DNA from: Candidatus Zhuqueibacterota bacterium
GTDB lineage: Bacteria; Zhuqueibacterota; QNDG01; JABMRT01
NCBI GenBank assembly: GCA_013202295.1
Contig: JABMRT010000118.1
Span: 16,109 to 80,108 of the forward strand
Direction: 5' to 3'
Length of the DNA: 64,000 bases
In this document: in pieces, positions 1 through 64,000 of the stretch
How the letters are laid out: every line of letters begins with the position of its first letter
Numbering within the stretch: the stretch's first letter is position 1
The notes under the pieces: model-generated
What the model was told of the DNA's origin: nothing
Databases searched by the model: none
Seen by the model: the letters and a program-made list of their open reading frames with translations, nothing else
Program-made: the position numbers and the translations under genes

Positions 1-16
1 CAGATGTATTAAGCAT

Positions 17-421
17 ATGCTCGGATTTACAAAAACGGAAGAACGAGTGGTGGTGATTCTGATCGGAACCTTTCTTTTGGGTTCAACAATCCGATTGGTT
101 CAATCCCGATTTGCACCACTTCCGAAACCGGTTGTCAAGGCGCAGTGGGTTCCATCTCTTGAAACAGGAACCGATCCTTCACCAAAACAAGCCGATGCAC
201 CGAAAAAGAAGGATGCCATAAAAAATCAGCTTGTTGAAATTAACAGCGCCACATATGAAGACTTGATATTAATTCCCGGAATCGGGCCCGTTCTGGCCGA
301 CCGGATTATTCAATATAGAGAGAGCAAAGACGGATTTACATCCATAGAAGAATTGAAAAACATAAAAGGTGTGGGTCAGAAAAAATTTGAAAATTTAAAA
401 TCAGGTTTTATAATTCATTAA
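17..421 (+). CDS. comEA: ComEA-like competence protein with signal/TM N-terminus and C-terminal helix-hairpin-helix DNA-binding domain
   Basis: C-terminal 'INSATYEDLILIPGIGPVLADRIIQYRESKDGFTSIEELKNIKGVGQKKFENLK' is the canonical ComEA tandem HhH motif (GIGP...A..I, GVG). The N-terminus has a hydrophobic helix (VVVILIGTFLLGS). Confidence 0.75.
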   Translation: MLGFTKTEERVVVILIGTFLLGSTIRLVQSRFAPLPKPVVKAQWVPSLETGTDPSPKQADAPKKKDAIKNQLVEINSATYEDLILIPGIGPVLADRIIQYRESKDGFTSIEELKNIKGVGQKKFENLKSGFIIH

Positions 422-470
422 TTGCAATCCGGATCAGACAAACAGTTTGACCGCGATAGGAGGAAAAGAA

Positions 471-2498
471 ATGGCAGATAAGCCACAAGGAAATATTCTT
501 TTTGAAATCATAATTGCAGTGCTGGCAATTATTTTGATTTTCACGATTTTATATCCTCAAAAAGTCTGGAACAAAGAAGATGTCCAGGAATCAATGTGTC
601 GTGCCAGAATGGACGCGATACTCAATCTTGAGCTCCAATACAATAATCAGGTCTGGACTTATTCGGATAGTCTCGAAAAAGTCAAAGATGCAGTGTTTGC
701 CGATCCCAGAGCGGTATCATGGCTTGACAGTCTTGTGATCTGGGACGACCTGGTTACTCGGGATGAATTGAAAACACTTGTGGATGCGAAAACATTCCCA
801 CAGGATCTCCGCACATTGATCCGTGAGAAGCTGTTGAAGGGAGAACCAATACGCAATCTGGGGCAATACGATTCGCTCCAATACAGACTCATCAATACAC
901 TGAAGGCACAGCTCGAAGATACAAGCGGAGCACAAAATGCTCTGCTCGATACCAACATTCAGTGGACAGTGCTTTTTGGCGAACGAAACGTTGAGAACAT
1001 GGTGGATGCCGCTGATCTGTCCAAACCTATCATCCGCCGTGCAATATCAGCTATTCAGAGTGATACACCGGTAGAGGAGACACGTGCATGGAAAACACTT
1101 TACCCTGCGTTTTATAAAAAGCTTGAAGAGATTATTCAAACTGCCGAAACATCGGACATCTGGGAGAAAAAGGATCTGGATGAGTGGAAAGAGATAAAAC
1201 GCGTTGAATGGGAAGCGGATCTGGACACACTCTCTATTGAAGAGCAGGATTCACTATGGGCCCAGAATCAGCGTGAACTGTGGGACAAGGCGAAAGATAT
1301 TGTCTGGAAAAGGGACAGTAATATACTTTGGAAAGCCGAGAAAGAAATCTGGCCGGAAGAAAATGAATCCATGTGGACACGTATTGTTTCCCAGAAATGG
1401 GAATCCGATCGTAAAAAAGAGTGGATTACATCCACAACAGATGATCAGGAGAAACTCCTTTCTTTCTGGCTTTCTGTACAACTAGCAGATACGACTGAAA
1501 TGGATGAAGAGATTGTGGATAGCACGCTCACAACCATTGCTGTGGATACAGCGTTTGAAGCGAAGGCTTTTTTCACCGAAAAACGCGATTCGCTCTGGCG
1601 GGTCGATTTACGTACAATTCGTACTCTGGAATATGAACCATGGCTGAAGAAGAATAATAAATTTGTCACGGAAGTCATTGAAAATATATGGCAAAACGAT
1701 CGCCGGATTACCTGGGAGACAGACGCATATGAAAGATGGCTCGCAGAGAAGAATGAAGACAAATCTGCTCGCTGGGTTGAGCTGAAAGAGGCACTCTGGA
1801 TCACTTCATGGAGTGAGTTGTGGAAGGATGAGGAAATTAAATTGGAGAGAAAGAATTCCGCATTAAGAAAATTGGATCTTTCCGTCAGTTGGGCCGGGCT
1901 TCTTCCCGCTGATCAGATCGAATCGCTTGTCGCCGGACTTGAGCTGCCAAACACGGCTATGATTTGGAAAAAATTAACTGCTAAGACGGATGAAAAGGGA
2001 TCCAAGCTCTATAAGTCGGGTATGGTCGCACTCTTCAGAGACGCTCTCATCGAATTTGTCAATGCATGTCCGGTTGCCAAGGTGCCTTATTTAATTCAAG
2101 TACAGGATACTACGGTTATTAAAAGAGTGAGTATTAAGTGTCCAATCAGTACAACCCACGATCTATCTGTTGGTGAATATAAATACGCCGTAATCGAAGA
2201 CACTGTCGATGTTGAAGAGGATGTGCTCATTGCTGAAACAATGATCCTGGAAGAATCGGATACAACGGCTGTGTTGGTTGAAGAGGAGATAGAAGAACCG
2301 GTCCAGGAGGAAGTGGCTCCTAAAAAATCATCCAAATCCTATGTTGTTTCATTGCGTGTGGACCCAATAACCAGAGATACAACGAAAACCCGGCTCTCTT
2401 TGCCAGCCAACGTGAAACTGTTTGGCGGTGGCACCCTTCGCAATCATGGCAATATTGATGAAGATGGCAAGAAAAGCTGGCAGAAAAAGGGACGCTAA
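471..2498 (+). CDS. Large (~675 aa) protein with type IV pilin-like N-terminus (class III signal peptide) and Trp-rich periodic repeat region
   Basis: ATG at 471 is preceded by AGGAGG (459-464). The N-terminus 'MADKPQG|NILFEIIIAVLAIILIFTILYP' has a short basic leader ending in Gly, Glu at +5 after the Gly, and a ~20-aa hydrophobic helix ending in Pro, as in type IVa pilins and pseudopilins. The central segment has W every 7-11 residues (WEKKDLDEWKEIKRVEWEADLD...LWAQNQRELWDKAKDIVWKRDSNILWKAEKEIWPEENESMWTRIVSQKWESDRKKEW). PilM-like and PilN-like genes lie directly downstream. Confidence 0.5.
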   Translation: MADKPQGNILFEIIIAVLAIILIFTILYPQKVWNKEDVQESMCRARMDAILNLELQYNNQVWTYSDSLEKVKDAVFADPRAVSWLDSLVIWDDLVTRDELKTLVDAKTFPQDLRTLIREKLLKGEPIRNLGQYDSLQYRLINTLKAQLEDTSGAQNALLDTNIQWTVLFGERNVENMVDAADLSKPIIRRAISAIQSDTPVEETRAWKTLYPAFYKKLEEIIQTAETSDIWEKKDLDEWKEIKRVEWEADLDTLSIEEQDSLWAQNQRELWDKAKDIVWKRDSNILWKAEKEIWPEENESMWTRIVSQKWESDRKKEWITSTTDDQEKLLSFWLSVQLADTTEMDEEIVDSTLTTIAVDTAFEAKAFFTEKRDSLWRVDLRTIRTLEYEPWLKKNNKFVTEVIENIWQNDRRITWETDAYERWLAEKNEDKSARWVELKEALWITSWSELWKDEEIKLERKNSALRKLDLSVSWAGLLPADQIESLVAGLELPNTAMIWKKLTAKTDEKGSKLYKSGMVALFRDALIEFVNACPVAKVPYLIQVQDTTVIKRVSIKCPISTTHDLSVGEYKYAVIEDTVDVEEDVLIAETMILEESDTTAVLVEEEIEEPVQEEVAPKKSSKSYVVSLRVDPITRDTTKTRLSLPANVKLFGGGTLRNHGNIDEDGKKSWQKKGR

Positions 2499-2522
2499 TT
2501 CTTTTAAGGCACGGATGAAATT

Positions 2523-3509
2523 TTGAAAAAAGGAAACGATAAAATCTTTCTGTCTTTTTCGATAGAACGAGATGCGATTCATCTTGTGGCTTCGAGCTCC
2601 AAACAGATTATTGGTTTGGATTCAAAAGAATTGGTTCAGCAATTTGATCATAACGGGATTCGCTCTGAAGAGATCTTGTATGAAAATTCGATAGATATTT
2701 TAAAGAAAATGCGTGAACCCTATGGTGACCGCGCCCAAAAGGCGGGGATTGTCATTGGCCAGGAGTTGGTGCTGGTTAAACGCGTGCCCGTGGCTTTGGG
2801 ATTGGATGACGAGCAGGTAAAGGACCAGCTTGATTGGGAAGCCAAGCAACTTTGCATCTCTTCGCCTGAAGAATTCAACATTGTCTCCAAGAGGATGACA
2901 CAAAGAGAGACAGGCGGCAATCAAGTATATTTAATCATACTGGTCCGAAAAAAAATCATTCAATTAATACACCGGCTTATCAAAAAGGCGGATCTAAAGC
3001 TGGTCGATGTTGAGATTGACTTGTTTGCGAATTTCCGCCTCTTTCAGGCGAACGAGAATCCCAAAGAAGGAGAAACATCTGTACTCATTCATTTACAAGA
3101 GGATACTCTCACTTTCACAGTGATCCGCGATAATGAGTATTGTCTATCTCAACGACTGGCTGTCAAGTCTGCAGGAGAGACTGAGGAAGAATTAAGCGAA
3201 AAGGTTGTTCCCTTGATTTTAAAAGAACTGAAACGCCTTGTTTTTGCACATCGTTTTGGAAATGATATTCAAGATCTCAACGGCGTTTATCTTTTATCAG
3301 AAACACCGCTTCATCTGTTTAAACAAGGGCTTGCTTCCAAGCTGCCTATTCCTGTTACACAGATTAATCCTTTTATGCAATTTGCTATCTCGGATAAATT
3401 AATTCATACAAGTAATTTTTCCGAATCACCTGGTAAGTTTGCTTCAGCTCTTGGGCAGACATATAAACATTATCCAGCATTGGTAAAAAAAGCCGCTGCT
3501 GGCAGATGA
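2523..3509 (+). CDS. PilM-like (actin-like ATPase fold) pilus assembly protein, putative; start codon uncertain (TTG at 2523 or GTG near 2587)
   Basis: The ~330 aa size fits PilM. 'SKQIIGLDSKELVQQ' resembles the PilM N-terminal 'vGiDiGsssiKvv.l' strand. The gene sits immediately upstream of an ORF whose N-terminus carries the PilN 'INL' motif. The assignment rests on context and weak motifs only. Confidence 0.4.
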   Translation: MKKGNDKIFLSFSIERDAIHLVASSSKQIIGLDSKELVQQFDHNGIRSEEILYENSIDILKKMREPYGDRAQKAGIVIGQELVLVKRVPVALGLDDEQVKDQLDWEAKQLCISSPEEFNIVSKRMTQRETGGNQVYLIILVRKKIIQLIHRLIKKADLKLVDVEIDLFANFRLFQANENPKEGETSVLIHLQEDTLTFTVIRDNEYCLSQRLAVKSAGETEEELSEKVVPLILKELKRLVFAHRFGNDIQDLNGVYLLSETPLHLFKQGLASKLPIPVTQINPFMQFAISDKLIHTSNFSESPGKFASALGQTYKHYPALVKKAAAGR

Positions 3510-3530
3510 CACACAGGGAGGATATAACCC

Positions 3531-4622
3531 ATGGTGGACATTAATCTGTTTGATGACGACGAATCCGAAGAAAAAGATGCTTTTGATGACGGTTTTGGCG
3601 CCGAATCGCTGGATAATCATGATGACCTGAACGCGGATAATTTAGGTGGCGACTTGAGTCTGGATGATGATTTATCAAGTGATGATGCCGGTTTTGGCGA
3701 GGATTCACTCCTTGACGGCGATGACACGATTCCAGAGTTTGAAGAATCGATTGAAAGCGATGAAATGGATGATTATGCCTTCGAAGACACGGGCAAGAAA
3801 AAATCCATTCCGTGGATCTGGATCATCCTTGGCGTGGTTGTAATCGCTGTGGTTGTCTATCTCTATGTCATTGTTCCCAGTCAGGGCCCAAAACCTGTGA
3901 AAGTGCAGAAATCAAAAAGGCCGGTGTCAGCACAGACTGCTTCAGGAACCAAAATCCAAGCAGATCAAGGCGCACAAAATAAAACCGAACAACCGGGATC
4001 TACTTCAGCAATACCTGTTACATCTGTTGCTGGAAAGACTGGCAATCCAGTGATTGCCGCCCGTGCGGTGTTTGAAGACTTGAGCAAAAAAGGTTCACTG
4101 GGAGTTGTAATCCTGAGCGGAAACCAGTATCTTGTGCAGTATGTTTCCAAAACACCGGGTCAAGGTGATGTCATCGGAAAAAATATTCAGGCCTTGATTG
4201 GTGCATCTTCATATGAGGTATCACCTGAAGATGTACAGGGTTCCGGCGGGCAGGCACAGTATTCCGGTGTCATTTCATGCGTGATGCCAGCGCCGGTTAA
4301 ACAACAGTTGGCTCCGGATCAAAATCCCTATCAGACCATTGATCAATTCAATCAACGGGTCTCTGAGCTGGTTAAACAAAGCGGGCTGGAACTGAAAAGT
4401 ACAGAAAAAATATCCGGCTCAAGAGGCAGTGACGGCAAACAGCCATCCGGTCATATGATTGTTGAGGGAGGGAAAGTTCAGGCGTTGAATTTCCTGAATG
4501 CATTGAATGCTTTGCAGGGAAACTGGAGCCTTTCGAGGCTTCAGTTGAATCCTTTAAATAATATGGATTATTCTGCAGAGAAAGTACGGATTGGGATCTC
4601 CTTTATTGTCCAGATCGGATAA
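3531..4622 (+). CDS. PilN-like bitopic membrane protein with an acidic disordered cytoplasmic N-terminal region (possible PilN/PilO-like fusion)
   Basis: GGAGG RBS upstream. The N-terminus 'MVDINLFDDDE' matches the conserved PilN N-terminal 'M..INLLP' motif that binds PilM. Residues 10-85 are ~40% D/E. A single TM helix (WIWIILGVVVIAVVVYLYVIV) is followed by a ~240-aa periplasmic domain. Confidence 0.4.
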   Translation: MVDINLFDDDESEEKDAFDDGFGAESLDNHDDLNADNLGGDLSLDDDLSSDDAGFGEDSLLDGDDTIPEFEESIESDEMDDYAFEDTGKKKSIPWIWIILGVVVIAVVVYLYVIVPSQGPKPVKVQKSKRPVSAQTASGTKIQADQGAQNKTEQPGSTSAIPVTSVAGKTGNPVIAARAVFEDLSKKGSLGVVILSGNQYLVQYVSKTPGQGDVIGKNIQALIGASSYEVSPEDVQGSGGQAQYSGVISCVMPAPVKQQLAPDQNPYQTIDQFNQRVSELVKQSGLELKSTEKISGSRGSDGKQPSGHMIVEGGKVQALNFLNALNALQGNWSLSRLQLNPLNNMDYSAEKVRIGISFIVQIG

Positions 4623-4666
4623 GATAGGGTGTCGGAATCCTTCGCATTGATGATTGAAATAATATT

Positions 4667-5230
4667 GTGATACGTGTCATTGGGGGTTCCGCTCGCGGGA
4701 GAAGGTTGAAAGGTCCCAAAGGAACGGCCTTTCGTCCCACAACAGGCCGGGTGAAGGAATATATTTTTAATATACTTGGGGAGACGATTCAGGACGCGGT
4801 TGTTTTAGATTTATTCTCTGGTTCAGGCTCGCTGGGCATTGAGGCATTGAGCCGCGGTGCACGGCATGTCACATTTGTTGAGTTGGATGCCAGCCACACA
4901 CACATTTTAGAAGACAATCTCAACACGTGCAGATTCAGAGAACAAGGCCGGATTTACAGGGGGAATGTTTTCACACAAATTGAGCGCATGCATAATTCTT
5001 CAATGCAGTTTGATCTTGTATTGGCAGATCCCCCCTTTAAAGAAAAGTACCATCAGCACATTGTTGAGGCTCTGACAAGGTTCCCAATCTTGAAACATAA
5101 AGGATTGTGTCTTATCGAGCATGAAAAAAATGATCCGGCCGACGAAAGCAGAGAATTAGCGCTTGAGAAATCCAGAGCGTTTGGGCATGTGACCGTATCC
5201 ATGTATGAGCAAATAACCAATATTCTATAA
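4667..5230 (+). CDS. rsmD: 16S rRNA (guanine966-N2)-methyltransferase RsmD
   Basis: SAM-binding motif 'VLDLFSGSGSLGIEALSRGA' and substrate motif 'LVLADPPF'. ~185 aa. Conserved rsmD-coaD gene pair. Confidence 0.85.
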   Translation: MIRVIGGSARGRRLKGPKGTAFRPTTGRVKEYIFNILGETIQDAVVLDLFSGSGSLGIEALSRGARHVTFVELDASHTHILEDNLNTCRFREQGRIYRGNVFTQIERMHNSSMQFDLVLADPPFKEKYHQHIVEALTRFPILKHKGLCLIEHEKNDPADESRELALEKSRAFGHVTVSMYEQITNIL

Positions 5231-5239
5231 TGAGATAAA

Positions 5240-5716
5240 ATGAGAACAGCCATATATCCAGGAACTTTCGATCCGATTACGAATGGACACCTTGATATCG
5301 CAATAAGAGCGTCCGCCTTGTTTGACAAGGTGATTGTAGCGGTTGCAGAAAATCCACAAAAAAAGCCGTTGTTTTCCAAAACAGAAAGACGCGATCTTGT
5401 TTCACAGTCGGTGAAGGATATCGAGAATGTTGAAGTGACCGATTTTGATGGATTGCTTGTGGACTATGCCAAATCTGTGAATGCATGTGCCATCATCCGT
5501 GGATTACGCGCTGTTTCTGATTTTGAATTCGAGTTTCAAATGGCATTGATGAATCGAAAGCTGTGTCCGGAACTTGAAACGGTCTATTTGATGCCCAGTG
5601 AAAAATACACCTATATCAACTCGACTATTGTGAAAGAGATCGCTCGCCTTGGCGGAAAAATTGATTGTTTTCTCCCGGAGGCAGTTGTTCCCTATTTAAA
5701 AGAGAAACTGAAATAG
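5240..5716 (+). CDS. coaD: Phosphopantetheine adenylyltransferase
   Basis: The N-terminus 'AIYPGTFDPITNGHLDI' (T/HxGH nucleotidyltransferase motif) is typical of CoaD. 158 aa. Confidence 0.9.
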   Translation: MRTAIYPGTFDPITNGHLDIAIRASALFDKVIVAVAENPQKKPLFSKTERRDLVSQSVKDIENVEVTDFDGLLVDYAKSVNACAIIRGLRAVSDFEFEFQMALMNRKLCPELETVYLMPSEKYTYINSTIVKEIARLGGKIDCFLPEAVVPYLKEKLK

Positions 5717-5717
5717 A

Positions 5718-6725
5718 ATGACCGAATCGAACAAAACGCTCATATTGATTGAAGACATACGCTTGCAGGCAAAAAAACGACAGGCTCGCATTGTTTTTCC
5801 CGAAGGAGAAGACGAGCGAACCATTCGTGCGACCAACCGTTTGGATGATGAAGAAATCTGTCGCCCCATATTGATGGGCGATCCCGAAAAAATTATTCAA
5901 AAGGCTCAGACTCATAAAATCCCATTCGATGAGAAGTCCGTAGAAATTGTTGATCCGAAACAATCCTCGCAATATGAGACATATTCTCAGCAATATTTCG
6001 AATTAAGAAAGCACAAACAGATTACGGAATCTGATGCGTATAAAAAAATGCTTGATCCTTTATTCTTTGGTGCGATGATGATTCGAAATGGAGACGCAGA
6101 TGGTGGTGTAACCGGAGCGGTGCATGCAACCGGTGACGTATTACGTGCTGGAATTCAATGTATCGGTGTAATTGAAGGACTTTCCTTGGTTTCAAGCTGC
6201 TTTTTAATGCTTGTACCGAATTGGCCGGTTCCTTTGACCTTTGCGGATGCAGGTGTGGTGCCTGATCCCAATGCAGAGCAATTGGCCTGTATCGCCATTG
6301 CAAGTGCGAATACACACAAAAAACTGACGAAACAAGATCCGATTGTCGCAATGCTTTCATTTTCCACGAAGGGAAGTGCACAGCACGAACGGGTGGATAA
6401 AGTATGTGAAGCAGTGGAGATAGCCAAAAAATTGGCGCCAGATTTATTGATTGATGGTGAATTGCAAGGGGACGCAGCCCTTGTTGCTGATATCGGAAAT
6501 CAAAAAGCGCCGGGGAGTCCAGTTGCAGGGAGGGCAAATGTTTTAATCTTTCCTGATTTGGATTCTGCAAATATATGTTATAAATTAACACAGAGGCTGG
6601 CTTGCGCAACCGCGCTCGGCCCGCTCGTGCAAGGGCTTGTAAAGCCATTTATGGATTTATCTCGTGGCTGCAGTGCGGATGATATTGTGGATGTGGCAGC
6701 CATTTGCGCCGTGTTAGGCGCGTAA
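5718..6725 (+). CDS. pta: Phosphate acetyltransferase (short-form Pta)
   Basis: 'RIVFPEGEDERTIRA' and 'SFSTKGSAQHERVDKV' match conserved Pta motifs. ~335 aa, like the Bacillus-type Pta. The start overlaps the coaD stop by 1 nt. Confidence 0.8.
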   Translation: MTESNKTLILIEDIRLQAKKRQARIVFPEGEDERTIRATNRLDDEEICRPILMGDPEKIIQKAQTHKIPFDEKSVEIVDPKQSSQYETYSQQYFELRKHKQITESDAYKKMLDPLFFGAMMIRNGDADGGVTGAVHATGDVLRAGIQCIGVIEGLSLVSSCFLMLVPNWPVPLTFADAGVVPDPNAEQLACIAIASANTHKKLTKQDPIVAMLSFSTKGSAQHERVDKVCEAVEIAKKLAPDLLIDGELQGDAALVADIGNQKAPGSPVAGRANVLIFPDLDSANICYKLTQRLACATALGPLVQGLVKPFMDLSRGCSADDIVDVAAICAVLGA

Positions 6726-6861
6726 GTTTTTCTTCAAATTGTCTGGGGGGACAAACATGCCGAAGAATCAGCCGGCTACTTTCGTGTTTCGGATTGCAAT
6801 GTTCCGAAGCGATCCCTCCTTTATACAGATCGTCCTGATAAAAAAAATGATTTGAGATCGC

Positions 6862-7986
6862 ATGGCAAGAATTAATTTCAGCGATAATGTTGAGGCCAGA
6901 GGGCGAAATTTGCACCTACAGACCAACACGCTGGATGAAAATAATCATATGGTTTCCACTCTTTTCGATGGCGGTCGAGTTTTGGCCAAAGAAGATAAAG
7001 TGTATCAAGAAGATCTTGCAGATGACGCACTTCAGAACGAAGTGATGATTTTTCATGCTGATCGGAAGGAATCCATTGAAAGACTGTATCTGATCTCAGC
7101 CAGAGTGAAAACCATGCGGCATGCACAGAGCATGCATATGCTCGGATGTCTTTTCCTGAAATGGCATCTGATTGATGAGGCGATTAGTGAATTTGAATAT
7201 GCCCTGAATCAGGATGATCAATATGGCGATGCCTATCTAAATCTGGGGCGTGCATATATTCTGAGAGGCGGCTTTCAAGAGGCCATTGAAATCCTTCAAA
7301 AGGGAAGAAATATCGCAACCAATTATCCAGATATACAAGCGGAATTGGGATATGCATATTTATTAAACCATCAGCATAAAGAAGCGATTGATATGCTCGA
7401 AGCTGCTCTTAAGATTAATGCCTCTTATGCGGATGTACACTATCTACTCGCACTTGTTTTCTTTTATCGGTTTTTACATGAAGAATCCGGCCAAGACGAT
7501 AATATTGAGCATTTTAAAGACAGAACAATCGAACATTTAAATCGGGCCGTATCACTTTCCAAACGATACAGAATTAAAGCGGTTGGCGAGGGCGTCTTAT
7601 TTATTAAAAGGGGAGAATTTGAGGCGGGCTATCGGAAGCTGCTTGACACCCAAGAGAAGATAGGGCCAGAATTGGATAAGACGTTTCACTATGAATTTTA
7701 TTTAAACTTTCTCTATGGTCAGGATGGGCGGAACCACAAATATCTGGATCAGTACCGCGCAACATTGGAGCAGCTTCTCAGGGAACATCCTGATTATCCG
7801 GATTTGCATAATTATCTGGGCGTGACGTCACTCATTCAGAGCAGGGAACACATCAATCGTGCGATTCATGAGTTCAGAACCGCCAATCAGCTGAATCCGG
7901 AGTATCAGGAAGCTGCGCGGAATCTGAAATTAACGGAAAATGACGGCAAGGGATTTCTCCTGCTACTCAGGGCAGTGCTACGATAA
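6862..7986 (+). CDS. TPR repeat-containing protein
   Basis: Several 34-aa TPR-like units (e.g. 'AISEFEYALNQDDQYGDAYLNLGRAYILRGGFQEAIEILQKG', 'AIHEFRTANQLNPEYQEAARNL'). Confidence 0.6.
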   Translation: MARINFSDNVEARGRNLHLQTNTLDENNHMVSTLFDGGRVLAKEDKVYQEDLADDALQNEVMIFHADRKESIERLYLISARVKTMRHAQSMHMLGCLFLKWHLIDEAISEFEYALNQDDQYGDAYLNLGRAYILRGGFQEAIEILQKGRNIATNYPDIQAELGYAYLLNHQHKEAIDMLEAALKINASYADVHYLLALVFFYRFLHEESGQDDNIEHFKDRTIEHLNRAVSLSKRYRIKAVGEGVLFIKRGEFEAGYRKLLDTQEKIGPELDKTFHYEFYLNFLYGQDGRNHKYLDQYRATLEQLLREHPDYPDLHNYLGVTSLIQSREHINRAIHEFRTANQLNPEYQEAARNLKLTENDGKGFLLLLRAVLR

Positions 7987-8159
7987 GGGTGACCGGAAAT
8001 TGGTCAACATCCATTTTATTATGGAATAAGGGAATTACTAGCAAGCTGTTTTCATTGGAATTAAGTCTTTTTAGAAATCAGTGCTATTCTTTGGTATGCA
8101 GTTTGCTTAAATTAGAAATACTTGATATTTAACAATCAATAAAATCAGGGACACTTCAA

Positions 8160-11100
8160 ATGAGACGGGTCCATAAAAAGAAGAATCAGATGATGCAGAA
8201 TAAAACAAATTTCAGTTTATTGATATTACTCGCGATCGCAAGTCTGCTCCCAAGCACCTCTATTGCGCAGCTCACAGGTGTATCAGTGACCATGGGTGAT
8301 TCGACAGTCAATGCGAGCAGCTGGCATAAGATTGAATTTACGCATACGGACTCTATTCCCAAAGATGGTAAAATTTTAATTGTTTACCCTACAGGTTTTG
8401 ATTTAACTGAAATCTATACTGTCCAATCTGATATGATGGATGGTGCCTGGACAACAATAGTGATCGGCGACACAGTTTTTATCAATCGTAATGGCAATGG
8501 ATCCCAAGAACTACCCGGACGACCTGAAAGATTATATTTGTTAAATGTGGGTAATCACACACAATCCGGCACCAGCTTCACAGTCGATGTGGAAACAAGG
8601 TTTTATAATGACGCAGTAATTGATCAAGGAACCTCAAACGGATTCAGCCTTAATCCCGGGGAAATGGATCGGTTTGCTTTTTCAGGCATTCCGGCCAACG
8701 TTGAAGCGGGAGATCAATTTCCAATAACGATCACTGCACAAGATGAGTATGGGAATGATGCTACAGGTTTTACCTCCGATGCAACTCTTTCAGATAAAAC
8801 AGGTACGTTAAGTATTTCTGGAGGTGGCACTACTACAAGCTATTTCACCGCAGGCGTTTGGAGTGGAAACATTCAAATACTTCAAACAAATCTAAGCAAT
8901 TCAATTACAGCTACCTCGGGGAGCAAGACCAGCACATCCGGCTCTTTCGTGGTCGATCCAACAACCTTGGATTACTTCACATTCGGTGCAATCTCAAGCC
9001 CACAAACTGCGGATACACCGTTTGGTGTTAGCATTACGGCCTATGACAACCTTGGCAATATCAAGACGGATTACACAGGTAATACTGATTTGACCGACCA
9101 AACAGGAAACTTATCAATCACGCTCAACGAATTTGACAACAATACGACCGCTGCATTTTCAGGCGGCATCTGGAGCGGCAATGTTCAAGTGACTCAGACG
9201 TCAACTGATAATTTTATTACGGCTTCCGGTCCTGCGAGTGGCAATTCCGGGCAGTTCAATATCAATCCTGCGTCAGCAAGCACATTTACTTTTTCCAATA
9301 TCGTTGATCAGGAGGTCGGTGAGCCTTTCCTGATTACAATCACAGCACGCGATCTTTATAATAATGTAGCAACCAGTTTTGGATTAACCGCTACATTATC
9401 CGATGTGACCGGCACACTTCAGATCAGGGCCAATGGCAGTGGAACCACAACAAATAGTTTCTCATCCGGTGTGTGGACCGGGAACGTTGATGTCAATCTG
9501 ATTCATACTGCCGATCAGATTTCTGCGGTCAGTGGTGCTGTGACTGGCAGCTCAACTCAATTTCGAGTGGATCCAACCAGTTCAGTGGATCACTTTGATG
9601 TCACAATTGCCTCCATAGGCACTCCGAAAACCGCAGGCGTTCCGTTTTCCGTAACCATAGAAGCAATTGATGAATTTGGGAATACCGCCGATTATTCCGG
9701 CAATGTCACACTCTTTGACGAAACAGGGACCAATTCACCACAACAGGTTGCAATCAGCAATGGAACTTGGACGGGGAATGTTACGATAGAGCAAGTGCGA
9801 TCTAACAACTCTTTGACGGTTGCTGGTGCGGGTGAGGGTGGGGTGTCCGGCAACTTTGATGTTGTGGCGAACACAGTAGCCTCCTTCGGAATTAATCCGA
9901 TCACCAGCCCCCAACGGGCCGGAAGTTTTTCCATAAACATGACTGCGTATGACGTGTATGATAACATTGCCACAAGCTTCAATCAAACGGTGACACTGGA
10001 AGTTCTCGCATCCGCGACTATTGCCATTACGCCAACGACAAGCGGCGCGTTCAGCAATGGTCAGAGAACCCAGACGGTGCAGATTACCCAGGCCGCGCAG
10101 GATCTTCAAATCCGTATTGTGGATGCAGGGAGCCATGAGGGCACTTCCAACCTGTTCAATGTGATTCATCATGCCACACTCGATGAGTTCGTGATTGGTC
10201 CCATCGCGACCCAGGCAGCAGGGCTTCCTTTTACCCTCTCTTTAACTGCGGTAGATCAATACGGAAACACTTATACCAGTTTTGACGGCACAGACAATTG
10301 GGTATATATCAGCCATTCCGGTTCTGGCAGTATCGTTCCGGTCCAAAGTCAAACTTTTGATCAAGGCAAGTGGGTCGGGAATATTACGATCGATGAGGTT
10401 CAGACGGGCGATGTAATTACTGTCACACGCTATAGCGGCTTAGAAAACGGGCAATCTAACGCATTTAACGTGACGCCAGGCGTGGTAAGTTATTTTGAAT
10501 TTGATCCAATACCCGATCCCATTGTAGCGGGCGATACTTTCCAGATCTGGGTGCGCGCCTATGATGCACAGGGCAATCTCGTTACCGGAGCGGAAGGATC
10601 CTTCGTGATCAATCTGATTGACGAAACCGGATCGATTCTTGACGATACGGGCACAATCAACATAAGCCAGGTTTCACTGATTGGTGGAGTGGGTACTGAA
10701 ACAATTCAGATCCGGGAAAGCATTTACAATAACACACTCACTGCATCCGGGCAAGGTAAAAGCGGTATATCCAATGAATTCGATGTGAATCCCGCCGCGG
10801 TGAATCATTTCAATATTGGTGTGATTGGCAGCCCGCAATTCTCTACTCAAAGTTTTGCGATGACCATCACAGCCAAGGATCAGTTTGAGAACACGGTCGA
10901 TTATTATACAGAGTCTGTGTACCTGTCCGATTCAACCGGAACAATCCAGCCCACACAAAGCGGTACTTTTATTAATGGTGTGCGTACTGTTTCCGTTCAG
11001 ATCACAGAAGCGAGAAACGATGTCCGCATTTGGGCGTATCTTGGATCCGGGGAAAAGGGCGAATCCAATCTGTTTAATGTGTTCCCCGGTCCATTGGATC

Positions 11101-14100
11101 ATTTCACATTTAATGAAATTCCGGATCAGATTATCCGACATCCATTCTCTATTACAATTACTGCTTTTGACGTGAATAATAATATCAAGACAAATTTCAA
11201 TGAATCCGTCACTCTTTCAGATGAAACCGGGACGATTACACCTACAGTGAGTCCCAATTTTGTGAATGGTGTGATGACAGGCGGTGTCACACTATATACC
11301 GATACGACGGATAATCGAATCACAGCCACCTATAATAGTGTGTCTAATTCTTCCGAGCTCTTTGACGTGGTGCTCGATCCGGGTATTCAGGTGCTTAATT
11401 TTAAAGCGCTTTGGAAAGACACAACCACACAGATCAGTTCCATAACAACGAATCAAGACAGCCTCTGGTATTTAACCTGCCATGTGCGAAACATGAGTGG
11501 ATCCAACACCCGAATGGATAGTCTGCAATTGTCCGTTACAGTAAACAATCAACAGCGGAATGACTTCACTTATACTCTTCCCACGCAGTTCTGGGGGAAC
11601 GGTACAGAGAACCTGGGCGGCGGCGCATTGGATTCTCTGCTCATTCCGATCACGCATACGGGCAGCAGATCCGGCCCGGCGATTTTTCAGGTGACCGCCT
11701 TTTTGAAAAAACTTGATACGGGCGCTACTTTGTCCAATGATGCAGTTACCAATTTGTTGGTGCAAACCGACGGAGTTCTCTACGTCAATGAGATGCGAAT
11801 GAAGAATCCGGTTGTATCGAAAGCTGAAGTCACAAGGGGGCAAGATCAAGATTGGTCCATCTCCGTAGTGGTCAAAAATCAGGGACAAAGCCACATTCTG
11901 GTGGATTCCTCTACCAATGCCACATTTCTTAATTTCAGTATCGGGACGCCTGCCACCTGGATCATAGCAAGACCGCCCTTATGGAGCGGTGGCGACTGGA
12001 TTCTTGAAGGCGGAGAGACAGATACACTTAAATACATCATTGATGAAACGACGGATTTGAACTCCGGCTCCTGTTCTGTAGATGCTTATATTGAAGGCAC
12101 GGAAATCAATACTGGCAGGACACTGACAGAAAACACACTTGACGGGGGATCGGGTACCGTGCTCATTGAACAACCGGCCGCGCTGAGAATTCAATCCGTA
12201 ACGAACCTTGCACCCAATGCACCCTATGTGAACCGGAGTCAAGCTTTTACAATTCGAGTACAAGTTACTAATCCGGGCGGGGACGCGTCGCTCTCTTCCT
12301 CTTTAGCGATAAATCAACTCCATTCCTCTTTCCCTGCAACGAGTAATGTGGGATTACTTTCAGGAAGCCAATCCCAAACTGTTGATATTGCCGGCACAGC
12401 TGCTGCAGTAGAGGGTCTGGATGACACCTTTACAATTCGAGCCAATGGCACAGCAGAAAATACAAACGCGTCCATTAGCGATCAAAATCCAGTGGATGAT
12501 ACAGCGCAGGCGATTACTCAGATTCCAGCAACACTCGAAATTATTTCCGTGATTCCTTCCACGACCCAATTGCTGGGAGGACAAACAGATCCATGGAAAT
12601 TGAGGGTTGTTTTACGAAACTCCGGTCAGGCTATCATTGATCTGGATCCGCCCAAGGCAGACAGTTTGAGTTTCTGGGTGGAAGGACTCAGACAGGAAGA
12701 TTATAATGTCATTGCTCCAACCGGATTGTCGAAAAGCGGCAATCTTTCATTGTCAGGCGGAATTACTGATACGCTGACTTTTACAGTAAACACAACAGGC
12801 ACCTATGGCGGCACAGTAGGCATTCTTGCTTCAATTAGCGGTAAAGACAGAAATGATTTAAACATTGTCCGGGATACTGATAACACAAGCGTAACCGTGG
12901 AAACAGAAGAAGCTTTCCGCATCATCCAGACACAGATTGATGCGATTAATACGACAGATGCGAAGAATGGATATGTGAATACCGGCCAGGATTTCAATGT
13001 GCTGGTCATTGTAGAAAATGCCTTGGGCAATACAATTCGAAACATCGATATCCGACTAAACTCGGACGGCGATTCACAGATCGATGATACTACTGCTTTT
13101 ATCAGCTCATTGCCTCCGTCTAAGCGGGATTCGGTCTGGTTTGATGTTCAAGCATCCGGCATTGAGAATCTCAACGGTGAACTGTTTACATCATCTATTG
13201 CTTCCGCAAAGCGCGACAATCAAGTCGATGATGCTCCAATCGGAGCCGCACATGATTCCACAGCAACGATGATTATCCAAACCCGTGCCGAGTTGTCTCT
13301 TGAGCTTTCTTTGGATCCGGCTTCGGGTGTTGTGTCCGTCAACCAACCCTTCACAGTGCAGGCTCGATTGATAAAAACCGGGTCGAGCCAATTGAAAAAT
13401 GATGGCCGCGTGAAGGTTGTACCTCCTAGCGGGTATTTGCTCTTCTCGGATTCCGATACCGCATCTATTACACCGGCACAGCCCGTATCGTGGATCATTG
13501 AAGCACCCAGTGACACCTCGACCGATGATGAAATTCGTGTCAAACTGGAAAGCTATCCCGATGATAAGAATACAGATAACAATGCCTATGTGTCCAATAA
13601 TTCAACTTATATATCCATTTCTACAATACGAAGCCGGATGGATGCTGCGGTCACAATTTCGGATCCAGCCGGAGCAGCGGATGGCACGATTTCAAGCGGG
13701 CAGAATTTTACAGTAAAGGTAGCAGCCGGATTGTCTAATGTGACCGGGGCAAGGGCCAAGATCGATTTGCCCAGTGGCTATACCACACGAAACAATGTCA
13801 CACAAGTTCTCAGTCCGGATTCGGCCACATGGCTGGTGACAGCGCCAGCACTATCTCAATCTGAAAATGAGATTGAGGTAATCACATGGGGATATGATGA
13901 TCTCCAGCCCAATATAGAAATAGGAAGAGATACAACGCGACTTCCAATTCAAACTGTATTACGCGCCGATCTATCTCTTTCATTAGAAATCACCAGTCCT
14001 CCGGAAGCGGCCCAATATGGCACCGTCTCTCTGGGCCAGGAATTTACAGTACAATCACGCGTTGTAAATAACGGTGTGGCAACGACAGAAGGTGACATGC

Positions 14101-15146
14101 AAGTCACTCTACTCTCCTTACCGGATGGTTTTACAACCCATGACCCTCTAACTCAAACTTTGATATCCGGCGATGCGGACTGGACCATAAAAGCACCGAA
14201 CCAGATCAATCAGGCCATCGCAAGCATCGAGGCCCGAATTACTCAAATCCCGCAGGATGAAAACACGAATCAACAAGCTCATATTTCAAAAGATTACCAA
14301 TCTGTTTCACTGACTTTAGAAGGGGCTACTCTGGCAGTATCGGCACTGCCTCTACCCGAAGGAGCAAAGCAGGAATTGGTGCCGGGTCAGGAGGATGTGG
14401 TCTTCATGCGACTCCAGCTAAAGAATGACGGGCAGGAGGGATCATACGATATACAGGTTGAGCGTATTCATTTCTATTTAGAAGACAGAAACGGGAATCC
14501 GGTTTCTCCCGCATCTGCACTTTCACGGCTTGAAGTGGTTGATGATCAAAACGCGACCACATATGGCGGAATCACACAGATCCCATCCGCCAATCCCCTA
14601 ACCATTGAACTCAATGGATTGATTGTGACTGTCGAGCAGAAAGCTCAGGATGAAAATCCGACAATACTTATTCGGGGAAATATCTCCGGCTCAGAAACGA
14701 TTCCCTACTTTCTATTAAATCTACCTGGAACTGATGCCATTGAAGCGATTGAGTCCAACACCGGACGAATTGTTTCGGTGACCGATCCTACTGGTGAAGA
14801 CTGGGAGGACATGCGGTCCATGCCGATGAAGATTTTTGATCTGGTTCGCGAGCATCAACTTTGGAACAGCCCCAATCCGTTTGGAGAGTCAGGCCGGGAG
14901 ATCACATCAATCTATTTTTATATGCCAGAACAACAATCGGTTGAGTTCCGCATCTTCACATTGATGGGGAAGTTGGTAAAAACAATTCAAATCGATGAGG
15001 TGGATGTTATTGCAAACCAGATTAATCTCTGGACATGGGATGGTACCAATGACAAAGGCATTAGGGTTCTGAATGGTGTATACCATTTATTTATGCAAAT
15101 GAGTGACGGACAGATTTTAAAACATAAAATCGCTTATGTGAAATGA
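8160..15146 (+). CDS. Giant (2328 aa) cell-surface repeat adhesin with T9SS C-terminal sorting domain; ~95-aa Ig-like tandem repeats N-terminally and CARDB/DUF11-like repeats C-terminally
   Basis: Signal peptide (LLILLAIASLLPSTSIAQ). About 10 repeats of the pattern 'F.F..I.SPQ.AG.PF..TITA.D.YGN....F.....L.D.TGT......F..G.W.GNV.I........ITA.....G.S..F.V.P'. Later repeats look like 'A.LRIQSV.NL......V...Q.FTIRV.V.N.G'. The C-terminal ~90 aa 'NPFGE...ITSIYFYMPEQQSVEFRIFTLMGKLVKTIQID...GVYHLFMQ..DGQILKHKIAYVK' matches the T9SS CTD. Confidence 0.8.
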   Translation: MRRVHKKKNQMMQNKTNFSLLILLAIASLLPSTSIAQLTGVSVTMGDSTVNASSWHKIEFTHTDSIPKDGKILIVYPTGFDLTEIYTVQSDMMDGAWTTIVIGDTVFINRNGNGSQELPGRPERLYLLNVGNHTQSGTSFTVDVETRFYNDAVIDQGTSNGFSLNPGEMDRFAFSGIPANVEAGDQFPITITAQDEYGNDATGFTSDATLSDKTGTLSISGGGTTTSYFTAGVWSGNIQILQTNLSNSITATSGSKTSTSGSFVVDPTTLDYFTFGAISSPQTADTPFGVSITAYDNLGNIKTDYTGNTDLTDQTGNLSITLNEFDNNTTAAFSGGIWSGNVQVTQTSTDNFITASGPASGNSGQFNINPASASTFTFSNIVDQEVGEPFLITITARDLYNNVATSFGLTATLSDVTGTLQIRANGSGTTTNSFSSGVWTGNVDVNLIHTADQISAVSGAVTGSSTQFRVDPTSSVDHFDVTIASIGTPKTAGVPFSVTIEAIDEFGNTADYSGNVTLFDETGTNSPQQVAISNGTWTGNVTIEQVRSNNSLTVAGAGEGGVSGNFDVVANTVASFGINPITSPQRAGSFSINMTAYDVYDNIATSFNQTVTLEVLASATIAITPTTSGAFSNGQRTQTVQITQAAQDLQIRIVDAGSHEGTSNLFNVIHHATLDEFVIGPIATQAAGLPFTLSLTAVDQYGNTYTSFDGTDNWVYISHSGSGSIVPVQSQTFDQGKWVGNITIDEVQTGDVITVTRYSGLENGQSNAFNVTPGVVSYFEFDPIPDPIVAGDTFQIWVRAYDAQGNLVTGAEGSFVINLIDETGSILDDTGTINISQVSLIGGVGTETIQIRESIYNNTLTASGQGKSGISNEFDVNPAAVNHFNIGVIGSPQFSTQSFAMTITAKDQFENTVDYYTESVYLSDSTGTIQPTQSGTFINGVRTVSVQITEARNDVRIWAYLGSGEKGESNLFNVFPGPLDHFTFNEIPDQIIRHPFSITITAFDVNNNIKTNFNESVTLSDETGTITPTVSPNFVNGVMTGGVTLYTDTTDNRITATYNSVSNSSELFDVVLDPGIQVLNFKALWKDTTTQISSITTNQDSLWYLTCHVRNMSGSNTRMDSLQLSVTVNNQQRNDFTYTLPTQFWGNGTENLGGGALDSLLIPITHTGSRSGPAIFQVTAFLKKLDTGATLSNDAVTNLLVQTDGVLYVNEMRMKNPVVSKAEVTRGQDQDWSISVVVKNQGQSHILVDSSTNATFLNFSIGTPATWIIARPPLWSGGDWILEGGETDTLKYIIDETTDLNSGSCSVDAYIEGTEINTGRTLTENTLDGGSGTVLIEQPAALRIQSVTNLAPNAPYVNRSQAFTIRVQVTNPGGDASLSSSLAINQLHSSFPATSNVGLLSGSQSQTVDIAGTAAAVEGLDDTFTIRANGTAENTNASISDQNPVDDTAQAITQIPATLEIISVIPSTTQLLGGQTDPWKLRVVLRNSGQAIIDLDPPKADSLSFWVEGLRQEDYNVIAPTGLSKSGNLSLSGGITDTLTFTVNTTGTYGGTVGILASISGKDRNDLNIVRDTDNTSVTVETEEAFRIIQTQIDAINTTDAKNGYVNTGQDFNVLVIVENALGNTIRNIDIRLNSDGDSQIDDTTAFISSLPPSKRDSVWFDVQASGIENLNGELFTSSIASAKRDNQVDDAPIGAAHDSTATMIIQTRAELSLELSLDPASGVVSVNQPFTVQARLIKTGSSQLKNDGRVKVVPPSGYLLFSDSDTASITPAQPVSWIIEAPSDTSTDDEIRVKLESYPDDKNTDNNAYVSNNSTYISISTIRSRMDAAVTISDPAGAADGTISSGQNFTVKVAAGLSNVTGARAKIDLPSGYTTRNNVTQVLSPDSATWLVTAPALSQSENEIEVITWGYDDLQPNIEIGRDTTRLPIQTVLRADLSLSLEITSPPEAAQYGTVSLGQEFTVQSRVVNNGVATTEGDMQVTLLSLPDGFTTHDPLTQTLISGDADWTIKAPNQINQAIASIEARITQIPQDENTNQQAHISKDYQSVSLTLEGATLAVSALPLPEGAKQELVPGQEDVVFMRLQLKNDGQEGSYDIQVERIHFYLEDRNGNPVSPASALSRLEVVDDQNATTYGGITQIPSANPLTIELNGLIVTVEQKAQDENPTILIRGNISGSETIPYFLLNLPGTDAIEAIESNTGRIVSVTDPTGEDWEDMRSMPMKIFDLVREHQLWNSPNPFGESGREITSIYFYMPEQQSVEFRIFTLMGKLVKTIQIDEVDVIANQINLWTWDGTNDKGIRVLNGVYHLFMQMSDGQILKHKIAYVK
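8655..11355 (+). repeat. In-frame tandem coding repeats (~285 bp / ~95 aa, ~10 copies, diverged) within the giant adhesin gene
   Basis: The motifs 'SPQ.AG.PF..TI.A.D', 'L.D.TGT', 'G.W.GNV.I' and 'F.V.P' recur with ~95-aa periodicity. Confidence 0.6.
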
Positions 15147-15223
15147 CAGAAATGGAAATGAGATATAATTCCCCGAAGAGAATTCTGGATGGGTATCCAG
15201 CGTTTGATTCGGGAATCATTTAA

Positions 15224-17161
15224 ATGGATTTGATTCAGGTTATGCCAATGAAAAAGATTACAATGGTTCTATTCGCAGGGATAGTCCTCACCTCGTTTAT
15301 CTCGCTGCAGGCACAGGATGGTGAAGCCGGTATAGAGAGCCTCTTTTCGATCGGTTTTGGAGCCAGAGGCATGGCTCTTGGAAATGCTTCTGTGGCTTTC
15401 CCCGAAGACCCCACGGCGTTCGCGTGGAATCCTGCGGGTATGGTCAAGGTTGAGCGCAAAGAATTCCTTTTCAGCCATACCACACTCTTTGAGGATGTTC
15501 AATATAATTTTATCGGATATGTACATCCTACCTTAAATGCCGGTACATTCGGATTCGGCATTTCACGGGCGGGTACCGGAGGAATCCGGGAATTTGATAA
15601 TATAAATGGAGTTTCCATCGAAGGCGATGAATTCGGATACTGGTGGGGCAAACTTTCCATTGCTTACGCAGTCCATCTATTTAGCGGGATCTCTTTCGGC
15701 GCGAACTTTGAGGCGAACCGGCAAGTGCTTTTGGATTATTCGACCAATGGGTTTGGACTCGATGCCGGATTACATTATGCGCCCTCAAACACCAGCATGC
15801 TTCACGGCTTTAATTTCGGGTATGTTGCGGTAAATGCGTACAGTCCCAGATTAAAGTTAGGGACCGAATCAGAAGCCATCCCTCCTATACAGAAACTGGG
15901 TATTGCGCGTACGATCAATTTGCGTGACGGACTGGACCGATGGCTCTTTCTCTTTGATTATGAATGGGCGCAAAATAAAAAATCAAAATATCATTTTGGT
16001 ACCGAGTACAGCCTTGATCGAAGTGTTTTCTTTCGAACGGGTTTTGATAATGGTGAGATCACATTTGGAGGCGGGCTTCGCATACACATGTTCCAGTTAG
16101 ATTACGCGAATAGCCGTATTGGAGATGCCGAATATTTTCCTCGAAGTCATCGCTTTTCTCTCATTTTTCATATTGGTCAGACTTTGGCTGAAAAGCTTGA
16201 AGCCATTCAAGATCAACGAGAGCAGGAGATTCGTGACCGGTTTCAGGAAAGGCTCAGCGAAGAACGCAAAGTGCGTATTGAAGAAAGCCTAAAAACGGGA
16301 CAGGAATACTTTGATAAAGGAGATTACTTTAACGCACGACTCGAATTTAGCAGGGTTTTGCGTGAAGATAGAAATAATGTGGCTGCCAAACGCAGGCTCG
16401 ACATGACGACCGAGAAGGAACAGGAATTCCAGAAACAGCGTGAGGATTCTTTGTTGAGTGCGGCCAGAGAACGCGACCAGCAGCAGCGTGATCTCGATTT
16501 CGTGAATCAGCGCTTCCAGGATGGAAATGAGGCCATGCAGCGGGGCGAGTTTCAGGCTGCAATCAAAAAATGGGAAGAAGCACTTGAAGTAGATCCAGAT
16601 CATCCCACCATCCGTTCGTACATTAGCCAAGCCCGTAATCAATTGGAAAGTGAAATCAATCGTGCGATTGCGAGTTCGCGCGCATACATGCGTCAAGAGA
16701 ATTTGACTGAAGCGAGACGCCTTCTTGAGCGTGCTAAAACACAGGCTGAGGGCAATCCGGAGCTGACTCGAAAGGTTACCGGCGAAATGAGGAATTTTGA
16801 TCGCATGGTTGACTTCATCTCGAATTATCAGGCGGGATTTAAACGATATAACGAGGGTCAATTTGCTGAGGCCGTTCCCTATTTTGAGAAAGCACTTGAA
16901 ACTCAGCCGGAAAACGAGCGGGTGCGCCAGCTTTATCAAAACGCACGGGCACGATCCAATACAGAAGAAAGCAATCAGCCTCCAGAAGTCAAGAGGGATG
17001 TTAGCGATAAGATTAAAGAAGGGATCGGCTTTTATAGAGATGGCCGATATGAAGAAGCATTGAGAGTTTGGGAGGAGGCGCTGGAACTGGATCCACATAA
17101 CGTTAGACTGTTGGAAGCTATCGACGGCGCCAGAGAAAAACTTGAAACGTTTCAACAATAA
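15224..17161 (+). CDS. Outer-membrane beta-barrel (FadL/PorV/PorP-SprF-like N-terminal motif) fused to a C-terminal coiled-coil/TPR domain; candidate T9SS-associated partner of the upstream adhesin
   Basis: Signal peptide, then 'GFGARGMALGNASVAFPEDPTAFAWNPAGM' (the AR.GM.G...A..PD......NPA pattern of PorV/FadL-type barrels). Alternating amphipathic strands run to ~aa 300, ending in 'FSLIFHIGQ'. The C-terminal ~340 aa are helical with TPR-like units ('WEEALEVDPDHPTIRSYISQAR', 'FEKALETQPENERVRQLYQNAR', 'WEEALELDPHNVRLLEAIDGAR'). Its position immediately downstream of a T9SS cargo gene mirrors sprB-sprF-type pairs. Confidence 0.5.
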   Translation: MDLIQVMPMKKITMVLFAGIVLTSFISLQAQDGEAGIESLFSIGFGARGMALGNASVAFPEDPTAFAWNPAGMVKVERKEFLFSHTTLFEDVQYNFIGYVHPTLNAGTFGFGISRAGTGGIREFDNINGVSIEGDEFGYWWGKLSIAYAVHLFSGISFGANFEANRQVLLDYSTNGFGLDAGLHYAPSNTSMLHGFNFGYVAVNAYSPRLKLGTESEAIPPIQKLGIARTINLRDGLDRWLFLFDYEWAQNKKSKYHFGTEYSLDRSVFFRTGFDNGEITFGGGLRIHMFQLDYANSRIGDAEYFPRSHRFSLIFHIGQTLAEKLEAIQDQREQEIRDRFQERLSEERKVRIEESLKTGQEYFDKGDYFNARLEFSRVLREDRNNVAAKRRLDMTTEKEQEFQKQREDSLLSAARERDQQQRDLDFVNQRFQDGNEAMQRGEFQAAIKKWEEALEVDPDHPTIRSYISQARNQLESEINRAIASSRAYMRQENLTEARRLLERAKTQAEGNPELTRKVTGEMRNFDRMVDFISNYQAGFKRYNEGQFAEAVPYFEKALETQPENERVRQLYQNARARSNTEESNQPPEVKRDVSDKIKEGIGFYRDGRYEEALRVWEEALELDPHNVRLLEAIDGAREKLETFQQ

Positions 17162-17184
17162 TTATTCACTCTGCGGAGCGGCAC

Positions 17185-20100
17185 ATGTTTAAGAAGGTGA
17201 TCAAGGAGCAATGGGAATTTCCTGCAGAAATTGATTATCTCGGCGATATGCGGGATACGGTGATGGAGTTCGGCCGACAATACGGTGTCTCCGAGCAAGT
17301 GATAAATGCGTTCAAACTTGCAATTGATGAAGCCGGTACAAATATCATCCGGCACGCATATCGAGATTGGGATGGCAAAATCACTCTTCGAGTGATCATT
17401 CGCGATAAATCAGTCACAATATCCTTAATCGATCAGGGCCATCATTTTGATCTGAGAAAAGTGCAGGATCCGGATCTGCAGCGATACGTGGATATCGGAA
17501 AAAAGGGTGGCCTGGGGATCTTTATTATTCGCCGTGTGATCGATAAAATTGATTATAGAAAAACGTCAGAGGGCAATGAGCTCCGCCTCACAAAAAACCG
17601 ACGGGGCAATAAAGCTGGCAGTTTGATGAGTGCCGATTTGCCCTTTACCATGAAAACCCGATTCTCTCTGATTGCATCAGCGATTTTAACGCTATTTGTA
17701 TTGGCAGCGATTGTCTGGAATTATTTTGTGCAGGAAGATAAAATCCTTAATGCGAATCTGGCATCCGGACAGAATATGACTCGCTCTCTTGTGCATCAAT
17801 GTGCCGATCCTCTTGCGAAAGGATACCTTTGGGAACTCAGTGCGATTGTTTCTGAAAACCACAGAGAATGGTATCCCAAGATCAGCGAAATCATGGTGCT
17901 TGATACAGCGAATATTGTACAGGGTCTTGTGAATCTGGATTCTTTGATGAGTCAATATGTATTCCCTGTGAACGCCAGGCAAATCCGTAAGGGCATTTAT
18001 ATTATACAAACCTGGTCTGGCAAGACAGTTTATGATATTATTGAACCGGCTGTGACCCAGGTGCAGGGTCGGGAGATTCAGCTCGGATCGATTCATCTTA
18101 TGCTTGACAAAGCGGTAATTGATTCAGAAGTGGTTGATGCGAGGAAGCGCATTATTTTTAACGGGGCAATCATTCTTATTCTTGGCTGCGGCGGTATTTT
18201 CGGTTTGGTATATCTGACTTTGAGCCCCTTTAAAAAGCTTTCTAAATGGGTTCGGGATCTTGGACATGGTGAAGTGCATGATGAAATGGAATTCAATAGA
18301 TCGGATGAGATCGGCGAGATCGCCCAGGCGTTCAATGAAATCACCGAGAAATTCCGCAAATCTCAAGAAAATGTAGCTGAGCAGGAACGGCTGCAAAAAG
18401 AGATGCAAGTCGCCCAGGAAATACAACAAACTCTTCTCCCGGATTCTTTTCCCGATGTCGAGGGGTATGAATTGGCCTCCTATTATGAAGCGGCCAAAGA
18501 GGTGGGCGGCGATTATTTTGATTTTTTTAAGGTTGATCGTGACACACTCGGCATCGCTGTCGCCGATGTGTCGGGTAAAGGTGTTCCCGGATCACTCGTA
18601 ATGACCATGATTCGCACTGCACTGCGCACGGAAGCGCGCGGCAATAAAAACGCTGCGGATGTTCTTTCCAAAGTCAATGATTTTGTGATCAATGATATGA
18701 AACGGGGTATGTTTGTTACTGTTTTCTATATAATCCTTGATTCAAAACGTCGTATTATCAATTATGCCAGTGCCGGACACAATCCCATGATTCTATACAG
18801 GGGACAATCTGAAAAGAGCTATTATTTAAATCCCAGAGGATTTCCCATCGGGATTAATCTTCCGGACAAGGCGCTATTTCGTAAATCCATTGAATCTGAT
18901 ACTTTGCAGCTTAGACCGGATGATGTGCTGATTGCGTATACGGACGGTATCACGGAGGCAATGGATAAGAGCCGGAATCGATTTGGTGATGAGCGATTTC
19001 TCTCTGTATTAAGGCGGAGTGGCAACCTACAAGCCGAGCCGCTGGTAAAACGTATTCAGGAAGAAATTCAGCGTTTTACAGGCGGTTACGCGCAGAGTGA
19101 TGATATTACACTGGTTGCGATTCGTGAAAAACTAGCTGCAGAAGATGTGCTTTTTAATCATCGAAACGAGTTGTTTCGCATGGTAAAAAAAGAAGGCATG
19201 AGCGTTAAAGAAGCCTGTGAAAAAGCAGGAGTTTCGACCTCTACGTATTATAAATATAATAAACTTTATAAGAAAGAGGGTAAAGCCGGATTAAAGGAAC
19301 GTGTTTCCAAGACTGAAATTGAAGAGAAGCATATTGCCATTGAGGACAAGGCGAAAATCTATGATGTGATTAAGCAAACTCCCGAATATGGTCCGAAGCG
19401 CATTCGTGAAGAGTTGAACACAGAAAAGTACGGCTTTCTGCAGGTTGATGAAAACCGCATTTATGATGAGTTGGTCCGCAGTCGGTTAAACACCAAGGAT
19501 CTGCGTATGGCTTTTGTGGAGCGGGGTGGTCGGGGCAAACGGATGAAACCACCAGGAACACCATTTCTCACATTGGATGGCAAGGTAATTATTGAACCGA
19601 CCGTTCACCGCATACCCGTCCCGCCACCGAGACAGACAATTGTACAGGCGCCGGTTGAAGTTGAAAAAGCGGCCGAAGCACCGGATACAGTTTCAGAAAA
19701 CAAAGAATGGAACACGCTTCAGGTTGTTGATATGACCGAACAAAACGACGGTTTTGGTGAACACGAGGGCGTCTCCATAGCCGAGGAAGTCGAGATGGGT
19801 GCTGAAGAAATTGAGGAACAGATTCAGCATGATCTGGTCTCACATGGTGCTGATCAGCAGGCTGAGGTCCAACATGAAGAGGAACGGATCTCTCAAGATC
19901 TATCAGAAATTCCTGAAAGCAAAGAAGAAAACTCCGAAGAGATTTTTTCAGATCTAGATGAGATAGAATCACTCCAAAATCAGGATGCGAAGGATATAGA
20001 AGAACCGGATTTCGATGAATTTATATCTTCAGATGACGGTCTGGCTCATGCCCTTTTGACGGGATCCGACGAGAATTTTGATTTCATGGAAAAAGAATCC

Positions 20101-20781
20101 ATTGCCGAAAAACGGTCTGAAGAATTTATGAATATCGATGAGATTCTTGAGACAGACAAACCCCTATTGGTGAATGAGCATATTGATCATCGGGTTGAAG
20201 AAAATATATCTTCCTCTGCGGTGGATGATCTCATGAGTGAGGTTACGGGTGAATTGGATTTGATCTCTGCGGGTACAGTGCCGGTTGAGGAAGAGGCAGG
20301 TTTTGTTGAAATGATGGAAGGACTTGGTTTTGATCGCAGGGATGTGTTCCAGGGGGGCAAACGATCTGAGGCGGGCAAGAAAGCTGCGGAATATTATCAG
20401 CGTATGCGCTTTCATGAATCAGGTCAATGGTTTTACCGTGAGGGTCTCTACGCACGGGCTATTGAGGAATTCAGGAAAGCAATTGAATGCGATCCGAAAT
20501 TCGGAGATGCATATCACAGCATTGGTGACGCACATTTTCGGCTTGGCCAGCTTGAAAAGGCCAAAAATTCTTATATTAAGGCCAAAGAGTTGAATCCTGA
20601 AAACATTGATGTGCTTGAAAATTTGGGTGTAATTTACGCCAATCAGGGCGATTACAGACGGTCGGTTTGGCAATGGGGTGAAGTCATCAAACGGGATCCC
20701 TCCAGACTGGATATTATTGAACGCATCAAACGCATGCAGCGTGTCATTCGGCAGCGTGCTGTGTATCATAAAAGAAGTTGA
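17185..20781 (+). CDS. Multidomain membrane partner-switching regulator fusing RsbW-like anti-sigma Ser kinase, TM sensor, HAMP, PP2C/SpoIIE phosphatase, IS3-like transposase HTH modules, an acidic disordered linker and TPR repeats
   Basis: aa 1-145: HATPase_c_2 ('AIDEAGTNIIRHAY', 'GGLGIFIIRRVIDKIDY'). TM1 ~aa 160-180, a ~150-aa extracytoplasmic segment, TM2 ~aa 330-350. HAMP ('LSPFKKLSKWVRDLGHGEV...IGEIAQAFNEITEKF'). PP2C/SpoIIE ('GGDYFDFF', 'IAVADVSGKGVPGSLVMTMIRTALR', 'AYTDGITEA', 'QSDDITLVAI'). aa ~660-790: 'MVKKEGMSVKEACEKAGVSTSTYYKYNKLYKKEGKAGL' (IS3 OrfA-like HTH) and 'IYDVIKQTPEYGPKRIREELNTEKYGFLQVDENRIYDELVRSRL' (IS3 OrfB HTH_21-like). aa ~830-1010 are D/E-rich and low-complexity. 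The C-terminus has TPRs ('AIEEFRKAIECDPKFGDAYHSIGDAHFRLGQLEKAKNSYIKAKELNPEN'). Confidence 0.8.
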   Translation: MFKKVIKEQWEFPAEIDYLGDMRDTVMEFGRQYGVSEQVINAFKLAIDEAGTNIIRHAYRDWDGKITLRVIIRDKSVTISLIDQGHHFDLRKVQDPDLQRYVDIGKKGGLGIFIIRRVIDKIDYRKTSEGNELRLTKNRRGNKAGSLMSADLPFTMKTRFSLIASAILTLFVLAAIVWNYFVQEDKILNANLASGQNMTRSLVHQCADPLAKGYLWELSAIVSENHREWYPKISEIMVLDTANIVQGLVNLDSLMSQYVFPVNARQIRKGIYIIQTWSGKTVYDIIEPAVTQVQGREIQLGSIHLMLDKAVIDSEVVDARKRIIFNGAIILILGCGGIFGLVYLTLSPFKKLSKWVRDLGHGEVHDEMEFNRSDEIGEIAQAFNEITEKFRKSQENVAEQERLQKEMQVAQEIQQTLLPDSFPDVEGYELASYYEAAKEVGGDYFDFFKVDRDTLGIAVADVSGKGVPGSLVMTMIRTALRTEARGNKNAADVLSKVNDFVINDMKRGMFVTVFYIILDSKRRIINYASAGHNPMILYRGQSEKSYYLNPRGFPIGINLPDKALFRKSIESDTLQLRPDDVLIAYTDGITEAMDKSRNRFGDERFLSVLRRSGNLQAEPLVKRIQEEIQRFTGGYAQSDDITLVAIREKLAAEDVLFNHRNELFRMVKKEGMSVKEACEKAGVSTSTYYKYNKLYKKEGKAGLKERVSKTEIEEKHIAIEDKAKIYDVIKQTPEYGPKRIREELNTEKYGFLQVDENRIYDELVRSRLNTKDLRMAFVERGGRGKRMKPPGTPFLTLDGKVIIEPTVHRIPVPPPRQTIVQAPVEVEKAAEAPDTVSENKEWNTLQVVDMTEQNDGFGEHEGVSIAEEVEMGAEEIEEQIQHDLVSHGADQQAEVQHEEERISQDLSEIPESKEENSEEIFSDLDEIESLQNQDAKDIEEPDFDEFISSDDGLAHALLTGSDENFDFMEKESIAEKRSEEFMNIDEILETDKPLLVNEHIDHRVEENISSSAVDDLMSEVTGELDLISAGTVPVEEEAGFVEMMEGLGFDRRDVFQGGKRSEAGKKAAEYYQRMRFHESGQWFYREGLYARAIEEFRKAIECDPKFGDAYHSIGDAHFRLGQLEKAKNSYIKAKELNPENIDVLENLGVIYANQGDYRRSVWQWGEVIKRDPSRLDIIERIKRMQRVIRQRAVYHKRS

Positions 20782-20806
20782 CAATCTTTCAAATTTCCAT
20801 TAACTT
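20778..20806 (+). promoter_or_regulatory. Possible sigma70-like promoter for the STAS gene (-35 TTGACA 20778-20783, 17-nt spacer, -10 TAACTT 20801-20806)
   Basis: Hexamers read directly from the sequence. The -35 overlaps the upstream stop codon. Consensus usage in this lineage is unknown. Confidence 0.25.
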
Positions 20807-20853
20807 GACAAGTAACTCATTTAATTTGAATGGATTTCCGATAGGAGAATAAC

Positions 20854-21507
20854 ATGGAAGGCATACAGGTGTCCGTGGAACGTGCTGGATATCAGGGTGA
20901 CATTTCGATCATTAAGGTCGGTGGCTATATTGATACAACCACTTCTTCGGAGCTTGAACGTGCTTTGGAGGGATTGCTAAAATCCGGCATTTACAGAGTC
21001 ATTATTGATCTGCAGAATGTGGATTACATCTCCAGTGCAGGTTGGGGTATATTTATTAGTGAGATAAAAGGCATTCGTGAGAGGGATGGAGATTTAAAAC
21101 TCGCCAACATGATTCCGGATGTGTATGAAGTGTTTGAACTTCTCGAGTTTCACTATATCCTGAAAGCGTATGATTCTATTGAGGCAGCAATCCAGGATTT
21201 CAATCAGGAAGAGAATCCCATGATTGAAGAAGAAACGGTTGTTCAGGAAGATGCTGAACCGGAGGTTCCCAGCACCCAAAAAGAAGAACCATTGTCTTCC
21301 GAACCGATTCCTGACAGTCTTGAAGACATGATACGCGAAATTGCTTTGGAGAATCCGGAATTGGGTCATGGTCAAATCGCTAAAGCACTTAATACAGATA
21401 AGTATGGCTTTACGCGTGTGGGACAACTCACTGTTTGGAAAATATTACGGAAGATGCATCTCGGGTCAAAAAAAGCCAGGGAGGAGATTGCCAGAAATCG
21501 AAACTAA
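20854..21507 (+). CDS. STAS-domain anti-sigma-factor antagonist (RsbV/SpoIIAA-like) with C-terminal acidic linker and HTH-like extension homologous to a segment of the upstream regulator
   Basis: STAS core 'ISIIKVGGYIDTTTSSELERALEGLLKSGIYRVIIDLQNVDYISSAGWGIFISEI'; the position of the phosphorylatable Ser is consistent with 'DYISSAG'. The C-terminus 'MIREIALENPELGHGQIAKALNTDKYGFTRVGQLTVWKILRKMHL' parallels 'IKQTPEYGPKRIREELNTEKYGFLQVDENRIYDELVRSRL' in the 1198-aa protein. Confidence 0.8.
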   Translation: MEGIQVSVERAGYQGDISIIKVGGYIDTTTSSELERALEGLLKSGIYRVIIDLQNVDYISSAGWGIFISEIKGIRERDGDLKLANMIPDVYEVFELLEFHYILKAYDSIEAAIQDFNQEENPMIEEETVVQEDAEPEVPSTQKEEPLSSEPIPDSLEDMIREIALENPELGHGQIAKALNTDKYGFTRVGQLTVWKILRKMHLGSKKAREEIARNRN

Positions 21508-21528
21508 GCGGGAAACAGTTTTTATATT

Positions 21529-23457
21529 ATGAAACCGAAAAACATTGCTCAAAAAATTATCGCAGCACATTTAATTGAGGGGGAACTGAAAGCGAGTTCC
21601 CCTATTGCTATTCGGATCGATCAGACCCTGACGCAGGATGCGACGGGTACGATGGCCTATCTTCAATTTGAAGCCATGGGCCTGGATCGGGTCCGCACTG
21701 AACTGTCCGTCAGTTATGTGGATCACAACACCCTGCAGTCCGGATTCATGAATGCGGATGACCATGTCTATCTTCAAAGTGTGGCAGCCAAATACGGGAT
21801 TCTTTTTTCCAGACCCGGAAATGGCATTTGTCATCAGGTTCATCTCGAACGGTTCGGACAGCCTGGTAAAACCCTTCTCGGTTCTGACAGCCATACCCCG
21901 ACAGGCGGTGGCATTGGCATGTTGGCCATCGGTGCCGGTGGATTGGATGTGGCCCTAGCGATGGCAGGCAGGCCTTTTCATTTGACCATGCCTAAAGTCG
22001 TGCAGATCCATCTGACAGGAAAACTCTCCCCCTTTGTCTCGGCAAAGGACATCATCCTCGAAGTACTGAGGCGACTGACTGTAAAAGGCGGTGTGGGTAA
22101 AGTGATGGAATACACTGGAGATGGTGTCTCCACACTATCCGTACCGGAGCGCGCGACCATTACAAATATGGGTGCTGAACTGGGTGCGACCTCTTCGATC
22201 TTTCCAAGCGATGACATTACCCGTCAGTTCCTAAAGTCTCAGGAAAGAGAAGATCAGTTTCTTCCATTGATTGCTGACCCGGAAGCCGAATATGATGAGA
22301 TCCTAGAAATTAATCTGAATAGCCTGGAACCCATGATTGCGAAACCTCACATGCCGGATCTCGTGGTTTCTGTCCGAGAACTCAAGGGTACGCCTGTTAA
22401 ACAGGTGGCCATGGGCAGCTGCACCAATTCCAGCTTCAGGGATCTTTCCATTATCGCGTCCATGCTCAAGGGGAGAAAGGTTCATCCCACTGTATCAGCC
22501 GCATTAACAGCAGGTTCGCGTCAGGTCGTGTCCATGCTTATGGCGAACGGCCAATGGTCCGACATTATCGCATCCGGAGTACGGATTCTCGAAAATGTCT
22601 GCGGACCCTGTATCGGTATGGGGTTTTCTCCGCCCAGTGAAGCGGTGAGTCTTCGCACATTTAATCGCAATTTCACAGGACGCAGCGGAACGAAATCCGC
22701 CTCTGTCTATCTTTGCAGTCCTGAAACAGCTGTGGCAGCTGCTCTGACCGGTGAGATTACAGATCCCCGAGATCTGGATTTGCCACCGATACAAATCAGC
22801 GTTCCTGATCAATTCCCGATAGACGATTCTATGATTCTGCAACCCTCCGAAAAACCAGAATCCATAAAAATCATTCGCGGTCCCAACATCAAGCCGTTGC
22901 CTCAAAAAGAACCACTCCCGGAAAAATTAACAGGTGAGGTTCTCCTCAAAGTCGAGGACGATATTACAACCGATCACATCATGCCAGCTGGTGCCAAGAT
23001 CCTGCCGTTGCGTTCAAACATCCCAGCGATTTCGGAATATGTATTCGAGGTGATTGATCCCACTTTTCCTCAACGTGCGAGAAAAGCAGGCGGTGGATTT
23101 GTGATTGGAGGCCATAATTACGGACAAGGCTCGAGCCGTGAACATGCGGCCCTGGCGCCCATGGCTCTTGGAGTTAAAGCTGTGATCACCAAATCCTTCG
23201 CCCGTATTCATCTGGCCAATTTGATCAACTTCGGCATTATTCCGCTCACGTTTGTAAATGAAGCCGACTATGAGAAAATTGATCAGGGCGATCAGCTTGA
23301 GCTCGATGTGACAGGTCTCGACAAGACACCGTTTTCGTTAAAGAATGTGACGCAGAATATAGAAATTCCCGTAACACACGCGCTGACCGAACGTGATGTG
23401 GCCATGATCTGTGCAGGCGGAGCCCTGTCTTACGCCAAGGAGCAGGTTCACCAATAA
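21529..23457 (+). CDS. Aconitate hydratase, ~640-aa 'Aquifex-type' aconitase family enzyme
   Basis: Aconitase signature segments 'GSDSHTPTGGG', 'MGSCTNSS' and 'VCGPCIGMG' (Fe-S cysteine ligands), plus the swivel-domain 'GQGSSREHAALAP'. Adjacent to isocitrate dehydrogenase. Confidence 0.85.
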   Translation: MKPKNIAQKIIAAHLIEGELKASSPIAIRIDQTLTQDATGTMAYLQFEAMGLDRVRTELSVSYVDHNTLQSGFMNADDHVYLQSVAAKYGILFSRPGNGICHQVHLERFGQPGKTLLGSDSHTPTGGGIGMLAIGAGGLDVALAMAGRPFHLTMPKVVQIHLTGKLSPFVSAKDIILEVLRRLTVKGGVGKVMEYTGDGVSTLSVPERATITNMGAELGATSSIFPSDDITRQFLKSQEREDQFLPLIADPEAEYDEILEINLNSLEPMIAKPHMPDLVVSVRELKGTPVKQVAMGSCTNSSFRDLSIIASMLKGRKVHPTVSAALTAGSRQVVSMLMANGQWSDIIASGVRILENVCGPCIGMGFSPPSEAVSLRTFNRNFTGRSGTKSASVYLCSPETAVAAALTGEITDPRDLDLPPIQISVPDQFPIDDSMILQPSEKPESIKIIRGPNIKPLPQKEPLPEKLTGEVLLKVEDDITTDHIMPAGAKILPLRSNIPAISEYVFEVIDPTFPQRARKAGGGFVIGGHNYGQGSSREHAALAPMALGVKAVITKSFARIHLANLINFGIIPLTFVNEADYEKIDQGDQLELDVTGLDKTPFSLKNVTQNIEIPVTHALTERDVAMICAGGALSYAKEQVHQ

Positions 23458-25755
<2,298 letters not shown>

Positions 25756-25784
25756 ATCCGGGATCCGTTGTGCTCAGAGACTAG

Positions 25785-25952
25785 ATGATGCTGCGCACCA
25801 TGGGCTGGACAGAAGCTGCCGATCTTGTAGTCCAAGCCATCGAAAAGACGATCCGTCAAAAGCGGGTTACGTATGACCTTGAACGTCAGATGGAAGGTGC
25901 GACCAAGCTGAGTTGTTCAGAGTTCAGTCAAGCCATTATTGAAAACATGTAA
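25785..25952 (+). pseudogene. icd: 3'-terminal remnant (56 codons) of a dimeric-type isocitrate dehydrogenase (icd) gene
   Basis: It translates to '[55 protein letters not shown]'. This is near-identical in pattern to the E. coli Icd C-terminus (..[55 protein letters not shown]). An in-frame TAG lies immediately upstream, and there is no upstream icd body. Confidence 0.6.
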
Positions 25953-25961
25953 GAGGATATT

Positions 25962-26609
25962 TTGTCCGGGACGTCAAATAGAAAAAGGCAGAATCACTCT
26001 GTCTTTTCTTTTTTGAATGCAAAACGGAAACGATTTTTCTGTTCTGGCGTTTTAAAAGGACATATAAAGGAGCGATCGAAGATTTTCAGGAATATCGGGG
26101 TAATACTTCATATCCTCTTCCTGTTGGGAATTCTTTCAGGGTGGATCTCTCTGGGGTGCCTCAATCCCTTTGCACCCAAGCTAACCGATCAGCTTGAAGT
26201 GGGAGATTTGGTTGTAACACAGCAAAAAACACCTTTGGAGGTATTGCAAAATTTCAAGATTTCGTATATGTTCCAGGATTCTCTTTTATATAGCAATACA
26301 ATAGATACTTCTTTCATCTTTGTTTATCGAGAGGGCACAACCAGCGAATGGGTTTCATGGGGCAGAGAAGAGGATCTTGTGACGACGGGTCGGATGTTCA
26401 GACATTTTAACGTAATTGATCTGGTTTGGAATGAGACCATAGATGAAACCCTCGAAGAAAGTGTGAGTGAAATAAGCAGAGGATTTAATCTAACTTTAAC
26501 CGGTGAACAGTCTGGTTATACGATTTCCGGCCGCGCGGATTTTACATTTCGAAAAGGCAATGATGAAAAATGGAGAATTTCACGATGGAAGGACTGGTCA
26601 GATATTTAA
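25962..26609 (+). CDS. Hypothetical protein (possible lipoprotein; true start probably internal/alternative)
   Basis: Hydrophobic segment 'VILHILFLLGILSGWISLGC' (signal/lipobox-like) followed by a soluble ~150-aa domain. No recognisable family. Confidence 0.35.
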   Translation: MSGTSNRKRQNHSVFSFLNAKRKRFFCSGVLKGHIKERSKIFRNIGVILHILFLLGILSGWISLGCLNPFAPKLTDQLEVGDLVVTQQKTPLEVLQNFKISYMFQDSLLYSNTIDTSFIFVYREGTTSEWVSWGREEDLVTTGRMFRHFNVIDLVWNETIDETLEESVSEISRGFNLTLTGEQSGYTISGRADFTFRKGNDEKWRISRWKDWSDI

Positions 26610-26683
26610 TTTCAAAGGGATTGGATGAATCTTTTTTGTCTAATCAATATAGAACTGTCTTAGCAGAACATAGAGGGTGGATC

Positions 26684-29600
26684 ATGTTATCCAGTAGAAT
26701 TAAACAAGCAAAAGGTTTTCTCGCGTTCCTGATCGGGATGATGTTTATCCTTTTTATCAATCAGGTGGCATACACTCAGGGATTCGGGAAGAACAAGGTT
26801 CAGTATCGAACCTTTGACTGGAAATTTATCCAGTCTGATCATTTCGATGTGTACTATTATGACGATGCCAAAGAGGTTGCAATTTTCACAGCAGATGTGG
26901 CTGAATCAAGCTACGTGGCCTTGAAGAAAGATTTCAAATACAAGGTGACAAATCGTATCCCCATACTCATCTATAATGGGCACAATGAGTTTCAACAGAC
27001 CAATGTCACGCTTTCTGATTTAAGTGAATCAGTCGGTGGATTCACAGAAGTCTTTAAAGATCGTGTCGTTATTCCGTTTCAAGGCAGTTACAAAGAGTAT
27101 CGTCATGTGCTGCACCATGAACTCACACACGCAGTGATGTTTCAAATGTTTTATGGCGGCGGTATGGGAGCCACCATTACAGGGATGGCTCGGTTTCAAG
27201 TTCCTTTGTGGCTGGCCGAAGGACTTGCGGAATATGAGAGTCTGGGTTGGGATACTGACAGCGATATGTACATGCGGGATGCGGCAATCAATGGCTATGT
27301 GCCCCCTATAGAGTATATGTATGGATTTATGGTATACAAAGGCGGCCAATCTGTTCTCAATTATATTGCGGACAAGTATGGCGAACAGAAAATTAGCGAG
27401 ATACTCGGTAAAGTCCGGCTTAGCCGGAATGTAAATCAGGGAATCAAACAATCCATCGGGATCGATTTGGAAGAACTTTCTGAACGATGGCATAAACATT
27501 TACGAAAAACCTATTGGCCTGATGTAGAAAACAGACATGAGCCGGAAGATTTAGCCAAACGACTCACTGATCATGAGAAAAACGAACATTTTCTGAATGG
27601 TTCACCCTCAGTTTCTCCCAAGGGCGATCGCATTGCTTATTTATCCGATCGCTCCAATTATACGGATATTTATTTAATGAGCACGGTGGATGGGCGGAAT
27701 CTGGGACGACTTGTGAAAGGGCAGCGTTCCAATCTCTTTGAAGAAATGCATTGGCTCAGGCCCGGCATGAGTTGGTCGCCGGACGGCAAGCAACTTGTTT
27801 TTGCAGCCAAAGCTTCGAATAAAGATGCCCTCTTTTTTCTTGATGTCGATGACCGAAGCATTATTTCCTCTCACAAATTCGACCTGGATGGTGTTTATTC
27901 TCCGTCCTGGTCTCCGGACGGGAATACAATCGCGTTTATGGGTCTCAAAGGCTCGCAATCCGACATCTATTTATTTCACATCGAATCGGAGGAATTAGAA
28001 AAACTCACGGATGATATTTTCAGCGATTTGGATCCGAACTGGTCTCCGGACGGATCGCAGATTGTTTTTATCTCTGACCGGCAGAATTTTTTCAGTGCGC
28101 CACCGGCCGGTTTTAAAATGTATGAACACAGTTTTGAACAAGTGGATTTATATAACATCCATGTAGATACAAGAGAAATTTCACGTTTGACGGATACAGA
28201 TGCCGAGGAGAAGAGTCCCGTATTTTCACCTGACGGCAGACAAATTTCCTATATCTCTGATGAAAGCGGGATTAGTAATATTTATATCCTCAGCCTTGGT
28301 GAAAATTCAAGCAGACCTGTAACCAATTTGCTTACGGGTGTGTCTCAACTCTCCTGGTCAAGAGATGGATCTAGATTGGTCTTTTCTTCATTTTCTACCG
28401 GTGGATATGATCTGTATCTGATCAACAATCCGATTGAAAAAACCGATATCGAGCAAATTGAACTCACACAAACTGCTTATATGGCTCGAAAAACATCTGA
28501 ACCCGATCAATCTAAAAGCCGAATAAAACCGGCTGAACAAGATGATTCTGGCAACAATTACAGCAATTTTGTTTTTGACAGCAAGTTCAAACGGGGTGAG
28601 ATGGATGCAACAGAGGCTGCTTCTCAAACCAAAGAGGATACAACCGAATATAAGACTGCGGCCGGAGAGTACATCACAAAAAACTACAGGCTTCGGTTCA
28701 CCCCGGATGTGGTTACTGGTAGTGCCGGGTACAGTCAATTCTGGGGATTGCAGGGCACATCAATGTTTGTGCTCTCTGATATTTTAGGCAACCATCAGTT
28801 CAGTTTGTATACAGATCTTTTTTACAACATCAAAAACTCCAATTTCCAGCTTGGATATTATTATCTGCCTAAAAAGACAGATTTCGGTGTTTCTCTTTTC
28901 CACTACTCCTATTTGTTCTACACCTATTTTTCGGATGGGCAATCACTCTATTATGGATACCTGAGGAATCGGAATTATGGCTTAAGTCTCTATTTTTCTC
29001 GCCCATTCAACCGATATCGCCGAATCGATTTCTCCGTTGTTGGGCTTGCTATTGACGCCGATCTTGTGGCGCTTAATCCCTATTATTACTATTATGGTGG
29101 TGATTACGAGCACGACATGGGCAATCTTTACAAACGAAGAACAATGATTTTTAATCTTGGGCACACTATGGATACAGTGCTCTGGGGGTATACCAGCCCC
29201 AAAAACGGAGGTCGTTCAAATCTGTCTGTTAATTACAGTCCGAATATTTTCGGATCGAATGGCATTTCTTTTTACGGTGCACAGGGAGACTGGCGAAAAT
29301 ATTTCAGGATAGGACGTGACTATTCATTGGGTGTTCGACTGGCCAGTGGATTTTCAAACGGAAGGAATCCACAATATTTTCTTCTTGGCGGTATGTCTAA
29401 CTGGGTCAATTATAAATATAAAGACACATCGAATGATCTGTATCTGAATGGTAAAATTTTCTTCTCGTCATTTGAGGGGCCGTTGCGCGGAACACCTTTT
29501 TATGAAATGATCGGAACCCGATTCGCTTTAATGAATCTTGAATTACGTTTTCCACTGATAAAATATCTCATATTAGGAGGGCCGCTTCGCATTGGATTTC

Positions 29601-29848
29601 AGAATATTCGCGGTGTGCTTTTCATGGATGCCGGATCTGCATGGACGGATAATTCATCGTGGAAACCGTTCACTTCTCAACCGGGCGGCAATGGACCGAG
29701 AATGGCTGATATGCGCAGTGGATATGGATTTGGTGCCAGGGTGAATATGGGATTCCTGCTTTTACGATATGATCTCGCCTGGAAAACCGATCTGTATCGA
29801 ACGTGGAGAAAGCCTATGCATTATTGGTCTTTGGGAGCGGATTTTTAA
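26684..29848 (+). CDS. Outer-membrane protein fusing a putative HExxH zinc-metallopeptidase-like domain, a TolB-like PD40 beta-propeller and a C-terminal Omp85-family beta-barrel
   Basis: Probable start at ATG 26684 (signal peptide 'FLAFLIGMMFILFINQVAYTQ'). 'YRHVLHHELTHAVMFQMFYGG' is an HExxH motif. Five PD40 repeats ('SWSPDGKQLVFAA', 'SWSPDGNTIAFMG', 'NWSPDGSQIVFISDR', 'VFSPDGRQISYISDESG', 'SWSRDGSRLVFSS'). The C-terminal ~350 aa is Tyr/Gly-rich with beta-strand character, containing 'PLRGTPFYEMIG...LELRFPL' (Omp85 VRGY-like) and ending '...YDLAWKTD...WSLGADF' with a terminal aromatic. Confidence 0.65.
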   Translation: MLSSRIKQAKGFLAFLIGMMFILFINQVAYTQGFGKNKVQYRTFDWKFIQSDHFDVYYYDDAKEVAIFTADVAESSYVALKKDFKYKVTNRIPILIYNGHNEFQQTNVTLSDLSESVGGFTEVFKDRVVIPFQGSYKEYRHVLHHELTHAVMFQMFYGGGMGATITGMARFQVPLWLAEGLAEYESLGWDTDSDMYMRDAAINGYVPPIEYMYGFMVYKGGQSVLNYIADKYGEQKISEILGKVRLSRNVNQGIKQSIGIDLEELSERWHKHLRKTYWPDVENRHEPEDLAKRLTDHEKNEHFLNGSPSVSPKGDRIAYLSDRSNYTDIYLMSTVDGRNLGRLVKGQRSNLFEEMHWLRPGMSWSPDGKQLVFAAKASNKDALFFLDVDDRSIISSHKFDLDGVYSPSWSPDGNTIAFMGLKGSQSDIYLFHIESEELEKLTDDIFSDLDPNWSPDGSQIVFISDRQNFFSAPPAGFKMYEHSFEQVDLYNIHVDTREISRLTDTDAEEKSPVFSPDGRQISYISDESGISNIYILSLGENSSRPVTNLLTGVSQLSWSRDGSRLVFSSFSTGGYDLYLINNPIEKTDIEQIELTQTAYMARKTSEPDQSKSRIKPAEQDDSGNNYSNFVFDSKFKRGEMDATEAASQTKEDTTEYKTAAGEYITKNYRLRFTPDVVTGSAGYSQFWGLQGTSMFVLSDILGNHQFSLYTDLFYNIKNSNFQLGYYYLPKKTDFGVSLFHYSYLFYTYFSDGQSLYYGYLRNRNYGLSLYFSRPFNRYRRIDFSVVGLAIDADLVALNPYYYYYGGDYEHDMGNLYKRRTMIFNLGHTMDTVLWGYTSPKNGGRSNLSVNYSPNIFGSNGISFYGAQGDWRKYFRIGRDYSLGVRLASGFSNGRNPQYFLLGGMSNWVNYKYKDTSNDLYLNGKIFFSSFEGPLRGTPFYEMIGTRFALMNLELRFPLIKYLILGGPLRIGFQNIRGVLFMDAGSAWTDNSSWKPFTSQPGGNGPRMADMRSGYGFGARVNMGFLLLRYDLAWKTDLYRTWRKPMHYWSLGADF

Positions 29849-29876
29849 TCAAAGTTGATAGAACAGGGAGTCATCT

Positions 29877-31637
29877 ATGTTTCGACGATGGTGTGCATTC
29901 TTTTTTATATCATTTGGATTTACTATAGCCTTTGCGCAGACTGATCCTGCATTAAAAGTAATCGCAAACATGAATCCCGATAGTGTGCCAGCTGGCGGAA
30001 CGGGACAATTGGAATTGATCATCGAGATTCCCAAAGATTACCATGTCAGTGATGCAGAGAGTGGCTTATTCTCTGTCCACTTGCCAGAAGATCAATCCAT
30101 CCAGTTTGGAAACATTCAATATCCCAAGGGCGAGAAGGACAAATGGGGTACGATATACAGAGATCAAGTCAAGCTCGAGATTCCTGTTCATATTTCTTCT
30201 TCCTCCACTACAGGGGCGAGACAGATTCCGTTCACAATAGAATTCCAACCTTGTGATGAAGTCAATGATTTCTGCCTGGCACCCATGACTCAAGCCTCGT
30301 CGTTTGAAGTGACCATTCTTCCGGGCGGGAATTTGCCTGAAACGCTCACCACAGATCGGAGTATTTCGGGCCGCGTGACGCGCGCCCTTGAGCAGGGTTC
30401 CATAATCGCATTTCTCCTGGTTTTTATCGGTGGAGTGCTCACCAGTCTGACACCTTGTGTGTATCCGATGATTCCCATCACGGTTGCTGTGATAGGCGCG
30501 CAGGCCACAGGCGGCAAGATGAAAGGATTTGTACTCTCCCTGTTTTATGTTTTAGGTATTTCCATCACCTTTTCTTCTCTGGGTATTCTGGCCGCAACCA
30601 CCGGATCGCTGTTCGGTGCGATTACTCAGCATCCTGCAGTGCAAATTGTGATCGCGGCCATCTTTTTTATTATGGGGCTGTCCATGCTCGGTGCGTTTGT
30701 GGTGCAACTTCCTGCCAGCATCCGAATGAAGATCCAGAACAAAAAACGAAGTGGATTTTTAGGCGCACTTCTTACGGGCATAGTCGCCGGACTCATTGTC
30801 TCGCCCTGTGTCAGCCCCCTGCTCGTCGCGATTCTTACGTGGGTGGCCAAGACAGGATCTGTGATGTTAGGTTTTGGTCTGCTCTTTACGTTCGCCTGGG
30901 GAATTGGGGTGTTATTCATTTTGCTGGGCACTTTCTCCGGTGTTCTCAAGAATTTACCCAGGGGCGGCGGCTGGACCGAATATATTGAACGCATCTTTGG
31001 GCTGATCCTCCTGGTGCTTGCCCTGGTTTTTGTGCGTTCAATGCTGCCGGCTTTTTATTATCAGTCCCTCTGGGCCGTATTTCTGGTGGTGCTCGGTACG
31101 TTCCTTGGCGGATTTTCATCTTTACCAGAGGCCTCCCTGCCAAAACAGAAAATCGGCAAGGCGATCGGTTTTCTTCTGATTTTAATCGGGTCTGCCCTGC
31201 TACTCTCCGGACTGGCTGATCGTGCAGGATTCTCGGTTCCTCAAACCGGTGTCAGCGCCACCTCTATCGAAACAAGTGAAGAAAGTATATGGTTGGATGA
31301 CACGGAAGAAGCATTTCTGTTAGCTGCCATGGATGACCGTCCGGTTCTCATCGATTTTTACGCAGATTGGTGCGCGGCCTGTCATGAGTTGGATGAAAAG
31401 ACCTGGCCCGATCCCAAAGTGAGGGATCTGATGAGTCAGATGATTCCGGTAAAATTGGATCTGACACAGAACAATGACCGCACACGTGTACTTCAAAATG
31501 AGTACGGGATTATAGGCATGCCGACAGTCATTTTGTACGATGCCGAGCGCAATGAGATGGCCCGGTTTACCGGGTTCCAGTCCCCGGAGAAAGTGGTCAG
31601 CATCCTGAATCAGGCTTTGGAGGCTGCCCGTTCATGA
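29877..31637 (+). CDS. dsbD: Thiol:disulfide interchange protein DsbD (periplasmic alpha domain, CcdA-like TM core, C-terminal thioredoxin domain)
   Basis: TM-core cysteines in 'LTPCVYPMIP' and 'VSPCVSPLL'. C-terminal thioredoxin 'WCAACHE'. N-terminal periplasmic domain with a cysteine pair ('CDEVNDFC'). Confidence 0.85.
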   Translation: MFRRWCAFFFISFGFTIAFAQTDPALKVIANMNPDSVPAGGTGQLELIIEIPKDYHVSDAESGLFSVHLPEDQSIQFGNIQYPKGEKDKWGTIYRDQVKLEIPVHISSSSTTGARQIPFTIEFQPCDEVNDFCLAPMTQASSFEVTILPGGNLPETLTTDRSISGRVTRALEQGSIIAFLLVFIGGVLTSLTPCVYPMIPITVAVIGAQATGGKMKGFVLSLFYVLGISITFSSLGILAATTGSLFGAITQHPAVQIVIAAIFFIMGLSMLGAFVVQLPASIRMKIQNKKRSGFLGALLTGIVAGLIVSPCVSPLLVAILTWVAKTGSVMLGFGLLFTFAWGIGVLFILLGTFSGVLKNLPRGGGWTEYIERIFGLILLVLALVFVRSMLPAFYYQSLWAVFLVVLGTFLGGFSSLPEASLPKQKIGKAIGFLLILIGSALLLSGLADRAGFSVPQTGVSATSIETSEESIWLDDTEEAFLLAAMDDRPVLIDFYADWCAACHELDEKTWPDPKVRDLMSQMIPVKLDLTQNNDRTRVLQNEYGIIGMPTVILYDAERNEMARFTGFQSPEKVVSILNQALEAARS

Positions 31638-32833
31638 CAGAACACCTCTATGATTCAAATTCGTATTTGACCGAATTTTCCGCAACTGTTGTCCGGTCCA
31701 CATCCCATGAAAACCAACCGGCCGTCATACTCGATCAAACCGCTTTTTATCCCACATCAGGCGGACAGCCCAATGATACCGGCACGCTGAACAGGATTCC
31801 GGTTCTTGATGTCATTGAACAGGATGGCGAGATTCTCCACCTGCTCGAATCATTTCTCGAAAAAGATCACGCTGTAACTGGTCATATCGACTGGGACCGC
31901 CGGTTCGATCATATGCAGCAGCATACAGGACAGCACATCCTTTCCCAAAGTTTTATCCAAACAACAAAAGCCGAGACCATTGGTTTTCATCTGGGCACAC
32001 AAATTTGCACGATTGATCTGGATCGATCGGGGTTATTAGATGATGCTATTCTGAAGGTTGAATATATAGCAAACCGGATTGTGATGGAGAATCGCACAGT
32101 GCATGTCCATCAAGTTCGACCTGAAGAAGTTTCCCGTTTTAACTTGCGGAAGGCTCCCGTTGCGGAGGAATACATCCGAATCGTTGAGATAGAAGGTTTT
32201 GACGCGAATGGATGCTGCGGGACGCATGTGAAATCTACAGGGGAAGTGGGCGTGATCAAGATTTTGCGTCAGGAGAAATACAAAGGGGGCACGCGTGTCA
32301 CGTTTATCTGCGGGTTCCGCGCGCTTCAGGATTATCAGAAAAAGCAGCAACTGACCAGCGAGACAGCCGCAATTTTGAATAACTCCGAAGATGGGATCAT
32401 CGAGAATTTGGAGCGTTGGAAAACCGACAGAAAAAAGGATCAAAAGCGGTTGAAACTGCTCAGCAGTCAGCTTGTTCAATATGAATCCAGTCAGCTGCTG
32501 GCCGAGGCGGAAACCGTGAACGCCAATAAACTCATCTTTCAATCTTTTTCAGAGCGTGATCCTTCTGAATTGCAAATGCTGGCTCGCCTGCTCATCCAAC
32601 AAGAAAATGTCATTGTTTTACTCGGTTGCACGGATGAAAAGGCCCACCTGGTTCTGGGGTGTCACTCCTCCATCCATCTCAATATGAATGAGTTTCTGCA
32701 GCAGGTGATCTTGTTGATCGATGGAAGGGGTGGTGGGACGAAGCAGTTTGCCCACGGGAACGGCCCGCTTACCAACAAACTCGATCAGGCCTTAGCCAAA
32801 GCTCGGGAGCTTATGCAACAGGCGCTATCATAA
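31634..32833 (+). CDS. alaX: Alanyl-tRNA editing protein AlaX-L-like (AlaRS editing-domain homolog)
   Basis: Zinc-binding editing motifs 'HTGQHILSQ' (HxxxH) and 'GCCGTHVKSTGEVG' (CxxxH). ~400 aa. The start overlaps the dsbD stop by 4 nt (ATGA). Confidence 0.7.
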   Translation: MTEHLYDSNSYLTEFSATVVRSTSHENQPAVILDQTAFYPTSGGQPNDTGTLNRIPVLDVIEQDGEILHLLESFLEKDHAVTGHIDWDRRFDHMQQHTGQHILSQSFIQTTKAETIGFHLGTQICTIDLDRSGLLDDAILKVEYIANRIVMENRTVHVHQVRPEEVSRFNLRKAPVAEEYIRIVEIEGFDANGCCGTHVKSTGEVGVIKILRQEKYKGGTRVTFICGFRALQDYQKKQQLTSETAAILNNSEDGIIENLERWKTDRKKDQKRLKLLSSQLVQYESSQLLAEAETVNANKLIFQSFSERDPSELQMLARLLIQQENVIVLLGCTDEKAHLVLGCHSSIHLNMNEFLQQVILLIDGRGGGTKQFAHGNGPLTNKLDQALAKARELMQQALS

Positions 32834-32913
32834 ATTACTTCTCCTAAAAATTATTTTTTATTTGTTTTTCCTTTGAAATTTCATCAATTTTGATATATTA
32901 ATCGCGGTTTAAT

Positions 32914-33210
32914 ATGGGAAAAACAATGCATTTGGTTACGTTTACATTTGATGTGCATCAAGAGGATCAGCAGGATTTTATTCAGAAATTAGACTCTTTA
33001 AAATCCTTCTGGCAGGATCAGGGAATTGAATTCAGTTTATATCGGGATCAGACTCAGAAAACCCGGTTTCTTCAATTGCTTCGAACGGATCAGTTGGTCG
33101 ATGAAATTTCGCGACTTATCAAAACGGATGAACAAGCCAAGGCAGTTTTTGAAAGCATCCGTGCCGTGGCAGCCCGCGTCTCTATTTCATTTCTTGACCG
33201 TGTGGTATAA
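32914..33210 (+). CDS. Hypothetical small protein (98 aa)
   Basis: ORF preceded by an AT-rich intergenic region. No recognisable motif. Confidence 0.3.
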   Translation: MGKTMHLVTFTFDVHQEDQQDFIQKLDSLKSFWQDQGIEFSLYRDQTQKTRFLQLLRTDQLVDEISRLIKTDEQAKAVFESIRAVAARVSISFLDRVV

Positions 33211-33250
33211 GCGCTAATCCTCTGCTTTTCAATTTTGGATTTTTGTCATC

Positions 33251-34327
33251 ATGATGGAATCAAATAAATTCGCAATTGACTGGTGTGATTCAATCCGCAA
33301 AAGTATTGATTCCATTGATTCTCTGCGAAGTGAGAGAAATGGATTGCAGCCGGATCTGGATTGTGTCATTGAACGCTATCCGATGCGGATCAATCCGTAC
33401 TTTCTGAAGGTTGTCCGGCAGGCAGGTGAGCCGTTGGCCAGGCAGGTCATTCCCGATATTGCGGAACTGGAGGATCAAACCGGATTCGAAGATCCGCTCG
33501 GTGAGGAGAATGACAGCCCGGTTCCGAACCTGACGCATCGCTACCCGGATCGCGTTCTGTTTCTTGTGACCACGGAATGTGCTGTCTATTGTCGTTTCTG
33601 TACGCGAAAGCGTAAAGCAGGCAAAGTCGGTCAGGTTACAGCGGATACGATTGAGGCGGGTCTGTCGTATATTGAACAACACACTGAGGTGAAAGACGTC
33701 CTGGTTTCAGGCGGTGATCCGCTCATGCTTTCGGATGAAAAACTAGCGAACATCCTCCATCGCCTGAAAGCCGTGTCGCATGTTGAGATTATTCGAATCG
33801 GCACACGGATTCCAGGAGTGCTTCCGCAGCGAGTGACTCCGGATTTAGTGGAGATTTTACAACAAACGAATCCTTTGTTTTTGAATCTGCACTTCAATCA
33901 TCCGGCGGAGATCACTGAAGAAGTCAAGACAGCTTGCTCCATGTTGGCAGACGCGGGAATCCCCATGGGCAGCCAGACCGTGCTATTACGCGGGATCAAT
34001 GATGATCCCCAAATTCTGGAAATACTGTTTCGCATGCTGTTGCGAATGCGGATCCGGCCCTATTATTTATTGCATGCCGATCAAACCCGAGGTACGGCCC
34101 ATTTCTGGACCAGGATTGAAACCGGACTTGACATCATGCAGAAATTACGAGGATACATATCAGGATTGGCGGTTCCCACCTATGTGGTGGATTTGCCTGG
34201 CGGCGGAGGCAAGGTCCCGCTCTTGCCAGAGTACATTGTGCACAAAGAAAAGGATGTATGGGAAATCAAGAATTTTCTCGATAAAACGTATCAATATCAC
34301 CAAAGTGATTTGAAACAACACGGATAA
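33251..34327 (+). CDS. KamA-family radical SAM protein (lysine 2,3-aminomutase / EpmB-like)
   Basis: Radical SAM cluster motif 'CAVYCRFCTRK' (CxxxCxxC) and the KamA-family 'VLVSGGDPLML' motif. ~358 aa. Confidence 0.8.
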   Translation: MMESNKFAIDWCDSIRKSIDSIDSLRSERNGLQPDLDCVIERYPMRINPYFLKVVRQAGEPLARQVIPDIAELEDQTGFEDPLGEENDSPVPNLTHRYPDRVLFLVTTECAVYCRFCTRKRKAGKVGQVTADTIEAGLSYIEQHTEVKDVLVSGGDPLMLSDEKLANILHRLKAVSHVEIIRIGTRIPGVLPQRVTPDLVEILQQTNPLFLNLHFNHPAEITEEVKTACSMLADAGIPMGSQTVLLRGINDDPQILEILFRMLLRMRIRPYYLLHADQTRGTAHFWTRIETGLDIMQKLRGYISGLAVPTYVVDLPGGGGKVPLLPEYIVHKEKDVWEIKNFLDKTYQYHQSDLKQHG

Positions 34328-34390
34328 TTGTCCTTATCTTTTATAAATATGATTATATTATACGTGTCGGAATTATAGGAGACAAGAACC

Positions 34391-34840
34391 ATGGTATCTG
34401 TGAAAGAATTATTAGACGCCCGGTATGTGACGTTCCTGGATTGTGAAACCAAAGATGAATGTTTGAACACGCTTGTGGATCTGGTGTCCCAATCCGAAAA
34501 TATTTCAGATGAGCCTGCTTTTCGTAAAGCAGTATTTGAACGCGAATCCATTTTCAGTACGGGCATTGGTTTGGGCATTGCTTTGCCACATGTGAAAATT
34601 CCTGAAGTGAAAGATATGACGGTCGCGGTTGGCATCCACGCCAAAGGTGTGTACTGGGATTCTTTGGATGGCGAACCAGTGCATATTATTTTCCTGATCG
34701 CGGGGTCATCCGATCAACATCGCATCTATTTGCAAACGGTTTCCAAGATTGTGCTGGTTCTGAAAAACGCTAAGCGACGGGAACAATTAATCGTTGCAAA
34801 GTCGCCAGAAGAAATCATTTCACTATTTCATACAGTATAA
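34391..34840 (+). CDS. PTS EIIA type-2 (fructose/nitrogen-regulatory PtsN-like) domain protein
   Basis: Active-site histidine context 'STGIGLGIALPHVKIPEV' (G-I-A-x-P-H). ~150 aa. Confidence 0.7.
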   Translation: MVSVKELLDARYVTFLDCETKDECLNTLVDLVSQSENISDEPAFRKAVFERESIFSTGIGLGIALPHVKIPEVKDMTVAVGIHAKGVYWDSLDGEPVHIIFLIAGSSDQHRIYLQTVSKIVLVLKNAKRREQLIVAKSPEEIISLFHTV

Positions 34841-34850
34841 TGGTTGATTC

Positions 34851-36062
34851 ATGTCTGAATTAAATATACTTATTCTTCTTGCGATTACCGCATTGGCGGC
34901 ATATTTCATCCGGCAATTGACAAGTCGATTGGAGATCCCCACTGTGACCGGGTATGTTCTCCTCGGTGTGGTACTTGGCGTTTCTCTGCTTCGACTCCTT
35001 CATGAAGAGGCCCTTCAACATATGGATCTGGTCAACGATTTGGCACTGGGCCTGATTGGATTTACCATAGGTTCCGAACTGAGACGGGATGTGTTTAAAA
35101 AACTGGGCAAATCCATATTTCTGATTGCCCTGTTTGAATCGTTATGCGCCTTTATCCTCGTCACAGTGTTTGTTTATCTTCTAGATCCAACCCGAATTTA
35201 CCTCGCGCTCATCCTTGGCGCAGTAGCCTCCGCCACGGCACCCGCTGCGACAGTTTATGTCATTCAACAGTATAAAACGAAGGGCCCCCTGACCTCCACA
35301 ATTCTTGCAGTGGTCGGGATTGATGACGCGATTGCGCTGATGATTTTTGTGTTCGCGGCCGCAGTGACCAAAAGTCTTCTTAGCGTTGAACATATATCAT
35401 CGCTTCATATTATATTAACTCCGGTTCTCGAAATATTATTTTCACTCCTTCTTGGGACAATGCTCGGATTGCTCTTTGTCTGGTTGTTCCGGCGAGTGCG
35501 TTTTCCCGATGACCTTTCCCTGGGCATTATTGGTTTCATCCTATTGGGTCTGGGAATCGCTGAACATTTTCATCTCAGCGGACTGCTCGCGATCATGGCC
35601 TTCGGATCGGTATCCTCCAACATGAATCTCATGCTGAACAATCGATCCGGAAAAGTGCTTGAACAGTTTTCGCCTATTTTATTCGCTTGTTTTTTTATAT
35701 TTGGCGGCGCGCATTTGAATCTTACACTTTTGCCTAAGGTGGGAGTACTTGGTCTGGTTTATTTGATTGCCCGCATGGCCGGTAAAATGGGAGGCGCCAG
35801 TCTCGGTGCTTGGATCAGTCGTGCTCCACCCTCTGTTAGAAAGTATATCGGGTTCGCTCTAATTCCACAAGTGGGTGTGGCGATCGCATTGGCGATTCTT
35901 GTGAAAAAGGAGTTTGGAACCGGTGCCTTTGGCGAAGAAGGCATGCATCTGGCTGAAGTGGTGATCAATGTGCTTCTTTTTACAACGATCATTACAGAAA
36001 TTGTTGGTCCGTTGTTAACCAAAATGGCATTGACTCGAGCCGGAGAAAGACAAAGCGATTGA
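34851..36062 (+). CDS. Cation:proton antiporter (Na+/H+ exchanger family, CPA-type) membrane protein
   Basis: ~12 predicted TM helices. Gly/Ala-rich helices typical of the CPA fold. ~400 aa. Confidence 0.6.
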   Translation: MSELNILILLAITALAAYFIRQLTSRLEIPTVTGYVLLGVVLGVSLLRLLHEEALQHMDLVNDLALGLIGFTIGSELRRDVFKKLGKSIFLIALFESLCAFILVTVFVYLLDPTRIYLALILGAVASATAPAATVYVIQQYKTKGPLTSTILAVVGIDDAIALMIFVFAAAVTKSLLSVEHISSLHIILTPVLEILFSLLLGTMLGLLFVWLFRRVRFPDDLSLGIIGFILLGLGIAEHFHLSGLLAIMAFGSVSSNMNLMLNNRSGKVLEQFSPILFACFFIFGGAHLNLTLLPKVGVLGLVYLIARMAGKMGGASLGAWISRAPPSVRKYIGFALIPQVGVAIALAILVKKEFGTGAFGEEGMHLAEVVINVLLFTTIITEIVGPLLTKMALTRAGERQSD

Positions 36063-36159
36063 TGTTTTCCTTTTAGGAGTTTTTACATTGTGTTATACCT
36101 AAATCCAGGAATCGGTATGTTCAAGTCCTTGTGAAAAGAGGCAATAGCCGATCCGATCT

Positions 36160-36525
36160 TTGGGGAGAAAAAGCATGTATTATTTAATTATCCAACTGTT
36201 CAAAACCGAATATAAAGAGGATCTTCTCCTCGCCTTGACATCATGTGGAATCGAGAAAGGCAGTCTGTTCGAGGGGCAGAATCTGGATAAGCTGCTTCAG
36301 CGGGATTATCCTCTATTCACCGGATTTGTGCGATCTGAAGATGAACGTGAACGGTTCTCAGCGTTGGTCACAGCAGTCGTGGATCGCAAAGAGCGCGTGG
36401 ATGAATTGATCGCTCTGCTCAAAGAAGCGGATATTGACATCCGTAAAGAGGAGATCCTCAGAATTGTGCTTCTGCCCGCCCATCGTATTCTCGACCATGA
36501 AATCGATTGGGAAGGGGAAGCATGA
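36160..36525 (+). CDS. Hypothetical small protein (start probably ATG at 36175, 'MYYLII...')
   Basis: ORF between the antiporter and the UDPGP gene. Its stop overlaps the start of the next gene (ATGA). Confidence 0.35.
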   Translation: MGRKSMYYLIIQLFKTEYKEDLLLALTSCGIEKGSLFEGQNLDKLLQRDYPLFTGFVRSEDERERFSALVTAVVDRKERVDELIALLKEADIDIRKEEILRIVLLPAHRILDHEIDWEGEA

Positions 36526-37955
36526 TTCAGGCGTTGCGACACGAAGATCAAATTCTGATAGAAAAAGTGGTTGAATTTAATCAGGCTCAAATCTTTGATT
36601 GGTGGGCTGAGCTCCCTGACTCCTCAAAGCAAAATCTGCTTGATCAGGTTCGGTTGATTGATTTTAAACAGGTGCAATATTTTCAAGAATTACTTAATAA
36701 TCAGTCCACCCATAATGCGCCGATTCATATGGAGCCGGCGGAGTACATCGCCTTGCCTGAAAACGAATCCTCCGAAGCCGCACGCAAAGAAGCAATGGTA
36801 ATCGGTGAAGATGCTATCCGCAACGGACGTACCGGTGTGTTTACTGTGGCGGGCGGCCAGGGTACACGCCTGGGATTTGACGGGCCGAAGGGGAGCTTTC
36901 CCTGCAGTCCGGTGACAAAGAAAAGTTTATTTGAACTACAGGCCGAGCGAATTCTTGCGATCCAGAAGGCATATGGGGTTATTATTCCCTGGTACCTCAT
37001 GACCAGCCCCACGAATGATGCGGCAACCCGATCTTTCTTTAGCCAGCATCTGTATTTCGGCCTGAATCCCAAAGACGTTCTATTCCCCTGTCAACGCATG
37101 TTGCCAACGCTGGATGATAACGGCAAGCTCATTCTCGATGCCAAAGATCATATCGCTGTGAGCCCGAACGGGCATGGCGGCACCTTTCTCGCCATGCAGG
37201 ATGGTGGTGTGCTGGAGGATGCGGATCGGCGAGGTGTGGATATTCTCTCGTATTACCAGGTGGACAATATCCTTATCCGGGTTATTGATCCTGTGTTTGT
37301 CGGGTTTCATTTAAATATGGGCGCGGGCATGTCTTCTAAAATGATCAAGAAGAATGATCCTCAAGAAAAAGTTGGACACTTCGGCCTGATTGATAATCAC
37401 CTTCATGTGGTTGAATACAGTGACATGACTGAAGCGGATATGGAGGCGAGGAATCCGGACGACAGTTTGAAATATGAGGCGGGCAGTATAGGCATTCATC
37501 TTATCAATACCGGATTCGTCCGCGAACAATTCCGTGACGGATTAAAGTTGCCCTTTCACATTGCCCATAAAAAGATCCCGATTCTTCAGAAGGATGGAAG
37601 GATATCAAATCCAGACATCCCGAACGGATACAAGTTCGAGATGTTTGTGTTTGATGCGCTTGCCGATACCAAAGAATCAGTGATTCTCGAAATCCGGCGC
37701 GAAAAGGAATTCAGTCCGATTAAAAACCGGGAGGAGAGCGATTCCCCGCAAACGGCTAAACAGGATTTAAACAATTATTTCGGCTCCTGGCTTGAGGCTT
37801 CGGGATATACTGTGCCTCGTGACTCCGAAAGCAATGTGCAGTGTGATATCGAGGTTCATCCTCTTTATGCGTGCACACAAGATGAGTTTGTGCAAAAAGT
37901 TCCAAAGCATATGGAACTGACTAAACAGATGGTATTTCATCCCGATTCAGATTAA
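36522..37955 (+). CDS. UDPGP-family (eukaryotic-type UDP-N-acetylglucosamine / UDP-sugar) pyrophosphorylase
   Basis: Nucleotide-binding signature 'VFTVAGGQGTRLGFDGPKGSFP' (UDPGP family 'AGGQGTRLG'). ~480 aa. The start overlaps the upstream stop. Confidence 0.8.
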   Translation: MIQALRHEDQILIEKVVEFNQAQIFDWWAELPDSSKQNLLDQVRLIDFKQVQYFQELLNNQSTHNAPIHMEPAEYIALPENESSEAARKEAMVIGEDAIRNGRTGVFTVAGGQGTRLGFDGPKGSFPCSPVTKKSLFELQAERILAIQKAYGVIIPWYLMTSPTNDAATRSFFSQHLYFGLNPKDVLFPCQRMLPTLDDNGKLILDAKDHIAVSPNGHGGTFLAMQDGGVLEDADRRGVDILSYYQVDNILIRVIDPVFVGFHLNMGAGMSSKMIKKNDPQEKVGHFGLIDNHLHVVEYSDMTEADMEARNPDDSLKYEAGSIGIHLINTGFVREQFRDGLKLPFHIAHKKIPILQKDGRISNPDIPNGYKFEMFVFDALADTKESVILEIRREKEFSPIKNREESDSPQTAKQDLNNYFGSWLEASGYTVPRDSESNVQCDIEVHPLYACTQDEFVQKVPKHMELTKQMVFHPDSD

Positions 37956-37974
37956 AACAGCGGATGGAGGCGTT

Positions 37975-39072
37975 ATGATAGAGACTATTAAAATGTATCT
38001 TGAATATGAGTGGGTATTGAACGGTTTGAAATCCCTTGCCCTTTTGGCGCTCTTTGGCCTTTTGGTGTTGATTATCCGCAAGGTGTTGAACCGGGTTCCT
38101 CTTGAAAAGCCGCGCAGGATGTTGGTGAAACGATGGATCACGCGGGTGTTATGGATTATTTACGGGATTGTGTTGGTGCGAATCTGGGCTGTTTCAGATC
38201 TGTTCGCCATTTTTAGGAAGCCGTATATTCAAAAAATTCTCCATTCTCTTATCGCATTCGCCATTGTCTATATTGCACTGTTCTTTACAACCCAATTTAT
38301 CAATCAACTCAAGATCGAAATTGCGGCACGCCATCAGTATCGCAAGCGCGCCGGATACATTGCTACCTTCATATACATTCTGGCGCTCATTCCTATCTGG
38401 GCCGAAACGAGCAACCAATGGGTGACAGTATTCTCGGTGATGGGTGCCGGTATTGCTTTAGCACTTCATGAGATGCTGCTCAATATTGCGGGATGGTTCT
38501 ATATTGTGATTCGTCATCCGTATCGAACCGGAGACCGGATTGAATTGGGATCGCTTCGCGGTGATGTGATCGACATCCGGCTTTTTCAAACGACTCTGCT
38601 TGAACTGGGCAACTGGGTGGATGGTGATCAAAGCACAGGCCGGGTGGTTCATATGCCGCACGGTCAAATTTTCCGAAATCCTTTATTCAATTACACACAA
38701 GGCTTTGAATTTCTCTGGAACGAACTGCCCGTGCTTCTCACATTTGAAAGTGATTGGGAGAAAGCAAAATCCATCCTTTTAAAATTTGGAGAAGAAGCCA
38801 GTAAAGACGTTCAGGAGCAGGTCAAGCTAAGAATTGACCGGATGTCGCGTGAGTATCTTATCTATTATAAAAATTTCACACCTATTGTATATACGAAAAT
38901 TGAAGAAAGCGGCGTCAAGATCACGCTGCGGTATCTGACTGAAGCGAGGAAAAGGCGTAGCGGTGAAAATACTATCAGCCAGAAAGTCCTCCAGGCCATC
39001 AACCTTGAACCTAACATAGATTTTGCTTACCCAACCTATCGTATTTATAAACGCGGTGAGGATGGATCGTAA
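37975..39072 (+). CDS. Mechanosensitive ion channel, MscS family
   Basis: N-terminal TM helices followed by the MscS beta-domain 'GDRIELGSLRGDVIDIRLFQTTLLELGNWVDG...VHMPHGQIF'. Confidence 0.75.
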   Translation: MIETIKMYLEYEWVLNGLKSLALLALFGLLVLIIRKVLNRVPLEKPRRMLVKRWITRVLWIIYGIVLVRIWAVSDLFAIFRKPYIQKILHSLIAFAIVYIALFFTTQFINQLKIEIAARHQYRKRAGYIATFIYILALIPIWAETSNQWVTVFSVMGAGIALALHEMLLNIAGWFYIVIRHPYRTGDRIELGSLRGDVIDIRLFQTTLLELGNWVDGDQSTGRVVHMPHGQIFRNPLFNYTQGFEFLWNELPVLLTFESDWEKAKSILLKFGEEASKDVQEQVKLRIDRMSREYLIYYKNFTPIVYTKIEESGVKITLRYLTEARKRRSGENTISQKVLQAINLEPNIDFAYPTYRIYKRGEDGS

Positions 39073-39118
39073 ATTGTAATCCCATCAGAATCCGATTTAC
39101 GGCCCAACCGTATTTATT

Positions 39119-42100
39119 ATGGCAGAGAAAAAGACACGCAAATCCGCAAAAAGATCTCCAGGAAGGTTCCGGAGACGGTTTCTCTGGAGTATCGGTATCC
39201 TCTTGTCGCTCATCCTATTGTTCAACCTTTTAATTCGTTTGTTCTTTCCCGAGCACAAGATTCGTGCACTCTTGGCCGATCAGATTTATCAAGCCACGGG
39301 CCGCCCATTTGAAGTCGACCGAATTTCATGGAGCTTGCTCGGTGCTCTGGATTTGGAAGGCGTACGCCTGGGATTTACCGAGGCAGAAGGCAAACCGGAT
39401 GCATATCTCGTCCAAATGGAGCGAGGGCGGCTTCGTTTTAGGCTGTTGCCGCTCCTAAAGAAGCAGCTCCAGGTTTCAGATATTCTCCTTGATACTCCGC
39501 AGATCCATTTGATTCCTGCAGTTCTTGCAAGTCAGGACACACTTTCTGGCGTGTCCTCTAACACTCCAAAATCGAAAGTCTCAGAGATTGATACCAGTTC
39601 CTTTAAAAAAGAATCCTTGCCGATCTCGATGGGACTGTCGAAATTTAATCTGAAGGATTTCCGTCTTCGTATCTCCTTTCCAGATTCCATACAACTGAAA
39701 GAAATTGAACTGACAGGATTAAATGTCAATGTACAGGATCTTTATGTGCCAACTGATATTCTCAAAAATCAGGATCGGCTTCGTGGGCAAGTGCGTGTTT
39801 TTACAGAGGACGCCCGATTATTCATAAAAGCGACTGATTTAACTGCTGAGTGGACTCCGAATTTCGATATTCAGGCGGTCTGGGCGAAAGAAGCGCGATG
39901 GCGTGTCCGGGGCGGAATCCATTTACTGCCCAGGGATAATCCCGCCGACAGTTTATTTATGGATCTGGATATAGAGGGTCGAGGTTTGGGTCAGGAAACG
40001 CGTATGCGGCATCTGGCAATCGGGCTTGGCCCGTGGCGGCCCATTCTAATGACCGGCACAGTCCAAATAGTCGATGAGGAACCCATCTATGATATGCAAC
40101 TCGGCGGTGATGAAGTGGATTTATCCGCGATCACTGCTTTTCTCCAACGCACCCTTCCCTCACCTTTTAGTGATCCACTTAATGATCTTGAATTGTCAGG
40201 TAAAATGTCCCTCTTAAACGGCCAGGTTCACGGTAAGGGGCTGGATGTTCATGCGAAAATCCTATCCCGGCTCGACCAAGCCCGACTTGCTATCCCTAAG
40301 CAATCCATATCAGTGGGCCCAGTAAACTATGAATTTGAGATCGACGGGGAATGGAATCCAAAGGGTTTGAAAAAGGCACATATACTCGGGAGCATGGAGA
40401 TTGAGCAAGTATCCGCACCGTTGAGTGATACTTCCGATGTCTCTGTGCGTGACATTCGAATTTTCCTTGATACAAATCTGGATTCCCTCTTTTATCCCGC
40501 TCAGGGTCAAATCAAGGTCAATGTGGGCAATCTCTATCAGAGCCGGATGAACCTCGGATTGAACTGGGATGCAAAGGATTTGCCATCCCTAAAGGATTTT
40601 CGGTTGGACGGAGAACTTCGCCTTGATTCCCTGTTCGTGGAAAACCTGCCCATTCCCGATCTGCCGGTTGTGGGGCAGGTGGGAGCCGGTCTTACTATTC
40701 GAGCCACGGGCATGGATTCCATTCTTATTGAATTGACGGGCAATACGAGTGATGGTCAGATGCTTACAGATTTCGGCAGGGACAATGTACCTGATTACAA
40801 TTGGATGGCCAAGATCCATGCCCAAGTGGCAGAGGATTTTTCTGAGCTCACTGTACCGTCTGCACGTTTTCGTATAGGCGAGCTGTTCTCCCTGGATGCC
40901 AATGCCCGTTTCCTTCCGGAAACCCGGCAATTCCAGGCGGAAGTCACGGACGCCCATTTTCATAATGAAAAAATCCAAAATTATTTGCCAGAACAAATTC
41001 ATGCAGAGTTGGCTCATTTGAGGTTGGGAGGAGAGGAGACATTCCAAGGCATTGTGACGGGTCAGCTCACGGATTCAATCCCGATGTATAAACTGTCCGC
41101 CGAAGTCGGTGTAAGCAGTGGGAGTATGCAGGACACACTGTCCGGCATTTCAGTCCAGGACATTGAGGCTGAAATTAAGACTTCGGGAGATCAGGATCGC
41201 ATTGAGGGCACAGGTTCCATCAAGGTTGGAGAATTTATTCTCGCTTCACAGGGGCCCGATCCCATTCGGAATGGTCACATCCAATTCGACTGGGGCGTGC
41301 AGAATCCCGATAGCCTGTGGATCGACGCGGGTCAATTTTTGATCGACAGCCTGGGTGTGCAATCGCAATTCGACGCCACTGTGCATCCGAGTGATTCGAT
41401 TCCTTTAATCAGCAGCCGCATCCGACTGGGAGTATCTTCTCACAATTGGAAAAATATCGTTCAGGGCATTCAATTTAAAGGAGGCTTAAACGGAGAGATC
41501 CAAGCTTCCAACGACCTGCTTGATCGTAACAAAATCCTCCTTGAGGGCCATATCGCATTTGATTCGCTGTCAATCAATCAGGGTGAATTGATTCAGATTG
41601 TGGATGTTCAAGGCCGGATTCCCCTGCGCTTTCATGCCAGTCTGGATGGCCGGCTCATTCCGGAAGCTCATTATGAGCCGGTCAGCTGGATTGAATATGA
41701 AGAGCGGCAGGATTTAATCCGAACACTTTGGTCAGGTGATAAGCGGTTGCAGATTCAGTCTATCAAGATCAATGACTATGCCATCAATCACATCCGGATG
41801 GATACGGATTTCAGTCATGGCATGATTCAAATTCCTTCCTTTCAGATGGAGGTTTTTGAGGGCAATATCGGAGGCTCGCTCTGGTTCGATCCGGCGGATG
41901 GTCGGCTGGAGATGATGCGGTATGGTATTCGCGCGCAAGCCTCACGCATCAATTCCGCAGCTCTCACGGAGAATCAGAAATCAAAGGAGAATACGGAACT
42001 CAACGCCAACCTGGCTTTTAACGGGCAGGGTCTGGATATTGAAAAAGGATTGGACTTTGATGGATATTTTCATATTACACAGGTGGGGCCCAAATTTGCG

Positions 42101-42343
42101 AGCACCTTACTGAAAGGAATGGATCCCAAGGGTTCGGACCGCTCGATCCGTTTGACACGACGCCTGCTGGATATGGGATGGAAACCCAAACTGTTCAGTT
42201 TTGAGCTGAGACACGGTCACGTGTATCCATCGCTGTCGCTTTCTCAGCCGTGGTTTTCACCCATTCGAATTCCTGGCAGGCTGGAATACGGGCGCATCCC
42301 GTTCGCGTTTTTTCTTTCGAATCAATTAACAGCACCACAATAG
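39119..42343 (+). CDS. AsmA/TamB/YdbH-like large inner-membrane-anchored periplasmic protein
   Basis: N-terminal basic stretch plus TM anchor ('RRRFLWSIGILLSLILLFNLLI'). ~1050-aa periplasmic beta-rich region, with size and topology like the AsmA family. No catalytic motifs. Confidence 0.5.
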   Translation: MAEKKTRKSAKRSPGRFRRRFLWSIGILLSLILLFNLLIRLFFPEHKIRALLADQIYQATGRPFEVDRISWSLLGALDLEGVRLGFTEAEGKPDAYLVQMERGRLRFRLLPLLKKQLQVSDILLDTPQIHLIPAVLASQDTLSGVSSNTPKSKVSEIDTSSFKKESLPISMGLSKFNLKDFRLRISFPDSIQLKEIELTGLNVNVQDLYVPTDILKNQDRLRGQVRVFTEDARLFIKATDLTAEWTPNFDIQAVWAKEARWRVRGGIHLLPRDNPADSLFMDLDIEGRGLGQETRMRHLAIGLGPWRPILMTGTVQIVDEEPIYDMQLGGDEVDLSAITAFLQRTLPSPFSDPLNDLELSGKMSLLNGQVHGKGLDVHAKILSRLDQARLAIPKQSISVGPVNYEFEIDGEWNPKGLKKAHILGSMEIEQVSAPLSDTSDVSVRDIRIFLDTNLDSLFYPAQGQIKVNVGNLYQSRMNLGLNWDAKDLPSLKDFRLDGELRLDSLFVENLPIPDLPVVGQVGAGLTIRATGMDSILIELTGNTSDGQMLTDFGRDNVPDYNWMAKIHAQVAEDFSELTVPSARFRIGELFSLDANARFLPETRQFQAEVTDAHFHNEKIQNYLPEQIHAELAHLRLGGEETFQGIVTGQLTDSIPMYKLSAEVGVSSGSMQDTLSGISVQDIEAEIKTSGDQDRIEGTGSIKVGEFILASQGPDPIRNGHIQFDWGVQNPDSLWIDAGQFLIDSLGVQSQFDATVHPSDSIPLISSRIRLGVSSHNWKNIVQGIQFKGGLNGEIQASNDLLDRNKILLEGHIAFDSLSINQGELIQIVDVQGRIPLRFHASLDGRLIPEAHYEPVSWIEYEERQDLIRTLWSGDKRLQIQSIKINDYAINHIRMDTDFSHGMIQIPSFQMEVFEGNIGGSLWFDPADGRLEMMRYGIRAQASRINSAALTENQKSKENTELNANLAFNGQGLDIEKGLDFDGYFHITQVGPKFASTLLKGMDPKGSDRSIRLTRRLLDMGWKPKLFSFELRHGHVYPSLSLSQPWFSPIRIPGRLEYGRIPFAFFLSNQLTAPQ

Positions 42344-42358
42344 AAGGAGGATTAAATC

Positions 42359-42922
42359 ATGAAAAAGTGGATTGTCGTTCTAGGGATCATGATCCTTGCC
42401 GGTTTGATCGTTTCATGCAGTATCAAACCCCCTGAAGTTCGGGTCACCGGCGAGATGACTGCGCTTGAAAACGAAGTACTGGGAACGTATCGTGAGATTG
42501 AGCAGGACACATGGATGGTGGCTTCCACCCGGTCTTCAGGGACTGGAAAAGGACAGACGCTCTCACCAGAGAAGAAACTTGTGCTTGACGCCAAACGGCG
42601 GCAGAAATTCAATCAGGATGATGTCATGGAAATGAAGACCGCCAAATTGATTGGTGAAAACAATCAGGGATTTCTTGAGGTGGTTGACAATGAGAAGCTT
42701 CAGGTCGATTCCGAAAAAGAGGAGTTTGTGACCATTTTGGTCACGGAAGAGAATGAAGACCGTGAAGTCATTGTGGATCGGGTGATTGAACTGAATGAAA
42801 ACCTGAAGGATGCTGTGCGTGAAAACATACTTGCGATCTTTGCTGAGATGAATCAAAAAAATTCGCCGATTGGCTCCTGGATTCAGGATCATATTGGCAA
42901 ATGGATACTGAAAGCAGAATGA
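42359..42922 (+). CDS. Lipoprotein of unknown function
   Basis: GGAGG RBS. Signal peptide with lipobox 'LIVSC'. A Glu/Lys-rich soluble domain. It overlaps the start of the downstream giant gene by 22 nt. Confidence 0.55.
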   Translation: MKKWIVVLGIMILAGLIVSCSIKPPEVRVTGEMTALENEVLGTYREIEQDTWMVASTRSSGTGKGQTLSPEKKLVLDAKRRQKFNQDDVMEMKTAKLIGENNQGFLEVVDNEKLQVDSEKEEFVTILVTEENEDREVIVDRVIELNENLKDAVRENILAIFAEMNQKNSPIGSWIQDHIGKWILKAE

Positions 42923-45900
42923 AACGTTTTCTCCACAGCACTCTTTTTATCCTGATCGTTCTGGCCGCTACATGGCTGTCAGCGGGGGATGAACTGCCCG
43001 ATATAAAGCAGATGACTACCCATCCCGGGCAGGATTTCGATCCGGCCATCTCTCCGGATGGCAAATGGATGGCATTTTGTTCGGATCGCTTAGGCAATCT
43101 GGATATTTGGATCAAACCTGTTCCGCGCGGCACTGCGGTCCAGGTTACCTTGCATCAGGCAGATGACGCAGAACCCGTTTGGATGCCGGACAGCAAAGGA
43201 TTGATTTTCGTGTCTAAACGGCGCGATGCAGAGGGCGATCTCTGGTCAATCCAAATTAACGATAAGGGGGGTACGCCTAAAGGCAAGCCGAAGCAGCTTA
43301 CGGACTGGCTGGGATATGACGGTGATCCCTCGGTTTCACCGGACGGCAGGCAAGTGGTCTTCAGCTCCAGACGAAGTGGTCAATCCGAACTTTGGATTCT
43401 TGATCTGCGCTCGAAACGAACCACCCGTTTGACTTTATGGGGAGGGTCACATCCAGCCTGGTCCCCAATTGATAATCGCATTGTTTATACGCATATCGAA
43501 TCGGATGAGGGCGCCTCCCTTTATCTTCTTCGGGCGGATGGTTCCGAACAACTCGACTCGCCCGCTATCCCGCTTACTGCGGGTCAATTTGTAGATATAG
43601 AGCCGGCCTGGTCCGCGGATGGACAATCCATCATTTTTCAGCGCTATCCCTACATCACCAAATCCAATCTTAACAATGCTTTGATGTTTAGAAGCGCGCT
43701 CTGGAAGAAAGAAGTGCCATCCCACATAGACAACACCGATCAGGAAACGTTAACATCCTCACTCGAAATTCAGATTACCGGCGTGCTGTATCATGATCAA
43801 TCGCCGAATTGCTCCTCTGCGGGGATGCTGACTTTCACCTCTTCCCGAAGCGGCAGTCTGGATATTTGGTCCATGCCGGATTGCGGTCTCTTTCCTAAAA
43901 TGGAATCAGCGAGAGAGCAGTACAGCAAAGTGATGGACCGGTTCAGCACGGTTATTACCCCGGAAGCCCTGCATCAAGCCATTCTTGGATATGGATGCGT
44001 GCTAAATTATTTCCCCTCCGATTTAATGATGGGCGCACGTTCATTAATTCGAATTGCAGATCTGTACCAACTCCTCGAAGACAACAACCAAGCGCGAGTA
44101 GCACTCCACCACATTCTGGATTCCTATTCTGATCAGCATCGCGAAGCGGCGCAGGCCCTGTTGAAACTGGCGTCCCTGAAGGACACACCCCTTGATGAGC
44201 GCATCGCGCAGTGTCATGAGATTCTGATGATGTATCCTGATCAGGAACAGGCTTTGGCCGAAATGCATGTTCTGTTGGGTGATTTGTACCTCGAGTCGGG
44301 CCGGATCGGGGAAAGTCTAAATACCTACAGCCAGGTGACTCAACCTCCGACACGTGTCAACTGGCGCGCGCAGGCCCATCTGAGAATTGGGGACTTGTTT
44401 CAGAAAACCGATCAAAAAGAAACCGCGCGAACCAGTTACTATACCGTGCTCCGGGAATTTGGGCATATTCCCATCTGGAGGCAAAGAGCCATTGACAGAT
44501 TGCTGGGTCAGGTTGAGGGCTCCGCACGACGATCCACCATCGCATATCAACGTATTATCCAGGCCGCTGTTGAGTTTCCGCCGCTCGTAGCCCAGGCGCA
44601 GCTGGCTCTTTGTCACATTCTCGTTGAAGAAGGCCAGTACGAAAGGGCATTGCGTGAGCTGGAGGAGATGGCATACCTGGTTCCTTCAGAGCAGTGGGCG
44701 CAAGCTGAAGCCAGAATCCTTGAAGCTGAAGTCTACAGTTTGATGGATGATGATCTTAAAGGGATCCTGCGTCTTGAAGGGGCAATCCAGGAATATGAAA
44801 CCCTGGAAGGCGGGATTTATGCGATGAAGGTCCGCGACACCTTGTTCCGGATTCTTTTCGAATCGGCTGAATCCCTGCGCTTGAATCAAGACTATGATCT
44901 CGCCGGTGCGAGATATCGCAAAGCATTGACCCTCCGATCCAAAGATGTGGCCTGCCATCGCGGACTCATCGAATGCATGTCCCGCACAGGTCGTATCCAT
45001 GGACAGATTCAATTTTATGAGGAAAATATCCAGGTTGAACCGGAAGATCCGGTACTGCTTTACGGTCTGGGTCTGGCATACTCCTATGCCGGTGAACGGA
45101 ACATCGATGATCTTGAGCAATCCAATTATTTTCTAATGCGTGCCCTCTCGGAAGACTATCGCATGATTTATCCTTATCGGGCACTGAGTTTCAATTATGA
45201 GCTAATGGAAAGGTTGACCGTCGAAGCCACGCAAAAGAAACCAGGCTTTTTTAAAGCTTTAGGCAACCGGGTCGTTTCACCCTTTAAATGGGTGGCAGAG
45301 AAACTGCCGTTCGGCGAGCAAGAAATCAAGGTCGGATATTATGAGAAAGCCATCGAAGTACTGATTACCGCACTCGAGCTGAATGATGAATCACAGGATC
45401 CGCGCATGGAGGCGTTGCTGGCCCAGAATCTGGCGAACAATTATTATAATCTCGGCGAATTCGGATTTCAGAAAGCATTTCAATATTATCAAACCCGCCT
45501 TGAACTGGATTCGGTTTTTTCCAATCCCCTGGAGAAAGCGGTCTTTCATGAACGGGCCGGACATTGCGGTGCAGTCACTGGTGCAGGCGAACGCGCCGAG
45601 TACTTCCTGACGACTGCGATTCAGATCCATCAGGATCTGGGACGGTTTCGTGATGTGTATCGGAACGAAAAAATGCTGGCATTTCATTATCAACTGAATG
45701 GCCAGTATGAAGATGCGGTCATTCTTTATGATAAGCTGGCAGATGTGGATGATCGCGAGGGGCGATGGGATGAGCTTGAGCGGGACTATCGGAACAGTGC
45801 ATATAATTTTTATCTGATGGGTGAACCCGAGGATGCGATTGAATATGCAAAACGCGCAGAGCGAATCCTCCAGACTCAAAAAATGCCAAAAGGGCCGCCG

Positions 45901-48900
45901 GAGAAGAGTTATCTGCGCGTCGGGATTTTAGGATTTTCGATTCCCGTTTGGGGAATGGAGGAGATTGGTGGGGCCTCTTCAGGCGGATTCACTCTGGCTG
46001 AAGAAGCGGCTTTTGTGTACAATCTGTTAAGCCGATGCCATGAGCAGATCGGTGATTATGATCAGGCTCTTCATTATGAACGAAAACGGCGCGACATTTT
46101 CTTTTCCAGAAAAGACCGACTGGGTGAACGGATCAGTCAATCCCGTCTGGGGAGTCTGTATTTTCAGAAAGGTTATTATGAAACAGCTTGGATTCGTTTC
46201 GGAGACGCGCGGATTCTGTGCATAAAAAAGGAGGATTCTGACGGCCGATGGACCAACGTGGTTAATCTCGCGCACACTGCGGTTGTGATGATGGCCAATG
46301 AGAACCGGGATGCACATCTGGACCCCGCCCTGGAAATACTGGCAAAGGAAGAGGACTTGTTGACAGAAGAACAGGCTTCTCCGGATCGCCATCTTGCAGT
46401 GCAGAGTCTCATGGGCACACTCCTGTTTCTTAAGACAAAATCCATCTCAGCAAGTTCAGACACTCTGGAAAAAACGATTTCTCAAACCTTGCAGCGAATA
46501 GCTTTCGCAGAGGAGGCGATGTCTTATTTCCAACTCGCCCTTATTCTTGCTCGGGAAATCGGAGATTGGAAGCAGGAAAGTACATTACTTAAGAATCTAT
46601 CCGAGGTCAGCCTGATCGTCGGGGATCGCCTTACCGCCTATGATTATCTTCGAAGAAGCGTACGGCTCCTTGAGAAGAATGGAGAGGAATCCCTGCTTTG
46701 GCGTCTCAAATACAGCCTGGCCAATCAACTTCTCACACTTTCTGAAGCAGATCGAGCGCTTCTCAATGAAAAACGCACCCCTTCCAAGTTATACCGTGAA
46801 GCCATTTCTGATCTTGAATCTCTGCCCGTTATGGAAGAGGCAGGGCAAGGTCAACTTTCGGATCGGACAGATCGGATGCATCTTTACGAAGATGGGGCCA
46901 TTGAATACCTCCGGCTTGGCCAGATTGAAGGAGCGTTGACCCTGATTGAAAAGGGCAAGCAAAAATCCCTGGCAGATATTTTGGCCAGGCGGCCGCCCAA
47001 GCTTCGACGTGAACGGCATAAAATCGTCTGGGGCAATCTTCGATACGTGAGAACCCGTATTCATGAAATCCGAAAACAGATTCTGGAAGAGCGTTCTGAT
47101 AAAAATCGGCCATCCATTCTTCAAACCGCACGTGCGGATCTAAGGCGCTATCAAAATGAATATGCAGAGATACTCCAGGACATTCAGACCGAAGATGAGG
47201 TGCTCGCCTATCTCTCCGGCGCGTATCCTGTAAATATTAAAGCTGCACGCAATCATCTCGATGAGGATTCAGGCATACTCTATTATTCAGCTCTGGGTGA
47301 AACCATCCACCTCTTTGCCCTGGACAAGGACACAGTTATCACGCGGAAACTCAAGTTTTCGCGATCCGAACTGGTGAACTTGAAGCGGGGATTTCTCCGA
47401 GCCATTGAAAGCGACAGTCTCACGGATTTGTTCAGTCAATATCTCTATCCCGGATTGATCCAGCCGGTTGAGTACTTCATAGAAAGTAAATCAAATTTGA
47501 TTATTGTGCAGGACAATCCGACACGGCAAATACCTTTCTGCGCGCTCTCGGATGCAGAGGGGCCGATGCTTGATCGCTGGACGATTTCCTACGCGCCCAG
47601 TCTGACTGCATACACACTCGCGGCTTCCCGCCGAAGGATTTCCCAGAATCGAAGTGGTGTATTCGGACTTGCATCCTATTCGGAATCCAAAAATCCCGAG
47701 GCATTCAGTCAAGAGAGTATCCCGTTCCCTCACAGTTTTAAAGATGAACTGGACACGCTGGATCAGGTCTATCTGGGCGGCCGGTTTGAGATGAATGTAG
47801 CTGACCCCATCCATTCCATATTTCAATTGAAGGGTGAAGCGGGTGATTCTACACTGCAACTTCAAAACCTTTTTTCGATGGATATCGCATCCAGTCTGCT
47901 GTTCTTTTTCCATTCTGATTCCAGCAGGGTTGGAGACAATTTTGCCCCGGATCTCTGGTGCCTTTCACTGCTCTATGCCGGTGTGCCGACCTGCGGATTT
48001 TCATGGTGGCCCCCATCTCAGGATGCTTTCCGACCATTTTTTGAAGCCTTTCATGCAGCGATCCAAACCGAATCTTACGCGGATGCTCTGGCCGAAGCAC
48101 AGGTTTCACTGATGCATCAGGGCCGTCCCATGCGGGATTGGGCCGGTATTCAACTCTCCGGATTCGAGGGCATGCGACTGGAGAATCGTATCCAATTTGC
48201 CAAAGAAAATCTGGTGGCCACTGTCATTAAGGGACGCGCTTTTGCGGAGCGCAGTGAATATCCCGATGCGGTAATGAGCCTGGAAGAAGCGCTGGGTATG
48301 GCCCGGGCATTGGATGACAACCGTTCAGGGAATCTTCTTGAAACGGAAATCATCGCCACAAGCATGCAGGGCGGCTTGTGGGACAAAGCCATTGTCTATC
48401 AGAGTCGTCACCTTGATCAGGCCATCCAAACCGAAGATCGGGATGGAGAGTTGCAGGCAAGAAACAACCTGTCCGTCTTCTATTTACGAAATGGAAATCC
48501 GGATGAGGCCGTACAGATGAAGCAAGTTGTCCTGGATTTGATTAAGGAGAGCGGAAGCGCTGAGGCGCAAGTAAAAGCCAGTGAGGAAATGGCGTTTCTT
48601 TTCTCTCAAAGCGGGCAATGCAATCAGGCGGCCGTGTGGGCAGACACTCTGCTTCAGCTCCATCAAACCGTTCATGACAGTGCGGGTATGGCCCATGCGC
48701 TTCTCCTCCTGGGCAGATTTCAGCTTGAAGGCGAACGCTACTGGTCGGCCCGTGATGTGCTTCTTCAAGCGATTTCAATATTTGAAACACAGATCCAACC
48801 GAACCGGAATATCCTTACAAATATCGCTATAGAACATGCTTCGGCCTATCAGCTTCTTGGGTTGGTCAATGAAAAGCTGGTACGTTACGAAGAAGCGATT

Positions 48901-51114
48901 GATTGCCAGATTACAGCCTTGCAAAAATTTCAGGGGCTCAGACAAAATCCTCAAATTGCGCTGGCAAGACAATATCTGGCGAACCTCTACTGGGAAATGG
49001 GAGATTACCGAAGGGCCATTCAATTTCAGCGGGAAGCGCTTTCCGCGTTTGAAAAACAGAAAGATCAGAAATTGCTTGCTATGGCGCACAGTACGCTCGG
49101 GCTGATTCAAATGAGTTTGGGCGATCTGGTGACTGCGCGTGGGTCTGAACTTAATGCGTATCAACTTGCAGAGTCCTCTGGCAGTCTTGCTGATCAGGCT
49201 ACGATTCTAAAGAATATGGGGCTGATTGCAATCCAAAGTGGTGAGAACCAGCAGGCATACAATCACTTGATGCAGGCGGCACGTATTGACAGTACTGCGG
49301 GATTGCAGCGTGGCCTGGCCTATGATTACCGTAATCTGGGGCAGCTGCTTCTACGAATGGATCGCATTCAGGAGGCAGAGCTATTCCTGCAAAAAGGCCT
49401 TGAACTTTCAAGTCTGGCGGATGACAAGCGCAATATGGTTCAATGCCATCTAGCATTTGGCGAGCTATTCCTGCTTGCCCATGATTACAATCGTGCCATG
49501 ACACATCTGGATCAAGCGATGTTTCATGCCAAAGGATTGGTGCTTCCTGAAATTGTGTGGCGCATCCATCGCAAACGGGCTGCTGCCTGGATTGGGCGTC
49601 AGGATTATAATAAGGCACTGATTGATTATGAAGAGGCGGTCAGGATCGTCGAAGCATTGCGCGCCGAGTTGAAAGTAGATGCTCTGAAGCAGGGATTCAT
49701 TGACAATAAGATGGACCTTTACGTGGATATGGTTGAGCATTTGGTACGTATGGGCCGGACTGAGGACGCCTTTCATTTTGTGGAGCGAGCCAAATCCAGG
49801 AGTTTTATTGACATGCTGGGCAATCAGGATGTCGTCCTTCCGAAAGCTGAAGGAGAACTGCTCGAACGCGAGAAAGATGCGCGAAATCGAATCCAGGAGC
49901 TTCAAGGAAAAGCAGCCAGTCTGACGGAGAGAGAACAATTGACTGCGGGCGAACAATCCGAACTGGATCGGCTCAATCTGGAACTCATCCAGGCCCGGCA
50001 GTCTTATCAGGAAGCGCTGGTTGAAATCCAGCAAACCAATCCTGAACTGGTGGGTTTTGTGAGTGTGGATCCAATTCAGGCAAGCGCACTCCAGCAACAA
50101 TTACCAGACAGCACGGCCATCCTTGAATATTATCTGACATCCGGGCGGCTTTATATCTGGATGATTCGCCGGGAGGGTGTTCAGATACGGCGGTCGGTCG
50201 TAAGCGTTCAACAACTCGAAAGTTTGGTTAAATCATTGCGTGAGGGAATCGAATCGCATCTCTCCATATTCTCCGAGACCCGCGCGCTTTATGATCTGCT
50301 CATCCTGCCCTTTGAGGTGGAAATGGCCGCAGTTCGCCACGTGGTGATTGTGCCGCACGGCATATTGCATTATCTGCCATTTGCGACACTCCAAGATGAG
50401 AGCGGCAGGGTTCTGATTGATCGTGTATCGCTTTCGCTTTCGCCGAGCGCCACGGTTTTGGGTTATTGCCTTGAAAAGGGTGAAACGCAACGCCGAAAGG
50501 TTCGAGACATTTCTGTCCTGGCACTGGGCAATCCCAATTTAGGCAGCCCCAGATTTGATCTGCCGTTTGCCGAGAAAGAGGTCGTGAGCCTTGAGCGGGC
50601 CTTTGATGAGGTGTCTGTGTATTTTCACGATGAGGCCACTGAGAAAAATGCGAAAGACCATGCTTCTGAACATGAAATATTGCATTTTGCATGTCATGCG
50701 ACCTATGAGCCGGAGTCCCCGCTCTTTTCCGCTTTGCTTCTGAAGGCCGGCGGGCAGTTTGAGGATGGCCGGTTGGAGGCCCATGAAATTTTCGGCCTGG
50801 ATCTGGACTGTGATCTGGTCGCGCTTAGCGCTTGCGAAACCGGTCTCGCGCAGATCACGCAAGGCGATGAAATTATCGGATTGGCGAGAAGTTTTATTTT
50901 CGCGGGCGCATCTTCCATCATTACCAGCCTGTGGAAAGTTGATGATTTAGCTACTGCTGTAATGGTCAAGAGGTTCTACCGATATCTTTCGGCTGGATAT
51001 TCCAAAGCAGAGGCTCTGAGAAAGGCACAGCTTGTAGTGAAGAATTCTGTGAACAGCCATCCCTCAGCATGGGCGGCGTTCGGATTGACCGGAGATTTTA
51101 AAGCGCTCCATTAG
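42901..51114 (+). CDS. Giant (2737 aa) secreted protein: N-terminal TolB-like PD40 beta-propeller, very long TPR array, C-terminal CHAT (caspase-like) protease domain
   Basis: Signal peptide 'FILIVLAATWLSAG'. PD40 repeats ('SPDGKWMAFCSDRLGNLDIWI', 'MPDSKGLIFVSKR', 'SPDGRQVVFSSRRSGQSELWI', 'SADGQSIIFQR'). More than 40 TPR-like units across aa ~340-2400. The C-terminal CHAT carries the catalytic dyad contexts 'ILHFACHATYE' (His) and 'LVALSACETGLAQ' (Cys), and ends '...HPSAWAAFGLTGD'. Confidence 0.8.
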   Translation: MDTESRMKRFLHSTLFILIVLAATWLSAGDELPDIKQMTTHPGQDFDPAISPDGKWMAFCSDRLGNLDIWIKPVPRGTAVQVTLHQADDAEPVWMPDSKGLIFVSKRRDAEGDLWSIQINDKGGTPKGKPKQLTDWLGYDGDPSVSPDGRQVVFSSRRSGQSELWILDLRSKRTTRLTLWGGSHPAWSPIDNRIVYTHIESDEGASLYLLRADGSEQLDSPAIPLTAGQFVDIEPAWSADGQSIIFQRYPYITKSNLNNALMFRSALWKKEVPSHIDNTDQETLTSSLEIQITGVLYHDQSPNCSSAGMLTFTSSRSGSLDIWSMPDCGLFPKMESAREQYSKVMDRFSTVITPEALHQAILGYGCVLNYFPSDLMMGARSLIRIADLYQLLEDNNQARVALHHILDSYSDQHREAAQALLKLASLKDTPLDERIAQCHEILMMYPDQEQALAEMHVLLGDLYLESGRIGESLNTYSQVTQPPTRVNWRAQAHLRIGDLFQKTDQKETARTSYYTVLREFGHIPIWRQRAIDRLLGQVEGSARRSTIAYQRIIQAAVEFPPLVAQAQLALCHILVEEGQYERALRELEEMAYLVPSEQWAQAEARILEAEVYSLMDDDLKGILRLEGAIQEYETLEGGIYAMKVRDTLFRILFESAESLRLNQDYDLAGARYRKALTLRSKDVACHRGLIECMSRTGRIHGQIQFYEENIQVEPEDPVLLYGLGLAYSYAGERNIDDLEQSNYFLMRALSEDYRMIYPYRALSFNYELMERLTVEATQKKPGFFKALGNRVVSPFKWVAEKLPFGEQEIKVGYYEKAIEVLITALELNDESQDPRMEALLAQNLANNYYNLGEFGFQKAFQYYQTRLELDSVFSNPLEKAVFHERAGHCGAVTGAGERAEYFLTTAIQIHQDLGRFRDVYRNEKMLAFHYQLNGQYEDAVILYDKLADVDDREGRWDELERDYRNSAYNFYLMGEPEDAIEYAKRAERILQTQKMPKGPPEKSYLRVGILGFSIPVWGMEEIGGASSGGFTLAEEAAFVYNLLSRCHEQIGDYDQALHYERKRRDIFFSRKDRLGERISQSRLGSLYFQKGYYETAWIRFGDARILCIKKEDSDGRWTNVVNLAHTAVVMMANENRDAHLDPALEILAKEEDLLTEEQASPDRHLAVQSLMGTLLFLKTKSISASSDTLEKTISQTLQRIAFAEEAMSYFQLALILAREIGDWKQESTLLKNLSEVSLIVGDRLTAYDYLRRSVRLLEKNGEESLLWRLKYSLANQLLTLSEADRALLNEKRTPSKLYREAISDLESLPVMEEAGQGQLSDRTDRMHLYEDGAIEYLRLGQIEGALTLIEKGKQKSLADILARRPPKLRRERHKIVWGNLRYVRTRIHEIRKQILEERSDKNRPSILQTARADLRRYQNEYAEILQDIQTEDEVLAYLSGAYPVNIKAARNHLDEDSGILYYSALGETIHLFALDKDTVITRKLKFSRSELVNLKRGFLRAIESDSLTDLFSQYLYPGLIQPVEYFIESKSNLIIVQDNPTRQIPFCALSDAEGPMLDRWTISYAPSLTAYTLAASRRRISQNRSGVFGLASYSESKNPEAFSQESIPFPHSFKDELDTLDQVYLGGRFEMNVADPIHSIFQLKGEAGDSTLQLQNLFSMDIASSLLFFFHSDSSRVGDNFAPDLWCLSLLYAGVPTCGFSWWPPSQDAFRPFFEAFHAAIQTESYADALAEAQVSLMHQGRPMRDWAGIQLSGFEGMRLENRIQFAKENLVATVIKGRAFAERSEYPDAVMSLEEALGMARALDDNRSGNLLETEIIATSMQGGLWDKAIVYQSRHLDQAIQTEDRDGELQARNNLSVFYLRNGNPDEAVQMKQVVLDLIKESGSAEAQVKASEEMAFLFSQSGQCNQAAVWADTLLQLHQTVHDSAGMAHALLLLGRFQLEGERYWSARDVLLQAISIFETQIQPNRNILTNIAIEHASAYQLLGLVNEKLVRYEEAIDCQITALQKFQGLRQNPQIALARQYLANLYWEMGDYRRAIQFQREALSAFEKQKDQKLLAMAHSTLGLIQMSLGDLVTARGSELNAYQLAESSGSLADQATILKNMGLIAIQSGENQQAYNHLMQAARIDSTAGLQRGLAYDYRNLGQLLLRMDRIQEAELFLQKGLELSSLADDKRNMVQCHLAFGELFLLAHDYNRAMTHLDQAMFHAKGLVLPEIVWRIHRKRAAAWIGRQDYNKALIDYEEAVRIVEALRAELKVDALKQGFIDNKMDLYVDMVEHLVRMGRTEDAFHFVERAKSRSFIDMLGNQDVVLPKAEGELLEREKDARNRIQELQGKAASLTEREQLTAGEQSELDRLNLELIQARQSYQEALVEIQQTNPELVGFVSVDPIQASALQQQLPDSTAILEYYLTSGRLYIWMIRREGVQIRRSVVSVQQLESLVKSLREGIESHLSIFSETRALYDLLILPFEVEMAAVRHVVIVPHGILHYLPFATLQDESGRVLIDRVSLSLSPSATVLGYCLEKGETQRRKVRDISVLALGNPNLGSPRFDLPFAEKEVVSLERAFDEVSVYFHDEATEKNAKDHASEHEILHFACHATYEPESPLFSALLLKAGGQFEDGRLEAHEIFGLDLDCDLVALSACETGLAQITQGDEIIGLARSFIFAGASSIITSLWKVDDLATAVMVKRFYRYLSAGYSKAEALRKAQLVVKNSVNSHPSAWAAFGLTGDFKALH

Positions 51115-51175
51115 CAACCATGTACATTGATTTATTGATCTATCCATTATTAATAACATCGGACCGGGAAAGAAC

Positions 51176-51976
51176 ATGACAATGGATCACATACTAAATA
51201 CAGCGATTGAAGCTGCACGTAAAGGCGGCCGCATCCTTTGTGACGGATTCGGCACATTACAGTCGAGCCAGGTTTCGCTCAAAGGGGCTGGCGATTATGT
51301 AACGGATTGCGATCACGCATCCGAAAAAGCAATAATCGCGCTTCTCCGTGATAACTTTCCTGACCATACGATACATGCTGAAGAATCCGGATCGGACCTT
51401 ATAAAGTCCAATTCAGAATGGTTTATTGATCCGCTTGACGGCACGGCTAATTTTGTGCAGGGCATTCCGGTATTTGCTGTTTCCCTGGCATGGGTTCAGG
51501 ACGGACAGATCCAGATCGGCGTGGTTTATGACCCCATGCGCGATGAATTGTTTCACGCGATGAAGGGACAGGGTGCATGGCTGAATGGTCAACTAATTCA
51601 CGTTTCCGGGAAGACTGATCTTTCCACAGCCATGCTGGCTACTGGATTTCCGTGGCGGTCCAAATCCTATTTGGATGATTATTTAGAATCCTTCAAGGTC
51701 TTGTTTCAAGCGGTGGCCGGAATGAGACGACTGGGCACCGCAGCTTTGGATTTGGCATATACAGCTTGCGGCCGGTTTGACGGATTCTGGGAGATGAAGC
51801 TGAAACCCTGGGATATTGGTGCCGGAATCATCATGGTTCAGGAAGCGGGCGGCATCGTTTCAGATTTTTCGGGCGACGCGGGTTTCTTTGAATCCGGTAA
51901 TATGGTGGCCGGGTCTCCGGCAATTCACGCAAAAATGAGTGAGATCACCCGGAAGATACTTTCTCGCATCAAATAA
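51176..51976 (+). CDS. suhB: Inositol monophosphatase family protein (SuhB-like)
   Basis: Motifs '[12 protein letters not shown]' and 'WDIGAG' typical of IMPase/SuhB. 266 aa. Confidence 0.85.
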
Positions 51977-51998
51977 AATTAGATGGAGGGCGCTAGCC

Positions 51999-52412
51999 AT
52001 GAAATTTTTCACGGATTATCACTGGTTCCACACAGAGAAGAAACGGGAGCTAATCAATATCACAGACAAGGTGCATGACGCGGTGGTTCAATGCGGCATA
52101 AAGGAAGGCATGGTGCTGGTATCCGCCATGCATATCACGGCAGGGGTGTTTGTGAATGACCATGAATCCGGATTGTGGCAGGATATTGATGACTGGGTCG
52201 AATCGGTGGCTCCTTTTAATCCCGATTATCGCCATCATCGTACGGGCGAGACCAATGGAGATGCGCATTTGAAAAGTCTGCTTGTGCATCATCAGGTGAT
52301 TGTCCCAGTGACTGAAGGCAAGCTGGATCTCGGTCCCTGGCAGCAGGTTTTCTATGCTGAATTTGATGGGATGCGGCGAAAGCGGTTGTTGATCAAGGTG
52401 ATGGGGGAGTGA
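51999..52412 (+). CDS. yjbQ: YjbQ/UPF0047 family protein (secondary thiamine-phosphate synthase-like)
   Basis: Start ATG at 51999 preceded by GGAGGG. Conserved '[15 protein letters not shown]' and '[26 protein letters not shown]'. Confidence 0.85.
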
Positions 52413-52463
52413 AGAGCGTTTTTGAATGATGATTTTGACGGTTTTTCACCACACGAGGTTTAA

Positions 52464-53858
52464 ATGAAAACAAGTCATAGATTTCCAAATTCTATTTGTA
52501 ATACGATACTGATGCTGATATCAATTCTTATATTAGCCAGTCATGTCTATGCCAATAAAATCGTGGTGGGTTATTATCCTTCTTGGTATAAATCGACGCT
52601 TCCTGCTGAAAGCATCCTGTTTGAGCATTTAACACATATCAATCATGCGTTTGCCTGGCCTGATGCATCGGGCAATCTTCAAATGGATAATGATCTGATT
52701 TATCCTGAACTGATCCAACAAGCGCATGAAAAAGATACTAAAATACTCATATCATTAGGCGGTTGGGGCAATTCAGATGGTTTTCCACTTGTGGCCACCG
52801 ATCCATTAAAACGATTGTTCTTTATCAATAATCTAGTTGACTTTCTAAATGCACATAATTATGATGGCGTTGACATTGACTGGGAGTTCCCGGATTCAAG
52901 TAATGACAGGAATAGCCTGACAATCCTTATCACTGAGTTACGTGATCGTTTCACATCTGAGAATCCGGATTGGCTCATTACGTTTGCTGTAGGAACCAGC
53001 AATTGGAGCGGCCAATGGTATGATTACAATGAGCTGGTCCATTATGTGGACTGGTTTAATGCCATGTGCTATGATTATCATGGAAGCTGGTCCGCACATT
53101 CAGGACATAATGCGCCGCTTTATCAGCCGCCGGGCGACTATGACGGCGCTGTAGATGTCGGGATGAATTATTTGCACAATACGCGTGGAATCCCTAAAAA
53201 TCAATTGACAGTTGGAGTTCCATTTTATGGTAAAGAATTTAATTCAGCTTCTCTATATGGTCCTTTTACCGGCACAGTGACCGACTATACATATAATCAA
53301 ATTATTCCAAAAATGAATGGAGACTGGACCTATCATTGGGATGATATATCAAAGGTTCCCTATCTGACAAACAGTACAAACACAAAGCTCATCAGTTTTG
53401 ATGACACGGTTTCCATTCGCCACAAATGCGAGTGGATCCAGGAACAGGATTACTTGGGAGGTATGATTTGGGCCCTTGGACAGGATTTATCCAATAATGA
53501 ACAAGTCTTGCTTGAGACCATCGGGACTCATTTGTTGAATCCCACATCAGTATCTATTGAACCAACTGGAGAACAGTCGGATGACTTTATTTTGTATGAT
53601 AACTATCCCAATCCCTTTAATCCGGCAACTATGATATCCTTCACAATCAAGAATGCTGATGATGTAACCTTGGACGTTTATAATCTGAATGGTCAAAAAG
53701 TAAGCACATTGTTGAATGGTTGGATGTCAGATGGCGCACATTCAGTATTCTGGAATGGGACTAATGATTCAGGCAATCCTGTTCCATCCGGATTTTATTT
53801 TTACAGAATTCAGACGGGTGCGTTTCGCACAGTACGGAAGATGATATTACTGAAATAG
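52464..53858 (+). CDS. Glycoside hydrolase family 18 (chitinase-like) with T9SS C-terminal sorting domain
   Basis: GH18 catalytic motif 'DGVDIDWEFP' (DxxDxDxE). C-terminal 'YPNPFNPATMISFTIKNADDVTLDVYNLNGQKVSTLLNGWMSDGAHSVFWNGTNDSGNPVPSGFYFYRIQTGAFRTVRKMILLK' is a T9SS CTD. Confidence 0.85.
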   Translation: MKTSHRFPNSICNTILMLISILILASHVYANKIVVGYYPSWYKSTLPAESILFEHLTHINHAFAWPDASGNLQMDNDLIYPELIQQAHEKDTKILISLGGWGNSDGFPLVATDPLKRLFFINNLVDFLNAHNYDGVDIDWEFPDSSNDRNSLTILITELRDRFTSENPDWLITFAVGTSNWSGQWYDYNELVHYVDWFNAMCYDYHGSWSAHSGHNAPLYQPPGDYDGAVDVGMNYLHNTRGIPKNQLTVGVPFYGKEFNSASLYGPFTGTVTDYTYNQIIPKMNGDWTYHWDDISKVPYLTNSTNTKLISFDDTVSIRHKCEWIQEQDYLGGMIWALGQDLSNNEQVLLETIGTHLLNPTSVSIEPTGEQSDDFILYDNYPNPFNPATMISFTIKNADDVTLDVYNLNGQKVSTLLNGWMSDGAHSVFWNGTNDSGNPVPSGFYFYRIQTGAFRTVRKMILLK

Positions 53859-54468
53859 ATGCGAACCATACCAATCCCCGGCTCTAATTATGTGTTGGGG
53901 ATTTCATCCCCTAATATTTCCCGTACCAAAAAATAGTTTCCTATTGCATTTCCACCGGCAAGCATTTATATTCCAGTAGTCTTTACAATCTTTGATATAC
54001 ATCGATTTATTTCTCCGAATTCCTGGCATTCTGTTTTTGTGTGCCAAGTGACTTTATTTTTTGTTTTCTTGCAGCTCTGTGCTTTACTACAAAGTATTTA
54101 TACGGTTGGGAATTAAAACCAGGGTGGACATGATGGTAAAAAGATCTCCTCGCCTTGCGATCACTTGTTTTGTTGCAGTGTTTGTATTGACTGTACAGGG
54201 AGCGGGAATCCCTCAACTTATCAATTATCAGAGTGTTTTGCTGGATGGTGATGATGATCCTATCACTGACAATCGGTAATAATACAACGTTCTACTACAG
54301 TAATATTCGCTGGAAAAAGAACATCAGGACACTTGATAAAGCACTCGAAACCACGCTGGCGCTTAAACATGATACACCGTGTTTGGTTATGCCTGTTTTT
54401 ATGGTTTTTTTTATCTGTTTGTCTTCTATTATTAATTTATTTAATTCATTAAAAAAGGAGGGCCTACC

Positions 54469-57132
54469 ATGAAGATCTCAATCCGAATCTGTATCAGTCT
54501 ATTTATTCTAATGGTTTTGACTTTAAGTCATTCACAACCCATCATTCCTGACTTTCAGGTGAATGAGAACGGCGGTCTTGCAGATCATAACTCCGCTGCA
54601 ATCACTTGCGACCGCATGGGCCAGTTTATGGTGACATGGACTGACTATCGAAATGCCAGACCGGATATTTTTGCTCAACAATATACATATGACGGAACAC
54701 CCGTGGGACAAAATATTAAAATTAATGACGATCCTACGGGTCCCTCTCACAGTTCTTCTTCCATTGCTTCAGGAGGGAATGGTCATTATATCGTTGTCTG
54801 GTCTGATGAAAGGGATAGCGATGAAAGCCAAATCTATGCACAGAGACTCGACCCCTATGGTTCTCCTATCAGCAGTAATTTTAAAGTCAATGATGATGCA
54901 AGTCCGGAAGAGTCCCATTATTCACCCTTTGTAGCTGCAGATGGATCTGGCCGTTTTGTGGCTGCATGGGAAGATTTCCGGGAGGGAAACCGGGATATTT
55001 ATGCTCAGCGATATGATAGTGACGGATCACTGACAGGGAACAATTTCAAGGTGAATGACAGCACAGGAACCAGTTCCCAAAAATCAGTCTCAATGGCCAT
55101 GGATTGGGAGGGCAATCTGTTTACCGTATGGGAGGATTCTCGTAACAGTGATAGTGATATATACGGCCAGATGTATGGGAGTGATGGATCTTCATTGGGA
55201 AGCAATTTTAAGATCAATGATGATTCGGGTACGAGAAGACAGTATGCACCTGCGGTTTCTGCTGACAGCAGCGATAATTTTGTTGTTACCTGGCAGGATG
55301 AACGGGATAATAAAAAAAATATTTATGCACAGCGGTATGACAGTAATGGTTCGGCTTTAGGGAGCAATTTTAAGGTGAATGATGATCCGGGAGATGTCCG
55401 GCATCTCAGTCCGGCTGTTTCTGTGGATATTCAGGGACAATTTGTCATCACCTGGTATGATGAGAGAGAGCTGGGTGATTTTAATGTTTATGCACAGAGA
55501 TTTGGAAGCGACGGATCGTCCATGGGTGGCAATCTTAAAATCAATGAGGATTTTGAGCATCCATGGCTGCAAGCACCGGTCGTGGCCATGAACCTAAGAG
55601 CGGATTTTATGATTGTATGGACCGACAACAGGAGCCTGACCTCAGATATTTATGGCCAGATGGGCAACATCGATGGTTCCATAACAGGTAGCAATTTCAG
55701 AGTGAGTGATGATACGAATAGTGCGATTCAAATCGCACCTATGTTGACATTGGATGATAACGGAAATTTCATCATCGCATGGATCGATGATCGCAACCAT
55801 CATTTTGACATTTATGCACAGTGTTTTTTAAGTGACGGCTCGGCCATGGGGAATAATTTCAGGGTGAATGACGATACCACAACTTCCGATCAGAATATGT
55901 GTGACATTGCTTCGGACAGCAGTGGTAATTTTACGGTTACTTGGAGAGATTCACGCAATAACAATTACGATATTTTTGCGCAACGTTATGATCAAGGCGG
56001 TTCTTTATCAGGTGATAATTTTCAGGTGAATGACGATGTAAGCAGTACGACTCAAAACGAATCAAAAATTGCCATGGACTATCGTGGGAACAGTGTAATT
56101 ATCTGGTCCGATAAAAAAGAAGGGGATAATGATATTTATGCACAACGGTATGACGAAAATGGATCAGCCACAGGAAATAGCTTTAAGGTCAACGATGATG
56201 GCGGAACCGAGGATCAGGAAGAGTCTTGCATTGCCATGGATAGATTGGGTAATTTTATCATTGCCTGGTCAGATAAGCGCGATGGTGATTGGGATGTTTA
56301 TGGCCAGATTTTTTCAAGTAATGGAAATGCAACAGGAAACAATTTTAAGGTCAATGATGACCTGACTATCAAATACCAGGGCTATCCTGATATCGGATCA
56401 GACAGTAATGGAAATTTTGTCATTGTGTGGGAGGATTATCGGGATGATATTCTTCATATTTATGGACAGCGTTTTATGAGTAACGGGGCTCCTATTGAAA
56501 GTAATTTTAATGTGAATGAAAATCAGGAACTACTTGAACAGGCTGAACCTTCAATCGGAGTGGACGAGGACGGACGTTTTGTTGTAGCCTGGGAAGACGA
56601 ACGAAATAATCCCTATTACAATATCTATGGCCGACAATTTGATATAGATGGTTCACCCCTGGGAGACGATTTTCGTATCACCAGCTTATCCGAAAGCAGG
56701 CAGCTTAGACCCAAAGTGAAAGTCCGGAATAACAGAATTTACACAACCTGGCAGGACAACCGGGCAGGAAATACAGGTTATGATATCTGGGCCAGTGTTC
56801 TTGACTGGTCAGATTTGGTTTCAGTACAAACACAATTGCCAAGACAGAGCTTAAGCTATGATCTATTTCCCAATTTCCCCAATCCATTTAATCCGATAAC
56901 TATAATCCCCTTTTCATTAGCGGAAGCTGCAAGTGTGAAAATATCCGTATTTGATATTACCGGACGTTTTGTAAAGGAAATCGAAAATCAAACATATTCC
57001 TCAGGTCGGCATGAGATACTATTTGATGGTTCAGATGTGTCGAGTGGTATTTACATACTTAAAGTAAACTTCATTACAGCGGCTCGACAAGAAAGACTTG
57101 CATTTACAAGAAAGATATCGATTTTAAAATAG
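54469..57132 (+). CDS. Secreted repeat protein (887 aa; ~14 tandem ~57-aa repeats of unrecognised type) with T9SS C-terminal sorting domain
   Basis: GGAGG RBS and a signal peptide. The unit 'NFKVNDD.....Q..P.VA.D..GNFVV.W.D.R.....DIYAQRYD.DGS..G' repeats about 14 times. CTD 'FPNPFNPITIIPFSLAEAASVKISVFDITGRFVKEIENQTYSSGRHEILFDGSDVSSGIYILKVNF...KISILK'. Confidence 0.75.
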   Translation: MKISIRICISLFILMVLTLSHSQPIIPDFQVNENGGLADHNSAAITCDRMGQFMVTWTDYRNARPDIFAQQYTYDGTPVGQNIKINDDPTGPSHSSSSIASGGNGHYIVVWSDERDSDESQIYAQRLDPYGSPISSNFKVNDDASPEESHYSPFVAADGSGRFVAAWEDFREGNRDIYAQRYDSDGSLTGNNFKVNDSTGTSSQKSVSMAMDWEGNLFTVWEDSRNSDSDIYGQMYGSDGSSLGSNFKINDDSGTRRQYAPAVSADSSDNFVVTWQDERDNKKNIYAQRYDSNGSALGSNFKVNDDPGDVRHLSPAVSVDIQGQFVITWYDERELGDFNVYAQRFGSDGSSMGGNLKINEDFEHPWLQAPVVAMNLRADFMIVWTDNRSLTSDIYGQMGNIDGSITGSNFRVSDDTNSAIQIAPMLTLDDNGNFIIAWIDDRNHHFDIYAQCFLSDGSAMGNNFRVNDDTTTSDQNMCDIASDSSGNFTVTWRDSRNNNYDIFAQRYDQGGSLSGDNFQVNDDVSSTTQNESKIAMDYRGNSVIIWSDKKEGDNDIYAQRYDENGSATGNSFKVNDDGGTEDQEESCIAMDRLGNFIIAWSDKRDGDWDVYGQIFSSNGNATGNNFKVNDDLTIKYQGYPDIGSDSNGNFVIVWEDYRDDILHIYGQRFMSNGAPIESNFNVNENQELLEQAEPSIGVDEDGRFVVAWEDERNNPYYNIYGRQFDIDGSPLGDDFRITSLSESRQLRPKVKVRNNRIYTTWQDNRAGNTGYDIWASVLDWSDLVSVQTQLPRQSLSYDLFPNFPNPFNPITIIPFSLAEAASVKISVFDITGRFVKEIENQTYSSGRHEILFDGSDVSSGIYILKVNFITAARQERLAFTRKISILK
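54560..56780 (+). repeat. In-frame tandem coding repeats (~171 bp, ~14 copies, diverged)
   Basis: Periodic recurrence of 'DIYAQRYD', 'NFKVNDD' and 'W.D.R'. These are coding repeats, not CRISPR: the units are diverged and in-frame. Confidence 0.6.
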
Positions 57133-57449
57133 TTACGTTATCTCGATTGTTCTGGTATTTGAGAAGTTGGCTCTGGCTGTGGTTATGTAATAATTGTCAT
57201 TTCCGCCCCGCATCAAGTGAGGGATAACCTTCAACAGGAATCGAGGAAACATCTTGAATTCACCCGCGAATCTTGCATAGGTTGAGATTTTCGTTAAGTT
57301 GTAATCCAACTTTGAGTTGGACTATACCTTTGAAAGTTCCACCAAAAAAATTCTTGTAAATCAATGAATAAATTGTAAATTTATATAATATACTAAAGCA
57401 CTAAAAATGAACAATTTATCAGGTTGTATGAGGAACAAGGGAAATTGTT

Positions 57450-57818
57450 ATGCAATGGACGATATCTTACATTCCCGAAAGCATAATCATTTATATTAAA
57501 ACATCTGGTGAAATGACAGTCAAGGTGCTGAATTAGATTGTAAAGGAAACGATTGATACATGCAAACTTCACAGCGCCATATTGTTCTTAGTAGATCACC
57601 GAAAGGTGTTTGTTGCACTGAGCTTTCTTGATACTTTCGACCGACCGAAGACGTTATACATGCTTGGCTTTCCTAAGAATTCACGAATCGCGCAGGTGGT
57701 TCCTGAGTCAGATCTTGAAAAGTTCAGATTCTTTGAGACGGTATCGCAAAACAGGGGATATCACATACGCCTTTTCAAAAACATAAATTTGGCCATGGAA
57801 TGGCTGATCCGTGAATAG
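57450..57818 (+). pseudogene. Small ORF (~122 codons) interrupted by an in-frame TAG at 57534-57536; possible pseudogene or stop-codon readthrough candidate; function unknown
   Basis: ATG at 57450 gives 'MQWTISYIPESIIIYIKTSGEMTVKVLN*', continuing in the same frame as 'IVKETIDTCKLHSAILFLVDHRKVFVALSFLDTFDRPKTLYMLGFPK...AMEWLIRE*'. The frame continuity was verified codon by codon. Confidence 0.3.
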
Positions 57819-57917
57819 TATTTTAATCTAACAAAGAGCTGAAGGCAATGGGTAAATCCATGTCTTAGATTAAAAGCTGTACAATTTAATTGAGTTTTGT
57901 AATAAAAATGTGGAGGA

Positions 57918-59456
57918 GTGATGAAAAGAATAGCTTTGGTGTTGTATCTCTTCGCCACATTTGGAATCCTTTCGGCACAAAATATCGAAAATATGCGAGC
58001 GATACATATGGGAGGCAATTGGGGATCAAATGTAACAGGTACGATATCTCATCCTCCTGAGTATTTCGCATTTTTAAGCAGCATAAACGCTAATTGGGTG
58101 GGCATATCTATTGGTTTACATATAGATGATAGTATGGACAGTACTGTTGAAAGAAAGTATACGGGTGTGGCAATCCCCACATTTACCGATGCTGTGCTCA
58201 TCAATACCATTACAGTTTTACAACAAAATGGAATGAATGTATTTCTCACATTGGCGTTTGAGGCCCATGAAGCAGAAACTGCGCTTCACCCAGTCAGCAG
58301 ATGGCAATTGGGAGATCCGAGTATGCCCAATGAAGATCCTAATATCCTTCCGGAGTTTTGGCCCTGGGGAGTAGATCATCCTGAGCACACAAGTTTTGTT
58401 GGAAAATTCTGGGAAACATATACGGAACAAGCCATCCATTTTGCTGAAATAGCAGAATCTCTCGGTGTCTCATTATTTTCTCTTGGAACAGAGACAGATC
58501 GTTTGTTTCGTTCTCGATCAGGGGGATATTGGCCGAATGACTTTGGAGCATATCTAAGCGCGATGGCCGATTCTGTGAGATCGGTTTATAGTGGTCAATT
58601 AACATATGACATGCATTATAATGCCGTAATATCAGATAATTTTTTTAGACCAGGCTCAAGTCGTCTTTGGGAGGATATGGGATTGGATGTAATGGGTATA
58701 AGTGCCTATTTTCAACTCACAGAAACAATTCCCAGCGGAGTCATTAGTGTTGAGAGTCTGGAGCAGAGCTGGAATCAAATTTTCACCGATTATTTAATCC
58801 CCCTGAAAAATGACAATCCAACGCTTCCGATGATATTCCTGGAATTCGGGTATGTCAATGCTGTGGAAGCGCCATATCAACCCTATTATAATGAGTTTCA
58901 AACATGGGTGTTTGAAGACAATAACACAAATGGTCTGGATGATAGCGAAGAGACGCAAGCGAATATATATCAAGCGTTCTTTAATAGCAAAGATCAAAAT
59001 CCCGACATATTGGAAGGAGCGTTTTTGTGGGGTCATGATATGGCAGACGATGAAGAATGGGCTGATATATGGGGTACAATGCATCATTTTGGAGTACGGC
59101 AAAAACTGGCGGAAGAAGTTGTTCGTACGCACTACAATAATTTGTCGGATATTGTTTTACATGATGATAATCTACCGGGATATTTCAAGCTTCATCAAAA
59201 TTTTCCAAATCCATTTAATCCTGTGACCACATTTAAATATTGTCTTAATAAACCAGGTTGTGTCCACTTCACAGTATATAATCAACTTGGACAAGAAATT
59301 TATGTTTTGGTTAATAGAAATCAAGCAGCTGGAAACTATCACATTGAATGGAATGGCAATGATAGCAGTGGACAATCCGTTGCTAGTGCTATATATTTTT
59401 ATAACCTTGTTATAGATGATTGGTCTCAGACAAAAAAGATGTTGTTATTAAGATAA
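57918..59456 (+). CDS. Putative TIM-barrel glycoside hydrolase (clan GH-A-like) with T9SS C-terminal sorting domain
   Basis: Signal peptide. 'PMIFLEFGYVNAV' is a candidate catalytic Glu within an NEP/EFG-like context. CTD 'FPNPFNPVTTFKYCLNKPGCVHFTVYNQLGQEIYVLVNRNQAAGNYHIEWNGNDSSGQSVASAIYFYNLVIDDWSQTKKMLLLR'. The family assignment is weak. Confidence 0.55.
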   Translation: MMKRIALVLYLFATFGILSAQNIENMRAIHMGGNWGSNVTGTISHPPEYFAFLSSINANWVGISIGLHIDDSMDSTVERKYTGVAIPTFTDAVLINTITVLQQNGMNVFLTLAFEAHEAETALHPVSRWQLGDPSMPNEDPNILPEFWPWGVDHPEHTSFVGKFWETYTEQAIHFAEIAESLGVSLFSLGTETDRLFRSRSGGYWPNDFGAYLSAMADSVRSVYSGQLTYDMHYNAVISDNFFRPGSSRLWEDMGLDVMGISAYFQLTETIPSGVISVESLEQSWNQIFTDYLIPLKNDNPTLPMIFLEFGYVNAVEAPYQPYYNEFQTWVFEDNNTNGLDDSEETQANIYQAFFNSKDQNPDILEGAFLWGHDMADDEEWADIWGTMHHFGVRQKLAEEVVRTHYNNLSDIVLHDDNLPGYFKLHQNFPNPFNPVTTFKYCLNKPGCVHFTVYNQLGQEIYVLVNRNQAAGNYHIEWNGNDSSGQSVASAIYFYNLVIDDWSQTKKMLLLR

Positions 59457-59764
59457 CCTCCAATTCATCATGGTGATCCGATTCCTTACAATTGATGTGT
59501 AATGTGTCGGGATGATTTGAAATATGCAGGTAAGAAGATCTTGAGTACGACGGGATTCTCTGCTGAAAAAACCCGCCTGGTTATCCAACAATAGTTAATT
59601 AAGAAATCACTCATGAAAAGCAAGACAATACTCATTGTTTTAGTACTTTTCAAATTTTTTAAAAGCGATCAATTGCTGTTGAATTGCGGCAGGGCGCCGC
59701 CTTAGCTCACAGGTTCTAATCCAGCAATAAATTGAATCTCATATTTATGAAGGGAGCTCGAAAA

Positions 59765-60767
59765 ATGAAAAAGTTACAATCATCCTCTATGATTATTTTA
59801 ATAGTATTTGTATCCTTTTTTCTCTTGTTAAGTGAAACCTCAAATGCTCAATTTGCAGACAGTCTCGCATTGATCGTTGTTGCTGATGCAGTTTACCCCA
59901 ATGACGCCGAGACGCAAGTTGTCTATAGACTTGAGGATATGGAGTTTGAGGTGCAGCTTATCGGCGAGAGCGATGTAAATGACGCAATCGCAGGGCTCCA
60001 ATCTCTTGTTTTCATATCAGCCACAGTATCATCAGGTACTGCTGCGGCCAGTATGCCGGGGTTGGCTGATTTGCCCGTGCCTGTTATCAACTGTGAACCA
60101 TTTCTTTATGATCATCAAGGATTTCAGGAACTTGACGGTAGCGAATTTAGTTCCACTGAAATTATGATTGTGCTAGAAGGCCACCCGCTGGCTGCGGGAT
60201 TATCCGAAGACGTTTTCCAGGTCACCAATAGTGAGAAAGCATTCAGTTATGGCACGCCAGTGGGAGATGTTGATATTATTGCTACCAGTGTGGATGCGGA
60301 CACTCAGGTTGTGCTGTTCGGATACGATACAGGTGCTGCGATGTTTGCGGGGACCGCACCTGCACGTCGAGTTGGCACCTTTTTATTGAATGATGTGGCT
60401 GATGATATGACAGAAGATGGATGGGCACTTTTTGATGCATCGGTCATTTGGGCCATGGGTGCCGATGAACCGAACGCGGTTGATGATCCTCTGCAGGATG
60501 TAAACACATTCGCGTTGCATGAGAATTATCCAAATCCATTCAATCCGACAACCAGCATTTCATTTTCAGTTTGCGGCACAAACCCATGTGCGTTTGAGTG
60601 TCTGGAACGCTATGGGTGAGCAAGTGGCCACACTGGTGAATGGTCTCATGTCCACCGGGAATCATACGGTTCCTTTCAATGGCGCGGTTCTTTCGAGCGG
60701 GATGTATTTTTACAGACTTGAGGCAGGAGTAAATTCGGTAACCAAGAAGATGCTGCTTTTAAAGTAG
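59765..60767 (+). pseudogene. T9SS-CTD-containing secreted protein gene disrupted by a +1/-1 frameshift inside the C-terminal sorting domain (pseudogene or sequencing error)
   Basis: ATG at 59765 follows an AGGGA RBS (ORF 59732..60619). The CTD starts in frame A ('ENYPNPFNPTTSISFSV') and then degenerates ('CGTNPCAFECLERYG*'). The canonical remainder is in frame B (60519..60767: '..THVRLSVWNAMGEQVATLVNGLMSTGNHTVPFNGAVLSSGMYFYRLEAGVNSVTKKMLLLK'). The frame switch lies near 60565-60585. Confidence 0.55.
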
Positions 60768-60789
60768 TTTGATTGTGCTATAAATATTG

Positions 60790-60826
60790 ATCCTGCCAGG
60801 GTGCTGAATCCTGGCAGGATTTTTTA
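60790..60826. terminator. Bidirectional rho-independent terminator between convergent genes
   Basis: A perfect 11-bp inverted repeat (atcctgccagg ... cctggcaggat) with a 9-nt loop, followed by TTTTTT on the + strand. The upstream flank is A/T-rich on the opposite strand. It lies between the + gene ending at 60767 and the - gene ending at 60824. Confidence 0.6.
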
Positions 60827-61138
60827 ATTGATTCCATCACTTGCTTTTGTATCCAGAACCTTTACATTGTCCCAAAGATGTGAATATTGATCGATGAACT
60901 TCTTGTGTTCCGGATCCACCTGGTACACATCATGCTTCTCCCGTGTTTCAAAAAACATTGTCAATGTATAATCAAATGAACCATCGACTACTTCCCGGTC
61001 CACACCTGCGGGTACTCCCCAATACGCTTCGGAAATCAGAGGCATTTTAATTAACTCCGTGAGACCCGATTCGAATTCCTTTTTCTCTGAATCTGTTACA
61101 TCTGCTTTTAACCAGAAATACACATTATGAATATGCAT
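60824..61138 (-). CDS. Dabb-type stress-responsive A/B-barrel domain protein
   Basis: ~100 aa. 'MHIHNVYFWLKAD...EFESGLTELIKMPLISEAYWGVP' matches the Dabb fold pattern (hydrophobic H.V.F.LK core). Confidence 0.6.
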   Translation of the reverse strand: MHIHNVYFWLKADVTDSEKKEFESGLTELIKMPLISEAYWGVPAGVDREVVDGSFDYTLTMFFETREKHDVYQVDPEHKKFIDQYSHLWDNVKVLDTKASDGIN

Positions 61139-61204
61139 GGATTCATTCCTTTTTTCAAAGAATCTTTAGAACAGAGTTAACCCTCCGATTCACCCGAAGG
61201 GATG

Positions 61205-63085
61205 CTAACTGCCAGAGATTTTCGGGAAGGTTTCTGGCGGTTCGAGCTCGCCCCATGATTCGAGCTTGTATTTCATAACGCGTGAGACGAACTGAGAATC
61301 CTCTTTATATTTCCTCCAAAAGTCATCTAGCAAGGGGCGTGCGATTTCGCCCAGGTTGTCCAAGGCATTGGCAGCGTGGAGCTGGGCTCGTGCATTCTCA
61401 TGATCGAGAGCTGCCTTGAGCACCTGTAGTGGTTTTTCAGGATTGTCCCACCGCGCCAGAATCTCGGCGGCGGCTATACGCACATTGGGTGCGGGATCAT
61501 CCAGCTTCTCCTTCAAAATATTAAAAGCGGGCCGGGCTTCCTTTCCCAGTGTCAGACATCCGATCGTGGCCCAGTACCGGACTGCGCTGTCTTCATCGTC
61601 CATCATGGCAATAAGCAATGACAGATTGTCGGGATCACGCTGATTGGCTACGTCCGCAGCCTCCAATAATTGTTTCTGGTTATTGCGTTTCGGATCCTGG
61701 GCCATCTTAAAGACAGTTTGATCTCCGGCCCGGTCTAGCATTTCGGCTTCGGGCAGCAATCCGGGATCGTGAATTTCCAGCATCCAATCATACAGCGCGG
61801 TTCGCATCCGATCAAGAATTTCTGTATATTGTGGATTCTCCGCTAAATTCACAACTTCATCCGGATCGTCCTGTGTATCATACAGTTCTTCCATGGGCTT
61901 GGGCTCCCAGAAAAATTTCTGAGGGCCTTCGCATTTTCCGTCCAGATAGAGTTGTTCCCATACCTGAGTGGTGCGCATGCGCCAGAGGTAGTTGAGGTGC
62001 TGTCCGTAAATTAGATGCGGCATGAAATTACGGATGTAGCGGTATCGTCCATTTGTGACCGCACGCATCATGTCATAGCGTTCGTCCATGCGGCCCCGAA
62101 ACATGTATGCGTAGTCCGGATTTTCCGTTCTCTTCTGGCCAAGAAAGGCATTGCCCTGCATGTGATCAGGAATGGGTACGCCTGCCAAGCTGAGCACAGT
62201 TGGTGCCAGATCCACAAAGCTGACGAGACGACCCGTCCGGCTGCCCGGCATGGCGGGTGCAAGATGTTGCCACTTTTTTGGGAACCGGACAATCAAAGGC
62301 ACGTGAGTTCCCGAATCATAAAGGAAGCGTTTGCTGCGCGTGAGAATCCCGCCATGATCTGCATAATAAAATACGATGGTGTTCCCGGCCAGTCCCGCGT
62401 CTTCCAGCTGTTTTAGTTTATCCCCAATCTGACGATCCAACTCAGTGATCTTATCATAATATTGCGCATAATCCCGCCGGATTTCAGGATGGTCGGGATG
62501 ATACTTACTCAGCCGCATTTTATCCGGATCATGTGTCAAAGATTCAATCCGATGCAAGGAGCTTTCATGCGATACCGTGTGGTTGAAGATGGCGAAAAAG
62601 GGCTGATTTGGCTCACGGTTTTTATATGTGGCAGTCCTGCTGGATTCGTCCCAGCAGCCGTCTGGTTTTTCAGCCACATTGTAATCTTCTTTGGAAGTGT
62701 TGGTGCAATAATATCCGGCATCGCGGAGATAATTCGTAAAGAATTTGATATGCTTGGGAATGGGGTTGTAAGAGCGCATGTGATGTGTGCCGAGGGAGGT
62801 TGCGTACATGCCGGTAATGATGGTGGACCGGGCGGGCGCGCAAACGGGGGCATTGGCGTAGCAGTGATCAAAGACAATCCCTTCGGATGCCAGCTTGTCC
62901 AGATTGGGTGTGATCGCGTTCGGATCTCCATAACATCCTAAAAATGGGCTGTTGTCTTCACTGGTCAACCATAAGATGTTTGGCCGCTCCTTTGAATCCT
63001 GAATTGCGCTCCATAAATTGGAGAAAGAAAGGGCCGCCGCTGCCGTGCCGGATGTTTTCAGAAATGTTCGTCTGTCTGTGTGCAT
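61205..63085 (-). CDS. Tat-exported sulfatase (formylglycine-dependent arylsulfatase family) with C-terminal HEAT-repeat domain
   Basis: Twin-arginine signal 'RRTFLKTSGTAAAALSF'. FGly motif 'CAPARSTIITG' (C-x-P-x-R). Sulfatase core 'PNILWLTSEDNSPFLGCYGD'. The C-terminal ~150 aa have HEAT-like repeats ('DSAVRYWATIGCLTLGKEA', 'PAPNVRIAAAEILARW', 'ENARAQLHAANALDNLG'). Confidence 0.85.
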   Translation of the reverse strand: MHTDRRTFLKTSGTAAAALSFSNLWSAIQDSKERPNILWLTSEDNSPFLGCYGDPNAITPNLDKLASEGIVFDHCYANAPVCAPARSTIITGMYATSLGTHHMRSYNPIPKHIKFFTNYLRDAGYYCTNTSKEDYNVAEKPDGCWDESSRTATYKNREPNQPFFAIFNHTVSHESSLHRIESLTHDPDKMRLSKYHPDHPEIRRDYAQYYDKITELDRQIGDKLKQLEDAGLAGNTIVFYYADHGGILTRSKRFLYDSGTHVPLIVRFPKKWQHLAPAMPGSRTGRLVSFVDLAPTVLSLAGVPIPDHMQGNAFLGQKRTENPDYAYMFRGRMDERYDMMRAVTNGRYRYIRNFMPHLIYGQHLNYLWRMRTTQVWEQLYLDGKCEGPQKFFWEPKPMEELYDTQDDPDEVVNLAENPQYTEILDRMRTALYDWMLEIHDPGLLPEAEMLDRAGDQTVFKMAQDPKRNNQKQLLEAADVANQRDPDNLSLLIAMMDDEDSAVRYWATIGCLTLGKEARPAFNILKEKLDDPAPNVRIAAAEILARWDNPEKPLQVLKAALDHENARAQLHAANALDNLGEIARPLLDDFWRKYKEDSQFVSRVMKYKLESWGELEPPETFPKISGS

Positions 63086-63150
63086 TGTTTATCCCCTTTT
63101 TCTGATGCAGTTTTCAAAGTTGTCTAATTCTACTTGCAAGAAATAGGGTG

Positions 63151-64000
63151 CTATCCCATAAATTCATTGCCGACTTTGCGGGCTCGTTCGGGTTTATCCA
63201 AATCAACACCCAATGCGAGACCGATTTCCACGAGCAGATTCCATCCCGCACAGAGGTGGATGTAGGGATTGAAATCACCGCCATCCGGCACAAGAATCGT
63301 ATCAAAGGGAGTCGGACGGCTGGCAATGGCCACGACCTTGAGGCCCACGCCCTGAACCAGAACTTCCTGGAATTTTTCAATTTCATCTTCCATTGGATCA
63401 ACCACAAAAACTACATCCTCTGCGACCATGACTTCTTCAATGCCATGCAGCGCGTATGTGCCTTCCAGAAAATCTGATTTTTTACGTGTGATCTCATTGG
63501 TTTTCAGAGTGAGCTCTTCTGCGGCGCCATCATTATAACCGGCGAAATAAATCGTGGGTGCGTCCACTGCAGCTTTCACAATCGCCGGATCGATGGTCAG
63601 GGTCAGCGCTTTTTCGATCCAGCCAGCCAGACTGTCCAATTTGTCCGCGTTATTTTTGCCTGCGATCTGCCAGAGAATGGATTCATAAAAGAGCGCCTGC
63701 TCAACCACACTTTTGGTAGCGGCGACTGCTTTCTCCCATCCACATTTAAGAACAAAGGTTTGTGTGCAGGCTTCTTCAAGTAATGTGTTCTCATTGGCGG
63801 TCAGGGCAAAACGTTTGTCATTGCCCTCCGAGGCCAGTTTTTTTGCAAGCACCACAATCTCTTTGGTTCGACCCGAGTTCGATGCACAGAATACGGCAAA
63901 ATTTTCCAACGCGTACTGAGCTGATTGACGTGATCCATCCGTGGCGATTTGCAGATCCAGCCCATATTGCAGGGTTTTACGAATGGCGTTCTTTGCGGGA
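63151..64000 (-). CDS. Double-SIS-domain sugar-phosphate isomerase/aminotransferase-like protein (AgaS/GlmS C-terminal-like), 5' end beyond the window
   Basis: SIS motifs 'VFCASNSGRTKEIVVLAKKLASEGNDKRFALTAN' and 'AVAATKSVVEQAL', plus a second SIS-like half ('VVFVVDPMEDEIEKFQEV...VVAIAS'). The minus-strand frame continues without a stop from 63909 to the window edge at 64000, so the N-terminus is truncated by the window. Confidence 0.65.
   Translation of the reverse strand, partial: PAKNAIRKTLQYGLDLQIATDGSRQSAQYALENFAVFCASNSGRTKEIVVLAKKLASEGNDKRFALTANENTLLEEACTQTFVLKCGWEKAVAATKSVVEQALFYESILWQIAGKNNADKLDSLAGWIEKALTLTIDPAIVKAAVDAPTIYFAGYNDGAAEELTLKTNEITRKKSDFLEGTYALHGIEEVMVAEDVVFVVDPMEDEIEKFQEVLVQGVGLKVVAIASRPTPFDTILVPDGGDFNPYIHLCAGWNLLVEIGLALGVDLDKPERARKVGNEFMG

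What the first reader, a model, noticed from the sequence alone, without database searches (positions are those of the whole stretch)
26684..29848. Unusual outer-membrane fusion: HExxH metallopeptidase-like domain + TolB-like PD40 propeller + Omp85-family beta-barrel
Visible in the sequence: a signal peptide, then an N-terminal ~250-aa domain with a single 'HHELTH' zinc-binding-like motif, five PD40 repeats (SPDG...), and a ~350-aa Tyr/Gly-rich C-terminal region with Omp85-like 'LRGTPFYE' and terminal '...WSLGADF'. dsbD follows 28 bp downstream.

Inference: this is an Omp85-type barrel whose periplasmic or extracellular moiety is not POTRA domains but a propeller plus a putative protease. It could be a self-inserting surface protease or a substrate-capturing assembly factor. 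I do not recognise the combination as a standard BamA, TamA or TpsB architecture.
Basis: partly seen in the sequence, partly recalled or inferred. Interest (0 to 1): 0.6.

Follow-up and report, generated by a model that had tools for sequence, protein, structure and literature searches.

The report
Protease-propeller-Omp85 barrel fusion protein
This gene encodes an outer-membrane barrel protein of the Omp85 family that carries a zinc-protease domain and a TolB-like propeller instead of the usual POTRA domains; the architecture is real and widespread, was catalogued by computer in 2014 as the "WD40-like Omp85" subfamily, and has never been studied experimentally.

Summary
Window 26684-29848 (+) encodes a 1054-aa, cysteine-free protein with four parts:
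- a cleavable signal peptide;
- a ~260-aa gluzincin metallopeptidase domain (H145-E-L-T-H149, third ligand E179 in WLAEGLAEYES; Pfam Peptidase_MA_2 above cut-off; fold matches only M9 collagenases and M1 aminopeptidases);
- a six-bladed (not five) TolB-type PD40 propeller, then a ~70-aa disordered linker with no POTRA;
- a 16-strand Omp85 barrel with a BamA-like L6 loop (PLRGTPFYE) and a C-terminal ...GADF.

The fusion is not unusual. At least 553 species genomes across the FCB group encode it (KSB1, Calditrichota, Ignavibacteriota, Bacteroidota, Chlorobi-like, Marinimicrobia, Zixibacteria). It is always one ORF, and the catalytic and barrel motifs are conserved.

Heinz & Lithgow (2014) already described this "WD40-like Omp85" subfamily, including aminopeptidase-like, TolB-like and BamA-like fold assignments. 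No function has been shown.

The dsbD adjacency is confined to the window's clade.

Best reading: a periplasm-facing, outer-membrane-anchored zinc peptidase whose propeller captures unfolded polypeptide, acting in envelope protein quality control or processing. The architecture is firm; the function is inferred. It is a new member of a known, uncharacterised kind, of modest interest.

The parts
26673..26677 (+). Shine-Dalgarno-like GAGGG, 6 nt upstream of the ATG at 26684
   Evidence: Read directly from the sequence. Supports 26684 rather than the in-frame ATG at 26570, which would overlap the upstream ORF.
26684..26776 (+). Signal peptide (aa 1-31), SPase I type, predicted cleavage before Q32
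   Evidence: Basic n-region, hydrophobic core, no Cys. Position and length are conserved, with a Gln two residues before the invariant FGKNKVQY in homologues. The cleavage site is inferred, not computed.
26777..27553 (+). Gluzincin (clan MA(E)) zinc-metallopeptidase domain, aa ~32-290
   Evidence: Pfam Peptidase_MA_2, aa 73-273, 46.4 bits against cut-off 32.4. AF2 domain model pLDDT 75.5. Foldseek PDB hits are only M9 collagenase peptidase domains and M1 aminopeptidases, E 8e-5 to 1e-3, TMq 0.5-0.58.
27116..27130 (+). HExxH zinc-binding/catalytic motif, H145-E146-L147-T148-H149
   Evidence: H145, E146 and H149 invariant in 28 homologues and in 14 FCB-wide orthologues. HExxH present in 150/150 representatives.
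27209..27241 (+). Third-ligand helix WLAEGLAEYES (aa 176-186). E179 is the proposed third zinc ligand; E183 is at the ExxxD-type second-shell position.
   Evidence: W176, E179, G180 and E183 invariant. The W..EG..E motif follows HExxH in 147/150 representatives. The assignment of E179 rests on the resemblance to the M1 'WLNEGFA' motif (established knowledge; inference).
27554..28429 (+). Six-bladed TolB-type PD40 beta-propeller, aa ~291-582
   Evidence: Pfam PD40, 6 stretches, 110 bits. NCBIfam TolB model matched in part, 1e-41, 143 bits against cut-off 343. PDB sequence hits to TolB, 1e-12. Foldseek hits to TolB and to the S9 peptidase propeller, ~1e-12. pLDDT mostly 85-95.
28430..28696 (+). 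Linker, aa 583-671. Residues 607-651 are low-complexity and predicted disordered. No POTRA.
   Evidence: pLDDT below 50 for 607-651. Poorly conserved and indel-rich in the alignment. No POTRA (PF07244) hit at E<=1.
28697..29845 (+). 16-strand Omp85-family beta-barrel, aa 672-1054, ending in the beta-signal-like ...YWSLGADF
   Evidence: 16 strands in DSSP of the AF2 model. TIGR03303 BamA 8.7e-8 across the barrel part of the model, TamL 2e-7. Orthologues hit PF01103 in 7 of 14 cases, best 9e-17. Foldseek hits to BamA barrels 4k3b, 4c4v and 6fsu at ~1e-11.
29480..29506 (+). L6-loop motif P-L-R-G-T-P-F-Y-E (aa 933-941), the counterpart of the BamA (V/I)RG(F/Y) motif
   Evidence: P933, R935, G936 and Y940 invariant. 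Lies in the long loop 893-945 between strands 11 and 12. It is the only stretch matched by the profile search against a PDB BamA sequence (8xnb).
29877..31637 (+). dsbD (thiol:disulfide interchange protein), 28 bp downstream. A neighbour, probably co-transcribed, not part of the feature.
   Evidence: Pfam DsbD_N + DsbD_TM + thioredoxin. Downstream in only 12 of 80 related loci. The target protein has 0 Cys. No terminator-like site in the gap.
25962..26609 (+). Upstream small ORF, lipoprotein-like (ISLGC, Cys66), no known family. A clade-specific neighbour.
   Evidence: No Pfam family. Residues 68-215 are conserved at 52-68% identity immediately upstream in 10 of 80 loci.

Best explanation
The gene encodes a member of the 'WD40-like Omp85' subfamily. 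Its parts are a signal peptide, a compact gluzincin zinc-peptidase domain, a six-bladed TolB-type PD40 propeller packed directly against that domain, a flexible ~70-residue tether, and a 16-strand BamA-like barrel without POTRA domains.

Proposed working (inferred). The barrel is inserted in the outer membrane with both of its ends in the periplasm. It anchors the peptidase-propeller unit under the outer membrane on a flexible leash. The propeller captures unfolded or extended polypeptide, as PD40 propellers do in TolB, S9 peptidases and tricorn. It presents that polypeptide to the HExxH...E active site, which cleaves it.

The protein would then serve in housekeeping envelope proteostasis, degrading or processing unassembled outer-membrane or periplasmic proteins. 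In role it would be comparable to BepA acting at the BAM complex in E. coli.

Shown here: domain identities, conservation of the catalytic and barrel motifs, the obligate fusion, and the wide FCB-group distribution. Inferred: topology, substrates and physiological role.
For: Architecture:
- Pfam Peptidase_MA_2 above cut-off and PD40 x6.
- The barrel region hits the BamA and TamL models; orthologues hit PF01103.
- AF2 full model pLDDT 75.7, pTM 0.68, with 16 strands and the long L6-like loop between strands 11 and 12.
- Foldseek matches TolB and BamA for the full model and M9/M1 gluzincins only for the N-domain.

Active enzyme likely:
- H145, E146, H149, E179 and E183 are invariant across 28 homologues and across phyla.
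- HExxH occurs in 150/150 and W..EG..E in 147/150 representatives.

Rigid catalytic unit on a leash:
- The peptidase-propeller junction (YWPD...EP...LTDH) is invariant and confidently modelled (pLDDT 83-86).
- Residues 607-651 have pLDDT below 40 and are indel-rich.

Periplasmic orientation:
- The long loops fall after strands 7, 11 and 13, the positions of L4, L6 and L7. The short turns alternate with them. The clade-variable Tyr-rich insertion lies in L4.
- This is the standard BamA topology, which places the start of strand 1, and hence the linker, in the periplasm.
- Heinz & Lithgow note that solved Omp85-type barrels are closed to the outside (PMC4104836).

Housekeeping role:
- At least 553 species genomes encode a relative. 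The best 80 loci all match in a single reading frame, 78 of them over the full length; two are cut by contig ends.
- The N-domain profile finds 1235 50%-identity clusters at E<=1e-30.
- Neighbours differ by lineage. In several lineages they are envelope-related: dsbD, mlaE plus an ABC ATPase, ccsA. In others they are not: RNase R, a GWxTD protein.
Against: - No experiment exists for any member (literature searches).
- Topology was deduced from secondary-structure order only. Model coordinates could not be inspected, so I could not see where AF2 places the N-terminal unit or whether the barrel lumen is occluded.
- No conserved partner gene points to a substrate.
- The window copy itself misses Pfam PF01103 at E<=1, so the barrel is divergent.
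- The barrel keeps the L6 RG motif and a beta-signal, which is more conservation than a mere anchor would need. It may therefore have an activity of its own.
- The BepA analogy is by role only. BepA is M48 plus TPR, and is unrelated in fold to the domains found here.
Confidence: 0.5

Rival explanations
1. Surface-displayed or secreted protease (type V-like). The Omp85 barrel exports its own N-terminal peptidase-propeller passenger to the cell surface, as PlpD (type Vd) does with its patatin domain. The enzyme would then act on external proteins, for nutrition or surface remodelling.
For: - Passenger-plus-Omp85-barrel fusions that export the passenger exist. PlpD is discussed in PMC4104836, where the same alternative is raised for another non-POTRA Omp85 subfamily.
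- The long disordered linker (607-651) could span a barrel lumen.
- The N-domain's best fold matches include secreted M9 collagenases.
Against: - There is no POTRA between passenger and barrel, whereas most PlpD-type proteins have one.
- The barrel is BamA/TamL-like, with an L6 RG loop positioned as in BamA.
- The passenger would be a ~550-residue folded unit that includes a closed six-bladed propeller.
- The single-copy, near-universal distribution in the FCB group resembles a housekeeping factor more than an accessory secreted enzyme.
Confidence: 0.15
2. Primarily an outer-membrane protein assembly or translocation factor. The barrel works as an insertase like BamA, TamA or TamL, and the propeller replaces POTRA and BamB as a substrate or partner docking platform (the 'BamA-BamB fusion' idea of Heinz & Lithgow). 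The peptidase would be an accessory that trims or clears substrates.
For: - The barrel keeps the features tied to Omp85 function, namely the invariant L6 P-x-R-G motif, 16 strands and a C-terminal aromatic.
- 13 of 14 orthologue barrels hit the TamL model and 10 of 14 hit the BamA model.
- The proposal is in PMC4104836.
- An AsmA-family gene lies about 9 kb downstream in the window, though it is not adjacent.
Against: - The propeller is a six-bladed PD40/TolB type. BamB is described as an eight-bladed propeller sharing similarity with PQQ-repeat domains (PMC11358297), so the BamB analogy is superficial.
- There is no POTRA to hand over substrates.
- The ~70-residue floppy linker is ill-suited to positioning a substrate at a lateral gate.
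- No TamB-like or BAM lipoprotein gene is a conserved neighbour.
- The invariance of the catalytic residues says proteolysis is central, not accessory.
Confidence: 0.2
3. Envelope tether or Tol-Pal-like structural element. The TolB-like propeller binds Pal or another peptidoglycan-associated lipoprotein and links an outer-membrane barrel to the cell wall. The peptidase domain would act on peptidoglycan stem peptides or lipoprotein links rather than on proteins.
For: - The closest sequence and fold matches of the propeller are TolB itself.
- Heinz & Lithgow recall TolB's proposed link to peptidoglycan and lipoproteins, and the Pal-BamA interaction.
Against: - Only the propeller part of the TolB model is matched (143 bits against cut-off 343). 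The best stretch covers positions 197-300 of 418, and the TolA-binding N-terminal domain of TolB is absent.
- PD40 propellers are equally typical of S9 peptidases.
- Nothing here tests Pal binding.
- The fold neighbours of the peptidase are protein and peptide hydrolases.
Confidence: 0.1

Closest known systems
'WD40-like' (WD40-Omp85) subfamily of the Omp85/TpsB superfamily, Heinz & Lithgow 2014 (PMC4104836)
   Same: - Same architecture: PD40 (PF07676) repeats N-terminal to an Omp85 barrel (PF01103), and no POTRA (Table S2).
- Their Phyre2 table assigns the same three folds as found here: a BamA/TamA barrel, a TolB propeller and an M1-type aminopeptidase (1z5h, 4kxd, 4fgm) (Table S3).
- By my recollection of the UniProt accessions, not checked here, their members include FCB-group organisms such as Caldithrix and Rhodothermus. 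Related lineages appear.
   Different: - Direct sequence clustering of the window protein with their listed accessions was not run, so membership rests on architecture.
- Their text discusses only the propeller ('BamA-BamB-like fusion') and does not analyse the peptidase active site.
- They had 61 proteins. The family is now seen in at least 553 species genomes and 1235 50%-identity clusters.
BamA / TamA / TamL (canonical Omp85 insertases)
   Same: - 16-strand barrel.
- Long L6 loop with a conserved RG motif between strands 11 and 12.
- C-terminal aromatic residue.
- Profile hits to the BamA and TamL models, and fold hits to BamA barrels.
   Different: - No POTRA domains.
- Scores are far below the equivalog cut-offs: 31 against 297 bits for BamA, 30 against 400 for TamL.
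- Not a lipoprotein, unlike TamL.
- Carries an enzyme and a propeller instead of POTRA.
TolB (Tol-Pal system)
   Same: Six-bladed PD40 propeller. TolB gives the best sequence and structure matches for aa ~300-580.
   Different: - Lacks the TolB N-terminal domain.
- 143 bits against the 343-bit cut-off.
- Fused to a peptidase and a membrane barrel.
Gluzincin peptidases: Pfam Peptidase_MA_2, M9 collagenase peptidase domain, M1 aminopeptidase catalytic domain
   Same: - HExxH followed by a downstream Glu ligand on a helix reading W-L-x-E-G-x-A, which resembles the M1 WLNEGFA motif.
- Thermolysin-like fold.
- The HExxH-to-Glu spacing of 29 residues is close to that of M9 (about 27, from memory).
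   Different: - Only the ~260-aa catalytic core is present. It has no M1 N-terminal or C-terminal domains and no collagenase activator domain.
- No sequence-level hit to any PDB peptidase.
- Specificity (endo- or exopeptidase) is unknown. An invariant GGFTE strand lies where M1 enzymes have GAMEN (inference).
BepA (E. coli M48 metalloprotease acting at BAM) and PlpD (patatin-Omp85, type Vd)
   Same: - BepA is a periplasmic HExxH zinc protease that works at an Omp85 machine in OMP quality control (PMC8423444, PMC13478230, abstracts). That is the role proposed here.
- PlpD is an enzyme fused N-terminally to an Omp85 barrel.
   Different: - BepA is M48 plus TPR, a separate soluble protein, and not related in fold to the domains found here.
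- In PlpD the enzyme is a lipase, the protein usually has a POTRA, and the passenger is exported.

Membership tests
Omp85 superfamily (barrel) | C-terminal 16-stranded beta-barrel homologous to BamA (Pfam PF01103 / BamA models) | tested here: met
   - 16 strands in the AF2 model.
- TIGR03303 8.7e-8 over model positions 402-720 of 741, TamL 2e-7.
- Foldseek hits to BamA barrels, E~1e-11, ~440 columns.
- 7 of 14 orthologues hit PF01103, best 9e-17.
- Caveat: the window copy itself has no PF01103 hit at E<=1.
Omp85 superfamily (barrel) | Conserved (V/I/L)RG(F/Y) motif in loop L6 between strands 11 and 12 | tested here: met
   P-L-R-G-T-P-F-Y at aa 933-940 within loop 893-945. R935 and G936 are invariant in 28 close and 14 distant orthologues. 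The motif aligns to the BamA RG region (8xnb).
Omp85 superfamily (barrel) | C-terminal beta-signal ending in an aromatic residue | tested here: met
   The protein ends ...YWSLGADF. The terminal residue is F, Y, I or L in all aligned homologues (F in most).
BamA / TamA / TamL / TpsB (canonical Omp85/TpsB members) | One or more N-terminal POTRA domains | tested here: not met
   No POTRA (PF07244/PF08479) hit at E<=1. No beta-alpha-alpha-beta-beta unit between propeller and barrel in the AF2 model; that region is disordered.
BamA / TamL orthologue (NCBIfam equivalogs) | Score above the curated cut-off | tested here: not met
   31 against 297 bits (BamA) and 29.8 against 400 bits (TamL).
'WD40-like Omp85' subfamily (Heinz & Lithgow 2014) | PD40/WD40-like propeller N-terminal to the Omp85 barrel, without POTRA | tested here: met
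   Searches match the domain profiles of Table S2.
'WD40-like Omp85' subfamily (Heinz & Lithgow 2014) | Aminopeptidase-like (M1-type gluzincin) domain at the N-terminus by fold recognition | tested here: met
   The N-domain model matches PepN, ERAP1, F3 (1z1w) and LTA4H, as well as M9 collagenases. Their Table S3 lists 1z5h, 4kxd and 4fgm.
'WD40-like Omp85' subfamily (Heinz & Lithgow 2014) | Sequence clustering with their listed UniProt members (e.g. H1XQ58, D0MEQ5) | not tested
Full-length 41-44% identical orthologues from Calditrichota, Ignavibacteriota and Bacteroidota were found, which makes shared membership likely.
Gluzincin metallopeptidase (clan MA(E), Pfam Peptidase_MA_2) | HExxH plus a downstream Glu third ligand in a thermolysin-like fold; Pfam score above the gathering cut-off | tested here: met
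   46.4 against 32.4 bits. H145, E146, H149 and E179 are invariant. Fold hits are exclusively gluzincins. Zinc binding and catalysis themselves cannot be tested with these tools.
TolB | N-terminal TolA-binding alpha/beta domain plus six-bladed propeller; equivalog score | tested here: not met
   Only the propeller part of TIGR02800 is matched, 143 against 343 bits (best stretch, positions 197-300 of 418). No TolB N-domain.
Type Vd secretion (PlpD-like) | Passenger - POTRA - Omp85 barrel, with the passenger exported | tested here: inconclusive
   The enzyme-barrel fusion is present, but there is no POTRA and no patatin domain. Export cannot be tested computationally.

The most novel reading that the evidence does not exclude
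The protein is a self-contained outer-membrane protein quality-control machine of the FCB group. The BamA-like barrel would engage stalled or mis-targeted beta-barrel substrates through its conserved L6 loop and seam. The leashed propeller-gluzincin unit would then degrade them from the periplasmic side. That is a cis-fused functional counterpart of the BAM-BepA partnership of Proteobacteria, evolved from unrelated parts.
Probability: 0.15. Interest if true: 0.7.

Novelty: new member of a known kind. Interest (0 to 1): 0.3.

Why it matters
The family appears to be a conserved, probably housekeeping, envelope component across the FCB group, including Bacteroidota. It keeps an intact zinc-protease active site and a BamA-like barrel, yet nobody has tested what it does.

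If it is an outer-membrane-anchored quality-control protease, it would fill a gap in how these phyla police outer-membrane protein biogenesis. Most of that knowledge currently comes from Proteobacteria: BAM, BepA, DegP.

For this scan the practical point is smaller. The window holds an ordinary orthologue of a catalogued subfamily, not a new architecture.

Tried and rejected
- **dsbD as functional partner: rejected.** The target has no cysteine, and dsbD follows in only 12 of 80 loci, all in the closest clade.
- **Conserved-neighbour search: no universal partner.** Across 80 loci the neighbours are lineage-specific:
  - RNase R upstream in Ignavibacteriota;
  - mlaE plus an ABC ATPase downstream in Calditrichota/LCP-89;
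  - a GWxTD protein downstream in other KSB1;
  - ccsA upstream in 7 loci.
- **Large Ignavibacteriota protein.** A 1170-1316-aa protein two genes upstream looked TamB-like by eye but has no Pfam hit. Not pursued.
- **Profile-versus-PDB sequence searches.** Nothing for the N-domain. For the barrel, only a marginal BamA hit, E=0.75. Fold comparison was needed.
- **In-frame upstream ATG at 26570: rejected as the start.** It overlaps the upstream ORF, has no homologue support, and the SD-like site sits before 26684.
- **'BamA-BamB fusion' reading.** Judged superficial, because the propeller is six-bladed PD40/TolB-type, not BamB-type.
- **Gene split in relatives: rejected.** 110 of the 150 best N-domain representatives are at least 900 aa. 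The 40 shorter ones mostly stop mid-domain, colinear with the query, as expected for contig-end fragments.
- **Literature searches for functional work.** Only the 2014 classification and later one-line mentions.

Full report
**1. What is in the sequence**

The ORF spans 26570..29848 on the + strand.
- It gives a 1054-aa product identical to an NCBI protein from a candidate division KSB1 bacterium (P0001, 'PD40 domain-containing protein').
- The N-termini of 27 homologues align to it.
- An SD-like GAGGG sits 6 nt upstream.
- The alternative ATG at 26570 would overlap the upstream ORF.

The first 31 residues form a typical SPase I signal peptide without cysteine. A Gln is conserved two residues before the invariant FGKNKVQY, so the mature protein probably starts at Q32 (sequence reading; cleavage not computed). 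dsbD begins 28 bp after the stop codon.

**2. Domain by domain**

*N-terminal peptidase domain (aa ~32-290).*
- Pfam Peptidase_MA_2 is matched above its gathering score (46.4 against 32.4 bits, E=5e-12).
- H145, E146 and H149 of HHELTH are invariant. So are W176, E179, G180 and E183 of WLAEGLAEYES, in 28 homologues and in 14 orthologues drawn from different phyla.
- Among the 150 best family representatives, HExxH is present in all 150 and the W..EG..E helix in 147.
- A separate AF2 model of the domain (pLDDT 75.5) matches only gluzincins in the PDB. The hits are the peptidase domains of clostridial and Vibrio M9 collagenases and the catalytic domains of M1 aminopeptidases: PepN, ERAP1, tricorn factor F3 and LTA4H (E 8e-5 to about 5e-3, TMq 0.5-0.58).
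- E179 is the likely third zinc ligand, by analogy with WLNEGFA of M1 enzymes. The 29-residue spacing resembles M9 more than M1. Both points are inference from established knowledge.
- A sequence profile alone finds no PDB relative.

*Propeller (aa ~291-582).*
- Pfam finds six PD40 repeats (110 bits).
- The NCBIfam TolB model is matched only over its propeller part (143 against 343 bits).
- PDB sequence and fold searches give TolB and an S9 peptidase propeller.
The sixth reads SWSRDG.
- The junction with the peptidase domain (YWPD..EP..LTDH) is invariant and confidently modelled. The two domains therefore probably form one rigid unit.

*Linker (aa 583-671).* Residues 607-651 have pLDDT below 40, are rich in charged residues and are full of indels. 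There is no POTRA hit and no POTRA-like secondary-structure unit.

*Barrel (aa 672-1054).*
- The AF2 model has 16 strands. A 53-residue loop between strands 11 and 12 carries the invariant P-L-R-G-x-x-x-Y, the counterpart of the BamA L6 VRGF motif.
- The chain ends in ...GADF.
- Searched alone, the region hits the BamA model TIGR03303 across its whole barrel part (8.7e-8) and TamL (2e-7), both far below the equivalog cut-offs.
- 13 of 14 orthologue barrels hit TamL and 10 of 14 hit BamA. 7 of 14 hit Pfam PF01103, best 9e-17.
- Foldseek aligns about 440 columns to many BamA structures at E~1e-11.
- The window copy itself does not reach PF01103 at E<=1, so the barrel is divergent but clearly homologous.

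**3. Distribution**
The best 80 are all single ORFs, colinear with the query and 40-65% identical. 78 cover essentially its whole length; two are cut by a contig end.
- They come from KSB1, LCP-89, Calditrichota, Ignavibacteriota, Bacteroidota, Chlorobi-like, Kryptonia, Marinimicrobia and Zixibacteria genomes.
- The N-domain profile finds 1235 50%-identity clusters at E<=1e-30.
- 110 of the best 150 representatives are at least 900 aa, and 106 of those align past residue 1000 of the query. The shorter ones mostly stop mid-domain, as contig-end fragments do.
- The fusion is therefore obligate and ancient within the FCB group, not a local oddity.

**4. Context**
- The window is a run of housekeeping genes on one strand: aconitase, monomeric IDH, the target, dsbD, an AlaX-like protein and others.
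- dsbD follows the gene in only 12 of 80 loci, and a small lipoprotein-like ORF precedes it in 10. All of these are in the closest clade.
- Elsewhere the neighbours differ: mlaE plus an ABC ATPase, a GWxTD protein, RNase R, or ccsA.
- The target has no cysteine, so it is not a DsbD client.
- There is no conserved partner. In several lineages, but not all, the neighbours are envelope-related.

**5. What is already known**

Heinz & Lithgow (2014, PMC4104836) split the Omp85/TpsB superfamily into subfamilies that include a 'WD40-like' one.
- Its Pfam profiles are PF01103 plus one to five PF07676 repeats, without POTRA (Table S2).
- Their Phyre2 table assigns to its members a BamA/TamA barrel, a TolB propeller and a 'best aminopeptidase hit' (1z5h, 4kxd, 4fgm) at over 99% confidence (Table S3).
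- A 2024 paper summarises the subfamily as having 'divergent WD40 and peptidase domains' (PMC11358297).
- I found no functional study.

**6. How it most likely works**

*Shown.* There is an intact, strongly conserved gluzincin active site. A TolB-type propeller is rigidly joined to it. A flexible tether links this unit to a BamA-like barrel that keeps its L6 motif and beta-signal.

*Inferred topology.* The long loops follow strands 7, 11 and 13, that is L4, L6 and L7. They alternate with short turns, and the clade-variable Tyr-rich insertion lies in L4. This is the BamA arrangement, which puts the start of strand 1, and hence the linker and the N-terminal unit, in the periplasm.

*Inferred mechanism.* The barrel anchors the enzyme beneath the outer membrane. 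The propeller binds extended polypeptide, as PD40 propellers do in TolB, S9 peptidases and tricorn. The zinc site then cleaves it.

*Most plausible role.* Housekeeping envelope proteostasis or processing, comparable in role but not in ancestry to BepA at BAM. I give the mechanism about 0.5. The architecture itself is close to certain.

*Rivals.*
- A surface-exported passenger, type Vd-like: 0.15.
- An insertase whose propeller is a docking platform: 0.2.
- A Tol-Pal-like tether: 0.1.

**7. Limits**
- Model coordinates could not be inspected.
- Two fold libraries were unavailable.
- Direct clustering with the 2014 accessions was not done.
- No tool here tests zinc binding, activity or topology.

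**8. Verdict**

This is a new member of a known, uncharacterised subfamily. Interest is modest (0.3). The value lies in the family as a whole being an untested, widely conserved envelope factor, not in this locus.

Noticed in passing
window 25962-26609 (+): A small ORF lies immediately upstream of the target. It has a lipoprotein-like signal (…GWISLGC, Cys66) and no Pfam family. Residues 68-215 are 52-68% identical in 10 related loci, always directly upstream of the orthologue, and only in the closest clade. It may be a clade-specific partner.
   Followed up: partly
window 39119-42343 (+): A 1074-aa AsmA-family protein (Pfam AsmA 1.3e-17) lies about 9 kb downstream. AsmA/TamB-like proteins partner with Omp85 proteins elsewhere, but this one is not adjacent and the link was not tested.
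   Followed up: no
window 8160-15146 (+) and 42901-51114 (+): Two giant ORFs of 2328 and 2737 aa. The first has only a weak FlgD_ig-like match at its extreme C-terminus (aa 2246-2315), which might be a sorting or secretion tail. The second was not examined.
   Followed up: no
window 17185-21507 (+): A 1198-aa protein combines an HATPase_c_2 kinase-like domain, HAMP, a SpoIIE phosphatase, an HTH and TPR repeats. It is followed by a STAS-domain protein. This looks like an unusually fused partner-switching module.
   Followed up: no
window 29075-29140 approx. (aa ~798-820 of the target; alignment A1 columns ~840-870): A Tyr-rich insertion (LNPYYYYYGGDYEHDMG) in the predicted extracellular loop L4 is present only in the window's clade and absent from more distant KSB1 orthologues. 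This kind of variability is typical of a surface-exposed loop.
   Followed up: partly
P0129 (family representative, 519 aa): One representative aligns to the N-terminal peptidase domain and to the very C-terminus of the barrel (ends YWSLGLDF), yet is only 519 aa. It is either a propeller-less variant or an assembly artefact.
   Followed up: no
Loci L030-L035, L039, L040, L067, L071 (downstream of the orthologue); L024, L030, L031, L033, L038, L048, L051 (upstream): In Calditrichota/LCP-89 genomes the orthologue is followed by mlaE and an ABC ATPase (MlaF-like). In seven loci it is preceded by a CcsA-type cytochrome c assembly gene. Together with dsbD in the window clade, this hints at a loose, shifting association with envelope-biogenesis genes.
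   Followed up: partly
window 26774-26779 (Q32 of the target) and homologues in alignment A1: A Gln is conserved at the predicted +1 position after signal-peptide cleavage in nearly all homologues. This recalls the 'Q-rule' (N-terminal pyroglutamate) described for Bacteroidetes SPase I substrates. The Q-rule is cited from memory, not checked in the literature here.
   Followed up: no

Follow-up and report, generated by a model that had tools for sequence, protein, structure and literature searches.

Results

Three closely spaced genes on one strand

Positions 39119-51114 of the window (the whole 64,000-nucleotide stretch of DNA that was analysed) hold three open reading frames, and our ORF check returned them exactly as they had first been listed, which bears out the first-pass annotation's description of three co-directional genes. 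All three, like every feature given below, lie on the + strand. The first (39119..42343) encodes an AsmA-family protein of 1,074 aa with a predicted N-terminal membrane anchor followed by a long, putatively periplasmic region; the second (42359..42922) encodes a lipoprotein of 187 aa with a lipobox, a conserved N-terminal extension and a C-terminal YdbL/DUF1318 domain; and the third (42901..51114) encodes a giant protein of 2,737 aa, predicted to be exported. Pfam searches for the four families proposed earlier for this locus, CHAT, PD40, TPR and AsmA, matched all four.

The first two genes are separated by a spacer of 15 nt, not by 16 bp as had been reported, and a strong Shine-Dalgarno sequence, AAGGAGG (42344..42350, read from the sequence), lies 8 nt before the lipoprotein ATG. 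Because the spacer is this short, a distinct small YnbE-like gene could not fit between genes 1 and 2, and we rejected that candidate. The 22-nt overlap previously described for genes 2 and 3 holds if the first ATG of the giant gene is used and is lost if translation begins at ATG 42919, which overlaps the lipoprotein stop codon by 4 nt as a classic ATGA. The latter is likely the true start of the giant; in two other loci (L002 and L004), gene callers picked the equivalent codon. Since stop and start codons overlap, the two genes are expected to be co-translated.

The same genes occur at 98-100% identity in independent assemblies from three JGI samples. The 2,737-aa frame is complete in one of these (L001) and open up to the contig end in the other two; because all three carry it uninterrupted, the giant ORF is not an assembly artefact, and the interruption on resequencing that had been raised as a concern is absent. 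A promoter and terminator scan of positions 36000-53000 gave counts near the shuffled expectation and did not indicate operon boundaries, and Rfam and tRNA scans of the window returned no matches.

A lipid-anchored YdbL domain

The lipoprotein carries the lipobox IVSC, whose Cys20 is invariant in 17 homologs. Its C-terminal half is a YdbL (DUF1318) domain that the first-pass annotation had overlooked. Pfam DUF1318 (PF07027) matches aa 87-185 (42617..42913) with 34.6 bits against a cutoff of 27, and hhalign aligns the lipoprotein with E. coli YdbL at E 8e-6. In a Foldseek search with the AlphaFold2 (AF2) model of the lipoprotein (pLDDT 85), the sole significant PDB match was the crystal structure of E. 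coli YdbL (28oj; target-normalised TM-score 0.79, rmsd 2.5 Å), and the modelled domain has the two beta-hairpins and helical core of the YdbL fold. The sequence profile of the lipoprotein had no match among solved-structure sequences. YdbL residues N58-A-E60-R61 align with N132-E-D134-R135 of the lipoprotein, of which N132 and R135 are invariant in the 17 homologs; in E. coli, the pocket residues E60 and R61 contact the YnbE helix (PMC13464000).

The soluble periplasmic format of about 90 aa known for YdbL is not the format found here: the domain is lipid-anchored through Cys20 and sits behind a conserved 65-aa extension. This extension (aa 21-86; 42419..42616) is the best-conserved part of the lipoprotein family, including the motif 'IKPPEVRVTGE', and is modelled as a disordered segment (pLDDT <50 at aa 21-29) followed by two long helices (aa 31-59 and 70-94). 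Pfam gave no match at E<=1 to aa 1-94. We also compared the N-terminal half with YnbE and rejected homology at the sequence level (hhalign probability 1.1%, with only the lipobox aligned); the resemblance is one of layout only, a lipid anchor, a segment unstructured alone and then a helix. The long lipid-anchored YdbL subfamily comprises 404 clusters of 50% identity at E<=1e-10.

An AsmA-family protein with a conserved C-terminus

Pfam AsmA (PF05170) matches aa 26-244 of the first gene product (E 1.3e-17; 64.3 bits vs a cutoff of 29.8), together with a weak match to DUF748; its orthologs show AsmA and DUF748 matches and weak matches to YhdP. A basic N-terminus is followed by one hydrophobic helix, RFLWSIGILLSLILLFNLLIRLF (aa 20-42; 39176..39244), read from the translation only. 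We therefore predict a single N-terminal transmembrane anchor with the remainder of the chain in the periplasm, the typical topology of AsmA-like proteins (PMC11126948).

Across 27 orthologs, per-column conservation is 0.54-0.71 in aa 900-1074 (41816..42340) against about 0.35 elsewhere. This C-terminal module is the most conserved part of the protein and the sole part that can be aligned with orthologs from Desulfobacterota, and its roughly 175 residues are presumably the partner-docking end. The only sign of the family beyond the N-terminus is a weak colinear AsmA match at aa 868-972 (E 0.009). As an ortholog of YdbH the protein was rejected (BLASTP E 0.15; hhalign probability 1.4% for the 27-sequence profile against YdbH), and no YdbH-type Pfam match was found in it. 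A homolog search seeded with the protein gave at least 4 matches, 3 of them close homologs usable for alignment, and a comparison with solved-structure sequences gave none.

A giant protein with a propeller and two TPR arrays

The giant begins with a putative signal peptide, MKRFLHSTLFILIVLAATWLSAG (42919..42987). A hydrophobic N-terminus is kept in 33/33 orthologs, with a lipobox instead in three, and no other transmembrane or hydrophobic segment was found in the giant or its orthologs. The signal peptide noted in the first-pass annotation is thus conserved throughout the family, and the protein is predicted to be exported.

A PD40 (TolB/tricorn-type) beta-propeller follows at about aa 30-340 (42988..43920), confirmed by Pfam PD40 with 4 repeats scored (E 2e-36 to 4e-42). 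An NCBIfam TolB propeller match (E 9e-29) fell below its cutoff, and we rejected TolB as an identity for this region: TIGR02800 scored 100.7 bits vs a cutoff of 343, only the propeller blades matched, and no tolQRA or pal genes were found near the locus. A further stretch of about 1,150 aa (43921..47367) is TPR-like, matching multiple TPR families, and forms the first TPR array; an NCBIfam YbgF/CpoB-like TPR match at aa 439-522 is below cutoff. After an internal CHAT-like domain comes a second TPR array (48301..49830; TPR_12 and related families), which the AF2 model of aa 1801-2737 (pLDDT 87.7) renders as about 12 hairpins within aa 1801-2310 (helices at 7-507 of the fragment), and then a C-terminal CHAT domain. 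The more than 40 TPR units given in the first-pass annotation are plausible. The layout is thus propeller, TPR-pseudoCHAT, TPR-CHAT, and full-length orthologs span 2,648-2,950 aa.

One live and one dead CHAT domain predicted

The C-terminal CHAT domain (aa 2436-2734; 50206..51102) matches Pfam CHAT (PF12770) at aa 2461-2732 with 266 bits and E 5.4e-79 (E 1.5e-64 in a second Pfam run). Its catalytic residues are His2599 (50695..50697), within 'HFACHATYE' at aa 2595, and Cys2645 (50833..50835), within 'LSACETG' at aa 2642. The histidine is conserved in 23/24 and the cysteine in 24/24 of the locus orthologs, and both in 30/31 database homologs, so that the intact dyad noted earlier from one sequence extends to the family. 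The domain is predicted to be an active-type clan CD protease of the separase/Craspase type. Consistent with this, the best PDB fold matches of the modelled unit formed by the second TPR array and the C-terminal CHAT domain (TPR2-CHAT2, aa 1801-2737) were Csx29, DdvA and separase (E 1e-13 to 4e-16), and the model places a TPR array N-terminal to, and fused with, a caspase-like fold. Compared with solved-structure sequences, the same unit matched only generic TPR proteins, with no sequence-level similarity to separase.

The internal CHAT-like domain, at about aa 1490-1760 (47368..48180; Pfam CHAT E 5.6e-16 on the fragment), was missed in the first-pass annotation. It is present in nearly all full-length orthologs, and in every ortholog where it aligns both the catalytic His and the catalytic Cys are absent; we therefore predict a dead pseudo-protease, which appears to be a duplicated TPR-CHAT module. 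In three complete orthologs (1,801-1,815 aa) the chain stops at the pseudo-CHAT and the active protease is missing; in another, of 2,121 aa, only a sub-threshold CHAT trace is left. Because all four shortened giants, which have no recognisable active CHAT, keep their pairing with the lipoprotein, proteolysis is not a universal, invariant core of the system.

The lipoprotein-giant pair and the trio across phyla

In 39/44 lipoprotein-seeded loci, the gene for the giant immediately follows that for the lipoprotein; five lipoprotein homologs have no giant nearby. Among the 31 giant-bearing loci with enough flank, the AsmA-like gene is upstream in 23 and not in 8 (e.g. L030, L040-42 and L050), where FolD, patatin or ApbE genes stand instead. 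The tightest conserved link is therefore that between lipoprotein and giant, not that between the AsmA-like protein and the giant. Both KSB1/Calditrichota-type genomes and Desulfobacterota contain the full trio, and its genes frequently overlap by 4 nt: in Desulfovibrionales (L054, L056 and L058) both junctions overlap by 4 nt, and in a member of the Desulfobulbaceae (L057) the trio is kept despite a toxin-antitoxin insertion. In Nitrospinales, one giant stands alone. Flanking genes differ between lineages, and within FCB loci the downstream flanks vary while the trio is retained. With their order preserved across phyla and their junctions overlapping or only narrowly separated, the genes of the trio behave as a unit, as had been proposed from this single locus.

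Most of the loci come from related KSB1/Calditrichota-type MAGs, in which an upstream UDPGP-MscS synteny is also conserved. In Leptospirales/Spirochaetes, convergent ORFs of about 1,000-1,150 aa beside lipoprotein homologs were considered as AsmA-like candidates and rejected; they encode tRNA synthetases and a ribonucleotide reductase.

Discussion

A probable variant of the YdbH-YnbE-YdbL system

The nearest precedent for this locus is the E. coli operon encoding the AsmA-like intermembrane lipid bridge YdbH, the outer-membrane lipoprotein YnbE and the periplasmic regulator YdbL (PMC11126948, PMC13464000). Both loci consist of tightly coupled co-directional genes for an AsmA-family protein anchored, here by prediction, in the inner membrane and a lipoprotein; both encode the DUF1318/YdbL fold with a conserved N-x-[DE]-R pocket motif; and in both it is the C-terminal end of the AsmA-like protein that is conserved and presumably binds a partner. 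They differ in that the AsmA-like protein here is not detectably a YdbH ortholog, in that there is no separate YnbE gene and the YdbL domain is itself lipid-anchored with an extension of about 65 aa, and in that the third gene encodes a 2,737-aa PD40-TPR-CHAT protein for which E. coli has no counterpart. No sequence similarity to YdbH or YnbE was found, and it is the YdbL domain and the topology that support the analogy.

With odds that we judge slightly better than even, the trio specifies a single periplasmic envelope module: YdbH-YnbE-YdbL in variant form, with a giant TPR-CHAT protein added as scaffold and regulatory protease. Its composition, that is gene structure, domain identities, dyad conservation, export signals and synteny, is well supported; the physical contacts, substrate and physiological role set out here are what we infer. 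The AsmA-family protein would be held in the inner membrane by its one N-terminal helix, would span the periplasm like other AsmA-like lipid-bridge proteins, and would dock its partner through the conserved C-terminal residues. The lipoprotein, anchored at Cys20, would join in one chain a segment unstructured alone, long helices and a YdbL-type helix-binding domain, and could thus serve as outer adaptor and assembly regulator of the bridge, combining the roles that YnbE and YdbL play for E. coli YdbH. The giant, Sec-exported and translationally coupled to the lipoprotein, may use its TolB-like propeller and first TPR array to bind the lipoprotein and the end of the bridge, leaving the C-terminal TPR-CHAT unit to cleave a module component or a recruited envelope client; in this way proteolysis would be linked to the assembly of the bridge and to the flow of lipid. 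The dead internal CHAT probably assists its active counterpart in a structural or regulatory capacity. The surveillance and ligand-capture role suggested in the first-pass annotation is speculative.

Separate elements of such an arrangement have been described. In E. coli, the periplasmic protease DegP controls YdbL levels by removing free YdbL (PMC13464000); LbcA-CtpA, a periplasmic TPR-lipoprotein/protease complex, is modulated when AsmA-family bridges are overproduced, a documented crosstalk (PMC12569750); and the TPR-CHAT domain of DdvA is located in the periplasm (PMC11506125). That the trio is shared by uncultured bacteria of distant kinship suggests a built-in connection between proteolysis and a lipid-transport bridge of the envelope. 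A bolder form of the proposal, which we advance only tentatively, is that the trio is an unrecognised envelope machine in which the giant TPR-CHAT protein is an integral, stoichiometric partner of the AsmA-like bridge, joined to it by the lipid-anchored YdbL-type adaptor, and in which proteolysis is a checkpoint coupling outer-membrane lipid supply to envelope state. Such a machine, if real, would be a hard-wired version of the proteobacterial DegP-YdbL and AsmA-bridge/LbcA-CtpA crosstalk.

Alternative explanations

Because the pair is better conserved than the trio (39/44 vs 23/31 loci), we also weighed the reading that the functional unit is the lipoprotein and giant only, an outer-membrane-tethered adaptor with a protease or scaffold for other envelope substrates such as cell-wall enzymes, and that the AsmA-like gene, though often adjacent, has a separate function. 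In distant lineages the pair stands beside unrelated housekeeping genes, some giants are themselves predicted lipoproteins, and the TolB-like propeller and YbgF-like TPR matches recall other envelope complexes: as in Tol-Pal, a periplasmic PD40 propeller is encoded beside a lipoprotein, and as in NlpI-Prc and LbcA-CtpA, a TPR scaffold is combined with a periplasmic protease, such lipoprotein-TPR/protease complexes being known (PMC12569750). However, neither the TolB nor the YbgF model comes near its cutoff, the lipoprotein is YdbL-like and is neither an OmpA-like Pal nor a TPR-type NlpI, and the predicted protease is a CHAT cysteine protease and not an S41 serine protease. Further, the only known role of a YdbL domain is with an AsmA-like bridge (PMC11126948, PMC13464000), the AsmA-like gene has remained next to the pair in two phylum-level groups that are unrelated to each other, with overlaps of 4 nt and even where a toxin-antitoxin insertion intervenes, and the conserved C-terminus of its product suggests a dedicated partner. 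We regard the pair-only reading as a serious contender that is nonetheless unlikely.

We give very little credence to a role in anti-phage defence or programmed cell death, with a TPR sensor switching on a CHAT effector protease in the manner of Craspase, of gasdermin-activating CHAT proteases or of Avs-like sensors. CHAT proteases are common effectors in defence systems, and Csx29 is the best structural match of aa 1801-2737 (8eey_B, E 4e-16), sharing the fusion of TPR array and CHAT domain as well as the His-Cys dyad; NCBIfam Csx29 also matches at E 4e-14, which is sub-threshold (52 bits vs a cutoff of 300). Csx29, part of the type III-E CRISPR Craspase, is however cytoplasmic, about 700 aa long, bound to Cas7-11 and activated by RNA. 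The giant is predicted to be exported; no cas genes, arrays or Csx30/31 occur at this locus, nor a Cas7-11, gasdermin or NTPase partner; PADLOC returned only generic TPR for the trio and nothing for ten neighbours; and a tandem-repeat scan found no repeats or arrays. The neighbourhood (LAM-EIIA-Na/H exchanger-UDPGP-MscS) is housekeeping and syntenic across many genomes, and therefore points to vertical inheritance rather than to a defence island. The first-pass annotation's view that this is not a Craspase-type system stands.

Quite improbable, too, is a DdvA-like periplasmic signalling device in which induced TPR-CHAT autoproteolysis relays envelope information to gene expression. DdvA, from Myxococcus xanthus, is a transmembrane anti-sigma factor with a cytoplasmic zinc domain and an incomplete active site that regulates a CBASS/CRISPR island (PMC11506125; PDB 8rw5/8rot). 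Its separase/Craspase-type periplasmic TPR-CHAT domain is the second-best structural match of the giant (E 1e-14), and the two CHAT domains of the latter, one active-type and one inactive, could associate as the two halves of the DdvA dimer do. By contrast, the giant, predicted to be soluble or exported, combines a propeller, two TPR arrays, a pseudo-CHAT and an active-type CHAT; it lacks both a transmembrane segment and a cytoplasmic anti-sigma domain beyond the signal peptide, carries a dyad in a full-length CHAT domain, and has no ECF sigma factor or RseP-type gene conserved nearby. Finally, adjacency by descent in one lineage, with no functional connection, would fit the kinship of most of the loci and their shared UDPGP-MscS synteny but is largely refuted by synteny across phyla, since the trio recurs in Desulfobacterota with entirely different flanks, persists in FCB loci as downstream flanks vary, and has overlapping stop and start codons that indicate co-translation, leaving it hardly plausible.

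Implications of a proposed bridge-protease module

To our knowledge, how AsmA-like bridges find outer-membrane partners and are regulated is understood only for TamB-TamA and YdbH-YnbE-YdbL. Read as a variant of the latter, this locus adds a set of partners, kept across phyla, that is new for an AsmA-family protein; a new, long, lipid-anchored form of YdbL, representing a family of hundreds of sequence clusters; and the first genomic link that we have found between an AsmA-like bridge and a predicted periplasmic caspase-like protease. If that link is functional, it offers a directly testable account of how proteolysis could control lipid transport between membranes, and bacterial CHAT proteases would have a role in addition to those known in defence and in cell differentiation.

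The giant also illustrates how a dead and a live TPR-CHAT unit can occur in tandem in nature. It shares with separase a helical-repeat scaffold and a caspase-like domain (structural matches at E 2e-14). Separase is eukaryotic and cytoplasmic or nuclear, and its pseudo-protease domain adjoins the active one, whereas in the giant about 650 aa of TPR separate the pseudo-domain from the active-type CHAT.

Architecture of the three-gene locus

The locus can be classed as an envelope module of the AsmA-like/YdbL type, its adaptor a lipoprotein-YdbL fusion and its partner a giant with tandem TPR-CHAT units. Its three ORFs are present on the + strand exactly as the first-pass annotation had described them: an AsmA-like gene (39119-42343; 1,074 aa), a lipoprotein gene (42359-42922; 187 aa) and a giant gene (42901-51114; 2,737 aa). 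The first two are separated by 15 nt, with AAGGAGG inside this spacer, 8 nt before the ATG of the lipoprotein; the second and third overlap by 22 nt if the giant starts at its first ATG. An alternative start at ATG 42919, picked by gene callers on two independent contigs, overlaps the stop codon of the lipoprotein gene in an ATGA. Contigs from three JGI metagenome samples also contain the lipoprotein sequence and share the same genes, 98-100% identical. One of them (L001) has the full 2,737 aa of the giant, and on the other two its reading frame continues unbroken until the contig stops, so the 8.2-kb ORF is not an assembly artefact.

The AsmA-like protein has a conserved C-terminal module

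The product of the first gene has a basic N-terminus followed by one hydrophobic helix (aa 20-42), and matches Pfam AsmA above threshold over aa 26-244 (E 1.3e-17). Weaker matches were to DUF748 in the window's protein and to YhdP in its orthologs. No relationship to E. coli YdbH was detectable by comparison with that protein. Conservation across 27 aligned orthologs is by far highest in the last ~175 residues (0.54-0.71 versus ~0.35 elsewhere). This C-terminal module gives a weak, colinear AsmA match, and is the sole part of the protein that can be aligned with orthologs from Desulfobacterota.

The lipoprotein carries a YdbL domain

In E. coli, the AsmA-like protein YdbH and the lipoprotein YnbE form an intermembrane bridge; YdbL controls assembly of this bridge by binding the C-terminal helix of YnbE, and free YdbL is degraded by DegP (PMC11126948, PMC13464000). 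The lipoprotein of the window has a lipobox cysteine (Cys20) that is invariant among 17 homologs, and its residues 87-185 form a DUF1318/YdbL domain (Pfam, 34.6 bits against a cutoff of 27). Its C-terminal half aligns with E. coli YdbL (hhalign E 8e-6), and the only significant PDB match of its AlphaFold2 model (pLDDT 85) is again E. coli YdbL, in a crystal structure from 2026 (entry 28oj; target-normalised TM-score 0.79, rmsd 2.5 Å). The YdbL residues that touch the YnbE helix are E60/R61 (PMC13464000). Their alignment counterparts in the lipoprotein are D134/R135; N132 and R135 are invariant in the family.

The best conserved part of the lipoprotein is its N-terminal extension (aa 21-86; consensus CSIKAPEVRVTGEMTALExEVLGTYRxxEEDTWMVASTRS), a segment with no Pfam match. 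The model shows no structure for the first ~9 residues past the lipid anchor (pLDDT below 50), then a long acidic helix and a second helix. YnbE and the lipoprotein have a common layout of anchor, short segment disordered alone, and helix, a resemblance rather than demonstrated homology. The extension has no sequence similarity to YnbE. Residues 57-70 of the lipoprotein are a variable linker.

Among 1.84 billion representative proteins, a search by profile returned 404 clusters at E<=1e-10; nearly all of the best 150 are 180-230 aa long and match over their full length, indicating that the long lipid-anchored YdbL form is a sizeable family. Proteins from Leptospirales and Turneriellaceae (loci L051, 10001-10339, and L052, 10001-10318) match only aa 1-106 of the lipoprotein, which suggests that the N-terminal extension may exist as a separate module; they adjoin tRNA synthetase genes, and no giant was found nearby. 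At a Spirochaetes locus (L048), a lipoprotein homolog adjoins a ribonucleotide reductase gene split by an intein with a LAGLIDADG endonuclease (6625-10065, - strand).

The giant contains a degenerate CHAT domain and an active-type one

The giant begins with a signal peptide (aa 7-29) and a PD40 propeller (aa ~30-340; PD40 E 4e-42), followed by a first TPR array (aa ~341-1489), an internal CHAT-like domain (aa ~1490-1760; Pfam CHAT E 5.6e-16), and, in an AlphaFold2 model, a second TPR array of ~12 hairpins (aa 1801-2310) and long helices (aa ~2311-2400). It ends in a second CHAT domain (aa 2436-2734; E 1.5e-64). The catalytic residues of this C-terminal domain are kept in nearly all giant orthologs from genomic loci (His2599 in 23/24, Cys2645 in 24/24), and both are kept in 30 of 31 database homologs, which include Desulfobacterota and Nitrospinales proteins. 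The internal domain has neither catalytic residue in any ortholog where it aligns, and is therefore a pseudo-protease (hereafter pseudo-CHAT).

Modelling of aa 1801-2737 (pLDDT 87.7, pTM 0.80) yielded structural matches of the second TPR array and C-terminal CHAT domain (the TPR2-CHAT2 unit) to Craspase Csx29 (E 4e-16), the anti-sigma factor DdvA, over its periplasmic TPR-CHAT (E 1e-14), and separase (E 2e-14). Global TM-scores were only 0.25-0.5, a low range that is to be expected of flexible TPR solenoids. Sequence searches of the PDB with the same unit returned TPR proteins only.

All 33 giant orthologs start with a signal-peptide-like hydrophobic stretch, with the propeller directly after it; three of the 33 have a lipobox, and no further hydrophobic segment was found in the set. 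The giant is thus an exported protein; as it also lacks a type IX secretion tail, it most plainly resides in the periplasm or in association with a membrane. The earlier interpretation was partly right: it was correct about the operon, export, the intact dyad and the non-Craspase status of the system, put forward a surveillance mechanism that is speculative, and overlooked the YdbL link and the pseudo-CHAT.

The module is conserved across phyla

Homologs of the lipoprotein were traced on contigs and sought in one genome per species, giving 43 species-level genomes titled candidate division KSB1, Calditrichota/Caldithrix, LCP-89 or 'Cytophagia', with many unclassified; neighbouring genes were identified by tblastn with the window proteins. 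A giant lies directly downstream of the lipoprotein at 39/44 non-redundant loci with downstream sequence, and five lipoprotein homologs have no giant nearby. Of the 31 giant-bearing loci whose upstream sequence reaches 3.5 kb or more, 23 have an AsmA-like gene ahead of the pair; at the remaining 8, the pair is preceded by unrelated housekeeping genes (FolD, patatin, ApbE). Downstream flanks vary among loci (inositol monophosphatase, M3 peptidase, ComEC and others).

A search seeded by giant homologs found the trio in Desulfobacterota as well. Humidesulfovibrio and its relatives (L054, L056, L058) encode in succession a 1,243-1,265-aa protein, a 194-197-aa DUF1318 lipoprotein and a 2,864-2,950-aa giant, with 4-nt overlaps at both junctions. 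The upstream protein shares its C-terminal module with the window's AsmA-like protein, and the lipoprotein is a full-length homolog (hhalign 99.8%). On a Desulfobulbaceae contig (L057), an AsmA/DUF748 gene is kept 1.3 kb upstream of the pair; a ParE/PhdYeFM toxin-antitoxin pair and a small ORF are inserted between them (4278-5241, - strand). A Nitrospinales giant occurs on its own.

Four giants are short. Three complete forms of 1,801-1,815 aa (L043, L044, L046) stop at the pseudo-CHAT, without a TPR2-CHAT2 unit; in a fourth (L007; 2,121 aa), no more than a sub-threshold trace of CHAT is left at the C-terminus. The lipoprotein gene precedes all four, as does an AsmA-like gene for the three 1,801-1,815-aa forms. 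Together, these loci define a conserved gene module: an inner-membrane-anchored protein of the AsmA family whose distal end is conserved, a YdbL-domain protein with a lipid anchor, and an exported propeller/TPR giant. The giant usually ends in a CHAT domain of the active, separase/Craspase-like type, and its dead CHAT-like domain is always present.

That the pair is better conserved than the trio favors the main alternative, in which lipoprotein and giant alone are the functional unit, as in NlpI-Prc, LbcA-CtpA or TolB-Pal, and the AsmA linkage is secondary; the YdbL identity of the lipoprotein and the retention of the AsmA-like gene across phyla speak against it. A defence system, anti-sigma signalling and chance adjacency are all unlikely, given that PADLOC returned no matches, repeats are absent, the neighbourhood is housekeeping and vertically conserved, and there is neither a transmembrane nor a sigma-factor partner.

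In Desulfovibrionales, a gene for an SH3 and Peptidase_M48 protein directly follows the trio on the same strand (L054, 16606-17856; L056, 16861-18123), and is a possible fourth component there; L058 has an unannotated 462-aa gene in its place.

A proposed link between bridge assembly and proteolysis

A function for the three-gene module can be proposed by analogy; its organisms are uncultured, with the possible exception of Desulfovibrionales relatives. The lipoprotein would serve as both distal adaptor and assembly regulator of an AsmA-like bridge, and the giant may use its propeller and first TPR array to dock on the lipoprotein. Cleavage by the TPR2-CHAT2 unit, either of a module component or of a client recruited to it, could link the assembly of the lipid bridge with proteolysis. 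The pseudo-CHAT may pair with the active CHAT domain, as separase pseudo-protease domains do. There are precedents for such elements: overproduced AsmA-family bridges lower the activity of LbcA-CtpA, a periplasmic TPR-lipoprotein/protease complex (PMC12569750), and in DdvA a TPR-CHAT unit is able to work in the periplasm (PMC11506125).

Searches of the full-text literature, with subscription journals outside coverage, found nothing linking CHAT with PD40 propellers, DUF1318 or outer-membrane TPR-CHAT proteins; the two texts with both 'AsmA' and 'CHAT domain' were DdvA studies, and DUF1318 appeared only in an unrelated microbiome paper. The composition and conservation of the module are solid, and bear on the open question of the partners and regulation of AsmA-like bridges.

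Other features of the window

A second giant ORF (8160-15146, + strand; 2,328 aa), whose sole Pfam trace is a sub-threshold FlgD_ig-like C-terminus, may be a large type IX secretion cargo. Type IX C-terminal sorting domains are present on both a GH18 chitinase (52464-53858, +) and an 887-aa protein (54469-57132, +), indicating an FCB-group organism. A second propeller-protease fusion (26570-29848, +; 1,092 aa) joins a Peptidase_MA_2 metalloprotease domain to PD40 propellers, and an unusual 1,198-aa fusion (17185-20781, +) combines HATPase_c_2 (anti-sigma-kinase-like), HAMP, SpoIIE/PP2C phosphatase, helix-turn-helix and TPR domains. Scans of the 64 kb for tRNAs, Rfam families and tandem repeats were empty. 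Across ~60 kb (447-60619), large ORFs lie almost without exception on the + strand, and the GC content of window segments ranges from 0.39 to 0.51.
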